From Octopus bimaculoides (taxonomy: Eukaryota), in contig NC_068982.1 in NCBI RefSeq assembly GCF_001194135.2, forward strand, positions 6,812,934 to 6,876,933: a DNA stretch of 64,000 bases, written 5' to 3'. Shown piece by piece: positions 1 through 64,000 of this stretch (position 1 is its first letter; each line of letters begins with the position of its first letter). Below the pieces are notes generated by a model. The model was not told the origin of the DNA. It saw only the letters and a program-made list of their open reading frames with translations, and did no database searches. A program made the position numbers and the translations under genes.

Positions 1-840
1 TATATATACGCATGCTAATATATGACCTATGTTGGACTCATCATTCGTATAATCATTGACCCTAGAGCTTAACTATATAAATTCTATCCATAGCACTTAC
101 TTGGCATTACCTGACACCTTATTGGCAATGGTGCACAAGCTTTATGTTTGGCTTGGATCTTATTGTTATTGTCTTGCAGACTTTACTATTAAAGGCCTTG
201 CAACATATAGCCATTCCATCTTATTAACAGATTCAGTTATCCAATGTTTCTTTCCTATTTTTTTCTAAGATAATAGGGCATGATTTAAAGGAGAATTGGC
301 TACAGTTTTCAACAAGTTGAAATACCATATCAATGATGTTCATGTTGTTATCATTACCAATGTTTAGCCCCAGGTCAATCTTGATCAATTCAAGAAAACT
401 TAGGAATAATACATCATAACAATAGCCATTCCATAATTTTTAATGTTAACTTGTACTTCATTATTTGAGGTGTCTTTCCATTTTTTAAGAGGGTATATTT
501 TAATTTGAGCAATATTTAACTGCTATTTCTACCAAATACAGTGACCATGTAAAAGCTCCTTTGTCAATTCCTATGGTGTTTGTGTGCGTATTGTTAAACC
601 CTAGGCCAACCAAGATCATGCAGATATGTGATCCAGCAGTGACAGTCCCCTTTTTTTTATGGATGGTTTTCAGAATCGGGAGGAATTTTTATGATGGTAG
701 ATTGGAAAAAAATCACTGAAACAAAATAACACAAAGCACTAGGACAGTGGTTCCCAGCCTGGGGTCCATGGACCCTTGGTAGTCTGCAAAGGTAGTACTG
801 GGGGGGGGGTCCATGAACTAAATTCAAAATTTCGTGTGTG

Positions 841-874
<34 letters not shown>

Positions 875-884
<10 letters not shown>

Positions 885-1077
885 GGAGTAAGCACATAAA
901 TGCGCAACTGGGTTGAAAAAAGAGTACTCAAATACCAGAGGTAGAGTAATATGCTTTATTTAAAAGCAGCAGAAATATAACAAAAAGCTGTTACTCAGAG
1001 TTTCACATTCCCGTTCATCAGACAGTTTTGTTAGAACTAATGAAACTGTCCGATGAACGGGAACGTGAAACTCTGAN
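875..1077. mobile_element. Penelope-like pLTR fold-back (family B) with hammerhead in each arm; right arm runs into a gap
   Basis: Inverted arms TCAGAGTTTCACATTCCCGTTCATCAGACAGTTT / AAACTGTCCGATGAACGGGAACGTGAAACTCTGA around centre TTAGAACTAA (~1035). Each arm carries a hammerhead motif. Confidence 0.7.
988..1025 (-). ncRNA. Minimal type I hammerhead ribozyme (family B), core intact
   Basis: Minus strand reads CUGU-CUGAUGA-ACG ggaa UGU-GAA-ACUC u GAGU-A-ACAG. Stem I CUGU/ACAG, stem II ACG/UGU, palindromic stem III, GUA cleavage triplet. Confidence 0.75.
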
Positions 1078-1147
1078 NNNNNNNNNNNNNNNNNNNNNNN
1101 NNNNNNNNNNNNNNNNNNNNNNNNNNNNNNNNNNNNNNNNNNNNNNN

Positions 1148-2935
1148 AGCAGTATAACCCGACCTTGTCCGGGTGTGACTTATTACGCCATCTACGATAA
1201 GTCTTGCTAGGTGAAAATCAACAAAAAATGAAAGCCTTACAATGAAAAAACCCTTATGATGTAAATATGTTCATAATTCAAAAGACGATGAAATTAATAG
1301 GGAAAGTCTGAAGGCTGTTTTGCGTAACATTATTAAGCGTACGTAAATTTCATCCGTCTAATTGGCTATAGAAATGCTTGTGCAAAACAACTTTTTGCGC
1401 TGCCCTGATTATACATAGCTGCGTAATCCCTTTTCGAAGGAGCTATGATGGCAATTTGTGATGAAGCAATAGCTGCCGATCTATTGCTAAACAGTTTTGT
1501 CAGAGTTCTATCAGATTGGGCAGAAGATGTTGATGCACCATTTTGCATTATGTTCAGAGTAGCTTATGTTGCTGTCATTTTAAACCGGTTGCTGTCTTTC
1601 CCCAGCAAACTCTCTTCTTTGGAGGCATAATCTATGCATATATTAAACAGAACAACAAAAGTTATAATAGATGGCAGGGTCGGTACTTTTCACATATCTG
1701 TAATTTTTCAGATTAACACCCGCATGTTTACCCAACCCTAATCCTAAACCCTAACCCTGACCCTAAAACCGTAACCGTAACACTAATCCTAACCCTAACC
1801 CTAAGCCCTAACCCTAACACCTTAGTGAAAATCGTGGTATATTTACAAAAAATTGACGAACATGAGTTATATTTTACTGAATGATTGTGTACTTGCACGT
1901 GTATGCGTTAGAGAGAGCGAGAGGGGAAGAGGTAGAGAGATGGGGAGAAAGGAATAGAGGTAGTTAAAAGTTTTCTTATGACGGCTTCTCTTCACTGCCT
2001 ATTACTTCATTAGAAATCTAAGGATGCACATAAGCACATAATAGAGAAAAATGAAACAAATATGGACGACTTGCTTCGAAACACCACCGAGTGGGGAACA
2101 CTTCTCAAAAATAACCTGCAGTTGTTTCCTTCAAAATTCTTACAAGCTTGAAATGTACATACATCAAGGTATATTTGTAGAAAATTTCACGAAAAAAATA
2201 TTCATTTTCCTGGAAGTTAAGAGGGATTTAAGTGGAATTTCCGAAAATTGTCTGCTCCCCCCTCCCAAAACACTTTCACCAAAATTTTTTGTATATTTGG
2301 AATCTACATAATAAATAATATATGCATAGAAAATTTCATAAAAAAATATTCATTTTTATGAAAGTTATGACCTTCCAAAGTTGGGGGGTACAACTCTGTA
2401 GTTCTGCCACATTAACGAACATGAGTTATATTTTTGTGAATGGTTGTGTTTATTTGCACGCGTATGCGTTTGAGAGAGCGAGAGAGGAAGAGGGAGAGAA
2501 ATGAATAGAGATCGAGAGCAATGTGTATGTTGTTGTCACAAGTCACGTGTGTGGTTGTGTGTGTTTTTACGTATCTATGTTATGAAAAATAGGTAAAGAA
2601 TACTGAGATGAAAGTTTAATCTATGACTATGTATGTATCACTTTCTCTCTCTCTCCCTCTCCCTCTTTTACGCTTACTCTCTATATTTTTATGTTGAGCG
2701 CGTTTGTAAGAACGGCGTTCCAGGCAGAAGGGAAGAAATATAAAAGTTGCTAGAAACAACAGCCAAATCTCCCTTAAATCACACAAAAGTAAACGGAATT
2801 TAAAAAATCTAATTACTGCGCTGGAAAGTTCACATCGAGAAAATTCCATTGATGTAAANNNNNNNNNNNNNNNNNNNNNNNNNNNNNNNNNNNNNNNNNN
2901 NNNNNNNNNNNNNNNNNNNNNNNNNATATAAAAGA
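1148..2935 (-). mobile_element. Probable non-autonomous Helitron
   Basis: Minus-strand 5' end A|TCTTTTATAT at 2935. 3' end has a GC hairpin (1157-1174, ACCCGACCTTGTCCGGGT) followed by ...TACTGCT running into the gap (CTAG expected). Short MPPKKRVCWGK start remnant near 1628; internal direct repeats (~1855-1960 vs ~2415-2510). Confidence 0.6.
1734..1818 (+). repeat. Degenerate telomere-like (CCCTAA)n array
   Basis: About 14 imperfect CCCTAA / CCGTAA / CCTAAA units. Confidence 0.85.
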
Positions 2936-4013
2936 TAAACAAGAGTGAAAAAACTACAGATGGCTTGTGTTACATGGTTAAAGTATATATTTAAATTGTT
3001 ATGTCAGAAAAATGTTATAAAATTTTGGGTATATAAACATTGTATTTGGAGAAATAACCGGTTTCGTGTTGTCTTTTCAAATTTCTCTACTTTTATCGTA
3101 GCATGTCTTTGCTCCCGTATATGTATGTGTGTGTGTGTGTGCGTGTGTATACATAAGGATAAGCATATTAAAAAGGCTCCATGAGAAAAATTATTTAAAT
3201 AAAAGCATTGGGAACCACTGCACTGGTGGCTTGTACCACATATTGTAGCTCTTCGTGTTGTGAAGCCAACTTTGTTTTTAATCCTTTAAGGGTCATTAAA
3301 ACAAATGCCAGTCAAATACCTGGATTAATATAATCAACTATTCAAGTACATTCCCTGCATTTTTAGCTTTGTGCAGATGTAAAAAACAAGATGATTGTTT
3401 AAAGTTACAATTTTAATGAAGTGAATAGTGAATTACTCCATGGAGAAAGAGTATTATAAATTTATCATCTTTTTTACATATTGTTGCCTGTTTATTCCAT
3501 TGTCATTTTATTTAAATTTATTATTGAAACAAAAAGGAAATTGAAATAGATGAAATTCTTATGTCATTTATTTATTAAAGTTACCTGTAGAATATTGTTA
3601 TGAATTATTGAGAATATGTTATTGACATAATCAGCTGCTAAATGGAAAAAGACAGGTTGATAATGCATAATAAGAATGACAAAGTGCCAAACAATGCTTT
3701 CTCTCTCTTTGTTTATATACTTATTAATGTAGAGAGGGGTAAAGAGAGAGGGGGATAGTGAGAGAGAAAGAGAGACAGAGCAGAAGGGGGAAGATGATTA
3801 ATCTAATATGGAACCAAACACTTTGACAGAGAATAAATGAAATATCGCAATGATAAATGTGTGCACAGAAAACAGTGCAACAGTTCTCTCGTGGGGCTAT
3901 GAAACGCCTAGCCTGCAGCTGCATTTGTCAAACCTACATTGGCTTACAAATGTCATATGCAGGTCTGCAGAAATTAAAACTGCTAAAAAATATTCCTTGT
4001 TTCCAATAGGAAT

Positions 4014-4049
<36 letters not shown>

Positions 4050-4560
4050 NNNNNNNNNNNNNNNNNNNNNNNNNNNNNNNNNNNNNNNNNNNNNNNNNNN
4101 NNNNNNNNNNNNNNNNNNNNNNNNNNNNNNNNNNNNNNNNNNNNNNNNNNNNNNNNNNNNNNNNNNNNNNNNNNNNNNNNNNNNNNNNNNNNNNNNNNNN
4201 NNNNNNNNNNNNNNNNNNNNNNNNNNNNNNNNNNNNNNNNNNNNNNNNNNNNNNNNNNNNNNNNNNNNNNNNNNNNNNNNNNNNNNNNNNNNNNNNNNNN
4301 NNNNNNNNNNNNNNNNNNNNNNNNNNNNNNNNNNNNNNNNNNNNNNNNNNNNNNNNNNNNNNNNNNNNNNNNNNNNNNNNNNNNNNNNNNNNNNNNNNNN
4401 NNNNNNNNNNNNNNNNNNNNNNNNNNNNNNNNNNNNNNNNNNNNNNNNNNNNNNNNNNNNNNNNNNNNNNNNNNNNNNNNNNNNNNNNNNNNNNNNNNNN
4501 NNNNNNNNNNNNNNNNNNNNNNNNNNNNNNGTATATTCTCCCATATATATATATATATAT

Positions 4561-4694
4561 AGTCAATTGCATATACCTTCTTGATTGGTAGTTCTATATA
4601 TATATATATATATAGTCAATTGCATATACCTTCTTGATTGGTAGTTCTATATATATATATAGTCAATTGCATATACCTTCTTGATTGGCCGTTC
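4561..4694 (+). repeat. Minisatellite: 34-bp unit x3 separated by variable (TA)n
   Basis: AGTCAATTGCATATACCTTCTTGATTGGTAGTTC at 4561, 4614 and 4661; third copy has 2 mismatches. Confidence 0.9.
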
Positions 4695-4964
4695 TATATA
4701 TGTTTTTTTATTCGCATATATATTTTGTATCTCCTGTGTTTTTTATATATGTATACTTTATATGTTTAAGAGCCATGGTAATATTTATATATGATCAAAT
4801 GGTTTTGGAAGTATGGTGTTATATATAAAGTCATTGGCTCAAATTTGATATTTGTTCTTTGATCAGTTTTTCTATCTCTGTCTCAATTACGTTTGAACAC
4901 TTTTTTTTCACAGTCTTATAAACTCTTTTGTCTCCATAAAAACAGACAAAACTTATTTCTTGTC

Positions 4965-5026
<62 letters not shown>

Positions 5027-5227
5027 AGAAAAAGGTGGTAGTCAGAATTATGGAGTTTGGATAATTATTTATTTAGTGCTTTCATTTATTTTCCAGAGAC
5101 TTACCAAGAATGATTTATTTACAGAAAATTCATGCCGTATATATATATATATATATATATAATTTTCTGTAAATATATATGAGTTAGGTGAAAAGGTCTG
5201 GAGTTGAATTGGGAACAGTATATATAA

Positions 5228-5352
5228 GGCAGCGAACTGGCAGAATTGTTAGCACGTCGGGCGAAATGCTTAGCGGTATTTCGTCTGCCGCTACGGTCTG
5301 AGTTCAAATTCCATCAAGATCTACTTCACTTTTCATCCTTTCGGGGTTGATA
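5228..5352 (+). mobile_element. tRNA-derived SINE family 2 (OK-like), 5' half
   Basis: GGCAGCGAACTGGCAGAATTGTTAGCACGTCGGGCG...GAGTTCAAATTCC; same family as 54929, 61209 and the 44450 array. Confidence 0.8.
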
Positions 5353-5820
5353 TGTGAGTGTGCGTATAGTATGTGTAAGTGGTGAATTTTTGATGGCTTG
5401 GCTAGCATTTATACCTTTAGAAATGCAAAAAAAATACGACAAAACCATATAATAAAAGATAAAGAGAAAAACAAATGGGCATATTGGAAATCCCCTATTG
5501 TGTGAATATCCACATATATTTACATGCTGATATATAATAAATAAATGTAATTATCTATGTGTAAAACGCGTGCTAAAACTTACGTGAATTTATATATAAA
5601 AGTATACAAGAACTTAAACATATAAATAAGAATTTATATTTTCTTATATTCAAACTTTAAAGTTTACTTAAGTTCAAATAAGGTGCAATGAAGATAAAAT
5701 ACAAAAAACAAATACGGCAGTGAATAAATAAAAGAAAATGTATTTGATATACATACATGTTTGTAACAGAGAATAGACTAACACCCATAAGATTTATACT
5801 GTGTTGGTCAAATAAATAAA

Positions 5821-6822
5821 GGTCGATCTTTCGGTACTAGATCCCATAACTTCCGGTCGTTGTGCGCACGCAGACTGATTACATTATCGTATAGGGGGTT
5901 CCTATAAGGTTGTTATCCACCCCTGACTGGAACTCTCCCGTATGACATGTACGCATGCTCAGTGACTTGCTTTAACTTCCGCAGACTAACATACTGTACT
6001 GACCGGTTAATATGTCTCCGAAGAAATCACGCAAATACTGCTGTATATGCAGCCACTATAGAAGGAAGAATGTAGACGGCAAAGTTATTTCACTACATAG
6101 ATATCCCGCAAACGTAGCTATTCGTCGTATTTGGTTTCAGAGATCGAGACTTGTGAGGAAAGACTTTGTTTACACTGCAAATAGCCAAATGTGTTCCCAG
6201 CATTTCGTCAATTTTAATGGACCATCGAAAGATCAACCCTTGCCATCCGTTTTTCTAAACAAAGTATTTAAAATATCAGTAAGTGCATGATCATANNNNN
6301 NNNNNTACGTTGGGCTAAACACGAATGTTTAATCTAATAATTGTTGTGTTGATGTACAGGTATTTTTAAAAAAGAATTTTGCATTCAAATAATAAATACA
6401 TTGAAATTGTTGTTAATGTTCTGAATGAATGTGAGAATTTCGAGTAAGCCTAGCTATGATATTTTTCTTTATATATATATATTTATTAATAAGGGTAGAA
6501 ATTGATATTAATCAATTAGAAGCAGTGGTCTAGCATATTAAAAAAATCCGAAGATTAAAATTATATTACATACAAAAATAAGAGGAATGACCAGCAAAAG
6601 TGGACTCCTATATGCTAGAAATAGATGCCGATTCGGCATCTATTTCTAGCAGTGGTTCCCAAACCTTTTAGAGACGCGACCCACTGTTTACGACACCAGT
6701 TCATGGCGACCCACTCCCCTCACATGCATACAGTTCTCAAACTTTAAACCTATAAACACACTATACGATAATGTATGCGCACAACGACCGGAAGTTATGG
6801 GATCTAGTACCGAAAGAATGCC
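5821..6822 (+). mobile_element. Internally deleted THAP-domain DNA transposon (PIF/Harbinger-ISL2EU-like, superfamily uncertain)
   Basis: Perfect 41-bp inverted repeat at 5828-5868 / 6776-6816, extendable inward by TACATTATCGTATAG after an 11-bp indel. GG...CC termini; THAP ORF inside. Confidence 0.75.
6012..6290 (+). CDS. THAP zinc-binding domain (transposase N-terminal exon)
   Basis: MSPKKSRKYCCICSH...SLHRYP...W...MCSQHF...LPSVF shows the C2CH ligands plus the conserved P, W, F, P of THAP. Strong donor CA|GTAAGT near 6279 suggests an intron follows. Confidence 0.8.
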   Translation: MSPKKSRKYCCICSHYRRKNVDGKVISLHRYPANVAIRRIWFQRSRLVRKDFVYTANSQMCSQHFVNFNGPSKDQPLPSVFLNKVFKISVSA

Positions 6823-7382
6823 AAATAAAGGAATAAAAGAGAGTCCATTAGTGAAATTCTCAATTTAACAGCGTTCTGTCATACTGGTTTCATTAATGGT
6901 GGTTAAAATTTAGTATAGGGAGAAATACCGAGAGAAAGAAGAGAAAAATATAAATAACATTAGTAAAAGGCTATATTTGTTTGGTAGAAGAAGGTATCTT
7001 ACATCAAAGAAAAATATAATAGTTATATTACAGTTTAAGGGATAAAATGTCATATGTCCTATTAAAATATAGATAAGTGAAAAAAGAAGGAAGAACAATA
7101 AGATAAGAGCATATATAGTATGTTATTTGTATAAATAAAAAGATAAAGATAAATCGCTTATATCCAAAAGGAAATTTTAATTTTACGTTATAGCAGGAAC
7201 ATTCTATAATGTGGAAAGTATAGCGACCAAGGGGAGGTAAGTATAGATGGTTATATTGTCAAAGCATTAAATGAAGTAAACATATAGACGTTTTTTATAA
7301 AGAATATAAATTATATATATATATATATATATTAGTAAATAAATAAATCAAAATAAATAAAGTAGCTAGATGAAATTAGTTT

Positions 7383-8096
7383 TACAGTTCTATATTTAAG
7401 AGATGAAAAATTATGTACATTATTTATATTTGACGGATATTTGTCCTTATCTTGTTTGTTTATTATTATTATTATTATTATTATTGTTATTATATGCCCA
7501 CGAGCATATAGCGTTGTGGTTTAGAGCGCGTGCTACTAACCCCAAGATTCCGAGTTCTATTCTAGGCAGTGATATTAATAGTAATAATAATAATAGTAAT
7601 CTGTTGTGTCTGGGAGAGTCATTTTCCTATTATGCCTTAAAATTTAACACACACACCGTTAAAATTTCCACTTATTTCCTATTTTTATTTTCGTTGCGTC
7701 TTGCAACCTTTTCAATAGTCTTGACTCTCTTCAATAGTCTTGAGAGTCAAGACTAGTGAAAAGGTTGCAAGACGCAACGAAAATTTTAGGAAAATAAAAA
7801 TAAGAAATAAGTGGAAATTTTAACGGTGTGTTAAATTTTAAGGCACAATAAGAAAATGACTCTCCCCAGACACAACAGAATATGCTTCAACACACGAAAT
7901 CATATAAAAATTCTTGCAAAGCAAATCCAAAAACGAAAAATAATAATAATAACAACGAAAAATACCTTAGGAATGAGAACCCAGGTTCGAAATTTCCCCA
8001 AGACACCTAATGAAGGCTGGAGGGTATATCAGCCGAAACGTTGTGTTAACAACAAACAAGATGAGGACAAATATCTGTCAAATGTAAATAATGTAG
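7383..8096. mobile_element. tRNA-head/hammerhead fold-back element (family A), copy 1, with nested insertion
   Basis: Complete end TACAGTTCTATA at 7383; forward tRNA-like head ~7495-7572; hammerhead arm 8002-8047 (core mutated to CUAAUGA); TSD ATTAGTTTTA at 7375-7384 / 8097-8106. Confidence 0.85.
7600..7945 (+). mobile_element. Inverted-duplicated insert in the (AAT)n linker of A copy 1; possible R4/Dong-related 3' UTR
   Basis: Arms 7600-7729 / 7742-7879 are inverted repeats. Right arm continues to TGCAAAGCAAATCCAAAAACGAAAAT(AAT)n, resembling the Dong-type UTR end at 33792 and 63706. Confidence 0.55.
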
Positions 8097-8814
8097 ATTA
8101 GTTTTAGTTAAAAAAATATACTATGGGAGAGGAAAACAAGGTATAATGTAGATAAAATATGCTTATAAAAAGTATTAGGGTTTAAAATTAAAATAGCTGC
8201 ATATATTAGTTTAATGAATAAATAAATAAAATGAATAGATAAATACAATGATTAGATAGCTAGATATTTAGTATTAGATAAAAATATATACAATGAAGGG
8301 AGAGAAAGGTCAATATTAATATTAAGTCAAGAATAGGGGAAGGAAATATACAAGTAAGTCTTGATTACATTAATGATACATAAAGGGGGAATATAAATTA
8401 TCAATAGTGAATCAAAATAATGGTTACTAAGATTAGGGGAGAAAGTAAGGAGTATAAAATTGTAAAAAGATATGAAGAATATAATAAATAGAGGTAGAAG
8501 CAGGGGTTAAGGAATAACATATAGTTATAGTGGTAAAAAAAGAAATTAAGCATTTAGTTATCAATTTATCTATATTTGGAAAATACATATTTTCCTATGT
8601 GTAGACAAGAATTATTTCTCTCATCCCTAAGGTTAAGGAGAGGGAATTTTGCTGAGAGAATAAAAAATTTTTCATTTCAACAAAGAAAGCATTTTTTATT
8701 ATCACCTTTATAGGAGGGCGCTGAAGCTATTATATCCCATTTAATATCATAATTTATGGTACCACGTAAAAGGCAGGAGTGATGACTCCATATGAAAAGC
8801 AGTGGTGATTGTAT

Positions 8815-9010
8815 GACATAGAATGCACCCAGTACACTCTGTAGAGTGGTTGGCATTAAGAATGTCATCCAACTACAGGAACAATGCCAAAACAGAGAGT
8901 GGCATCTAGTGCAGATCTTGGCTTTACCAATTCCTATCAAACTATACCAGAATGGAAAATGAACATCAAATAATGATAGTGATGGTGGTGATGATGATGA
9001 TAATGATGAT
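8815..9010 (+). mobile_element. Degenerate RTE-type LINE 3' tail
   Basis: Decayed ACACTC..GAGTGGTTGGCATTAAGAA..CATCCA.CT motif ending in (GAT/GGT)n. Confidence 0.6.
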
Positions 9011-9040
9011 CTGTACATTTATGAGTATGCATACAATATA

Positions 9041-9252
9041 CAGTAATCCCTTGCTATATCGTGCTTCACCTATCGCGGTTTATTATCTAAGCTTACGTCG
9101 ATTCCTCTGTGGTGTTGCTTTGCATTCATAATAAAATAAATATATAAAAATTATAAAATAAAAAAATATACAGTACTGTTTCTACTTTACAGATTTTCAC
9201 TTATCACATGGGGTTTCGGAACATAACACCGGCTATAGTCGAGGGATTATTG
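9041..9252. mobile_element. Tc1/mariner (Tigger/pogo-like) MITE
   Basis: TA|CAGTAATCCCT...GAGGGATTATTG|TA: terminal inverted repeats with TA TSD. Confidence 0.8.
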
Positions 9253-9344
9253 TAATTGTCATGTACTGATTTCTGGAAACTGGTTTCATGTTTTCTTTTG
9301 CTGGTTAAAAATTAATCATAGCATATTTTTGATTCTTTTTCATT

Positions 9345-9554
9345 TATTATTTTATATGTTACAGTCATTTGACTGCAGCCATGCTGGAGCACCGCCTTTT
9401 TGTTGAGCAAATCAACCCCAGGACTTATTCTTTGTAAGCCTGGTACTTATCTTATTAGTCTGTTTTGGCGAACTGCTAAGTGACAGGGACGTAAACACAC
9501 CAGCATCGGTTGTCAAGCGATGTTGGTGAGGAAAAACACAGACACACAAACATG

Positions 9555-9594
<40 letters not shown>

Positions 9595-9752
9595 CGATAG
9601 GCTCCTTTCAGTTTCCATCTACCAAATTCACTCACAAGGCTTTGGTCAGCCCGAGGCTATAGCAGAAGACACTTGCCCAAGGTGCCACACAGTGGGACTG
9701 AACCCGAAACCATGTGGTTGGTAAGCAAGCTACTTACCACACAACCACTCCT
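9345..9752 (-). mobile_element. tRNA-derived SINE family 1 (OR-like), full length
   Basis: A box TGGTTGTGTGG, B box GGTTCAGTCC, internal (TA/TG)n, 3' ...GACTG tail. Confidence 0.85.
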
Positions 9753-10885
9753 GTGCCTGTTACTTGGTTTAAAAGAAGAAGTAATTTTCATATTTCCCAG
9801 CTAGGAATATGAAGTAAATGAATCTAAAAATGTAAAAATGAACTAAATATTAAGTAAAACATTTAGTTTAGTGTGAACCATTAAAATTTTAATTAAACCC
9901 TATTCTCTTGCACATTACAAGATCAAAGAAGGTTTAGCAAATTCCAATGTTTGTGTATTAACATGTAAAACATTTTATTTTAAATATTTCCATGTTCAGA
10001 AGGTAGTTAATGTGACCAATACGATACAATATCACATTGAAAGTTTTAGTGTATCAAATTCAATGTCTTATTTCTCTGCATTTAAATCCTGCAAGAGATA
10101 GTTTCGCCTTATTCTCTCTAGATTTGATTGAATATGTTTAATTCAATAAAATTCTAAAACCGATTCTAGGTCAAATACCAAATCAATATTTTGAGTATCA
10201 AATATCCAAAACAAAATTATATTGGGATTCATATAAAAAAAAAAAAAGCAAAATATTTTTCCTTTCAACTTCCTGAAGAAATTTGATTTTATTGAAGAAT
10301 TAATAATTAAAATAGCATAAGATTAAAAAAGAACAGCAATTTTGAAGCTCTTTAAAAATGGAGAGCTGAAATGGTTTTGAAAGTGGTAAACTGGATCTAT
10401 ATTATTAACTTCCTTTTTGTGCAGCATTTCAATAATGCAGTTGGTTATATTAATCTCTTCATTAAGAGATTTACTATTTTATACATGTTAAGGGGCTAAA
10501 ATTGAGTTAATATTTTCCCATGGCTGCTTTCTTAATGTTGATATCGTGTTGCAAAGCATTTGACCAGTTGTATTATAAAGGTGACTAAATGTATCTGACT
10601 CAAACTGACACTCAGTCAGTTGTGACCAAGAGTGTTCCAGTTGATTGGATCAATGGAACTGCTCAGGAAGTTAGCACACAAGTGGCTGAGCATTGCCCAG
10701 GCATACATAACTACAACGTAGTTCTCAGGGAGACTCAGCATGACACAGAATGGGACAAGGCTTGCTCTTTGAATTACAGCTACTACTCATTTTTGCAAAC
10801 TGAGTGGACAGGAGCAATGTGGTATAAAGTGTCTTGCTCAAGAACACAATGTGCCACCAAGAATTGAACTGAAAACTTTATGATT

Positions 10886-10996
10886 TTTACATTATTTACA
10901 TTTTACACCTTGTTTGTTGTTAACACATTTCAGCTGGTGTCTTGGGGAAATTTGAAATCTGGGTTCTCATTCCTAAGGTATTTTTCCATGTTGTTG

Positions 10997-11041
<45 letters not shown>

Positions 11042-11345
11042 CCACTGCCTGGAATCGAACTCGGAATCTTAAGGTTAGTAGCCTGTGCTCTTAACCACTA
11101 GGCCATATGCCCATGCCCATAGGCATATGGCGTAGTGGTTAATAATAATAATGATGATGATAATAATAATAACATTGAAAAATACCTTAGGGATGAGATT
11201 CCAGGTTCGAAATTTCCCCAAGACACCTGATGAAGGCTGGAGGGTATATCAGCCGAAACGTTGTGTTAACAACAAACAAGATGAGGACAAAATCTGTCAA
11301 ATGTAAATAATGTACACAATTCCTCATCTCTTGAATATAGAACTG
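10886..11345. mobile_element. Family A fold-back element, copy 2
   Basis: Reverse head 11038-11110, centre GCCATATGCCC..GGCATATGGC, intact forward hammerhead, complete end TATAGAACTG; 20-bp TSD GAACTGAAAAC(T/C)TTATGATT at 10866-10885 / 11340-11359. Confidence 0.9.
11222..11267 (+). ncRNA. Minimal type I hammerhead ribozyme (family A), core intact
   Basis: GACAC-CUGAUGA-A-GGCUG gagggtatat CAGCC-GAA-ACGU-U-GUGUU. Stem I GACAC/GUGUU, stem II GGCUG/CAGCC, palindromic ACGU stem III, predicted cleavage after U11262. Confidence 0.8.
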
Positions 11346-12066
11346 AAAACCTTATGATTATGAGCCAAACGCCCCTAACCTTCGAGCCACATGCCCTCAC
11401 TGAACCTGACTCCACAGAAAGTTTCATAACATGTGAAAATATGCTGATGAGGTGTACTTTTTGTCCTTGATTGTTGAGTATATTTTCTAAAGCTATTGTT
11501 TACAGAATGTACCCACCTCCAGCATAGGTAGTAACCATCTTTTACACCTTATTAGCAAACTAATGAAGGAGCCTCAAGGAATCGCTCAACTTGCAAGAAA
11601 TAGTCACCAAATCTCTTTTAAACATACTTCACCCTTGATAAAAGGAAAGACGTACTGGAGAATGTCTTCAGATGTTTAATAAAAGTATGATGACACGGTC
11701 ATGGTCTGAATGTTCAAATCATCATTTTGTGCAACCATGTGTGACATGGGGCTAATAGGAAAAAAAAAAAGGGGCAAATTTTTTTTAACATAATAATTGG
11801 AGAAATGCTTAGCACATTTGAGTTAAAATATATTAAGGTTGGAAAGTCACATATCCATACATTCTTACATTCATATCTTTCATTCATTTTTCATGTTAGC
11901 ATGGGTTGGCTGACTACTTACTATCAAGGCATTATTTTACAGCTACATGCCCTTCTTGTCACTTAGTATTAGCCATTTTTTTGAGAAAGTGTATTTTTAT
12001 TCCATTTGTCTTTGAAAGATTAAAGCGACCACCAATTTTGCTCAAACGTTTTCATGCAAAGACATT

Positions 12067-12281
12067 CTCTTTTACTCTTTTACTTGTTTCAGTCATTTGA
12101 CTGTGGCCATGCTGGAGCACCACCTTTAGTCAAGCAAATCGACCCCAGGACTTATTCTTTGTAAGCCTAGTACTTATTCTAGCGGTCTCTTTTGCCGAAC
12201 CGCTAAGTTACGGGCATGTAAACACACCAGCATCAGTTGTCAAGCGATGTTGGGGGGACAAACACAGACACACAAACATAT

Positions 12282-12326
<45 letters not shown>

Positions 12327-12467
12327 TACGATGGTCTTCTTTCAGTTTCAGTCTACCAAATGGCCCGAGGCTACTGTAGAAGACACTTGCCCAAGGTGCC
12401 ACGCAGTGGGACTGAACCCGGAACCATGTGGCTGGTAAGCAAGCTACTTACAACACAGCCACTCCTT
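12067..12467 (-). mobile_element. SINE family 1 (OR-like)
   Basis: Same head, body and tail as the 9345 copy; small internal deletion. Confidence 0.85.
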
Positions 12468-14285
12468 CACACACGTACTTGCATGCACACACATACAAAC
12501 AAACAATTAGGCTTTCATATGGGTTCCATTCCTTGATCCCATTCCCAAAGCTCTGGTAGAAGACACTTGCCCAAAGTGCCTGATTGTAAAGCAAAGCTCA
12601 AAAGCCATGTGGTTATAAAGCAAACTCCATATCTATGCAGCCATGCTGATTGTTAAATTATGTATATATGCTTATGAACATCAATTTCTGTCGTAGCTCA
12701 ACCCCAGATCACCTTTAATCGAGCAGACCCCTAATGAAAGATAATCTAGCTACGTTCTGGCACAGTGCAGCTAACACAACATTATCCTATGTGTCTTTGT
12801 ATTCTAAGACATTTCACTGTTATGTGAGGGGTATTCCACTGCTATTTTTAGCAATCTAAACAACAATGTAGAGGAACCTTTGTTTGGTTGAACGAACATT
12901 ACTCTTTTATCTGTTCCAGCCTGTCATCTGTGGCCATGCTGGAACCCTGCCATTTTTAGTGTATATCTTTGCCATTATGCTATCAGATGTTTTCTAACAT
13001 CCTTAACATTTTATCAGGTTTGCTTATTACCCAATAAATCATTAACTGCTGTTCATATTAAAATGCAATCCTTTGTGTAGTTCTCATATGATCAATACAA
13101 TGAAATAATTGAACTGAAGGATTTACATCTATGCTCCAGAGCTTTAAACCGTACTGACATTTCAGAGACTTGCATGAATGCTTGATCCAGAAATGTTATG
13201 GCTACAAGTCAATTTTGAACCCAGTCACTCAACATCAAAGCTGTTGTTAGTTACACATGCACACAGACTAATATGCTTTTAGCAGAACATGACTCTTTGA
13301 TCTGTTAATATCGTAACAAATCATTCACCTGTCTCATATGTTAAATTCTTTTAGAGAATTTCATTTTAAGAGACAGATCTCCCTACATTTCTGTAACTAG
13401 GTTGAAAAAGCATCTAAAAATTTGGAAGTAAATGAGATTTCTTATGTCAAATAAAAATAAAACATCCTAATCAGTCAATGTATGATTCCCTGCCTTGATT
13501 TGAACATCAATATTTTCAAGTAATGTTTCTGCTTTACTGACTGTTAATTCTCATATCTATTATAAATTTAGTCTTTCGGAACCAACTTTTTCGACCATTT
13601 TTAGGAAAATTGTTCCAAAAGTGCAACACCATAGAGATAGAAAAACAGAGAGAGAGAGAGAGAGAGAGGAATGTAATTATATATAAAGTCTGGTTATATG
13701 AAAATAATCTTTACACCAGTAATCACAAGAAAGATATGTACGGCAAAAAAGGTTATGATGAAATTAAATGAAGTAGTCACTATTGAATTGACACACTCTA
13801 GGCACACACACACACACACGCACACACACACACACCACCCAGTTATATATGAATGAATAGCAGAATGGAAGATATTTGAGAATGACGATATAATCAATAG
13901 ATGGCCAGAGTTCACAATACTTTTGTATAAGTTGTCTATTTTTGCAGCTGCACTCTATACAAAATGTTAATGACCCCTTTTCTTGAGATTTCTTGATTGT
14001 CCCTTGGAAAAGAAGGACAATCAGTAAAGTGAATATATTTCTCGACGAACAAGATATTTCTCCTCTGTCAAACACAGCAAAAGATTGCTCCAATTTAATA
14101 TTGTGTGTCTGCGTTTGATTATACTCACACATACATGCATGCATGCAGACACACAGACAGACACACTGGCATTTCGTTGGTTACAAAAATGAGGGTTCCA
14201 GTTGATCCAATCAATGGAACAGCCTGCTCAGGAAATTAATGTGCAAGTAGCAGACCATTCCACAGATACTCTTACCTTTAATGTA

Positions 14286-15511
14286 TCAGGTCATCCCATA
14301 AGTTCTGTCCGATTTTACCTTTTTCAAAATTGAATAAAATTTAATAGTATCTTAGAATGTCTAATGGAATTAAAAATTATTTTTATGCATTTGTGTACAT
14401 TTAAACTAATTAAACATTATTTTACAGAATAATAGAATTAAAATTCCTTTGATTAAAACCCTTTCTAAGATGGAAGTATCCAAAGAGCATTTAAGGTACA
14501 ATGCTTTATGAGTGCAAAAAAGGAAACTCTGCAGCCGAAGCGACTCGAAACATACACTCATTTTATGGGAAAGAATGCTCGAATGAAAGAACTTGCAGAA
14601 GATGGTTTGCAAAATTCAGAAGTGGAGATTTCAGCCTTGAAGATGAAGATCGAACAGGACGTCCNNNNNNNNNNNNNNNNNNNNNNNNNNNNNNNNNNNN
14701 NNNNNNNNNNNNNNNNNNNNNNNNNNNNNNNNNNNNNNNNNNNNNNNNNNNNNNNNNNNNNNNNNNNNNNNNNNNNNNNNNNNNNNNNNNNNNNNGTTCA
14801 TTGTCATCTTCAACAACTTGGAAAGGTTCCTAAACTTGGAAAATGGGTGCCTCGTGAATTGTCCGAAAGCAACCGCAAATTTCGAGTTGACATCTGCTCT
14901 TCTCTCCATTCTCGTGAACTCATTTCACCCTTTTAGGATAGACTTGTGACTGGTGACAGAAAATGGATCTTCTATTGAAATGTTAAATGTTGTAAACAGT
15001 GGCTTGGTAAAAGGGAAAAGCTCAACCACAACCGAGAAGGGAACTTCATGGGAAAAAGGTTCTTCCCTATATCTGGAGGGATTGCAAAGGAGTAATTCAC
15101 TTTGAATTGTTACCACCTAATGCAACAATCAATGCTCAAGTCTACTGTCAGCAATTAGAGCATTTGATCCAAGCTCTGAAGAAAAAAAGACCTGCTTTAG
15201 TGAATCGAAAAGGAGTGATGTTTCATCAGGACAATGTGCAACCCCACACTGCAAAGATCACATCACAGAAGATCGAAGAGCTTGTTTGGGAAAAAATTCT
15301 TCATCCACTTTATTCTCCTTCAGAATACCATTTTCTTCATAGTTTACAGAATCAGTTGGTGGACATAACTTTCGCAAGCCAGGAGGAGGTCGAAACTGAC
15401 ATTTCAGAGTTCTTCGCTTCGAAACCAAAAGAGTTTTACATTGATGGGATTAAAAAGCTTGTAAATAGATGGAAGGAAGTCATAGATAATCAGGGAAAGT
15501 ACATTGATGAT
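14286..15511 (+). mobile_element. Mariner transposon, dead; right TIR not seen
   Basis: TA|TCAGGTCATCCCATAAGTTCTGTCCG left TIR followed by a transposase relic. Confidence 0.9.
14470..15511 (+). pseudogene. Mariner DD34D transposase pseudogene (frameshifts, stop, gap)
   Basis: HTH GNSAAEATRNI..RTCRRWFAKFRSGDFSLED; WVPREL; VTGDRKW; HQDNVQPH; YSPSEYHF (PDLA deleted); C-terminus KKLVNRWKEVIDNQGKY. Confidence 0.92.
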
Positions 15512-16159
15512 TGTAGATATACTATTTTTTGAGGACTGGTAACTAAAACCACAAGATATGATGTTAGTCACCTTCAGTTGCAGTGAATACATTGCCTATC
15601 ACCGACTTTACTGCCAAATAAGCGTCATCTTCTGGCATTCATTGGTAAGCTTGCTGAAAATATGTAGCAGAGTGTGCTACTTAGGATGTTATATAAAAGT
15701 TTGGAAGTAAATTAGGGGCAGTTCCTATCTACCTTTATAATAAGTGGAATATTGCAGAATAACTACCAAGTTACAACTTACAACTATTTACTCTCAAATC
15801 CCTTATCATAGATGTATGAAACCAAATGCTGCAGATAAACTTTTTATTCTGGCAGACAATCCTTCTACTACACTTTGTGCTTAAAATATATTTAAAAAAT
15901 AAATCTTTCAGTGTTTTTCATTAACTAAGGCACTTGGGTACTCAATTTAGTAAATAGTGGCTGAGTATAGAAATATGTTCTATTAATGAAATTCTAAAAC
16001 TGAGGCAGCAAAACACAGTGTGTGAGAAGGCTAGGTCTTTGTCTTACAGATGCAATCCATCCAGAAGACATGCTTACAGTATCAAGCTACTCAATTCTAT
16101 TCACAAGATTCAGGGTGGCTTGAGGCTATAGGTAAAAGAAAATTTGTTCAATGGAAATG

Positions 16160-16581
16160 GGCTGTGCGTGAGAAGACCCGGCAAGCCAAGTAAGATCGTT
16201 GCCAGTGCCCCTGGACTGATTCTTGTGCGGGTGGCACATGAGATGCACCATTTTGAGCGTGGCCGTTGCCAGTACCGCCTGACTGGCTCCTGTAGGATTT
16301 TCGAGCGAGATCGTTGCCAGTGCCCCTGGACTGGCTTGTGCGGGTGGCACATAAAAGACACCATTTCGAGCGTGGCCGTTTTCGTGCGGGTGACACGTAA
16401 AAGCACCCACTACACTCTCTGAGTGGTTGGCGTTAGGAAGGGCATCCAGCTGTAGAAACTCTGCCAAATCAGACTGGAGCCTGGTGTTGCCATCCGGTTT
16501 CACCAGTCCTCAGTCAAATCGTCCAACCCATGCTAGCATGGAAAGCGGACGTTAAACGATGATGATGATGATGATGATGAT
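16160..16581 (+). mobile_element. RTE-type LINE 3' UTR/tail with internal subrepeats, young copy
   Basis: GGCGTTAGGAAGGGCATCCAGCTGTAGAAA...CCAACCCATGCTAGCATGGAAAGCGGACGTTAAAC(GAT)n. Confidence 0.8.
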
Positions 16582-19087
16582 ACCACACACTAGGATCAAA
16601 CCCAGGACTTCATGATTGCAAAGCAAACTTTTGGAGCAATCAGGCACACTGTTTCCACATTGTAAAGATGTCACTATTTATAAACCTGCACATTTAGATA
16701 ACAAGGAAAATATTCATAAGAAAAAAGACTAAAATAATCTGGCTCAACCTGTTTGATGGTTGAAGAATTACTGAAGAATTTTGAAGAGAATATACTGCAG
16801 GCTTCTGGAAAGATAAGAACTCTCTTTTAAAGGTGGGCACAATTGTTATTAGCTATACTAAAATTTCACTGCTTAGAGAAATGAATTTTCCAGTGGTCCA
16901 ATTTATAATTATGATTCCACTACGAAGGTCACAATTTACTCACATGCAGCATCTTTCAATGCTTGTCACTAATCTAATTCAGTTCTTAAACAAATTAAAA
17001 ACTGTTAACATTTTCGAAGAGGACTGGTCCCTAACAACATTTTGGCATAAAAAATACATTGAGATTTGATACAGCAGAAAAATGCTTATATCAAAATTTG
17101 TAGCGACGTTATAGGAGAGTAAGTAACACCACCAATCAAGTTTAGATCTAAATAACTTTTTTTATTTCAAAAACAAAATATATTTATTTTAGCTTCAATG
17201 ATAGAAGAAAGCATGAAGGATTTCACAGTTTTGGTTTCATGCAACAAGAAGTTGTCTTAAAACAGTTGTGAGGTAAAATATCATGAAAAAAATATAATAT
17301 GTATATGAATAAATGGCAACAGTCACGACAGGTGAAATTCCAGAAAAATATAGGATTGATTAACTCTTGACCATATTTATTTATGAGCCTTTTATTATGG
17401 TAACTTATTTTCTATCTATAATCAATGATGAATATTTGTAAAGTAATCTTGTATTTTTTTTTGTGGAGCCTATGTTGTCTGCTGGGCAGACCATACAATT
17501 AAATTAAAGAATTTTATTTAAACTGAAAGCTCAGTAAATATCGGAAAATTAGAAGTCATCATTTTTAAGAATTTAAACTCATAGAACTATACAAGGAAGC
17601 TACTAGAAATAGGAGATAACTTTCCATCAAATCACACTCAACTGTCTTAGGAAAAAAAAAAGGTACACATTGGATAATGGGGTCCTAAATACAGTGTATC
17701 TGAAAAATAAGAAAGATTGGATGGTCACCACTAGAATACCATTTAATCATAAGTTTGCTGACCTGGGGCTAAATAACCACGTAGCCATCAAGTCTTTTGG
17801 CTAGCAATATAATTTTCAATTTGATTTACTGCTATTATTTCAATGATTGCATGATAAGCTATTTCATTTATTACATGGTTTCGAGATCAACAACCAAATA
17901 ATACACTGCTAACCTTTTTACTTCATTAAGTAATTTAAAAAAAAAAAAAAAAATGATTTCTAGTATTGCTTTATTTAAGATCAATATTTAAGATTATTAT
18001 TTGAAATCAACATTCGAGGTCATTCAGTGATAAAAGCCATCAGGTATATGTCAGATTATTCTTCATCCATTTTTACACCATTAATTTTACCACTTTCCTA
18101 CGACCGGATCAATAATTTTGTTTTTATGCTCTTTTGCCTATTTGTTATTTATTGGAAGTGTTTTGGTCGGTTTGTTCTGTAGTTCCCCACTCTTGCCAGA
18201 TTTTATATAGTTATTAGAGCATGTAGTTTTCCTGATGTTCAAAAAACGAAAGAAAAAAACAACACTCATACTAAAGGAAATTTTATGAATTCATAAAAAC
18301 TACTGATCTGATACCATTCCGAAACCTAAACAATTGTTTCATCTTCCAATCTTTTTCTCCACCCACACCCCGATCTTTCCCATTTTCTCTCACTCTCTTT
18401 CTCTCCCTCCCTCTCCCCCCCCCCCCCATCTTTCTTTGCTTCAGCACTTTCTATTTCTTGTAAGATTGTAGTAATTGCTTCATTCTAATGGGGTCATGAT
18501 AAATAATATATGATTATTCTGGTGATAATCTGTCTTGAATTTATATATGTATTTGTTTCATAGTTCTCTCTCTCTAATTCCCACTTAAGTGAGTCAAAAG
18601 TAATAATAATAATAACAATAATAACAATAATAATAATAATAGTAACAAAAAAACATAGAAAGGAAAATATGCATTTTGAATATTAACATAATTTACATTG
18701 ACATATGGAAAGAGATGTTGCCTTGTTTTCTGGGGATTTTGAATTCGTTTATGTATTGATCTCACTTTGGAATAGAAACAGCAATCCAGCTTCGGAATAA
18801 AAAGCAAAATATTGTAATTTCTGTATGCAAGAATAATATTTGTTGCCTTGCTGAGACTAAAAAGGTTTTAATGACACAGAAACATATTTTGGGAATATAA
18901 CCAAAATTTAAATATATATTGGGTAGCTTAAATTTATGCAGGACATGTGTTCTGGCTAAGTCTGCGATATAAGTGGTATTCAAATGTTATACACCAGGCT
19001 TTTCATTCAGGTTGAGTTAACCGTGCCTGTAAACTGAATTTTGCCCAGTTTGTCAGTCTCCCAAACCCAAAACATAATACACGTTAA

Positions 19088-19334
19088 CCCCTTCATGTCG
19101 ATCATCTGTTTAAACTGACACTTAATTTTACAAGGGTATAAAACAAATACTTGATACAAATTGTGATTTGTGTATGATCTGTATCAAAGAATGAAACATA
19201 TTCTTAACGCATATGCAGTCTGCATTAAACAGATTTCAATGAAATTTTTTCCAGTTGTTATTTAGGTCAAAACAGTAGTATCTGTGAATTTTCAGGCAAT
19301 TTCATTCACTAGAAAAAATTTCGGCATGAATGGG
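19088..19334. mobile_element. piggyBac-type MITE
   Basis: TTAA|CCCCTTCATGTCGA...TCGGCATGAATGGG|TTAA. Confidence 0.75.
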
Positions 19335-20269
19335 TTAAGGAAGCAAGCATTTAAACTGGTTATATCCAGCCCAAATATTCTGCTTTGATAGTGTGCTGGT
19401 GTATCTCAAACAAAATTGCTGGAGTTTAGTAAGGTTACAGGGTAACGCTGTTAGTAGAAAGGGTGGGGACAAAGATGGGAGGAAATAAAATGAAAATGAA
19501 ACTAAAATTCCTCAAGGCACTGCCCCAGCATGGCCACAGTCTAATGACTGAAATAAATAAAAGATAACAGAGAGAAGATATAAAGATAATGTAGTGTTCG
19601 ATCCATTAAGTTAGAATAAAACAGTGTGGTCATGGCTGGAATGTCTTTGATTATAAGTCAACTCAAATAGCACTGACTTAAGGCCAAACAACAACAACCT
19701 TGTACGCACATTCACTAACCTGCAATAATGCAATTTGCCATTATCTGTATTAATCTTCCAATTGAAAATTGGCATTACATCAATTCACATGGAGTTCATA
19801 GTGATAGTGGTAGCATTTTTAATGTAACCATTTCACTGGGAAAAAAAGATAAATGCAGTCAGAAAGTTTTCATCTATGATTGAGTATTGTAAAAAGTCAT
19901 TTGGTTATGTACATGATATATCACTTTGTGTATTCTGCCAAAATTTATTTCAAATACACCAACAGATACAGAACAAACTGTTATGTAATATGTTTTGTAC
20001 ATGATATATTATTTTTCTTATCCTGTCAATATTCATTTTAAATGTACCAATAGATAAATTATTGTTATGTAATATATTTTGATGATTTAAAAATATTTTG
20101 TCAAACAATAAATACAAGTTCATTTTATACATATGGCAAGAATTTTGATACAGCTATAAATCATCTGAAGATCAAGTCTAAAAGCTACTTTCAATTTACA
20201 CTTAGCATTATTTCTCTTATAGCATTAAGCTACTCCATGTAGGAGTAGAACTCAGCACCATGTGTTTAA

Positions 20270-20490
20270 CCATTTTCTTACTGTATTTCTGTTGAGATGC
20301 TCTGTGTTTCATTCAATTACTTTAAATATAACAAAGAATTTAGTAAAATAACTTAGTTATCATTCAGCTAGTGTTAGGAACATAAACTGTGACTAAGGTT
20401 TGGTGGCAGATTTTAATTTAGAACTCATGAAAACAAGACATTTGTACTACAGAGCCAGAGGCGGTTTCAGGTTGGTTAGTTTCAAAAGAA
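20270..20490 (+). mobile_element. piggyBac-type MITE, decayed copy
   Basis: Similar along its length to 20640-20859; termini eroded. Confidence 0.7.
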
Positions 20491-20639
20491 TTATACACAC
20501 CTCTACATTTGGACAGATGTACATTAGAACCAGTTGGAAGGGTGTGGATTGAAGGAAATTTAAGCTATTATTTCTAGCATATAAACTGACCACATTGAGA
20601 TCTCCTCTCATGTCTTCTGCTTATTATTTTTCTTCTTAA

Positions 20640-20859
20640 CCCTTTTGTTACCATGTTTCTCTTGAAATAATCTGTGTTTCTTTCAATTACTTTAAATATA
20701 ACAAATAATTTAGTAAAATAACTTAGTTATCATTCAGCTAGTGTTAGGAACATAAATTGTGACTAAGGTTTGGTGGAAGATTTTAATTCATAACTTTTGC
20801 AAACAAGACATTTGTACTCAGAGCCAGAACTGGTTTCAGCCAGGTTGGTAACAAAAGGG
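20640..20859 (+). mobile_element. piggyBac-type MITE
   Basis: TTAA|CCCTTTTGTTACC...GGTAACAAAAGGG|TTAA. Confidence 0.85.
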
Positions 20860-21126
20860 TTAAAAGACATTTTAGTGTACTTATTATGTTGAGTTATTCA
20901 ACTGTAAAGTATCTGCAGACAAGAATCACTTGGACTGCAAGAAATAGCAGCCAAATCTCTCTGAAATCACACTCTTAGAATAGAAACCTTTAGACAATGT
21001 AGTCTAGAATTACCTGCATTTGAGAAAAAGACAAGATTTCAAGGATGGACAGTCACCGATCATGATGTGTTCAATTTGAGCATGAAAAAAAAAAAGAAAT
21101 AACTAGGAAAAAAATACTTTTCTAAA

Positions 21127-21415
21127 TCATCATCATCATCATCATCATCATTGTTTAACGTCCATTTTCCATGCTGGCATGGGTTGGACGGACTGACTGA
21201 GGTCTGGAGAGCCAGAAGGCTGCACCAGGCTCCAGTCTGATCTGGCAATGTTTCTACAGTTGGATGCCCTTCCTAACACCAACCACCCTGAGAGTGTAGC
21301 GGGTGCTTTTTATGTTCCACCAGCACAGGAGCCAGTCAGGTGGTCCTAGCATCAATCACGTTCATGCCACCAACACCGGAGCCAGTCAGGGGACACTGGC
21401 ATCAACTATTCATTT
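21127..21415 (-). mobile_element. RTE-type 3' tail
   Basis: (CAT)n-GTTTAACGTCC...GGATGCCCTTCCTAAC motif. Confidence 0.8.
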
Positions 21416-21426
21416 AGATAATACCT

Positions 21427-21826
21427 CTCTTTTTACTCTTTTACTCTTTTACTTGTTTCAGTCTTTTGACTGTGGCCATGTTGGAGCACCACCTTTAGTC
21501 GAGCAAATCAACCCCAGGACTTATTCATTAGAAGACTAGTATTTTTTCTATCAGTCTCTTTTGCTGAACCGCTACATTACGGGGACATAAACACACCAGC
21601 ATCGGTTGTCAAGCGATGTTGGGGGGACAAACACAGACACACAAACACACATATATACATATACATATACACGACGGGCTTCTTTCAGTTTCCGTCTACC
21701 AAATCCACTCACAAGGCTTTGGTCGGCCCGAGGCTATAGTAGACACTTGCCCAAGATGCCACGCAGTGGGACTGAACCCGGGACCATGTGGTTGGTAAGC
21801 AAGCTACTTACCACATAGCCACTCCT
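21427..21826 (-). mobile_element. SINE family 1 (OR-like); 5' end tandemly duplicated to ~21878
   Basis: Full head, body and tail; ~40-bp duplication of the head start. Confidence 0.85.
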
Positions 21827-22045
21827 ACGCCTACGTGGTAAGCAAGCTACTTACCACATAGCCACTCCTACGCCTACTCTCATCTCTATAGGAATTATTT
21901 TAATTGAGGATAAATTGTTGGTTTACTACAGAGGATTCTTGCACATATATTATTTACAGCTTCCTTGAAAAGCCATTAAGAGTTGAGTGATTCAACATTG
22001 GACACAGTGCACTAACAATAATAGACATTTTATCTCTTGATCCTT

Positions 22046-22195
22046 TATATTATTTACATTATTTACATTTGATGGATATTTGTCCTCATCTTGTTTGTTG
22101 TTAACACAACGTTTTGGCTGATATACCCTCCAGCCTTCATCAAGTGTTTTGGGGAAATTTCGAACCTAGGTTCTCATTCCTAAGGTATTTTTTGA

Positions 22196-22237
<42 letters not shown>

Positions 22238-22331
22238 CATTATTATTATTCATGTCACTGCGTGGAATCGAACTTGGAATCTTGGGGTTAGTAGCCCACG
22301 CTCTTAACCACTACGCCCTATGCCTGTGGGC

Positions 22332-22381
<50 letters not shown>

Positions 22382-22564
22382 TCGAAAAATACCTTAAGAA
22401 TGAGAACCGAGGTTCGAAATTTCCCCAAGACACCTGATGAAGGCTGGAGGGTATATCAGCCGAAGCGTTGTGTTAAAAAACAACAAGATGAGGACAAACA
22501 TCCGTCACATGTAAATAATGTACATAATGTACATAATTCCTTATCTCTTAAATACAAAACTGTA
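22046..22564. mobile_element. Family A fold-back element, copy 3
   Basis: Both hammerhead arms present but point-mutated; reverse head complete, forward head deleted after GGGCATA; TSD not clear. Confidence 0.9.
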
Positions 22565-22675
22565 TTATCTTAATACTCTCTAAACATCTTCTCTCTCTAT
22601 ACTTTGGAAAATGGGTATCTATCATACTTCACATTTCCAGTAACAGTTGTCTGTATTGCCTGCAAAAATATACTT

Positions 22676-23520
22676 AGTAGCTTGCTTACCCAAACACATG
22701 GTCCTGGGTTCAGTCCCACTGCGTGGCACCTTGGGCAAGTGTCTTCTACTATAGCTTCGGGCTGACCAAAGCCTTGTGAGTGGATATGGTAGACGGAAAC
22801 TGGAAGAAGCTCGTCATCATCATCATCATCATCATCGTTTAACGTCCGCTTTCCATGCTAGCATGGGTTGGACGATTTGACTGAGGACTGGTGAAACCGG
22901 ATGGCAACACCAGGCTCCAGTCTGATTTGGCAGAGTTTCTACAGCTGGATGCCCTTCCTAACGCCAACCACTCAGAGAGTGTAGTGGGTGCTTTTACGTG
23001 TCACCCGCACGAAAACGGCCACGCTCGAAATGGTGTCTTTTATGTGCCACCCGCACAAGCCAGTCCAGGGGCACTGGCAACGATCTCGCTCGAAAATCCT
23101 ACAGGAGCCAGTCAGGCGGTACTGGCAACGGCCACGCTCAAAATGGTGCATCTCATGTGCCAACCGCACAAGAACCAGTCCAGGGGCACTGGCAACGATA
23201 TGTATATATATGTATATGTTTATGTATATATATGTATATGTATATGTATATGTATATATGTATATGTATATGTATATATATGTATATGTTTGTGTGTGTA
23301 TATGTTTGTGTGTTTGTGCTTGTCCCCCCCCCCAACATCGCTTGACAACCAATGCTGGTGTGTTTACGTCCCCATAACTTAGCGGTTCAGTAAAAGAGAC
23401 CGATAGAATAAGTACCAGGCTTACAAAGAATAAGCTCTGGGGTCGATTTGCTCAACTTAAAGGCGGTGCTCCAACATGGCCACAGTCAAATGACAGAAAC
23501 ATGTAAAAGAGTAAAAAGAG
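22676..23520 (+). mobile_element. SINE family 1 interrupted at its internal microsatellite by an RTE tail
   Basis: 5' part 22676-22813; 3' part ~23290-23520. Confidence 0.85.
22814..23199 (-). mobile_element. RTE-type 3' tail, near-identical inverted copy of 16195-16581
   Basis: Only two mismatches found by eye over ~385 bp. Confidence 0.85.
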
Positions 23521-23699
23521 TCAACCACAGATGAAGTATTATTCAAGCCATGTTTGTATTGACAAATTATCGTAGAACTAATAGAAAGTTAGTTTACACA
23601 GATTTTACAAAGTTAATGAATTATAACCATTGTAATACTGTAATATTTGACACTGATCACAATGATGATGGTGGTGTTGGTGGTGGTAGTGGTGGTGTT

Positions 23700-24600
23700 G
23701 AGATAAGTCTCACATTTCTACTTTGCTTTGTTTTTCTTTGTTTTCTTTTAATCTGTTCCTAAGTATAATGGATGTGAAATATAATCAATACAAGGAAAAC
23801 AAATTACTGAAATTTGATCTACTTGAAATCAAGAATAACCTTTAGCAATATATTCAGTTATTAAATATTTTTCAAATATAAGTAACTGGCTAATGGAGAA
23901 GAAAAAGAAAATGAAAAACACGCAAGTGATTCTATTTGAATTATCTAAACTGATTTGAAGTACAGGATTTTATGTAGGATTACTTTGTTTACCAATAGGA
24001 AAGTGAGGCTGGAAATTATTACCCTGGGAAATAGATTGTGTTATATAAGAAATCTTATTAACATTTAAGAAGAGTCTTTTAGAATTTTAATATAAATTTG
24101 TCAGCATTAAATATATTACCTGATGGCAAAAATCACACAATATAAAGCTTACTTTAATTGAATAAATAATGTATGTGTTAATGTTAAGACAAGATTCTCT
24201 CCTGTTTTGTCTTAGCAAATCAGCAATGGATCAGATTATAAGCATGCCACCTACATTTTTGAAAAACAGAAATGCGATGTCAATGGCCGTCAGTTCTCAC
24301 TGATACCATATAAATATCAAATTACTTTGTCATTACATCTAATTTTCTATAATTTTACTTTTTATAATGACATGGGAAATTTTCCACGGGTAATTTTGGT
24401 TTGCGGAACATGTAGTTAACGAAATGTAGGGACCCCCCCCCCCCCCCCACCTCCCCAAGATTTAATCAATAACTCTTACAACTGCACTGACAGAATATAA
24501 TTAACATTAACAATAGTTCTTGTCGAGGAAATACAAGGTTGAAAAATTCCAAAATTCAAATTGATTAAAAATTGAACAGTGCCATGCAAAAAAGTATGCT
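23700..24600 (+). repeat. Ancient ~0.9-kb block, paralog 1 of 3
   Basis: Shares AAACAAATTACTGAAATTTGATCTACTTGAAATCAAGAATAACCTTTAGCAA and further colinear segments with 28680 and 37860. Confidence 0.8.
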
Positions 24601-24611
24601 TCACATATCTA

Positions 24612-25272
24612 TCTTTTACCTTTTATTTTTTAACTTTTTCTTGTTTCAGTCATTAGATTGCGGCCATGCTGGGGCAGCGCTTTTAAGAATTTTAGTCAAA
24701 TGAATCAACCACGGCACTTGTTCTTTTAAAATCCGATACTTATTCTTGCCAAGTTATGGGGATGTAAACACACCAACACAGGTTGTCAAGTGGTGGTGGA
24801 AGACACACACAGACACACACACACACACACACACACAGATACAAAGTCACACACACACACACACACACGGAGTCACACACTATCACAGATACACACACAG
24901 TCATACACACACACATGCATACACACACACATACACATACACAGACACAAAGTCACACACACACACATTACCATAGATACACACACAATCACACATACAC
25001 ACACACAACGTCACACACACGCACGCACACACACACACACACACAGTCACACACTGCCATAGACACACACACACAGACACATACACACACACACACAGAG
25101 TCACAAACACACACACATGCAGTTCATCATTCAATTTCCATCCACCAAATCCAAAGCTGAGGCTTTGGTCAACCTGAGGCTAAAAAGAAGACACTTGCCC
25201 AAGGTGTCATACAGTGGGACTGAACTCAGAACATGTGGTTGTGAAGCAAGCTACTTGTTACACTGCCACACC
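24612..25272 (-). mobile_element. SINE family 1 with greatly expanded complex (CA)n centre
   Basis: Body 24640-24800, microsatellite 24805-25115, head 25130-25272. Confidence 0.8.
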
Positions 25273-25714
25273 TGTACCTATTTAATAATTAAACTGATTT
25301 TTGGTTTATCTCAATGTAAGGATTTATAAGAAAGAATATAAGTTCAGAATTAAATCGAGTACTGATCAGGTAATTCAAAAACGATAATAATGGAATATTT
25401 TCATGGATTATTTATCTAAATAAAATATATAACTGAGTCGGTGGTGACATGTTTAATTTAGGGATCATGAAACATTTTTTATTAATTAGAACTGTAGCTT
25501 TAATGAAAAGAAATTCATTAGTTTTAGGCAGGTCTATTAATTCTATAATTGTTGTATTTAGTTATCAGTACAACTTCGTTATATGGGTCAGCAGGTTGTG
25601 CGAAACTACAATGGGTTAAATAGACAACAAAACCTGTCAAAGTGAGAAAGCAAAGTCAATGACCTGATCTACACAGACATGCAGGAAGTAAATAGACACT
25701 TTTAAGTTTCAAAA

Positions 25715-26030
25715 TCTTTTATTTGATATTAATTGGTTGAAGGAGAGGTTTTCTTTTAGCTGCTCGTCCGCAATACCCAAGCTTATGCAGATATATAAGA
25801 CACATTCTTGGACTGGCTTCTAGCTGTTTTGCAATGTCAGAAGCCTTCAAACGGGGTTCGTTTTCCACAATTCTCTTCAAACAACGAAGCTTACTTTCCA
25901 GGGGCCCAGGTTGGCCGGGACAAGGATCTGTTGATTCTTTTCCTTGGCTTTTGAATTGCACTATAATTCTATTAACAGTAGCAAGAGGAATTTGTGATGT
26001 TGAACTATTCTAGATGTTATAGGGTTTACT
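25715..26030 (-). pseudogene. Tc1-family transposase N-terminal fragment
   Basis: IPLATVNRIIVQFKSQG...PGQP...LKRIVENEPRLKASDIAKQL...YLHKLGYCGRAAKRKPLL matches the Tc1/Tc3 paired-like HTH region. Confidence 0.8.
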
Positions 26031-26092
26031 GAAATAAGACCCCAAAATTGTGATAATATATAAGACCTAATAAGCATACATTCATCATCATT

Positions 26093-26286
26093 TCTATATT
26101 TAAGAGATGAAGAATTATGTACATTATTTACATTATTTACATTTGACAGATATTTTCATCATCTTGTTTGTTATTAACACAATGTTTCAGCTGATATACC
26201 CTCACCCTCCATCACAGGCATATGGCGTAGTGGTTAAGAGTGCAGGCTACTAACCCCAAGATTCTAAGTTCGATTCAAGGCAGTGA

Positions 26287-26341
<55 letters not shown>

Positions 26342-26519
26342 CAGAAGAAGAAGAAGAAGAAGAAGAAGAACAACAACAACAACATCGAAAAATACCTTAG
26401 GAATGAGAACTCAGGTTCGAAATTTCCCCAAGACACCTGATGAAGGCTGGAGGGTATATCAGCTGAAACGTGTTAACAACAAACAAGATGAGGACAAATA
26501 TCCATCAAATGTAAATGAT
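26093..26519. mobile_element. Family A fold-back element, copy 4
   Basis: Left arm deleted mid-hammerhead; forward head A box TGGCGTAGTGG (26223-26233), B box GTTCGATTC (26268-26276); TSD ATTCATCA(T/C)CATT at 26080-26092 / 26520-26532. Confidence 0.9.
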
Positions 26520-26789
26520 ATTCATCACCATTATCGTTTAATATCCGTCTTCCATATATGCATGGGTTGGATGGTTGACAGGAGCCAGCCAGGTAGGAAC
26601 ACTACCCTCGGCTACTGTGTCTGTTTTGGGAGGGGTTTTACGGTTGGATGCCCTTTCTAACAGCATCCACCATACAGAATGTATGGTGCCTTTTACATGG
26701 CACTAACACTGGTGAAGTAAGTTTTGGTTTAATATTGAGAAAGCAATCATAGAAAGGGGATAAGTTTCAGGATTTATGAAATATTTGAT

Positions 26790-27450
26790 GCACTATAAGA
26801 CTGGCTGCTAACCCATGCGTCTTAATAGATACAAATATATGATATAATTAGTGATTACAATGATGAGAAAAACCCCTTCAAAATCTTAAGAGAAAATGTA
26901 GCTGGTAAACATAACTATATAAGCAATGATAATGACACCTTAATAAGGACAATCAAAATTAAGCTGAAAGACAAAATGTAAGATTAAATTATATTTTAAA
27001 AGCTTCAAGGATGCAAACATAACAGCAACATTAAAAATGGAGAAAGGTAAAAAAAAAAACTGTCTTCATTTTTGTTATTCTTATATGTTCAACAATTAAC
27101 AAAAGCCTAATGATCTAATTTAAAGCTTTTCATTAAAATTTTATGTTTGTTCCAAACACGAGTTTAATAATGACAAAATTATTTTACTAAAATCTTCATT
27201 ATATTTCTAATTAATTGAAGCAATGGTGGTGCATTTCAACTGGAATGTGGTAAGGAAAGGGTTAAATAATTAATAATAACAGCAGACAGAATTCTTGATA
27301 AAATGAAAATACGATTCTTGGATAAATAAAGATGCTTCAATCAGAGTTGTGTTGAAAGATGCTTGAAAGAGAACTGATTCGAAATAGAAACAGCAGAAAG
27401 GAATGAGAGAATATAAAAATGAAAAGAAAAACCAAGCTATGCTGTAACCA
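26790..27450 (+). pseudogene. Very old RTE-clade AP-endonuclease relic (with an inverted piggyBac MITE remnant ~27060-27264)
   Basis: IRLAANPC...SDYNDEK...IKIKL aligns by eye to the RTE motif IRL.A.PFNITIIQVYAPTSDYDDE. Confidence 0.5.
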
Positions 27451-27494
27451 ACACCAAACCTAATATATAATTCAAGTCATCTTGTTAGCTTTTA

Positions 27495-27875
27495 TCTTTT
27501 GTTGCTTCCTGTTTCAGTCATCAGACTGTGGCCATGCTGGGGCACCAACTTCAAGAATTTTTAGTTGAGCGAATCAATCCCGATAATTTTTTTTTTTATT
27601 TCAATCCTGGTACTTATTCTATAGGTCTATGTTGCCAAACTGGTAAGTGTGAGGGATGTTAACACACTAACACTGGTTGTCAAGTGGAAGTAGAGGACAA
27701 ACACACACACAAATACATGATGGACTTCTTTCCATTTCCGTCTACCAAATCTGCTCACAAGGCTTTGGTCAGCCCAAGAATATAATATAAGACACTTGCC
27801 CAAGGTGCCATGCTGTGGGATTGAACCCAAAACGGTGTAATTGGGAGGCAAGCTTCTTACCACACATCTGTGCCT
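27495..27875 (-). mobile_element. SINE family 1
   Basis: Diverged full-length copy. Confidence 0.75.
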
Positions 27876-28679
27876 ATTATGGAAAAATTAAATTAAATAT
27901 GTAATACAAAGTTTGTATTTGTATATATATACGGTGATGGTAGTGGTGGTGGTGGTGGTGGTGGTGGTGATGGTGATGGTGATGGTGGTGATGATGGTGG
28001 TGGTGGTGGTGGTGGTAATGATGATGATGGTGGTGGTGNNNNNNNNNNNNNNNNNNNNNNNNNNNNNNNNNNNNNNNNNNNNNNNNNNNNNNNNNNNNNN
28101 NNNNNNNNNNNNNNNNNNNNNNNNNNNNNNNNNNNNNNNNNNNNNNNNNNNNNNNNNNNNNNNNNNNNNNNNNNNNNNNNNNNNNNNNNNNNNNNNNNNN
28201 NNNNNNNNNNNNNNNNNNNNNNNNNNNNNNNNNNNNNNNNNNNNNNNNNNNNNNNNNNNNNNNNNNNNNNNNNNNNNNNNNNNNNNNNNNNNNNNNNNNN
28301 NNNNNNNNNNNNNNNNNNNNNNNNNNNNNNNNNNNNNNNNNNNNNNNNNNNNNNNNNNNNNNNNNNNNNNNNNNNNNNNNNNNNNNNNNNNNNNNNNNNN
28401 NNNNNNNNNNNNNNNNNNNNNNNNNNNNNNNNNNNNNNNNNNNNNNNNNNNNNNNNNNNNNNNNNNNNNNNNNNNNNNNNNNNNNNNNNNNNNNNNNNNN
28501 NNNNNNNNNNNNNNNNNNNNNTGAACCCAAAACGGTGTAATTGGGAGGCAAGCTTCTTACCACACATCTGTGCCTATTATGGAAAAATTAAATTAAATAT
28601 GTAATACAAAGTTTGTATTTGTATATATATACGGTGATGGTAGTGGTGGTGGTGGTGGTGGTGGTGGTGATGGTAATTA

Positions 28680-29034
28680 CGATTCTCACATGCCTGTTTA
28701 TGATTAATGTTTGCTTTGATTTATTCCCTTCCTTTTCTGTTGACAATCATAAAACAAATTGCTGAAGTTTGATCCACTTGAAATCATGAATAACCTTTAG
28801 CAACATTTTCAGTTATTAAATATTTTTTCGAATAAAAGTAACTGTCAAATATGAGGAAAAAACAACAAACAAAAAAAAACAGGAGGAACGAAACAAAAAC
28901 AATAAACAAAACAAAACAAAAAAAAACTATATTTTAAGTATCCAAGAAGACTCGAAGTACAGGATCTTGTTTAGAAATGCTTTACTTACCAATAAAAAAC
29001 TGATGCTGGAAATTACAATACGGGTTTGTATATG

Positions 29035-29067
<33 letters not shown>

Positions 29068-29630
29068 ATATTTTGTTAATATTTAAGAGCATTCTTTATT
29101 CTTGTTTAATTTGCTCGCAGTAAATTCATTACTAACGGCAAAAACTTTCTTTAATTGAACAAAGCTTAGTTTAATTAAATAATGTATGTGTCAATGTTAA
29201 GACAATCTTCCCTCCTTTTTTTTATCTCTTAACAAATCAGAAACAGGTCAGATTTAAAACATTCTGCCCACATTCTGTGAAACAGAAATTGATGTAGATG
29301 GCCATTGATTCTTATTGGTACGTTATAAATATCGAATTCTAATTTCGTTAAAACTTTTTTGTCGTCGTTTCATTTCTATAATGACATGCCAAATTATTGC
29401 CATGGATAATTTCTGCCTGAAGAGCATGTAGTTAGGTGGAGCCTAATAAAATTAAGTGACCTCCCCAACCTCCACATAGACACACCTTCAGAAAAATTAA
29501 TCAATAACCCTTACAACTGCAATGGAGTGAAAAATGATTAGCGTTTAAGATACTTCTTGTCAAAGAAATATAAGGCAGAAAAATTCCAAAATCCAAATTG
29601 TTGAAAAATTGAATGGCACCAGCAGGAAGG
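28680..29630 (+). repeat. Ancient ~0.9-kb block, paralog 2 of 3
   Basis: Colinear similarity to 23700-24600. Confidence 0.8.
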
Positions 29631-29639
29631 TATTTTGTT

Positions 29640-29852
29640 ATTTTTATTCTTTTATTTGTTTCAGTCATTTGACTGCAGCCATGCTGGAGCACTGCCTTTA
29701 GTCAAACAAATATCAGCCCCAGGGTTTATTCTTTGTAAGCCTAGTACTTATTCTATCAGTCATTTTTGCTGAACTGCTAAGTTATGAGGATGTGAACACA
29801 CCAACATTGGTTGTCAATTATCTAAAGTGTGTATACATTTTTTTTGGACACC

Positions 29853-29893
<41 letters not shown>

Positions 29894-29894
29894 C

Positions 29895-29926
<32 letters not shown>

Positions 29927-30535
29927 GTATGTGTGTGTGTATTTATGTGTGCGTCTTTGTGTCTGTGTTTGCTATCCACCCCATTGCTTGACAACTGATG
30001 TTGATGTGTTTACGTCCCCATAACTTAGCAGTTCAGCAGAAATGACTGATAGAATAAGCAACAGGCTTACAGAGAATAAGTCCAGGGGTCGATTTCTTCA
30101 ACTAAAAGGCAGTGCTCCAGCATGGTCCCAGTTAAATGACTGAAACAAATAAAAGAATAAAAAAAGATAAATGAGGAGGAAGAGTGGCTGTGTGGTAAGT
30201 AGCTTGCTTACCAATCACATGGTTCCGAGTTCAGTCCCACTGTGTGGCGCCTTGGGCAAGTGTCTTCTACTATAACCTCGGGCTGACCAAAGCCTTGTGA
30301 GTGGATTTGGTAGACGGAAACTGAAAGAAGCCCGTCATATTGTCCCCCCAACATCACTTGACAACCGATACAGGTGTGTTTACGTCCCCGTAACTTAGAG
30401 GTTCGGCAAAAGAGACCGATAGAATAAGTACTAGGCTTACATAGACTAAGTCCTGGGGTCGATTTGTTCAACTAAGGCGGTGCTCCAGCATGGCCACAAG
30501 TCAAATGACTGAAACAAGTAAAAAAAAAAAAGAGA
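29640..30535. mobile_element. Cluster of SINE family 1: reverse 3' half, forward 3' half, forward full copy (30175-30535)
   Basis: Family motifs in both orientations; last copy lacks the internal microsatellite. Confidence 0.8.
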
Positions 30536-30719
30536 GTATGACAGATTTAAAAGAGGATAAGACATTCTGTTCATATGACAGGGGTTACAGAAGCAAAATA
30601 AAAATGTGTGATGTGTACATGGTAGAGGCGAGACATTAAATATAGTTTTGTATAAAAGAAGAGAAGATCAATGAAGGTTGTAAGCTTCAGGGTATATGAA
30701 ATATTTAATGTTGATCATA

Positions 30720-31060
30720 ACTTGTACACTGATTTCCAGCAGAAATTACAAGGGTAATCTTGGCAGATAAACAATGCAATGTTTTGATAATCCAAATATT
30801 TGATCTAATTAGCAATTACAATGATAAAGAACTGGAAATATTCTTTCAAAATCTAAAGAAAATACAGTTAGTGAAAATAGGCAGCGTTCAGGAGATTATA
30901 ATTATGGGGATCAAAATTAAGCTCAAATTTTTCAGGAAAAAAAAAAAAATACAGGGCATAAAATAAGATTTGGGAAAATTAAAAATCTAAAATGGAAGAG
31001 TAAAATTTAAGGCACATAAAAGAGGAAAATGCACATCTTTATTTGTATTAGTTGCATGTG
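30720..31060 (+). pseudogene. Old RTE-clade AP-endonuclease relic (continues ~32177-32340)
   Basis: NVLIIQIFDLISNYNDKELEIFFQNL...EIIIMG resembles RTE NITIIQVYAPTSDYDDEEIEEFY..L...IIMGD. Confidence 0.6.
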
Positions 31061-31080
31061 TTAAACATTTACCAAGATAA

Positions 31081-31834
31081 TACAGTTCTATATCTAAGAG
31101 ATGAGGAATTATGTACATTATTTACATTATTTACATTTGACGGATATTTGTCCTCATCTTTGTTGTTAACACAATGTTTCGGCTGATATACCCTCCAGCC
31201 TTCATCAGGTGTCTTGGGGAAATTTCAAATCTGGCTTCTCGTTCCTAAGGTATTTTTCGATGTCATTATTATTATTATTGAGTGAGAGAGAAATGCATGC
31301 CATCAAAGTGACACTGGAGTAAAATATATGAAGCCCATTATACCCATCAGGACTACCCGTCTGATAAGGGTACACCAGGCACATGTATCACAACCATATG
31401 TGCCTGACATGGTGATCTCATATCAAGATAAACTGTGAATGACCTTGCAGGTGGGGCCCAGTTAGAATTTTCTTCAGGTCAAGTAGCCCATACCACTCAA
31501 AGGTCCCTGAATAAGGTTTGTTTAAGGATGTTGAGCAAAACACCCGTGTTTCCAATGGTGAATTATCCAAACCCCAAAGAATTCCTCTCAACACATGGCT
31601 ATGATGCTTACCCACTGCTTCTGCTCAAGATCAGAGATGCACATATCGTCAGCTACCAGGGGACATGCTCAACTGGTTAAGGTCAAACAATTGATATTCA
31701 AATCTGTGGTATTAAGCAGAATATTTACTGTAGCCCATCTTTTTATACCAAGACAAAACAATGTACATGATAATACTTCCAATCAATTAAGATCAGAAGC
31801 TATGAGAGCCACTGCTTGGTACTGCACACATGCA

Positions 31835-31898
<64 letters not shown>

Positions 31899-32164
31899 TC
31901 AGTGCCTGGCATATGGCATAGTGGTTAAGAGCGTGGGCTACTAACCCCAAGATTCCAAGTTCGATTCCACGCAGTGACATGAATAATAATAATAATACAA
32001 ATAATAATAATAATAACAACAACATCGAAAAATACCTTAGGAATGAGAACCCAGGTTTGAAATTTTCCCCTGGACACCTGAAGAAGGCTGGAGAGTACAT
32101 CAGATGAAATGTGCTAAAAACAAACAGGATGAGGACAAATATCCGTCAAATGTAAATGTAAATA
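31081..32164. mobile_element. Family A fold-back element, copy 5, with nested insertion
   Basis: Complete left end; TSD ATTTACCAAGAT at 31067-31078 / 32165-32176. Confidence 0.88.
31272..31835 (-). mobile_element. Unclassified ~560-bp non-coding element inserted in the (ATT)n linker
   Basis: Higher-complexity insert bounded by (ATT)n on both sides; no ORF recognised. Confidence 0.55.
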
Positions 32165-32539
32165 ATTTACCAAGATCCTTTAAATAATAGCAGTAGACAA
32201 AATTCTTGATGAAAGGAAACCAAAGCTGTTTGATTGAAGTGTGTTGAAAAATAAGAATTGTAATAGAATCAATATGAAGAAGAAAGAGAAGAAAGAAAAT
32301 TATAAAATATAGAAATGACAAAAATAAAACTTTGTTGTACTAAATCTGAAGAATGATTCAAGGTAAGACATTGAGCTGAATTATACTTCAGATCTTGTTA
32401 AGATAATTGTTAGATAATTGTGCAGACATATATGTATGTATGTATGTATGGATGGATGTATGTATGTATGTATGCATGCATCTATGTATGTATGTATATA
32501 TGGATGTATGTATGTATGCATGCATCTATGTATGTATGT

Positions 32540-32785
32540 ATGTTTGAATGTGGTGTGTGCCAGAGGGCTTGCAAATCCAATGGGGGTCTTAAAAGACATG
32601 TTAGGATCCACAATGAGCAGAACTTACTTGCAGGTATTGGTAGTGCAAATCAGAGGTGCAATCTGTGTGGGTGTTTTTTCAAAACACTGTCTGGTTTAAA
32701 AAGCCACATCAGACGCCATGAAAGGGCTAAGGTGTAGGTGCAGGAGGTGGTCAAAGTCTGTGTAAGGAGTAGACAACCACCATGT
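32540..32785 (+). pseudogene. Two tandem C2H2 zinc fingers, stop, short UTR, (ATGT)n tail; probable 5'-truncated LINE (RTE-like) end
   Basis: FECGVCQRACKSNGGLKRHVRIH and RCNLCGCFFKTLSGLKSHIRRH, TAG at 32735-32737, ~45-nt UTR, then tetranucleotide tail. Confidence 0.7.
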
Positions 32786-33342
32786 ATGTATGTATGTATA
32801 TGTGTGTGTGTATGTATTTATGTGTGTATGTATGTATGTATGCTTGTGTGTATTTATGTGTATGTGTGTGTGTATGTACGTATGTATGTATGTGTGTATA
32901 TGTATGTATGTATTTGCGTGTGTGTATTTATGCATGTATGTATGTATGTTTGTGTGTATGTATGTGTGTATGTGTGCATGTATGTATGTGTGTATATATA
33001 TGTATGTGTGTATGTATATGATTGTATTTCTTTGAAGTTTATTTAAGCTCTTCTGAAGAGCGCTTAAGCCAGTCACTAACAAAACGACGACACACTTTCA
33101 TTTAAGAGAATTCCTGGTGTTTGTAAATATGTGGCTGAGTTGGTTTGTTGGTTGAGCTGCACTGCATACACCCAAGTGTGTGCAGCTATTCATCTAAAGA
33201 ATCTCAGATGGAAAAATCTTTGGAATGTTTTACAAATCTTCACTGTGCCACGAATACATAGGATTTGGAGAATTTGTGTCAGTTGTTTTGCTCTCTCTTT
33301 GAAATGTGTAATTTTATAGCTACATAGACTAATGAACTAATG

Positions 33343-33508
33343 CACTCTCAGAGTGGTTGGCATTAGGAAGGGCATCCAGCTGTAGAAACGGTGCCAAATC
33401 AGATTGGAGCCTGGTGTAGCCATCTGGTTCAGCAGTCCTCAGTCAAATCGTCCAACCCATGCTAACATGGAAGGCGGACATTAAGCGATGATGATGATGA
33501 TGATGATG
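33343..33508 (+). mobile_element. RTE-type 3' tail
   Basis: Family motif ending in (GAT)n. Confidence 0.8.
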
Positions 33509-33591
33509 TAAGGCACAAAAGAGAATTTATAGTCAGGGAAGCTCTAAGTTTCACATTAATTCACAATAAATGTTAACTTGTTCCTGGATAA

Positions 33592-33970
33592 TACAGTTCT
33601 ATATTCAAGAGATGAGGAATAATGTACGTAATTTATATTATTTATATTTGATGGATATTTGTCCTCACCTTGTTTGTTGTTAACACAATGTTCTGGCTGG
33701 TGTACTCTGCAGCCTTCATCAGGTGTCTTGGGAAAATTTCAAACCTGGGTTCTCATTCCTAAGGTATTTTTAGATGTCATTATTATTATTATTTTATGTT
33801 TGACTTTTGCTTTGCATTTGTACAAGTTGGATCCAAGTCTCACCCAGAGACCTCAAGAGACAACAAGTGAGAAGTTCATGTAGGTGTTATGCCTAGGGTA
33901 CCATATATTTGGATTTGTACATAATGTTGTTCTAGAGAATATTTAAGAAACCATGAGAAAATTATGTTTG

Positions 33971-34041
<71 letters not shown>

Positions 34042-34237
34042 TCACTGCCTGGAATCAAACTCGGCATCTTGGGGTTAGTAGTCTGTGCTCTTAAGCCCAT
34101 GGGCATATGGCATAGTGGTTAAGAGCGAGGGCTGCTAACCCCAAAATTCCGAGTTCAATTCCAGGCAGTGACCTGAATAATAATGATAATGATAATTATC
34201 CGTCAAAATTTCCGTCAAATGTAAATAATGTAAATAA
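33592..34237. mobile_element. Family A fold-back element, copy 6, with Dong-type insert
   Basis: Both heads partly retained around GCCCATGGGC; right hammerhead deleted; imperfect TSD TTGT(TC/CT)CTGGAT at 33578-33589 / 34238-34249. Confidence 0.85.
33792..33972 (-). mobile_element. 5'-truncated R4/Dong-type 3' UTR inserted in (AAT)n
   Basis: Closely matches 63706-63880, which lies downstream of an R4-type ORF end. Confidence 0.75.
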
Positions 34238-34325
34238 TTGTCTCTGGATTTTTAATTGTACATTCACATCCACATTTTTAATAGTACGTTCCACATCGCA
34301 GCAGATGTATGTCTGTATGTCTGTA

Positions 34326-34576
34326 CTGGGTTGGTGCATAATTATTGCAGCTTTTATTCAACAAAACTTATTCAACAATAACAATAACAATATTTAACGA
34401 AAGCATCTTTAAATGATTATTCCAACCGTCTGCTAAGCAAATGGGAAGCAGTAATTGAAGTAGATGGTGAATATGCTTCAGAATAATCATTTAAAGATGT
34501 TTTTGTTAAATATTGTTATTGTTTTTGTTGAATAAAATTTGTTGAAAAATGCCGCAATAATTATGCACCAACCCAA
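34326..34576 (+). mobile_element. Mariner-derived MITE with ~95-bp TIRs
   Basis: TA|CTGGGTTGGTGCATAATTATTGC...GCAATAATTATGCACCAACCCAA|TA; spacer encodes NRLLSKWEAVIEVDGEYASE*, a mariner C-terminus. Confidence 0.85.
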
Positions 34577-35096
34577 TATATATGTATGTATTTATGTATA
34601 CATGTATGTATACATGTATGTATGAATGTGTGTGTGCATGTATGCATGTACGTATATGTATATGTATCTAAGTATGTATGTGCTTATGTGTGCCGTGTGA
34701 GTGTACATATATGTTGTGTGTGTGTATGTGCGTGTGCATGTGTGACATATTGCAAATTGTAATAGATTCTCCTTCTGGTGAAGTGAAGATGACGATGCTG
34801 GTAGAGTGTTCTTCATAAGAGGTGGTGATGAGCGTCTAAAGGAACTTATAGCAAAGAATTAATTTTTGTGAGCTTAAACTGAACAAAAACTGTGGATGAT
34901 TTCATGCATGTACCTTACTGGAAGTAATTATCATGTTAAATATTATCTTCATAAATTTCAGATTTCAAAATGTCCCTGATAAGTGATAAACTGAGCGGGG
35001 AAAAAAATTAAAATATAATTTATTATCAATACAATCTTTATATTATTCCCGAAGATATTTGACTGAGATTTAATTACTGAAAAATAAGTGTTTTAT

Positions 35097-35132
<36 letters not shown>

Positions 35133-35459
35133 GCATACACACACACAGTCACACAAAATTGCATGTATGTATCTATATATATGGTTGCATGCATACATAC
35201 ATACATATATGTATGAGTGTCTGTGTCTGTGGGGGAGGTTGTGTTTGTGTGTGTGTGTGTTTGTACATATGTGAATGTATGTACCCATGTATACATGTGT
35301 GTGTGTATGTATCAGTGTTATCATCATCACTAAATGGTCTGTGGATGTATGTATGTCATTATTCAGTTTATTTCAAGATTTCTTACCAATAGAGAAAGAA
35401 CTGGTTTCTAACCTAGACCCAAGGTTCATTCATTGGAATTTCAACATCAATAACAGGGT

Positions 35460-35510
35460 ATGTATGTATGTATATATGTATGTATGTATGTGTGTATGTA
35501 TGTATGTATG

Positions 35511-35571
<61 letters not shown>

Positions 35572-35690
35572 TTGTATGTATATATGTATGTATGTATGTG
35601 TGTATGTATGTATGTATGTATGTATGTATGTGCAGATTTGTATGTTTGTATGTATGTGCAGATTTGTATGTTTTATGTATGTATTTTCAT
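35460..35690 (+). repeat. (TATG)n microsatellite; similar tracts at 32430-32545, 32782-33020, 34580-34745, 36195-36295
   Basis: Direct inspection. Confidence 0.95.
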
Positions 35691-37859
35691 GCATATAGTT
35701 ACATATCTAGACATACTCATATATATTTANNNNNNNNNNNNNNNNNNNNNNNNNNNNNNNNNNNNNNNNNNNNNNNNNNNNNNNNNNNNNNNNNNNNNNN
35801 NNNNNNNNNNNNNNNNNNNNNNNNNNNNNNNNNNNNNNNNNNNNNNNNNNNNNNNNNNNNNNNNNNNNNNNNNNNNNNNNNNNNNNNNNNNNNNNNNNNN
35901 NNNNNNNNNNNNNNNNNNNNNNNNNNNNNNNNNNNNNNNNNNNNNNNNNNNNNNNNNNNNNNNNNNNNNNNNNNNNNNNNNNNNNNNNNNNNNNNNNNNN
36001 NNNNNNNNNNNNNNNNNNNNNNNNNNNNNNNNNNNNNNNNNNNNNNNNNNNNNNNNNNNNNNNNNNNNNNNNNNNNNNNNNNNNNNNNNNNNNNNNNNNN
36101 NNNNNNNCAATCCCAAATCATTATATCAGGTCTGTTGTGCTTACATTTTATTGAGGTCTTCACTGGTACATTCCACCAGTATTCCTTTTCATTATGTATG
36201 TATGTATGTATGTATGTATGTATGTATGTATGTATGTATGTATTATGTGTGTATGTATGTATTTGTGTATGTATGTATGTATGTATGTATGTGTTAGTAC
36301 ATGATGCAGTGTGTGTTCATGTACATGATATATTCTTGTGTGACTTGGTTTGCAGGTATTAACAGAATTCAATGACTCCTAAGCCTGCATCATGCTCCAG
36401 TGTCAGTATTCTATGGCTTTATGCCCTTCCCAATGCCGTCTAATCTACAGCTTGTACTGGGTGCTTTCTTTTGCACCTGCATACAGAGGGTCATCATATA
36501 ACTTGCAAGACTAGCTGTTGTTCAGCGTGAATATACAGAAATAATTTCATTCAGATTTTCATATAAAGAGCAACATAAGTACAAATAAAATACGATTTAA
36601 TGAATGACAAAAGAACAAGAGTTACATAATTATACTCATGAGCATACAGGTGTTTCCCCTTCAAGGTCACAGCTCTGAGACACCTGTAACTGGGTGCTAT
36701 GTTCCTGTAGGTGAAACACCTGTAAGCTCATGAGTGTTATTACATATCTCTTGTTTTGTCATTGATTGATGCACATGCATACACACTAATGAATACATAA
36801 ATATGAATTAAAAAAAAAAATCCCAAGTGTAGCCTGGCGCCTACTGCATTTCGTTCACTGGGACAGCTGGTTCAAACCATACTCCCTACTCTCTGGTATG
36901 AAGATAAAGATGCATTACAACATATTAAGATTTGTTAAATGTTATCCATATAGAATGTTAAATGTTACTTTTGCAGGAAAATGTTATGAATAGATTATAG
37001 CTTAGATTTTTGTTCCATTTATTTTTGTATCCTTTTGTATTCTCAAAGCGACGAAAATATTTTGGCAAATCAAATTTAAATGTTGAAGTGAATCTAACAG
37101 TTTTTGTGTTTTTAAATGGCTTATAAACACAATCCACACTGCAATTGTTTTTGTTGATATATTTTACGGTTTTCTATAAACTTCCAACATTGTTATCATT
37201 TTCAAAATGACTGTAGAAATTTCATGGGTACTGCTAGTGTTACTGACAGTAAGAAGGACTTCCTGGCACACACAAGGTAAGCTTAGAGAACTTGTAACAA
37301 CAGCTTTACAGCATCCGGCAGTCAAGTGCTTCAAAGTCAACAAAGTTTGCCTTTTTCAGGATATGCAGAGATAACATTTTTCTTGATGGTTCCAAAACCT
37401 GAACTGTGAAGAAGATTTAAGATCATGCACTTGACATCTCACTGGAGCTCCAAACATTTCATGGCATAAGAAGAAGACCAAAGAGAAATTTATGGAAACA
37501 TACCACCCACCCTTACAATTGTTGCTTAATGAAGGACAGCTTTTGTGAGCCACTTTATCATGCTGATCCCCATGCTTTATTAGATGTTATACTTTGGGGA
37601 TTTCCACACTTTAGACAATAAATATCATTCAATTTCTTTGATGGTAAAGACACACATCATGAAAGAGACGACCAGGTGCAGTTTGATGAAACTGATGTCA
37701 GATGAAGTCATTTGAAGAAAAAATGTAATTCGTATTTTAAAGGAACAATTGATGTAAAACTCTGATATTAAATTTGTTCGCATCCTCTTGGTGTAATGTT
37801 AATAAATTTTTATCATTTGATATTACAGCAATTAAGATGATGATGATGATGATGATAAT

Positions 37860-38690
37860 TCTCATATTTCTGTTTTCTTTATTGTTTCCCTTATCAGTTG
37901 ATAAGTAGAAAAGATTTAAATTAATATCAATATTTGAGAAACAAATTACTAAATCTTGATCTACTTGAAATCAAGAATAACCTTTAGCAATATGTTTGGT
38001 TATTAAATATTTTTCAACTATAAGTAACCAAGTAATGGAAAGAAGAAAAAAGAAATTGATCCTATTTATTTTCGAAGCAAGCTTGAAGTATAAGATCTTA
38101 TTTGGGTTTTGTTTATCAACAGGAAATTGATGCTGAAATTACTACCCAGGGAAATACATTTTATTATTATAGATGAAATTTTATTAATATTTAAGAACAT
38201 ATTTTTTGAGTATAAATTTTCTGCAGTAAATATGTTACCTGATGGCAAAACCCATGCAATATAAAACTTACTTTAGTTGAATAAATAATTTATGTATTAA
38301 TGTAGAGAGATATGTTCCTTTCCCTTATTTTCTTAACAAAGCAAAGATAGGTTGGATTTTAAATGCATCACCTACATTTTGTGAAACAGAATTGTATCGA
38401 AGATGGTTGTCATTTCTCACTGATAGCAAATAATTATCAAATTATTACCTACTTAATTTAGTTGCTATCATTTTATTTCTATAATATGGGAAAATTTCCC
38501 AGTGATAATTTCTACTTGCAGTACTGATAGTTAAGTGGGGTTTAACAAAATATAGTGATTCCCCCTAAATCAATTAACATTATACTTGTAAAGAAGAGAA
38601 AATAAATTAGTATAAAAGATACTTTCTATCAAGAAAGACCTGGCCAACAATTCCCAAATAATTTAAATTTGAATAACATAGTGCAGGAAT
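37860..38690 (+). repeat. Ancient ~0.9-kb block, paralog 3 of 3
   Basis: Colinear similarity to 23700 and 28680. Confidence 0.8.
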
Positions 38691-38694
38691 AAAA

Positions 38695-39092
38695 ATTATT
38701 TGCGAACATAACATGGCAGTCCTGGTTTAGGGCTAACGTTGCTGTAATTTAGCCCCAGGAGACATCATCTCCAGCTGGCTATACGACATGATCTGTGTCT
38801 TATATTTTCGAACAAGGGAATCTCGTTGTCACTTTGAAAACTACATGTTTCAAACAGGAATTTGGCAGCGCCACCTCTAGCCGAACAATTATTCTGTGCT
38901 GATGAAGGGAAAGAACCAGGAAATCGTGATACACTGATATTGTTTTGAGCTAGTTGGGGTGCTAGATTCCCTTGTTGGAAATATAAGGACACAGATCGTG
39001 TTGTATAGCCAGCTGGAGACGATGTCTCCTGGGGCTAAATTACAGCAACATTCATCCTAAACCAGGACTGCCATGTTATGTTGGCAAATAAT
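38695..39092. mobile_element. MITE with ~125-bp TIRs, superfamily unassigned
   Basis: ATTATTTGCGAACATAACATGGCAGTCCTGGTTTAGG...AACAAGGGAA / TTCCCTTGTT...CCTAAACCAGGACTGCCATGTTATGTTGGCAAATAAT. Confidence 0.85.
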
Positions 39093-39324
39093 CTTTACAC
39101 CAAAGTACTGTTGCTGAATATCTCCCGTGGTGAGATTTAAAAATAGTAATTTTCTAATAGTGCAAGAAGATGTAAATTTGAAGTAGCAAAGTAAGGCGAT
39201 AACTTCATAGAAATTTTATTTGTATTATTTCTCCTCAGCAAATTATTTGTTTTACCAAAGAATAACTGAGAGAATGCAGAAGCTCTGTCTGATAAACATT
39301 CACGGAAGCAGTAATTAAAAATAT

Positions 39325-39540
39325 TCCTTTCTGTTATAGGGACAAGGTCTGACAGTTTGGGGAAAGGGGCTAGTCAATGTAATCGACTCCAGTGCCTGAC
39401 TGGTACTTATTTCATTGACCCTAAAAGGATGAAAGGCAAAATTGACCTCAGCAGAATTTGAAATCAGAACATAAAGACAGACGAAATGGCGCTAAGTATT
39501 TTGTCTGGCATGCTGACAATTCCACCATCTCACCACCTTA
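39325..39540 (-). mobile_element. SINE family 2 (OK-like)
   Basis: Diverged full-length copy. Confidence 0.75.
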
Positions 39541-39914
39541 GGAAATCTAAAATGATGACATTTGAATGTTTCCACCAGTTTCCTTCTAAATGAAGAAGAG
39601 TGTGTGTTGGGGGAAGGATAACATATTTAATATAGTAAGCCAAATGACACTTTTAATTAATTAAAATTACACCTGTAATAAAGAGAAACACATTTTTAAT
39701 TAAGCTAATCTATTAAATACATCCACAGTGAAAAATTTCATTAATATAACATATTCAGTCATTAATTCTAATTTTGTTGTATTTAGCTGACAGCATGCTA
39801 CTTTTGCTATAAAATGCAGTTTATCTTTTCTTGCTGTCAGGTGGCTGACATCTAAATCAGTCCCCCTCATTCATCCAGGGTACTGAATAAGATGACTGTG
39901 TGGTGTACACTTTA

Positions 39915-40302
39915 CATGTTTCAGTCATTTGACCGTGGCCATGCTTAGCACTGCCTTTAGTTGAACAAATCAACCCCAGGACTTATTCTTTGTAAGCCTG
40001 GTACTTATTCTATTGGTCTCTTTTACCGAACTGCTAAGTTACGGGGACGTAAGCACACCAGCATCGGTTGTCAAGTGATGTTGGGGGGGGGGGGCAAACA
40101 CAGACACACAAACATATACACACACATACATATATATACATATATAGGACGGGCTTCTTTCAGCTTCCGTCTACAAAATACACTCACAAGGCTTTGGTCA
40201 GCTCAAGGCTATAGTAGAAGACACTTGCACAAGGTGCCATGCAGTGGGAATGAACCCAGAACCATGTGGTTGGTAAACAAGCTACTTACCACACAGCCAC
40301 TT
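39915..40302 (-). mobile_element. SINE family 1
   Basis: Full-length copy. Confidence 0.85.
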
Positions 40303-40656
40303 CTATTAGAAGAATTAAACGAGTTTCTTTCAGAGATATCAGCAGCTTGCGATATTGGGGAGAAGAAAAGCATCATGAGGTCATCTGCATATTAAAATAC
40401 TGCATGATGATGGTGGTGATCTCTCATACCATACTGTGTTTGTCATGGCCTGAGGTTAAAAAAAAAACAACTATCTGTCCCCTGTTCAAGACTATGTAAA
40501 AAGTCTTTTATTGTTGGAACTTGCTGTGTTTCAGATGTACATATACACACTCATTAAATGTAGATATATTTTTGGAATTTTATCAGGATAAAGATATTTG
40601 TGGAGAGTATATGACCCATAACGGGAAAAATATGGTTTAGTAGGGAGGAAAGCATA

Positions 40657-40930
40657 TGAGGTCTGATCAAAACGTATTGAGATTGTTGCTATGGTAACTG
40701 AGCTAAAGTATGCAGAGTGAAGCCACTTGGCACAAATTGACATTGAACTCTGTTATGCCTGTGCATTAAGTTGTAATGTTCTCCCCTTCTTCTGTTGTTT
40801 ATAGCAGTGCTTGGAAGTGTGTAGGATGTGGTCATTTCGCCACACCACAGAGGGTTCCTCAGTGACTACGGCAGAGAATTGAGCAGAGAATCTGCATCAA
40901 ATTTTGCCAAAATTTCGGTGATTCTTGCAC
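40657..40930 (+). mobile_element. Mariner 5' fragment
   Basis: TA|TGAGGTCTGATCAAAA TIR; RIEQRICIKFCQNFGDSC transposase start. Confidence 0.8.
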
Positions 40931-40974
40931 TTTTACCGCTTTTCCTCTTTCAAAAAAAAAAAAAAAATCAATTG

Positions 40975-41700
40975 CAGAGATGAATTAGTGCAAACCTTCT
41001 TTCAAGACCCACAGAAAAAAAACAAAAAAACTGGTGAATATGATAATTTATGCAACAATCCTGTTTTAAAAGACCATTGTTGAAACATCAGTAGCCATAT
41101 TAATGACATTAAATAAAGCTGAAATCTGCCATGAAGTATCACTATACAAAAATAAAATATTATCTTGCAAAATTCCAAAAATTCAAACATAACAAAAAAA
41201 TTTTAAGCATAGATAAGAAGAAATATCACTCTTTTAAAAGTATTAAACACAAATCTTCAAGAATTGATGGAAGCCTTTGAATAAATAATGGCTAAATTTG
41301 ACAGAATTTTCAGTAAAAATGAAGGGAGTTAGGAATTTTTTGACAGATATAGGTATTTTAATCAGCTTTGTTGACAGGAGAGATCTGAAACAAAAAACAA
41401 TATGAAAACAAAGCAGCAGAAACAAATAATAAATTGGACAATAGATAATTATTAGAGGAAACTGGATCAGTAAAAGGTTTATGGATTAGCAAAACAGTTG
41501 AAAAAAAGGGAAAAGAGATGTTATGGAGTAAGTATCAAGGAAACTATACCAAATGGTTAAAGATCTAAACAAGGAATGGGTTTCTAAATGTTGAAGAAAT
41601 ATATGACACCCTACCAAACAAAGCAAATGAAATAATTGATAAAAAGAAACAATAAAGCGATGAATTCAAGTCAACACAAATTAAAGGTGGCAAGTATTGT
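40975..41700 (+). pseudogene. Third, most decayed RTE-like relic downstream of paralog 3
   Basis: DELVQTFFQD aligns to DKELEIFFQN at 30820; strong A-rich strand bias. Confidence 0.35.
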
Positions 41701-41713
41701 GCTAAAAAAAAAG

Positions 41714-41879
41714 CTACACTCTTGGAGTGGTTGGTGTTCGGAAGGGCATCCAGCTGTAGAAACATTGCCAGATCAGTTTGGAGCCTGGTGAGGCATCCTG
41801 GCTTGCCAGTCCCCAGTCAATCCGTCCAACCCATGCCAGCATGGAAAACAGACGTTAAATGATGATGATGATGATGATG
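41714..41879 (+). mobile_element. RTE-type 3' tail
   Basis: Family motif ending in (GAT)n. Confidence 0.8.
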
Positions 41880-44449
41880 TGCTAAAAATTAAGAATGCAG
41901 ATTCTCTTTAGTGCACAGAAAAATCCAGCAATTACTTCAGATGAAGGTAAAAGTAATGACCCCCTTTGATCGTGAATGACCATGGGATTTGCTCCTTGTA
42001 ATTTCCCCTCCAAGGCACAAGTCTGGGCAAGGTTGTTTATGGAATACCAACAATTGCCCATGCATACCAGCTTTCCCTCTCCATGCTACCAATGTTATCC
42101 AAGAGAAAGGCAAAAGCCAATACATCTTGGCACCAATGGTGAAATTACATAAGGAATTATGAAAACTAAAATATAAGGTAACATAAATGCAGGACGTTTT
42201 GACAATTATTTTGCTTATTTGTAAAATTAGCACTAGCATTTTACATATGACATATTGAAAACGTGAATAAGAATTCTAGACATCTCTCAAATCAGTTCCT
42301 CAGCATGACCACAGCGTTAAAGCTGAATGTTAAAGAGTTAAAGAATCAGTTTAATTAGTCATCCAAGCAACGATTTGTTATGTTTTACTTGTTCAAATTA
42401 AACCATTAATAAAAAAGACATTTAGTGAGACACTGGCTGCTATCCAAGAAGGTAAAAACACTGTTTAATAGATTTATGATGTTAATATTTTTCCAAAAAA
42501 AACTCAAAAGGTACACATTCAGAGCATTACTACAACTTTGATAAACCCTTTGGTCATATGCGGAATCAGGCTTATAATTTTAAAATACATCATCTGACCA
42601 ATAGTAAATGTTTAAATATGTAAAATTCTTGACCCTGTTAAGAATTCATTAAATTACCAATTTGAATCTATAGTTTCAAATAAGGATAAGCTTTTTCTTG
42701 CACTAAGCGTTCTCATAATGTTTTAGAAAATATAACATCAGAAGCGATGGAGACTTTTTAAAGAAAATGTTAAAACAAAAGGTATAGAACTCGGTAATTT
42801 AATAACATTTCATTATACAACTGCAATAAGATATAAAATGAAAATAAGCAATGAAAGTACAGAACAATGATAACTAGTAATAGCAGTGTGTACAACTGAA
42901 ATGACAAAGAAACGAACTAAAGCAACCATCAATATTTTGAAAGAAAAATAAGAGATGTGAGTTTAAAGAAACAAGTGAAATCTGGATTGCAGCATTAATG
43001 GTGGATTTGCAAAATTAGAATAAGAAGAAATATCATTGTAGCTACTATAAATTCATTTTTTAAGAGCAATAGCAATTTCAAAAGTATTTCATGGGCTGAA
43101 ATCATGGATATTGAACATTGTAGGTGAAAATGATCATGAGTTTTGGAATGAAATCATAGAGAGAGTTGCTTCTCATTCAAAATACAAAAACTTTGAACTA
43201 TTGAGAATGTTAAGAAAGAAATTACTGAGATGACAGGCCTTTTATGGCAATTTCTTCAAAAAGCAGAAAAGGAAATGGTAAAATCATGTAAAATAACACT
43301 GCTTCTAATGAATACAGTCATGCAGAAACCAATTTTTAGTAAAAGAAGATTATAAAGATCATTAAAGGATAGTTACATGTTATCAAGGAATAGACAAGAA
43401 GTGAATTGGAGGGAAAAATGAGGTTGACTGATTGACTGAAAAAGATATCAGTAGGGGTTAAACTGCATCTCTTGCTGTGCATGCGTGGCCTCTCAAGGCT
43501 ACAGATTTTGATTAAGATGGACATGATACTGTTTTTGCTCATACAATTGCATCAGCTCAATAATGAGCACATCGTCTGTGCTGTACCTAATGAACCACTT
43601 GCTAATGAGTTCAAACACTAATAAATTTATTTCATTCAACAAATTGAATATTTCATATTCATTATTAACAGCATTACATTTTTTTAAAGCTGTTGAGAAC
43701 TAAAGCATGGATTTCACAAATCAGCAACTTGATAATTAGTTTTTAGTTGCAAAATTGCATTTATTTCAACTGTGATGGAAGCATTAGTTCCAGATAAATT
43801 GAAGCAGTTTCAAGATTATTTATTGTTTAGTTGCCAATTATCATAGAAAGTTCCCCTTGCCATATGTCAGGTTCGGTTGCAGCTAATCTGTTCAGTAAGA
43901 GCATAATTATATAAATGTATTCTAGAACTTTTCTATTAGTCGAATGATTAATCTAAGAATTTATGGTTTCAAATCTATCATAGAACTGGATAATATACTA
44001 CCTTCAAGCTATGCTGGTTATAACATTTGTATCTAACATTGCTGTTGTCTACTATTATCTAATGATTGATAATGGGTAGTAATATAATGTAGCTATGAAT
44101 TCTTAATTGGTTATGAAACCGTGAATTAGAGATTGTGAATAAGAATTTTAGACACCTCCCAAAGAGCATTAATTTAATATATGAACACGGTCCCTCCGAG
44201 AAACGAAACTGGGCCATGAGTTTCTTTCATCATAAATATATGAATTTAGCAGCATTTCCTCTAAAAATAAATGAATTAAAATAATTAATTGCTATTCAAA
44301 TGCACACACATATTCAGCCACACACACACACATGCACACATCACTCAGCTATACACATATATACACATATATACACATATATACACATATATACACACTG
44401 GCTGTAGATTTCCATCAGCGATGTTTTGTTGACCAGTATTTGGTTTATA

Positions 44450-45290
44450 ATTCTGGTTTCAAATTTTGGCACAAGGCCAGCAAATTTGGGGAGGAGGCTA
44501 AGTCAATTACATCGATCCCAGTGCTCAACTGGTACTTATTTTATTGACCCCAAAAGATGAAAGGCAAAGTCAGCCTTGTTGGAATTTGAACTCAGATCAT
44601 AAGGCTGAAAGAAATTCTGCTAGGCATTTTGTCCAGTGTGCTAATGGTTCTGCCATTTTTCTGCCATATAATACAATATAACATTCTTTTCTGCTCTAGG
44701 TACAAGCACTAAAATTTGGGGGGAGGGTGGGGGCAGTTGATTAGATCGACCTCAGTATGCAACTGGAACTTAATTTATCAACCCCAAAGGATGAAAGGCA
44801 AAGTTGACCTTGGCAGAATTTGAACTCAGAACGTAAAGACTGACGAAATACTGCTAAGCATTTCGCCCGGCGTGCTAACATTTCTGCCAGCTCACAACCT
44901 TTAAATATTCTTTTCTTCTTTAGGCACAAGGCCCGAAATTTTGGGGGAGGGGGCCAGTCGATTATATCGACCTCAGTATGCAGCTGGTACTTAATTTATC
45001 GACCCCGCAAAGATGAAAGGCAAAGTCAATCTCAATGGAATTTGAACTCAGAATGTAAAGACAGATGAAATACCTATTTCTTTACTGCCCACAAGGGGCT
45101 ACACACAGAGGGGACAAACAAGGACAGACAAACGGATTAAGTCGATTATATCGACCCCAGTGCGTAACTGGTACTTAATTTATCGACCCCGAAAGGATGA
45201 AAGGCAAAGTCGACCTCGGCGGAATTTGAACTCAGAATGTAAAGACAGATGAAATACCACTAAGTATTTTTGCCAGCATGCTAATAGGTC
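44450..45290 (-). mobile_element. Head-to-tail array of four SINE family 2 copies
   Basis: Units at ~44450-44665, 44686-44900, 44905-45072 (5'-truncated) and 45073-45290 (longer 3' variant). Confidence 0.85.
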
Positions 45291-45456
45291 AGTGTTTTTC
45301 AACAGTGACAATTCCATTCTAGACGGTGGTGTAAATGTAATTGGTGGTAGGAAACTGAGGGATAGTCTGATTTAAGTGAGGCAAAAATTCATTAAAGTAT
45401 CAATTAAAACTAAAATATTTTTGAATTGCTCAATAATTTGTTACAATTTTCAGAGT

Positions 45457-45822
45457 ATCATCATCATCATCGTTTAATTTCCACTTTCCATGCTGGCATG
45501 GGTTGGATTGTTTGACTGGAGGCTGGCAGGCCAGAAGGCTGTACCAGGCTCCAATCCAATCTGGCAAAGTTTCTACAGCTGGATGCCCTTCCTAATGCCA
45601 ACCACTCCGAGAGTGTAAGTGGATGCTTTTTACATGCCACCAGCATGAGTGCCAGTCTGGCAGCACTGGCAACAACCATGCTCGAATGGTACTTTTTACG
45701 TGCCACCGGAATGGAATCAGTCAGCCGGCACTGGCATCGACTACTCTCGAATGGTGCTTTTTACATGCCATCAGCACGGGAGCCACTCAGGTGGCACTAG
45801 TAATGGTGCTTTTAACGTGCTA
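45457..45822 (-). mobile_element. RTE-type 3' tail with subrepeats
   Basis: Family motif plus GGTGCTTTTTAC(A/G)TGCC subrepeats. Confidence 0.8.
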
Positions 45823-46089
45823 CCATATGTATTATGATATCAGGAATGTCAAAGGGCACAAACTAGTGAGAAGCATGATGGGGCAGGCTAGTCATTCAAA
45901 ACATTCTAAAGTAGAATTTGATTTCAATAATAACTTATGGTGTTCTTCTCATTGGTTGGAAAGCAGAAAAGTATCATAGCATAGTTGAAAAGAAAACCCT
46001 GGAGTCATGGTAATATATTATCCTCTGCGCAAATATAAACATGTAACAAAAAAAAACCCATCCAGTTTTACTTTATTTAATTAGTACAT

Positions 46090-46651
46090 TTGAACGTTGG
46101 GCCTCACAGAGGCAATAACAAAAGACCTCGACCTCTGGAGGTATGCTGTGACTGAGAAGACCCGGCAAATAAAGTGAGTTCACAGCTGTAATCTACACCA
46201 GTGTCACATAACCAGCCCGCACAAAATTACCTTGGATCATAGGGCGACATGCCATGTTTGAGTAGACCTATTGAATCAAGTACATGAACATCAATATCAA
46301 AATCAAATCAAATGGAAATTGTAGTTGTGACCCCCGTGCTAGTAGCATGTAAAAAGCACCATCTAAAAGTGGCTGATGCCAGTGCCACTTTGACTGGCTT
46401 CCATGCTGGTGACACATAAAAAGTACCATCTGATTGTGGTTGATGCCAGCCCCTCTGGTCCCTGTGCTGGTGGCACGTAAAAAGCACCCACTACACTCTC
46501 GGAGTGATTGGCATTAGGAAGGGCATCCAGCTGTAGAAACACTGCCAGATCTGATTGGGGCCTGGTGCAGCCTCCTGGCCTCCCAGGCACCAGTCGAACT
46601 GTCCAACCCATGCTAGCATGGAAAACGGACATTAAACGATGATGATGATGA
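46090..46651 (+). mobile_element. RTE-type 3' UTR, longest copy
   Basis: GAGAAGACCCGGCAA upstream motif shared with 16160; subrepeats; (GAT)n tail. Confidence 0.75.
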
Positions 46652-47561
46652 TTAAAATTGTCAATGAAATAGTCATATAGCAAATATAATCATCTATTTT
46701 GTAAATATAATTATAAGCTTTCAATGCATTTTGACTGTTGCAAATAGGTTAATATTGGGGCACATAAGCTATCGACAAAATAACAATTGGGCATTACATG
46801 TACTAATGTCCGTTCTTTTTTTACATCGATGGTTTGTATATCTCAATACTGGACCATTTCCTGTAGTCAATATACGGTGAAAGCTTATAAGCTTAAGATT
46901 ATAATTATATTTACCAAGTTTTCACTCATTGCTATTCGTTAACTTACAAAGAATATGCAAAAACAACTAATTAGAAAGTTTCTTTTTGATTGTTTTATAT
47001 TTGGAAATAAGAAGAACCTTCAAAGGAAATTGTGTAGTGAGATTAATATGCCACTTTGAGGCTTGTAGCTAAGTTTCTAGAAAGTTAAGACGATCTAAAT
47101 ATTACCGAAGAAGCAAGAAAATGAAAATAAAATTTATTATCTAGATTGGATATTTTGAAAGCTTAATAAGGTAACTCTGGAAATTAAAGGAACATTTATT
47201 ACATTATAACATTTATTAAATTATAAAACAAGCTTTCTAACATTTACTGAAACATTAAAAAATCATTTTCGGAAATTTACTTTTAAAGATAATTCACAAC
47301 ATACCTGAGCTGGCAGAAATTTGTTCTGCATATATCAAAGTGGATCACCAGACATTTTCTGACACTCATTATCACTAAAAGCGACATGAATAAAAGCTTG
47401 CCTGATTTAGTGTCCTTTGAATCAAACTCATGGATGATAGATTCATTTAATTGTGACATTGGTTCAAGTCTAGAAAAAATCCAAGAAGAATTAATTGAAT
47501 AATGATACAATAATAACTCAAAATACTCATATGGTTGGAACAACTGAATTCTGAACATTAG

Positions 47562-47703
47562 GTGTGGCTGCATGGTAAGAATCTTGCTTCCCAATCACAT
47601 GATTTCAGGTTCAGTCCCACTGTGTGGCATCTTGGGCAAGTGTCTTGGGTTGACCAAAGTCTTGTGAGTGGATTTGGTAGATGGAAACTGAAAGAAGCTC
47701 GTC

Positions 47704-47749
<46 letters not shown>

Positions 47750-48450
47750 GGAGAATTCACAAAAAGAACAGACGAAGAGAGGTGGTGTAGAAAACAAACA
47801 GATGTATTAGTATAACGCTCGGGAATTGAAAAAGTCTTTCATGTTTCGAGCCTACGCTCTTTCACAGAAAGGAACACAGAAAGAAACAAGGAGAGAAACA
47901 TAGAGAGAAAAAATGTGTGTAGTGGTTAGCGATCTATCATGGCGAATATACACACATATGTATGTGTGTTAAAGAGTATGAAACAACAAAGCCAAGGCTG
48001 TGTGGAATTTTCAGGACATTTATAAAGAGAAAGTTAGTCTTACAGCTGTTTCTGGGATATTAAGGATATCCCTACATCAGAGACGATGTGAGGTGATTAA
48101 ATGGAGGGAAATATTAGAGTTCAATATAAGGAGTTATTCTGTAAAAGGAAAGAAATAAGGAGAATATAGGGAAAAAAGGAGAATGAATGTAGAAATAAAA
48201 ATTAAAAAATTAAAATATATAAAAATGTTATAGTTGCAGTTCCATTTATATATGTGTATATTTGTGGCGTGTGTGTGTGTGTGTGTGTATGTGTGTTTGT
48301 GCATGTTTGTTTCCCTACGATCGCTTAACAACCGATACTGGCGTGTTTACATCCTCCATAACTTAGCGGTTCGGCAAAGAAGACCGATGGAATAAGTTAT
48401 GGGCTTACAAAGAATAAGTCGTGGGGTCGATTTGCTCAACTAAAGGCGGT
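47562..48450 (+). mobile_element. SINE family 1 interrupted by two Penelope-like fragments
   Basis: Head 47562-47705; body resumes ~48300 and is cut at 48450. Confidence 0.75.
47990..48150 (-). mobile_element. Penelope-like pLTR fragment (family D) with decayed hammerhead at 48037-48084
   Basis: Minus strand GUCU-CUGAUGU-A-GGGA..UCCC-A-GAA-ACAGCUGU-A-AGAC. Confidence 0.65.
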
Positions 48451-49446
48451 ACGACGGTGACGTTGGGAGAAATTGTAGCTTCCGCTGCAACCGAGATACC
48501 GATAAAATGATTCTCATTAAAAGACTGTTTCAAGAGAAAGGCAGGACGGAACATCAGAGGCAGTTCATTGAGTTTGTGGATGGGGCAAAGATTTCTGGTT
48601 TTGTAAGACTGGAGAATCAAAGACACTGGACACATTTATCGATGACAGGCATTGCTATCAAATGAAGGTGAATATGGCATAATCATATTCTCTAAATAAC
48701 TTGCTTAAAGTTTGATCTTAGCTTTGTTATCCAAAAACAAAACAAAAATTCAAATAGAAATAGTAAATTTATATATTTATGTCAAAAATATTTAATTGTT
48801 TACAGTGTTATTTAAAAACAAATGTATTTTTAATGAAATTTATATATTTAAGAAACATATTCAGCTCCACAGCATGATAAATCGAATATCATCTCGTATA
48901 AAATTCAATTATATAAATTTAAGCTCATATGCTTATGTTTGTGTTTGCTTGTGTCACTTGTAATGAATTATTCAAGAAATAATACTAACTCTTAAAAGCT
49001 GGCTATAATCCCACCAAATGATTGATGAGCGAAAAATATAACTTCCCACAGTATCATTCTGTTAAAGTTTTCTTCTAGTGAGCAATATTAATCCAAACAA
49101 TTTATATAGCTGCAGTAAAATGAAGAGAATGTTTTTGAAAATAATACATTATAGAACATTTTACTGAGTGACCACAATAATAATTTCACTCAGCTAAGTT
49201 GGCAAAATGCCAGATAATGGATCAAAGTATTAATTTCCATTTGAAATGTAAAGCACTATGTCTGTGACAAGTTTACTTAATTTTCGATGGAGCAGTTTTA
49301 TTTTGCTAAAAATGAGAGCTGTAAGGAGATGTGTTCCACTGTATACTTGGATGATGTCTTAATGCCTTCAGGTACTGATAACTCATCTTTCAGTCGATAA
49401 AACCTAGAATTAACTGGTATATTTTATCTTAATATAGTAGAAATGA

Positions 49447-49613
49447 TTTACGTTATTTACATTTGACGGATATTTGTCCTCATCTTGTTTGTTGTTAACA
49501 CAACATTTCGGCTGATATACCCTCCAGCCTTCATCAGGTGTCTTAGGAAAATTTCGAACCCGAGTTCTCATTCCTAAGGTATTTTTCGATGTTGTTGTTG
49601 TTGCTGTTGTTGC

Positions 49614-49687
<74 letters not shown>

Positions 49688-49765
49688 TCACTGCTTGGAA
49701 TCGAACTCGGAATCTTGGGGTTAGTAGCCCGCGCTCTTAACCACTACTTCATAATAATAATAGTA

Positions 49766-49817
<52 letters not shown>

Positions 49818-50016
49818 CAACAACAACTGCAACATCGAAAATACCTAAGGAATGAGAACCCAGGTTTCGAAATTTCCGCAAGACACTTGATGAAGGCTGG
49901 AGAGTATATCAGCCGAAACGTTGTGTTAACAACAAACAAGATGAGGACAAATATCCGTCAAATGTAACTAATGTAAGTAATCTACATAGTTCCTCATCTT
50001 TTGAATATAGAACTAT
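49447..50016. mobile_element. Family A fold-back element, copy 7
   Basis: Both hammerhead arms near-intact; reverse head complete, forward head deleted; perfect TSD TATAGTAGAAATGA at 49433-49446 / 50014-50027. Confidence 0.92.
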
Positions 50017-50350
50017 AGTAGAAATGAGTTAAAAGTCTAAGCAATGAATGAAACACTGAACATTTATCAGTCCCTGAAAAGTTTTATAAAACTGTCTCTA
50101 GTGTGCTGAAGGAAATATGGTCCACATAATTTCTGCAGCATTTAAGAATTATTTTCTAATTTAGAAAACAGTTTCTTCCTTAAATTTAATCTGTTTTCTC
50201 TAGAAAAAAAGGTATACTCTGCTTTGCGAATAAGGTTTAAGGTTTGTTTATTTTTTATTTTTAAGAAGATGCCTTTGTGAAGAAACTTTCAATGAGTTAC
50301 AGGACCGTTTGTTAAGCTAAACCAGCAGATTGCAATTTAATTGATATTTA

Positions 50351-50520
50351 AGGAGTGGCTGTGTGGTAAGAAACTTGCTTCCCAACCACATGGGTCTAGG
50401 TTCAGTCCCACTGCGTGGCAGCTTGGGCAAGTGTTTCGTCCTATAACCTCGGACCGAGTGGATTTGGTAGACGGAAACTGAAAGAAGACCATATATATAT
50501 ATATGTGTGTGTGTGTGTGC

Positions 50521-50536
<16 letters not shown>
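50351..50536 (+). mobile_element. SINE family 1, 5' half running into gap
   Basis: A and B boxes plus body start. Confidence 0.8.
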
Positions 50537-50556
<20 letters not shown>

Positions 50557-51832
50557 NNNNNNNNNNNNNNNNNNNNNNNNNNNNNNNNNNNNNNNNNNNN
50601 NNNNNNNNNNNNNNNNNNNNNNNNNNNNNNNNNNNNNNNNNNNNNNNNNNNNNNNNNNNNNNNNNNNNNNNNNNNNNNNNNNNNNNNNNNNNNNNNNNNN
50701 NNNNNNNNNNNNNNNNNNNNNNNNNNNNNNNNNNNNNNNNNNNNNNNNNNNNNNNNNNNNNNNNNNNNNNNNNNNNNNNNNNNNNNNNNNNNNNNNNNNN
50801 NNNNNNNNNNNNNNNNNNNNNNNNNNNNNNNNNNNNNNNNNNNNNNNNNNNNNNNNNNNNNNNNNNNNNNNNNNNNNNNNNNNNNNNNNNNNNNNNNNNN
50901 NNNNNNNNNNNNNNNNNATATATATATATATATATACATATATAAACACATGGATACATATGTACACATGTATATATTGTTATATATATATATGATGACT
51001 AAAAGAATGAAAATATTAGAATACAATTTGTTATTTGGTGACAATCATTTCAATAATAGATGAGTAAGCTAAGTCATTTAACATGCTGGAACCAATATGT
51101 GCGATAATTATGTAGTTTCATGCAACGGGACTCACTTCTCTCCTTTTATCATGGGTTTGTAAAAGATTTAATATACTTGCATAAGGCTAAATGCCATTAT
51201 AAATTCAATGGTATAAAGTAAATTGATCAAAGGACAAATGTCTTTGTATACTATTAGATAAATCAATCGAGACACCAGGTATGTCAACTTAGGTGAGTTA
51301 AGGTCAGTGTAATGTAGGTAGCTGTTTGAGCGAAAACGACGACATTTTAATTGACGTGGTAGTAAACACAATGACATCTACAATGGGCCATTTGTTAAGT
51401 GGGATGGATATGTCAGGAACAACACCAAAGAAACTTATCAGTTTCTGTGGTATATTTTGTTTTACTGGATCGTCTTCTATGCTATAGAATCTTATTAGCC
51501 ACGATTCACACAAACACTGAGGTAATCGTTTAATTAAAACAGTTGTTTGTAGTTCCTTTTTAAATTTTCAATCCAAAGTTCATTTTGAAAGAAAGTAAGC
51601 GTTTAGGTGTATGTAGACAGCATAGTGAAGAAGATGGATAAACAAATATTTGTACCACCATACTGAGATCCCGAGGAAGGCTGAAACTGCATGAAATCGA
51701 GCTAACAGTGAAAGTCACCGCATTCAGAAACCCGCAATCATTGGACAGTTCAATGGAAAGTTTTGCTCGATCTTTGATGCAATGAAAGAATTAAATTTGA
51801 ACAGAAAATACGAACAGTAAAAGACGAGCAAA

Positions 51833-52669
51833 CGAAGTGCATTCAAAGGTATGCAGCTTTATTTTTTCCCGCCAAAACTAATGTCACTTAGGCAAGCTCT
51901 TTTAGGTGCAACGTAACGCCACTCTTCTTGCAAATACGCGAAAATTTTGAAACCGGTAGGTCGCGTCAGTTCCCGTCTCTTACGCCTAGAGTACAGACGT
52001 GAAGTGTGTACTCGTTGGATTTGCGTTTTCACGCAAGATGACCGACTGCATCGAACAGAGACTATAAACCCATGTCTCCTTACCAGTGACGATGGTCTTC
52101 GTGAAGTCTGGCTCGTGGTTTGCACAGCCCAGCAATGTGCTGAGAAATGTTCGTGTGGAGTCCCCTGATCCTGTGCTTTTTTCCATCTTCATGAGAAATT
52201 TCTTGGATTGTTCCGAGACGGTTTCTGTGACTATTTGCAAAACCTTCTCAATCGACTCCTCGTTCCGGCTCCTGGATTACTTGACTGAGCGTGCCTCACT
52301 CTCCACTGAGGTAGGTGCGGTCATGTTTGAAGCGGCTGTGCAACTCCTTGGTCTGAGTTTTGACCATGACACCATCACCAAAAACCTGCTGAGTCTTCTG
52401 GATGGTTTGAGCTTGAGTAACCCTAAGCTTTTTTGCAAACTTGCTGCAACGTCTGTCTCAATGCGTTCGGTGAAAACGAAATCCAGCAAGCGCGAAAGGC
52501 AAATCTGTACTTTAGACGTAACAGCCGGGAATTGTCGCCGTCTACCGGCGCGAAATGTTTTAAACATGCGCAGGAAGGATAGTGGCTCCTCCCACCCTCA
52601 GAAATTTTCCCACATGTAATTAGTTTTGGAGGGAAAATATAAAGTCAGACACTTTTTGAATTTACCTCG
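51833..52669 (-). mobile_element. Internally deleted mariner with transposase relic
   Basis: Decayed TIRs CGAAGTGCATTCAAAGGTATGCAGCTTT (51833) / AAAGTCAGACACTTTTTGAATTTACCTCG (to 52669). Minus-strand pieces RRCSKFAKKL..QQVFGD..RFK, SRNEESIEKV, EPDFTKTIVTGKETWVY. Confidence 0.85.
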
Positions 52670-53555
52670 ATAATTTGGTTGGATGTACTGAAATATTTCG
52701 GATAAATATTTTCTGCAGTGAAATTCGATGTATTATAACGAAATTTGAATAGATTTGGATCCCAAAAAATGTATTTAATAAAAATGGCATTGTATATTTT
52801 AATACATTTTTGATCAAAAGATTCTTTTACAAAGACTAGAACAGGTTAGTGGTACATTGCATTTTTCTGTTAAAATGGAGTATTTCCGTCACATCAGAAA
52901 TAAAGGAAACTTGTTTATTTATCCATTATCTGATTGGTGTGAAATTTCTGACTGCTACTGCAATTGCTGTCATAAATTTTGAACTGTCTCAGTTGGTTTT
53001 CAGACTTGAAGATGATCAGCTGAAATGTTTGTCCTCCTGTCTACTTCAGTTTGTTGTCTATGCACCACTAACCTCTTCACTTTGAAAACGATCTTTCGAT
53101 AGAAAATTCAGGAAGTCAATTAATAAAGCAGCAAACTCTCAGTTTATATNNNNNNNNNNNNNNNNNNNNNNNNNNNNNNNNNNNNNNNNNNNNNNNNNNN
53201 NNNNNNNNNNNNNNNNNNNNNNNNNNNNNNNNNNNNNNNNNNNNNNNNNNNNNNNNNNNNNNNNNNNNNNNNNNNNNNNNNNNNNNNNNNNNNNNNNNNN
53301 NNNNNNNNNNNNNNNNNNNNNNNNNNNNNNNNNNNNNNNNNNNNNNNNNNNNNNNNNNNNNNNNNNNNNNNNNNNNNNNNNNNNNNNNNNNNNNNNNNNN
53401 NNNNNNNNNNNNNNNNNNNNNNNNNNNNNNNNNNNNNNNNNNNNNNNNNNNNNNNNNNNNNNNNNNNNNNNNNNNNNNNNNNNNNNNNNNNNNNNNNNNN
53501 NNNNNNNNNNNNNNNNNNNNNNNNNNNNATATATATTGGCGTGGTTGTGTGGTAA

Positions 53556-53880
53556 GAAGCTTGCATCCCAACCACATGGTTCCGGGTTCAGTCTCACTGC
53601 GTGGTACATTGGAAAAGTGTCTTCTACAACAATATCCCCGGACCGACAGAAAGTCTTGAGAGTGGATTTGGTTGACGGAAACTGAAAGAAGCCCGTCGTA
53701 TGTGTGTGTGTGTGTGTGTGATTGCCTTTGTGACCGTGTTTGTCCCCCCCCCCACCGCTTGACAACCAGTGCTGTTGTGTTTATGGCCCCGTAACTGACC
53801 GCTTCGGCAAAAGAGACCGATAGAATAAGTACCAGGCTTTAAAAAGTTCAGTACTGGGATTGAGACATTCGACTCAATGA
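53556..53880 (+). mobile_element. SINE family 1
   Basis: Diverged full-length copy. Confidence 0.8.
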
Positions 53881-54067
53881 AAAGATACAAAATATAAAGA
53901 ATAATCATAGACCGGTTTCGTTGTCAACTACTTACGTACTTTTCTTAGGGGTCAGGCCATAGGTGATCTGCTTTTAGCAAAATGGATGTCCACTTAGTGG
54001 TCACCCCACTTATATGTATATTATACATATATACGTATAGACGTATGTACATATACGTATGTATATA

Positions 54068-54109
<42 letters not shown>

Positions 54110-54928
54110 ATTATTATATAATTGAACGCCATGCATCCTCTTCCAAGTAATGTTTATCTTACATACATACAGTATATATTGCTTATTTGGCATAAAATAA
54201 AAATCTGAACCAGAATGTTTGTGTGTACTTACGTACGTATGCGAGCGCTCATAATTTTTAAGTTGGGAAATTCAAAATTTGTTAAAACTCCCCCTTTCTT
54301 GCAGTGAATCGTCTCCAGGTAAATATATAATTTCATTGATGCCACGAAGCTGCATACACACGCTGCTTTGCGATAATTCTTTCTTTTTTCTGTTTCATTC
54401 TAAATTTATTGGAGAAATATTTGCTTTTTAAGCTTACAGGCAAGAGAACTGATACCAGAAGATATAAGACTCTAATTTTAAGAAATGCATGAAGATTTAC
54501 AAAACTTTCTCATGAAAGAAATCAGTTCTTTTTATTTATTTCGATGGAAGAATTTCCATACAAACAATGGAAAAAAATTATCTAGATATGCGATTAGAAT
54601 AATATTCAAAGAACATTAAGAGAAGCCAGAACTTATGTCTGGAATATAAATTTATCAAGAAAAAAAAATTGGACAGAAGCAATTTTTGAACTTCATGTAG
54701 TGTTATCTTATGAAATGAATTTAATACTTCCCACCTTTTCAGAAGGTCATGCTATATATCTGAAATATAAAAGGACAAGTGCAAAGAAGAAGCTGAGAAG
54801 ATTTGAGTGTGGTGACATAAAAGTCTCGGAATGTTTCCTCATGATCATTTTGTATCACATATTTCAATGAAAATTTCACATCACAAAAATGTGGTGCAAG
54901 ACATCTTTTTCATATTATATAACATCCA

Positions 54929-55372
54929 TAAGGTGGCGGCGAGCTGGCCGAAACGTTGGCACGCCGGGCGAAATGCTTAGTGGCATTTCGTCTGTCTTTA
55001 CGTTCTGAGTTCAAATTTCGGCGAGGCCGACTTTGCCTTTCGTCCTCTCGGTGTCGATAAATTCAGTACCAGTTGTGTACTGGGGTTGATTTAATCGACT
55101 GGTCCACTTACCAAAAATCTCGGGCCTTGTGTCTAGAGTAGAAAAGAATATAACATTAGGCGGCAAGCTGGCCGAAACGTTAGCATGCCGGGCGAAATTC
55201 TTCGTGGTATTTCGTCTGTCTTTACGTTCTTAGTTCAAATTCTGCCGAGGTTGACTTTGCCTTTCATCCTTTCGAGGTCGGTGCATTAAGTACCAGTTGC
55301 GTACTGGGGTCGATTTAATCGACTGGCCTTCCCCCTTCCCAAAAAGTTCGGGCCTTGTGCCTAGAGTAGAAA
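54929..55372 (+). mobile_element. Tandem dimer of SINE family 2 inside one TSD
   Basis: 17-bp TSD ATATTATATAACATCCA at 54912-54928 / 55373-55389. Confidence 0.9.
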
Positions 55373-56084
55373 ATATTATATAACATCCAACTCAACGCAG
55401 TCTGGCAATACCCCAATATCATAATAGATATATTTATTCTGCCAAATTATAAAATGCTTCTGTAAGTGTATGAAAGTGAAATTTAGTTATGAGTTGGCTG
55501 GTCTGTAGACTTTAACCTTCTTGAGAATGTTTGGGTGATCATTAATTTAAAACTGAAGACATGAACTTTTCAAATCAAAGAATATTTATTTGCAGCTGTC
55601 CAGAAACAACGGTACAAATTAGATACTGCATTATTGAAAATGTCTTGCTGACACTAATGATTAAACAGATTAGATGGCAGAATAGTAATGCCAGATGCAT
55701 TGATTTTTAAATGTTGGCTGTGAATAAACAAAAATTCTATCATTTTTATTTGAATGCATTGAATGATTAAATTTCAACAAAAATAAACTATTTTTGTTAA
55801 TCATGGATGTTCTGTTTTTCTTTTCCTTTGTTTTTTGTTTTATTAAAAGAGATGTTTATCCACATACACAGTCACACACATCGCATGTAATGCAATGTTT
55901 CTTGACATGTAGCCAAATGTTTGGCAAATAACATTCTACTGTCTTAAAAATGATGGAGATGGCTAAAATGACTGTTCGATTAGATATAATCTGGAACTAG
56001 TAAATAAAAAGAACATATAGCTTTAACATGTTCTTCATGTTGTTTTGAATTGAATGGATCTTTCATAAACTATTTCAAAAGTGC

Positions 56085-57256
56085 TATGGAAGTAAAAAAA
56101 ATATCCGTACTTTTACCCAAACTTATTTTAGGTAACCTTGACCACTCTAGTTTTTTTTGTTTTTTTTTCTTGTGTTAGAGTAAACAGTCTGCACCAAGGA
56201 AGAAGAGAGATCAGTTATCTGAATTCTCTGGTCTGAAATTCATCACAGGTTTTCAGTACAAATAAAGGAAAATATTCTACCATGTTGAAGTGTGTAGGAG
56301 TGTATTGAGAAGTTTAAAATTGACGGGACAAGCGAAGCACGAAGATTAAGCAGGACGACTATCAACTTCCACCACAAGCATGAAGATTCAACAAGCTCGA
56401 TCGACGAGGTGGCATCTTCTCTGCATATTACTCATCGTTCTGTATACGAAATTATAAACAAGCTTCGCTTCCGTAAAGTCTGCGCAAGATGAGCGCATAA
56501 GCGTAATCCCGTGGAGATCTGTCAATGCTTATTCGACTGCTATAATGACGAAGGCAAAGTCTTTTGGAGAAGGAAGACCCAGGGGATAAGACCTGGGTCA
56601 ACTACTTTACACCAGAATCAAAAAAGGCAGAATATGGAGCAGAAACACCCAAAATCGTCTGCTAAAAAAAATCCAAGACTCAACGTTCTGCACAAAAAGT
56701 AATTCAACCGTTTGGGGTGTCACAAAAGGGCCTATACTAGAACATTGCGTAGAATAGGAGTCTAAGGTCATCAGACCAGCGTCGGGTACAGTGAAATGTC
56801 GGCGAACAAACTGAAACCAGCAATGCACACCAAATGCCAAGGTCTTTTGTCAAATCAAGTGATACTGTTGCGCGACAATATGCGCCTAGGTATGGCTACC
56901 CACATCATGCAAACCATTGGAAAGTAGGGTTGTTAGTTGCTGGAACTACTCTCTGCATACAGTCTAGATATTGCAACTACTGACTGTTACCATAAAGAAT
57001 ATTTGGGCTGTTCAACCATCCTTTGTGAGGTCGTCAACTTGCTACGGATGAAGTGCATGAAGCGGTACATAAGTGGCTGCCCAACCTGCTGAAAATCTTC
57101 TCCGATGAAATTAGTAAGCTTGTGAACCACTGGAAGGAGTATATCGGAAAGCAGGGAGACTATATTTAAAAAAAACGATGCAATTGTTCAATCCGTGCTT
57201 ATGTTTTAATAAAAATACAGAAACAAGAATGCGTATAATTTTTGACTCACTCTTGT
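56085..57256 (+). mobile_element. Decayed near-full-length mariner
   Basis: Pieces RKVCAR, GDKTWVNYFTPESK, VILLRDN, YSLDIATTD, KLVNHWKEYIGKQGDYI; right TIR GCGTATAATTTTTGACTCACTCTTG|TA. Left TIR only tentative. Confidence 0.8.
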
Positions 57257-57257
57257 A

Positions 57258-57362
<105 letters not shown>

Positions 57363-57861
57363 TAGAAAAATAATGAGAACANNNNNNNNNNNNNNNNNNN
57401 NNNNNNNNNNNNNNNNNNNNNNNNNNNNNNNNNNNNNNNNNNNNNNNNNNNNNNNNNNNNNNNNNNNNNNNNNNNNNNNNNNNNNNNNNNNNNNNNNNNN
57501 NNNNNNNNNNNNNNNNNNNNNNNNNNNNNNNNNNNNNNNNNNNNNNNNNNNNNNNNNNNNNNNNNNNNNNNNNNNNNNNNNNNNNNNNNNNNNNNNNNNN
57601 NNNNNNNNNNNNNNNNNNNNNNNNNNNNNNNNNNNNNNNNNNNNNNNNNNNNNNNNNNNNNNNNNNNNNNNNNNNNNNNNNNNNNNNNNNNNNNNNNNNN
57701 NNNNNNNNNNNNNNNNNNNNNNNNNNNNNNNNNNNNNNNNNNNNNNNNNNNNNNNNNNNNNNNNNNNNNNNNNNNNNNNNNNNNNNNNNNNNNNNNNNNN
57801 NNNNNNNNNNNNNNNNNNNNNNNNNNNNNNNNNNNNNNNNNNNNNNNNNNNNNNNNNNNNN

Positions 57862-57901
<40 letters not shown>

Positions 57902-58049
57902 GTTATGAGAGGTAATGGTATCAATAAAACTCAAAGGTGTCAGGTAATGCTAAGTGCTATGGACAGACTATTGTTAAATTCCAGGTTCGGTGATTATGCG
58001 AATGAGGAGTCCAACGTAGGTCATATATCAGCATGTGTATATATATAAA

Positions 58050-58340
58050 AAATTTCAGAATGAGATAAAAATGCAAGGCTGTGAAAGATTTTAGAACATT
58101 TATAAATAGGTCTTACAGCTGTTTCCGGGATATTTTATACATCCCTTCATCTTAGACGGTGTGAGAAAATGGTTAAGCAATAGTTATTTTAGATAAGATA
58201 TGAAATAGAGATTGAAGTGGAGGAATGAAAATAGACGTGAGATATGCAGGGATAGATGCAATATCCCTGCATATATCACATCTGTTTTCATTCCTCCACT
58301 TCACTTTCTATTTCATATCTTATCTAAAATAACTATTGCT
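58050..58340 (-). mobile_element. Penelope-like family D element with hammerhead-like motif (58110-58157) and fold-back 5' end (58176-58340)
   Basis: Minus strand GUCU-AAGAUGA-A-GGGA..UCCC-G-GAA-ACAGCUGU-A-AGAC; ~79-bp inverted arms around a 7-nt loop. Confidence 0.7.
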
Positions 58341-58404
58341 GAGCCAAACCCTTGTGAGTGGATTTGGTAGACGGAAACTGAAAGACGTCCGTCGTGTATA
58401 TATA

Positions 58405-58518
58405 TTGGGTTGTCCGGAAAGTTCGTGCCGATTTATAAGTAGCTTACCTTTCTACTTATTTGCCATGAAACCACCTCAATTCTGGGAAGAGGGTATTTTT
58501 AAGTTAAAGGAAAGATGG
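58405..58518 (+). mobile_element. Mariner-type left end inserted in a SINE family 1 copy (58341-59010), running into gap
   Basis: TA|TTGGGTTGTCCGGAAAGTTCGTGCCGATTT. Confidence 0.7.
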
Positions 58519-58736
58519 NNNNNNNNNNNNNNNNNNNNNNNNNNNNNNNNNNNNNNNNNNNNNNNNNNNNNNNNNNNNNNNNNNNNNNNNNNNNNNNNNN
58601 NNNNNNNNNNNNNNNNNNNNNNNNNNNNNNNNNNNNNNNNNNNNNNNNNNNNNNNNNNNNNNNNNNNNNNNNNNNNNNNNNNNNNNNNNNNNNNNNNNNN
58701 NNATATATGTGTGTGTGTGTGGAAAAATTATACAAA

Positions 58737-58771
<35 letters not shown>

Positions 58772-60861
58772 TGTCTGTATGTATATATGTGTGTGTGTAT
58801 GTCTATATACCTGTGTTTGTTACTAACCACCTTGTGAGAACTGGAGTTGTACCTGTGATTTAGCAGATGAGTAAATGTGACAAACAGACTAAGTAGCAGG
58901 CTTAAAAAAATGAAAGTACTAATGCCAACATATTCGACTAGAATTCTTCAAAGCCGTACTCCAGCATGGCCGCAATCAAATGACTGAAACAAGTAAAAGA
59001 TAAAAGATTTTCACATTTTCATTTCCTTGAGAAATTTTCAATAAATACGATTTTCTAAGTCAATATGTAATGCCATCATTCTAAATACTGATGTTTTATC
59101 AATGTCTGTTTCTTCCCCAACTCAATGACTTTATAACAGAAGAAATCAGAACATACTTTCTAGAATTTAGGGACTAAGTAGAGCATAATATTTTCAAAAA
59201 GAGCAAATTTGTAATACTTTTAGCAATATATAGATCTATACTTTAACACTTAGGCTATTTTAGCTCCTCGCATTATGGTTATTTTATCCTCATTCTTCCA
59301 TTGATTTTCCCCTCATTAAGGAATCAATAGAAATTATGATGTCAAAATGGCAGCATAATGCATTGTAATTCATAGCCTTTTGATAGATTGAATCCTCCTA
59401 AACTTCTGTCTGCTCTTTTATCTTTCTTCAAATCATAAATCTTCTTATCCTCATTTATTCTCTGATATAAGTACCCTTACATCTTTTAACTTCGACATTA
59501 AAACTGTTCAGAATATTGATTACATTTGAATATGCTCTAAACTAATTTACAGGGCAAAACAAGCATAATCAATGAAGTCACAGTCAGTATGTTACTGGAA
59601 AGAGGGTTATTGAACTTAAAAAGAAAATTATAGCAAACAGGATTTGAACTCAGAAACTAAACACTGAACCTAGAAACTTGAAACTGCAAGGCATTTAATT
59701 TTGCCAACACAATATCCTAAAATTGAGCAGAATATTAATCATGACTCTTTTTGTATTTACTTACATATATTTTGATTAATAATCTCTGGTTGTTTTCTGG
59801 GGAGATATTTTGAATATGGCACTTGATGAGGTTAATATTCCAATCAATCTTGACTACACTCATTTTAACTCATCTAAAAAACATAAACATGTAATTTTTC
59901 AACCTTCTTAGGTTATGGTTTATAGGCATTATGTCATTCAATAAAAGCTGACTTCATGTCAAGTCATAAAAAGAAACAACTTTTTCTCATCTATTCCCAT
60001 AAAAAAACAGTGAAAGTAGTCATAAGCCAATCACAATATCTCAGATTGTAATCTGTGTTTCCTGATTTTGTTTTCTTTTGATTTTTTTCTATTCATAGTT
60101 TGATAAAACCTTGTGTTTCAGAATGAGAGAAAAAAAGGAAAACAAAACCGAAGAGTTAAATTCATGGCAAAGAATAGTTCAGATTTAAGTCAGAAACTTG
60201 TTGAGATAGTACGACAATAAAAGATCAAGAAAGGAAACGCATATACAAAATTTCTTAAGCAATTAACTCCACAAGGATGATTATGATTGTGAAATGTTTA
60301 AGGTTGACGTCCACTTTGCCAGCGCTTCGGGCAATAAAATATGTATCAGACAAACTTCTGGACTTGTTATACATGCCTAAAACACTTGACTGTGGCATCT
60401 CAACAAAACTACGGTCGAATGACTGAAACCAGTAAAAGAATAACACATCCATTTTCGTTGCTGGTATGGGTTGGATGGGCCATTGTGTTAGTTGTTAGTC
60501 AGTGATACTGAGCCTCTAGACTGATCAGAAGAGCACACGATTCTCGTACTTTCCATTTTGATATGATTTCCATAACTGGATAGCAGTCATTATGCACAGT
60601 GCATTGCATGCATGTTATCATGATATTAAACAATCGACGGCTTGTTATATTATTGTGCAGAATAATGAGTGCTCTCAACCATATGTTATCTTCAAGCATC
60701 TACTAACGACTTTATGGTATAGATAGTAAGAGAAAGTGATGGATATCAAAAACAAGTGGCCCAAGGTAAAAGGAAATTAATAGCTGGCAGCATTGAAATG
60801 ATGATGATAAAGTTTATCTGGACAGAACCGATGTAATCCGTCATCATAGGTAATTTGATGG

Positions 60862-60914
<53 letters not shown>

Positions 60915-61208
60915 GCCTCAGAGAGTGTAGTCTCTGTTATACCAACAGAGTGGTCATGGCCGGAAGACATATCATAACTGATTTAATGACAAACAACAAC
61001 AAATAAATTCATGTCTAAATTAGATTAATATTCATTTATCACCATGACAATTGCTACAAATTTCTAGAGAGAGATATTTGATGGAATCAACTCTAATATA
61101 TGTTTGTCACTAATTCTACTGATATTGGACAGACTGAAGGTAAAGATGACGTACGTGCAATTTGAACAATTTGAATATTGTCATTACAGCGAATAAATAA
61201 TAGTTATA

Positions 61209-61422
61209 AGGCGGCGAGCTGGCAGAAACGTTAGCACGCCGTATAAAATGCTTAGCGGCATTTCGTCTGCCGTTACGTTCTGAGTTCAAATTCTGCTAAG
61301 GTCGACTTTGCCTTTCATCCTTTCGGGGTCGATAAATTAAGTACCAGTTATGTACTGGGGTCGATCTAATCGACTGGCCAACTCCCCCAAAATTTCGGGC
61401 CTTGTGCCTATAGTAGAAGAGA
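61209..61422 (+). mobile_element. SINE family 2, full length
   Basis: Well-preserved copy; flanking GAATAAATAA...TTATA duplication. Confidence 0.9.
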
Positions 61423-61479
61423 ATAAATAACCGTTATAGTGAATAAATGGTATTGTGGCATAGCTTTCTTTTATCATTC

Positions 61480-61918
61480 ATTGATTGCCAGTCATTTGTT
61501 AGTCATTAGATTGTGGCCATACTGGGGCACTGCCTTAAAAAATTTTAGTCGAACTAATCGACTCCAGCACATCTTTCTATATTAAGTCTGGTATTTATTC
61601 TACCGGTGTCTTTTGCCGAACCGCTAAATTACGATGACGTAAACACACCAACACCGGTTAGCAAGCAGTGGTGGTGGAGAAACACAGACAGATAAACACG
61701 CACACACATCCATGCACATACATACACTCATGCACCCCCATCCCCACACACTCATGCATACCCACCCCCACACACTGACACGAAAAAACGACGGGCTTCT
61801 TTCAGCTTCTGTCTACCAAATCCCACGGGCAATTTGTTTGGTTGACTCATCGCTATGCAGTGGGACTGAACCCGGAACCACGTGGCTGGGAAGCAAGCGT
61901 CTTACCACACAGCCACGC
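61480..61918 (-). mobile_element. SINE family 1
   Basis: Diverged copy. Confidence 0.75.
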
Positions 61919-62049
61919 GTACACCTGTCTATATCATCATAATTTTATATCATCAGATTATTTTATTATCAAAGCATATAAATTCATATTTTAGCAACGC
62001 AGCACTTTCTACTTCACATATATAACCGAGATTTTGAAAAATTCTTTTA

Positions 62050-62433
62050 TTCTTGTATTCGTTTCAATTATTTGACTGCGGCCGTGTTGGAGCACCGCCT
62101 TTAGTCGAGCAAATCGACCCCAGGGCTTATTCTTTGTAAGCCTGGTACTTATTCTAGTGGTCTGTTTTGCCGAACCGCTAAGTTACGGGGACGTAAATAC
62201 AGACACACAAACATTCACACGCACACACACACAAACACATACACACACATAAACACACACACACACACATACATACATATACGACGGGCTTCTTTCAGTT
62301 TCTGTCTACCAAATCGATTCACAAGGCTTTGGTCGGCCCGAGGCTATAGTAGAAGGCACTTTCCCAAGGTGCCACGCAGTGGGGCTGAACCCGGAACCAT
62401 GTGGTTGGTAAGGAAGCGACTGACCGCACAGCC
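62050..62433 (-). mobile_element. SINE family 1
   Basis: Well-preserved copy. Confidence 0.85.
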
Positions 62434-63496
62434 AAGCAAAAATATTATATTCAATATTAAGAAAACTGGGAGGGATGGAAAGAGGCAGCACCCTGCCACT
62501 AGAGGTGATTTGGGTGGAGAAATCGCTGACCATGTCGGGCGTGTTCACCCAGAAGATACATACCTCTTGTGTTGCTCTTTCTGGTCACTTTGTCATGCAT
62601 CAATTCGATTTTGAACGCAAATTTGGAGACGTGAGAGACACCATACAAAATAACAACTGCACAGTCATTTATGCCTACAATAGTTTATGTAGAATTGATT
62701 ATCCTCGCCACCATCGCCACCGTGTAGCTTTTAATTAGAAGGTTGATACACATCATTGTATTGATAGTTATCATCCTTCATCAACAGCGTACACTTGCGG
62801 GTATAATTGCGAAGATGCTTCTGTACCTTTGGGAAATAATAAACACATTAGAAATAGATTCCTGATACTTTCTTCAATGCGCATAAATCTATAAATAGCC
62901 AGAAGAAATACTTCGTAAATTAATGCATTTCCCAAAGATGTTTGCAGTTGGAAATGAAACTCAAGTAATGAAATCATTCTTGTGACAATTTGTTTCAGTT
63001 ATATCTCAGTTATAGCTGTTTGTTTGAAATATGTATCACTGACAGTTTGTTTTATGACTAAAGTTAAAGTGATGGATAATCTAATTTAATCACCTTTCTA
63101 TCTGATTCCAAGTACATTCAATTATGTTTCATTAAAAATCTTCTATTTTCATGTAAGATACAGAGGATCATAAATAATTGATTTGTTCTGCCTTTTCCGT
63201 TGAGTCTTTATTCAGATGTGAGGTAAAGTTATGTAGTAGAGCATAAGTTACTGAACCAGATAGACAAGCATTTATTTTCCAGCGTGTAGGTTTAACGGTA
63301 ATGTTCATGAGGGCTATGCAATAAATTATGAAGCTGTGAAGTGTGTGGTAAGTATTCAAGATGAAAAGTTATGAAATCAAACTTAATTTTCACAGTTAAC
63401 GCAATAGTTTAACTCTGTCAGACATTTATATATTAGATTCAGCCAACCAAATTCATGACAATAAGAAATATAAAACGTAATTTCTAATTATTTTAC

Positions 63497-63705
63497 TACA
63501 ATTCTATATCTAAGAGATGAGGAATTATGTACATTATTTACATTTGATGGATATTTGTCCTCATCTTGTTTGTTGTTAACACAACGTTTCGGCTGATATA
63601 CCCTCCAGCCTTCATCAGGTGTATTGGGAGAAATTTCGAACCTGGGTTCTCATTCCTAAATATTTTTGATGTTGTTGTTGTTATTATTATTATTATTATT
63701 ATTAT
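63497..63705 (-). mobile_element. Family A element, copy 8 (left arm only visible)
   Basis: Complete end, hammerhead and (ATT)n, then interrupted by the R4/Dong element. Confidence 0.85.
63578..63623 (-). ncRNA. Minimal hammerhead ribozyme (family A), core intact
   Basis: Minus strand UACAC-CUGAUGA-A-GGCUG..CAGCC-GAA-ACGU-U-GUGUU. Confidence 0.75.
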
Positions 63706-64000
63706 TTTATGTTTGACTTTTGTTTTGCATTTGTACAAGTTGGATTCAAGTCTCACCCAGAGACCTCAAGAGACAACAAGTTAGAAGTTCATGTAGTGTT
63801 ATGCCTAGGATACCATATATTTGGATTTGTACAGTTTTGTTCAAGTGAATATTTAAGAAACCATAAGAAAATTATGTGTTTGCTTTAAAATTTGAGATCA
63901 CATAGACAGTATTTTACGTAGGATATGGGCAGTTCCCATGAGCACTATCTTTTGAACTTCAGCCATTTTGGTGTTTCCTGGAATCTGATCTAGGTAGTAA
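63706..64000 (-). mobile_element. 3' end of an R4/Dong-clade (RLE) non-LTR retrotransposon, continuing beyond the window
   Basis: Minus-strand 63999-63898 encodes YYLDQIPGNTKMAEVQKIVLMGTAHILRKILSM*, matching the R4-clade C-terminal QK..L.GTA.ILR..L motif; ~190-nt 3' UTR then (TAA)n. Confidence 0.8.

What the first reader, a model, noticed from the sequence alone, without database searches (positions are those of the whole stretch)
10886..11345. Candidate new system: tRNA-headed, hammerhead-carrying fold-back retroelement (Penelope-dependent SINE / retrozyme-like), eight copies in 64 kb
Seen: copies at 7383, 10886, 22046, 26093, 31081, 33592, 49447 and 63497. The composite arm reads GGGCATATGGCGTAGTGGTT (A box)...GGG-CTACTAA-CCC (anticodon-like loop, ACT)...GAGTTCGATTCC (B box) - (AAT)n - ~55 nt - minimal hammerhead - ~75 nt - TATAGAACTGTA. 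The two arms are joined head-to-head at the 5' start of the tRNA-like head. The sense arm has no TTTT run in the better-preserved copies, so Pol III could read through to the fixed end. There is no ORF. Established: SINEs use tRNA-derived internal promoters and normally borrow LINE 3' ends; Penelope-like elements carry minimal hammerheads in pLTRs. Inference: a Pol III promoter fused to a Penelope pLTR created a non-autonomous, self-cleaving retroposon mobilised by a PLE RT/GIY-YIG enzyme. I do not know of a description of this combination but cannot check databases.
Basis: partly seen in the sequence, partly recalled or inferred. Interest (0 to 1): 0.93.

Follow-up and report, generated by a model that had tools for sequence, protein, structure and literature searches.

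The report
Octopus tRNA-headed hammerhead SINE, Penelope-type insertions
This is a real, abundant short retroposon of an octopus genome with a tRNA-derived head and a Penelope-type minimal hammerhead; its fold-back shape is the footprint of Penelope-like integration rather than a new kind of system.

Summary
All eight copies are at the stated coordinates, within 4 nt. Each is built from a tRNA-like head (T), an (AAT)n tract and a 184-nt body (H) that carries a hammerhead.

The window is Octopus DNA, most likely O. bimaculoides.

The hammerhead has the traits published for Penelope-like element (PLE) minimal hammerheads:
- a G10.1-C11.1 pair;
- a palindromic ACGU in place of helix III;
- a 5-bp helix I.

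Each complete copy is a single insertion. Five of seven have significant target-site duplications of 10-20 bp. Two arms lie head-to-head. One arm ends at the exact 3' terminus; the other stops 26-45 nt short.

A genuine RT/GIY-YIG PLE fetched here (L003) has the same anatomy: inverted arms, a hammerhead about 45 nt from the shared arm end, a 31-nt tail on one arm only, and a 12-bp TSD.

So the fold-back is most likely made at integration and is not part of the RNA.

Not shown: Pol III transcription, self-cleavage, and a partner PLE sharing the 3' module.

The combination is not unprecedented. The schistosome Sm-alpha/Sj-alpha SINE-like elements pair a Pol III promoter with a hammerhead, and animal retrozymes are already viewed as non-autonomous PLEs. 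I rate this a new variant of a known kind, of moderate interest.

The parts
10886..11345 (.). Copy c2, the given finding: a whole fold-back unit. Arm A lies on the - strand and arm B on the + strand.
10886..11112 (-). c2 arm A (no tail). It holds the full T head (11038-11112), (AAT)n, and H1-61 plus H89-144. The hammerhead core is deleted.
11122..11345 (+). c2 arm B (tailed). It holds T2-22 only, (AAT)n, and H1-182 ending in ..TATAGAACTG.
11222..11267 (+). Intact minimal hammerhead: GACAC-CTGATGA-A-GGCTG(G)..CAGCC-GAAA-CG-T-T|GTGTT.
   Evidence: traits as in PMC4209133
10866..10885 (.). c2 left target-site duplication, GAACTGAAAACTTTATGATT. Its partner is at 11340-11359 with 1 mismatch.
   Evidence: control
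7383..8098 (.). Copy c1. Arm B is H98-184 at 7383-7460 (-). Arm A is T at about 7502-7572 (+) and H3-145 at 7956-8098 (+). A palindromic insert sits at 7597-7882 in the simple repeat. The TSD is ATTAGTTTTA.
22046..22564 (.). Copy c3. Arm A (-) is H1-151 at 22046-22196 and T at 22251-22324. Arm B (+) is T1-8, the simple repeat, and H1-184 at 22381-22564. No significant TSD.
26089..26519 (.). Copy c4. Arm B (-) is H55-182 at 26089-26214. Arm A (+) is T at 26217-26290 and H1-139 at 26384-26519. The TSD is ATTCATCAyCATT.
31081..32170 (.). Copy c5. Arm B (-) is H1-184 at 31081-31261. A 553-bp insert lies at 31283-31835 in the simple repeat. Arm A (+) is T at 31908-31981 and H1-152 at 32024-32170. 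The TSD is ATTTACCAAGAT.
33592..34239 (.). Copy c6. Arm B (-) is H1-184 at 33592-33775, a 183-bp module at 33792-33975, and T19-75 at 34038-34094. Arm A (+) is T at 34101-34175 and H107-158 at 34185-34239. A decayed TSD, TTGTyyCTGGAT, is not significant.
49443..50017 (.). Copy c7. Arm A (-) is H1-148 at 49443-49590 and T6-75 at 49684-49753. Arm B (+) is H1-184 at 49834-50017. The TSD is GTAGAAATGAkTTA.
63497..63887 (-). Copy c8, arm B only. It holds H5-184 at 63497-63667, the simple repeat, and the same 183-bp module as c6 at 63705-63887. The remainder up to the window end at 64000 is not family sequence, so the second arm is not in the window.

Best explanation
This is a family of short, non-coding retroposons of Octopus.

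**The unit (shown).** It consists of:
- a tRNA-derived head of about 75 nt that keeps A and B boxes;
- an (AAT)n(CAA)n tract;
- a 184-nt body. The body holds a PLE-type minimal hammerhead at H49-94, a short GTAAATAAT tandem repeat, and a fixed 3' end (..TATAGAACTGTA).

**The insertions (shown).** Each genomic copy is a single insertion flanked by a TSD of 10-20 bp. It holds two copies of the unit head-to-head with their 3' ends outward. Arm B reaches the exact 3' terminus. Arm A stops 26-45 nt earlier, inside or just after the 9-mer repeat, often at a microhomology with the target.

**Mechanism (inferred).** An RNA spanning head to tail is reverse-transcribed at a staggered nick by the RT/GIY-YIG enzyme of a Penelope-like element. 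At the 5' end of the RNA the enzyme turns round and copies back. This creates the inverted arm and leaves a 'tail' on one side only, as it does for autonomous PLEs.
- The head probably supplies an internal Pol III promoter. This is inferred from the boxes, their spacing, and the absence of TTTT in the sense strand.
- The hammerhead is a module inherited from a PLE 3' region. It would cleave only as a dimer, if at all. Its role here, whether RT recognition or processing, is unknown.
For: **Family and modules.**

**Single-event insertion.** TSD scores are 10, 17, 10, 12 and 15 in c1, c2, c4, c5 and c7. Random pairs of windows score 5.7 +/- 1.3, and only 1.3% reach 10.

**Hammerhead.**
- It has the published min-HHR traits: an extra nucleotide between 9 and 10.1, G10.1-C11.1, palindromic 15.2-16.2, and a helix I of 4-5 bp (PMC4209133).
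- It is detected only in this family.

**Published PLE signature.** An inverted 5'-truncated copy, a 30-40-bp tail at one end, and complex structures (PMC8557442). Dual min-HHRs 100-700 bp apart on opposite strands are reported in S. mansoni.

**Direct comparator L003.**
- It has two RT/GIY-YIG ORFs head-to-head.
- The arms are 2056 nt and 100% complementary, with a 29-nt spacer.
- A min-HHR, GCC-CTGAAGA-A-GACCG..CGGTC-GAAA-CG-T-C-GGC, lies on both arms.
- There is a 31-nt tail on one arm only and a 12-bp TSD.

L004, a Harmonia PLE, is also head-to-head.

**One source sequence per insertion.** The arm-A and arm-B majority bases differ at only 2 of 149 columns. The deletions near the centre differ from copy to copy.

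**Host.** Octopus. Penelope families are recently active in O. vulgaris (PMC13282606).

**Head.**
- The sense consensus has no TTTT.
Against: - No autonomous PLE sharing the H 3' module was found or could be searched for. The window has no PLE coding remnant (best tblastn E-value 0.03 with 120 PLE proteins).
- ARAGORN and the Rfam tRNA model reject the head, and Rfam hammerhead models do not hit.
- In none of the seven copies do an intact head and the full 3' tail sit on the same arm. A competent master copy has therefore not been seen.
- The head is always damaged on arm B and never on arm A. A simple copy-back model followed by random deletion does not explain this.
- Only 3-4 of about 12 hammerhead-bearing arms keep an intact core.
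Confidence: 0.7

Rival explanations
1. The whole fold-back is the transposing unit. One RNA, made by read-through or from a promoter at one outer end, spans both arms and is copied as a hairpin-forming template. The tRNA-like head is then a passenger and not the promoter.
For: - One outer end is exact and the other is variable with microhomology, like the 3' and 5' junctions of a single cDNA.
- The asymmetry is constant: full head on arm A, damaged head on arm B, in 7/7 copies.
Against: - There are no arm-specific fixed substitutions (2 of 149 columns).
- The deletions next to the centre differ in every copy, so they are not inherited from a master.
- Autonomous PLEs form the same inverted structure with arms that are 100% identical (L003). 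That points to formation at integration.
Confidence: 0.12
2. It is an ordinary LINE-dependent tRNA SINE, for example one of the octopus OR/OK families. The hammerhead-like motif would be fortuitous, and the inverted arms would come from twin priming.
For: - Octopus genomes are dominated by tRNA SINEs, and RTE, CR1 and Dong-R4 LINEs are abundant (PMC8967140; PMC13282606).
- Arm A ends in a short tandem repeat, as many SINE tails do.
Against: - Twin priming inverts non-overlapping parts of one RNA. Here H1-145 is present twice in each copy.
- 7 of 7 copies are inverted.
- The hammerhead carries four traits that were not part of the search pattern and are typical of PLEs.
- A tail on one end only is a PLE trait, seen directly in L003.
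Confidence: 0.08
3. It is a non-LTR retrozyme. Transcripts self-cleave at two hammerheads and circularise, and the circular RNA is the template.
For: It carries a type I hammerhead and is non-coding. Animal retrozymes are linked to PLEs (PMC7229834; bioRxiv 10.64898/2026.07.22.740005).
Against: - There are no direct tandem repeats at any of the eight loci.
- Each strand has a single sense hammerhead.
- The hammerhead is the minimal type, without helix III or loop-loop contacts. Published in-vitro activity for this type is low.
Confidence: 0.05
4. It is a foldback or MITE-type DNA transposon with long inverted arms.
For: Long inverted arms and flanking duplications.
Against: - TSD length varies from 10 to 20 bp.
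- The two termini are not inverted copies of each other, because one arm is 26-45 nt longer.
- Microhomology occurs at one end only.
- The modules are a Pol III head and a PLE-type hammerhead.
Confidence: 0.03

Closest known systems
Autonomous EN+ Penelope-like elements (Penelope/Poseidon/Neptune type), with L003 and L004 as examples fetched here
   Same: - A minimal type I hammerhead near the 3' end with the same layout: CUGANGA, an extra A, a G-C-closed helix II, then GAAACGU.
- Head-to-head inverted copies with a short spacer.
- A 30-40-nt tail on one end only.
- TSDs of about 12 bp, variable in length.
   Different: The octopus element has no RT/GIY-YIG ORF and is only about 300 nt per arm. 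In place of a pLTR promoter its 5' end is a tRNA-derived head followed by (AAT)n.
Schistosome Sm-alpha / Sj-alpha SINE-like elements
   Same: Short, non-coding, and a Pol III-type promoter followed by a hammerhead (PMC6765202).
   Different: Those carry a canonical, efficient hammerhead and are often in direct tandem. Here the hammerhead is the minimal, dimer-dependent type and the copies are inverted, not tandem. The original papers were not held, so their details come from a review.
Animal non-LTR retrozymes
   Same: Non-autonomous hammerhead carriers thought to use PLE enzymes.
   Different: Retrozymes are direct tandem repeats of 170-400 nt that give circular RNAs, and no tRNA head is described for them. 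This family is dispersed and inverted, and has a tRNA-like head.
Classical tRNA-derived SINEs (SINE2), including the octopus OK/OR1/OR2 families of Ohshima & Okada 1994
   Same: A tRNA-derived head with A and B boxes, a body, a short-repeat tail, TSDs and high copy number. The head resembles tRNA-Arg, and OR may stand for an Arg-derived octopus SINE (from memory only).
   Different: Classical SINEs borrow a LINE 3' end and insert as single direct copies. I could not obtain the OR/OK consensus sequences to test identity.

Membership tests
tRNA-derived SINE (SINE2) | A 5' head derived from a tRNA, with Pol III A and B boxes at tRNA-like spacing | tested here: met
   - A box TGGCGTAGTGG at T8-18 and B box AGTTCGATTCC at T52-62.
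- Caveat: ARAGORN and the Rfam tRNA model do not call it. The cloverleaf stems have decayed.
tRNA-derived SINE (SINE2) | Short, non-coding, dispersed, and flanked by TSDs | tested here: met
   Each arm is about 300 nt. Eight dispersed copies lie in the window. Five of seven TSDs are significant. Only spurious ORFs are present.
tRNA-derived SINE (SINE2) | Transcribed by RNA polymerase III | not testable with these tools
   Indirect only: intact boxes in the consensus and no TTTT in the sense consensus.
tRNA-derived SINE (SINE2) | A 3' module shared with an autonomous partner | not testable with these tools
   No octopus genome collection is searchable here. The viral and metagenome scans were empty. 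No PLE or LINE coding sequence with this 3' end lies in the window.
PLE-dependent (non-autonomous Penelope-like) element | A minimal type I hammerhead with PLE traits | tested here: met
   - An extra A between positions 9 and 10.1.
- G10.1-C11.1.
- The ACGU palindrome.
- A 5-bp helix I and a 5-6-bp helix II.
- Compared with PMC4209133 and with the L003 hammerhead.
PLE-dependent (non-autonomous Penelope-like) element | Inverted and/or tandem copies generated at insertion | tested here: met
   All 7 complete copies are head-to-head inside one TSD pair. The L003 and L004 PLEs show the same arrangement.
PLE-dependent (non-autonomous Penelope-like) element | A 30-40-bp tail at one end only | tested here: met
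   Arm B extends 26-45 nt beyond arm A in all 7 copies. L003 has a 31-nt tail. Literature.
PLE-dependent (non-autonomous Penelope-like) element | Sequence identity of the 3' region with an autonomous PLE of the same genome | not testable with these tools
   120 PLE proteins were retrieved, but none was identifiable as octopus. Penelope families do exist in Octopus.
Non-LTR retrozyme | Direct tandem units, each with a hammerhead, yielding unit-length circular RNA | tested here: not met
   No direct tandem arrangement exists at any locus. Circular RNA is not testable here.
Foldback/MITE DNA transposon | Symmetrical terminal inverted repeats and a fixed-length TSD | tested here: not met
   The termini differ by 26-45 nt, and the TSDs are 10, 12, 13, 14-18 and 20 bp.
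Rfam Hammerhead_1 / tRNA families | Reaches the family covariance-model score | tested here: not met
   There were no hits at the gathering score or at E <= 10. For the hammerhead this may be because it has no helix III hairpin.

The most novel reading that the evidence does not exclude
This would be a true tRNA-promoter SINE whose autonomous partner is a Penelope-like element rather than a LINE, with the minimal hammerhead region serving as the shared 3' recognition module. It would be one of the many 'unclassified' SINE families behind the octopus SINE expansion.

Because the unit is short, every insertion shows the entire PLE integration product: the apex, the tail and the TSD. The family would then act as a natural reporter for the still-unknown PLE copy-back mechanism. 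That includes the unexplained rule that only the tailed arm loses its head.
Probability: 0.3. Interest if true: 0.65.

Novelty: new variant of a known kind. Interest (0 to 1): 0.5.

Why it matters
- SINEs are by definition partnered with LINEs. A tRNA-headed SINE that uses Penelope-like enzymes would widen that rule. It could also help classify some of the hundreds of unclassified octopus SINE families (PMC13282606).
- The way PLEs produce inverted copies and a one-sided tail is described as undefined (PMC8557442). A 300-nt element that reproduces those features in every copy gives many small, fully readable integration products from which to infer the mechanism.
- It would also explain part of the thousands of 'orphan' minimal hammerheads dispersed in animal genomes.

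Tried and rejected
**Automatic callers.**
- ARAGORN on the window and on the head consensus found nothing.
- Rfam found no tRNA or hammerhead, either at gathering score or at E <= 10 on two sub-regions. Only weak miRNA-like hits appeared on the palindromic centre.

**Collection and literature scans.**
- Exact-pattern scans of viral contigs and metagenome contigs gave 0 hits.
- A full-text search for five sequence strings of the element gave 0 papers.
- A literature search for OR1/OR2 found nothing.
- Ferbeyre 1998 and Lunse 2017 are not held. Craig 2021 has no supplements held as text.

**Looking for more octopus DNA and a partner PLE.**
- An exact-protein look-up of a window ORF was not on record.
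- Searching the H reading frame as a protein gave only three hits.
- A synthetic PLE-like query retrieved 6418 PLE proteins, but none could be assigned to Octopus. The partner PLE therefore remains unfound.
- tblastn of 120 PLE proteins against the window was negative.
- One 20.6-kb O. bimaculoides locus (L001) has no copy of the family.

**Analyses that did not help.**
- Arms of one copy are no closer to each other than to arms of other copies. The pattern is star-like and most shared changes are CpG decay, so this does not separate the models.
- The dimer-fold energy evaluation was not informative.

**Hypotheses rejected.** Foldback DNA transposon, retrozyme and L1-type twin priming; the reasons are given under the rival explanations.

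Full report
**1. What is there**

The window is eukaryotic. It is 33% G+C, has 11 runs of N and many microsatellites.

blastn of the flagged segment, and of two module consensus sequences I derived, finds the family only at eight places:
- 7383-8098
- 10886-11345
- 22046-22564
- 26089-26519
- 31081-32170
- 33592-34239
- 49443-50017
- 63497 onward (only one arm lies in the window)

The modules are:
- **T**, a 75-nt head: GGGCATATGGCGTAGTGGTTAAGAGCGCGGGCTACTAACCCCAAGATTCCGAGTTCGATTCCAGGCAGTGACCTG.
- An **(AAT)n(CAA)n** tract.
- **H**, a 184-nt body that ends in ..TTCCTCATCTCTTAAATATAGAACTGTA.

The arms differ from the consensus by 3-10%, in a star-like pattern. Most shared changes are at CpG sites. 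The copies are therefore old, independent insertions.

**2. Host**

- A translation of H matches an Octopus bimaculoides UniRef entry at 84% identity. It also matches the first exon of a predicted O. bimaculoides dystrobrevin-beta isoform.
- Other repeat families of the window are 80-93% identical to an O. bimaculoides chromosome segment (L001).

The window is Octopus, probably O. bimaculoides.

**3. The head**

- The A box (TGGCGTAGTGG) and the B box (AGTTCGATTCC) fit the Pol III consensus and lie at tRNA spacing.
- The combined pattern occurs twice exactly, against 0.00 expected.
The score is 67, against 14.8 +/- 5.9 for shuffles.
- The stems have decayed. ARAGORN and the Rfam tRNA model do not call it.
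- Every complete copy has the head (7/7).
- The sense consensus has no TTTT. In four copies the first TTTT lies 10-105 nt beyond the arm.

**4. The hammerhead**

H49-94 reads GACAC-CUGAUGA-A-GGCUG(G)..CAGCC-GAAA-CG-U-U|GUGUU.

It has no helix III hairpin, so it could only act as a dimer through the ACGU palindrome. That may also be why Rfam does not hit it.

It shows the traits that Cervera & de la Pena list as emerging features of PLE minimal hammerheads (PMC4209133):
- a G10.1-C11.1 pair;
- a palindromic 15.2-16.2;
- a helix I of 4-5 bp.

The sequence motif occurs 3 times against 0.01 expected. A structural scan I wrote hits four arms of this family and nothing else on either strand. Most genomic copies carry inactivating changes, as expected for old copies.

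**5. Anatomy of an insertion**

Each complete copy contains two arms head-to-head with their 3' ends outward.

The arms are not equivalent:
- **Arm B** reaches the exact 3' terminus.
- **Arm A** stops at H139-158, inside or just after a GTAAATAAT repeat. It often stops at a short match to the target.
- Arm B therefore carries a 26-45-nt 'tail' that arm A lacks.

The whole unit is flanked by a direct repeat. The scores are 10, 17, 10, 12 and 15 in c1, c2, c4, c5 and c7, for lengths of 10-20 bp. Random window pairs score 5.7 +/- 1.3, and 1.3% reach 10. In c6 the repeat is decayed, and c3 has none.

Variable TSD length and unequal termini exclude a foldback DNA transposon.

**6. Comparison with real PLEs**

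The literature describes PLE insertions as often carrying an inverted 5'-truncated copy and a 30-40-bp tail at one end (PMC8557442). It also reports pairs of minimal hammerheads 100-700 bp apart on opposite strands in S. mansoni.

I tested this directly. A PLE-like query retrieved thousands of RT/GIY-YIG proteins, and I fetched three loci.

L003 (ENA ERZ25068511) has:
- two PLE ORFs head-to-head;
- arms of 2056 nt, 100% complementary, with a 29-nt spacer;
- a minimal hammerhead on each arm, GCC-CUGAAGA-A-GACCG..CGGUC-GAAA-CG-U-C-GGC, 45 nt from the shared arm end;
- a 31-nt extension on one arm only, and a 12-bp TSD, TTAGAAACATTG.

L004 (Harmonia axyridis) is also head-to-head.

The octopus element reproduces this anatomy at small scale. 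The distance from the hammerhead end to the arm-A end is 45-64 nt, the tail is 26-45 nt, and the TSDs are 10-20 bp. This is the main evidence that a PLE enzyme made these insertions.

**7. Fold-back made at integration, or inherited?**

- The majority bases of arm A and arm B differ at only 2 of 149 columns.
- The deletions next to the centre differ in every copy.

Both arms therefore come from one source sequence at each insertion. The fold-back is not copied from a master. L003, with identical arms, says the same.

In five copies the centre is T1 against T1 with 0-8 nt between them. This fits a turn-round at the 5' end of the RNA.

**8. Unexplained**

In 7/7 copies arm A keeps the head; c7 lacks only T1-5. 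Arm B has lost part or all of the head:

| Copy | What remains of arm B near the centre |
|---|---|
| c1 | T1-8 |
| c2 | T2-22 |
| c3 | T1-8 |
| c4 | nothing before H55 |
| c5 | the head from about T64, or T1-5 joined to T66-75 (the GGCA repeat makes the junction ambiguous) |
| c6 | T1-4 + T19-75 |
| c7 | no head |

Random deletions that break a palindrome should hit either arm (two-sided p about 0.016).

A consequence follows. No copy in the window has an intact promoter head and the full tail on the same arm, so all look dead on arrival.

One idea is directional second-strand synthesis across a copy-back hairpin. It is untested.

**9. What is not shown**

- Pol III transcription.
- Cleavage.
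- A partner PLE.

The window has no PLE coding remnant. No searchable collection held octopus DNA. Penelope families are present and recently active in Octopus (PMC13282606; PMC8967140).

**10. Known relatives and novelty**

- Schistosome Sm-alpha/Sj-alpha are SINE-like elements with a Pol III promoter and a hammerhead (PMC6765202).
- Animal retrozymes are proposed to be non-autonomous PLEs.
- Non-autonomous PLEs are known in Chlamydomonas.

The combination is therefore not new in kind.

I did not find the following described:
- a tRNA(Arg)-like head joined to a minimal, PLE-type hammerhead module;
- its insertion as PLE-style inverted units;
- its presence in a cephalopod.

The family may overlap the octopus OR SINEs of 1994, but I could not check. 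My verdict is a new variant of a known kind, of moderate interest.

Noticed in passing
window 14498-15532 (+): A mariner/Mos1-type transposase pseudogene, split by the N gap at 14665-14795. Pfam finds HTH_48 (E 1e-17) and Transposase_1 (E 5e-19). It is 61% identical to an O. bimaculoides SETMAR-like protein.
   Followed up: partly
window 6003-6287 (+); 25722-26009 (-): An ORF with a THAP domain (E 8e-7). A Tc1/Tc3-type HTH fragment (E 9e-6, below the Pfam cut-off). Both are further transposon debris.
   Followed up: partly
window 9341-9752, 12072-12466, 21441-21827, 30182-30495, 47551-47725, 53529-53839 and others: A repeat family of about 380 bp with (TG)n/(TA)n tracts. It is 81-93% identical to two places in the O. 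bimaculoides locus L001 and is more frequent in the window than the family under study.
   Followed up: no
window 16113-16509 (-), 22885-23379 (+), 41568-41816 (-), 45516-45797 (+), 46366-46689 (-): A second dispersed repeat family, also present in L001 at 16400-16591. It has no Pfam match.
   Followed up: no
window 7597-7882: A palindromic, MITE-like element with arms 83% identical, inserted in the (AAT)n tract of copy c1.
   Followed up: partly
window 33792-33975 and 63705-63887: The same 183-bp module (92% identical) lies at the same position, between the simple repeat and H of arm B, in two copies with different flanks. This suggests a longer sub-family or a shared secondary insertion in a master copy. 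A unique 553-bp insert at 31283-31835 sits at the equivalent place in c5.
   Followed up: partly
protein P0012 (O. bimaculoides dystrobrevin beta isoform X1): The predicted protein starts MPMGIWHSG-EGWRVYQPKCCVNNKQDEDKYPS. This is the start of the T head fused to the hammerhead region of H, so a copy of this element supplies an alternative first exon in the gene model.
   Followed up: partly
L002 1-183 (Logan SRR11869385_239750): A diverged copy (85% identical) made of (AAT)n plus H5-152. It ends without a tail, as arm A does. The organism of the run is not identified.
   Followed up: no
H31-41 in every arm, e.g. window 11204-11214: The body has a second B-box-like motif, GGTTCGAAATT, within ..CCCAGGTTCGAAATTTCCCC.. 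It may be the relic of a second tRNA-like unit. Seen by eye only.
   Followed up: no
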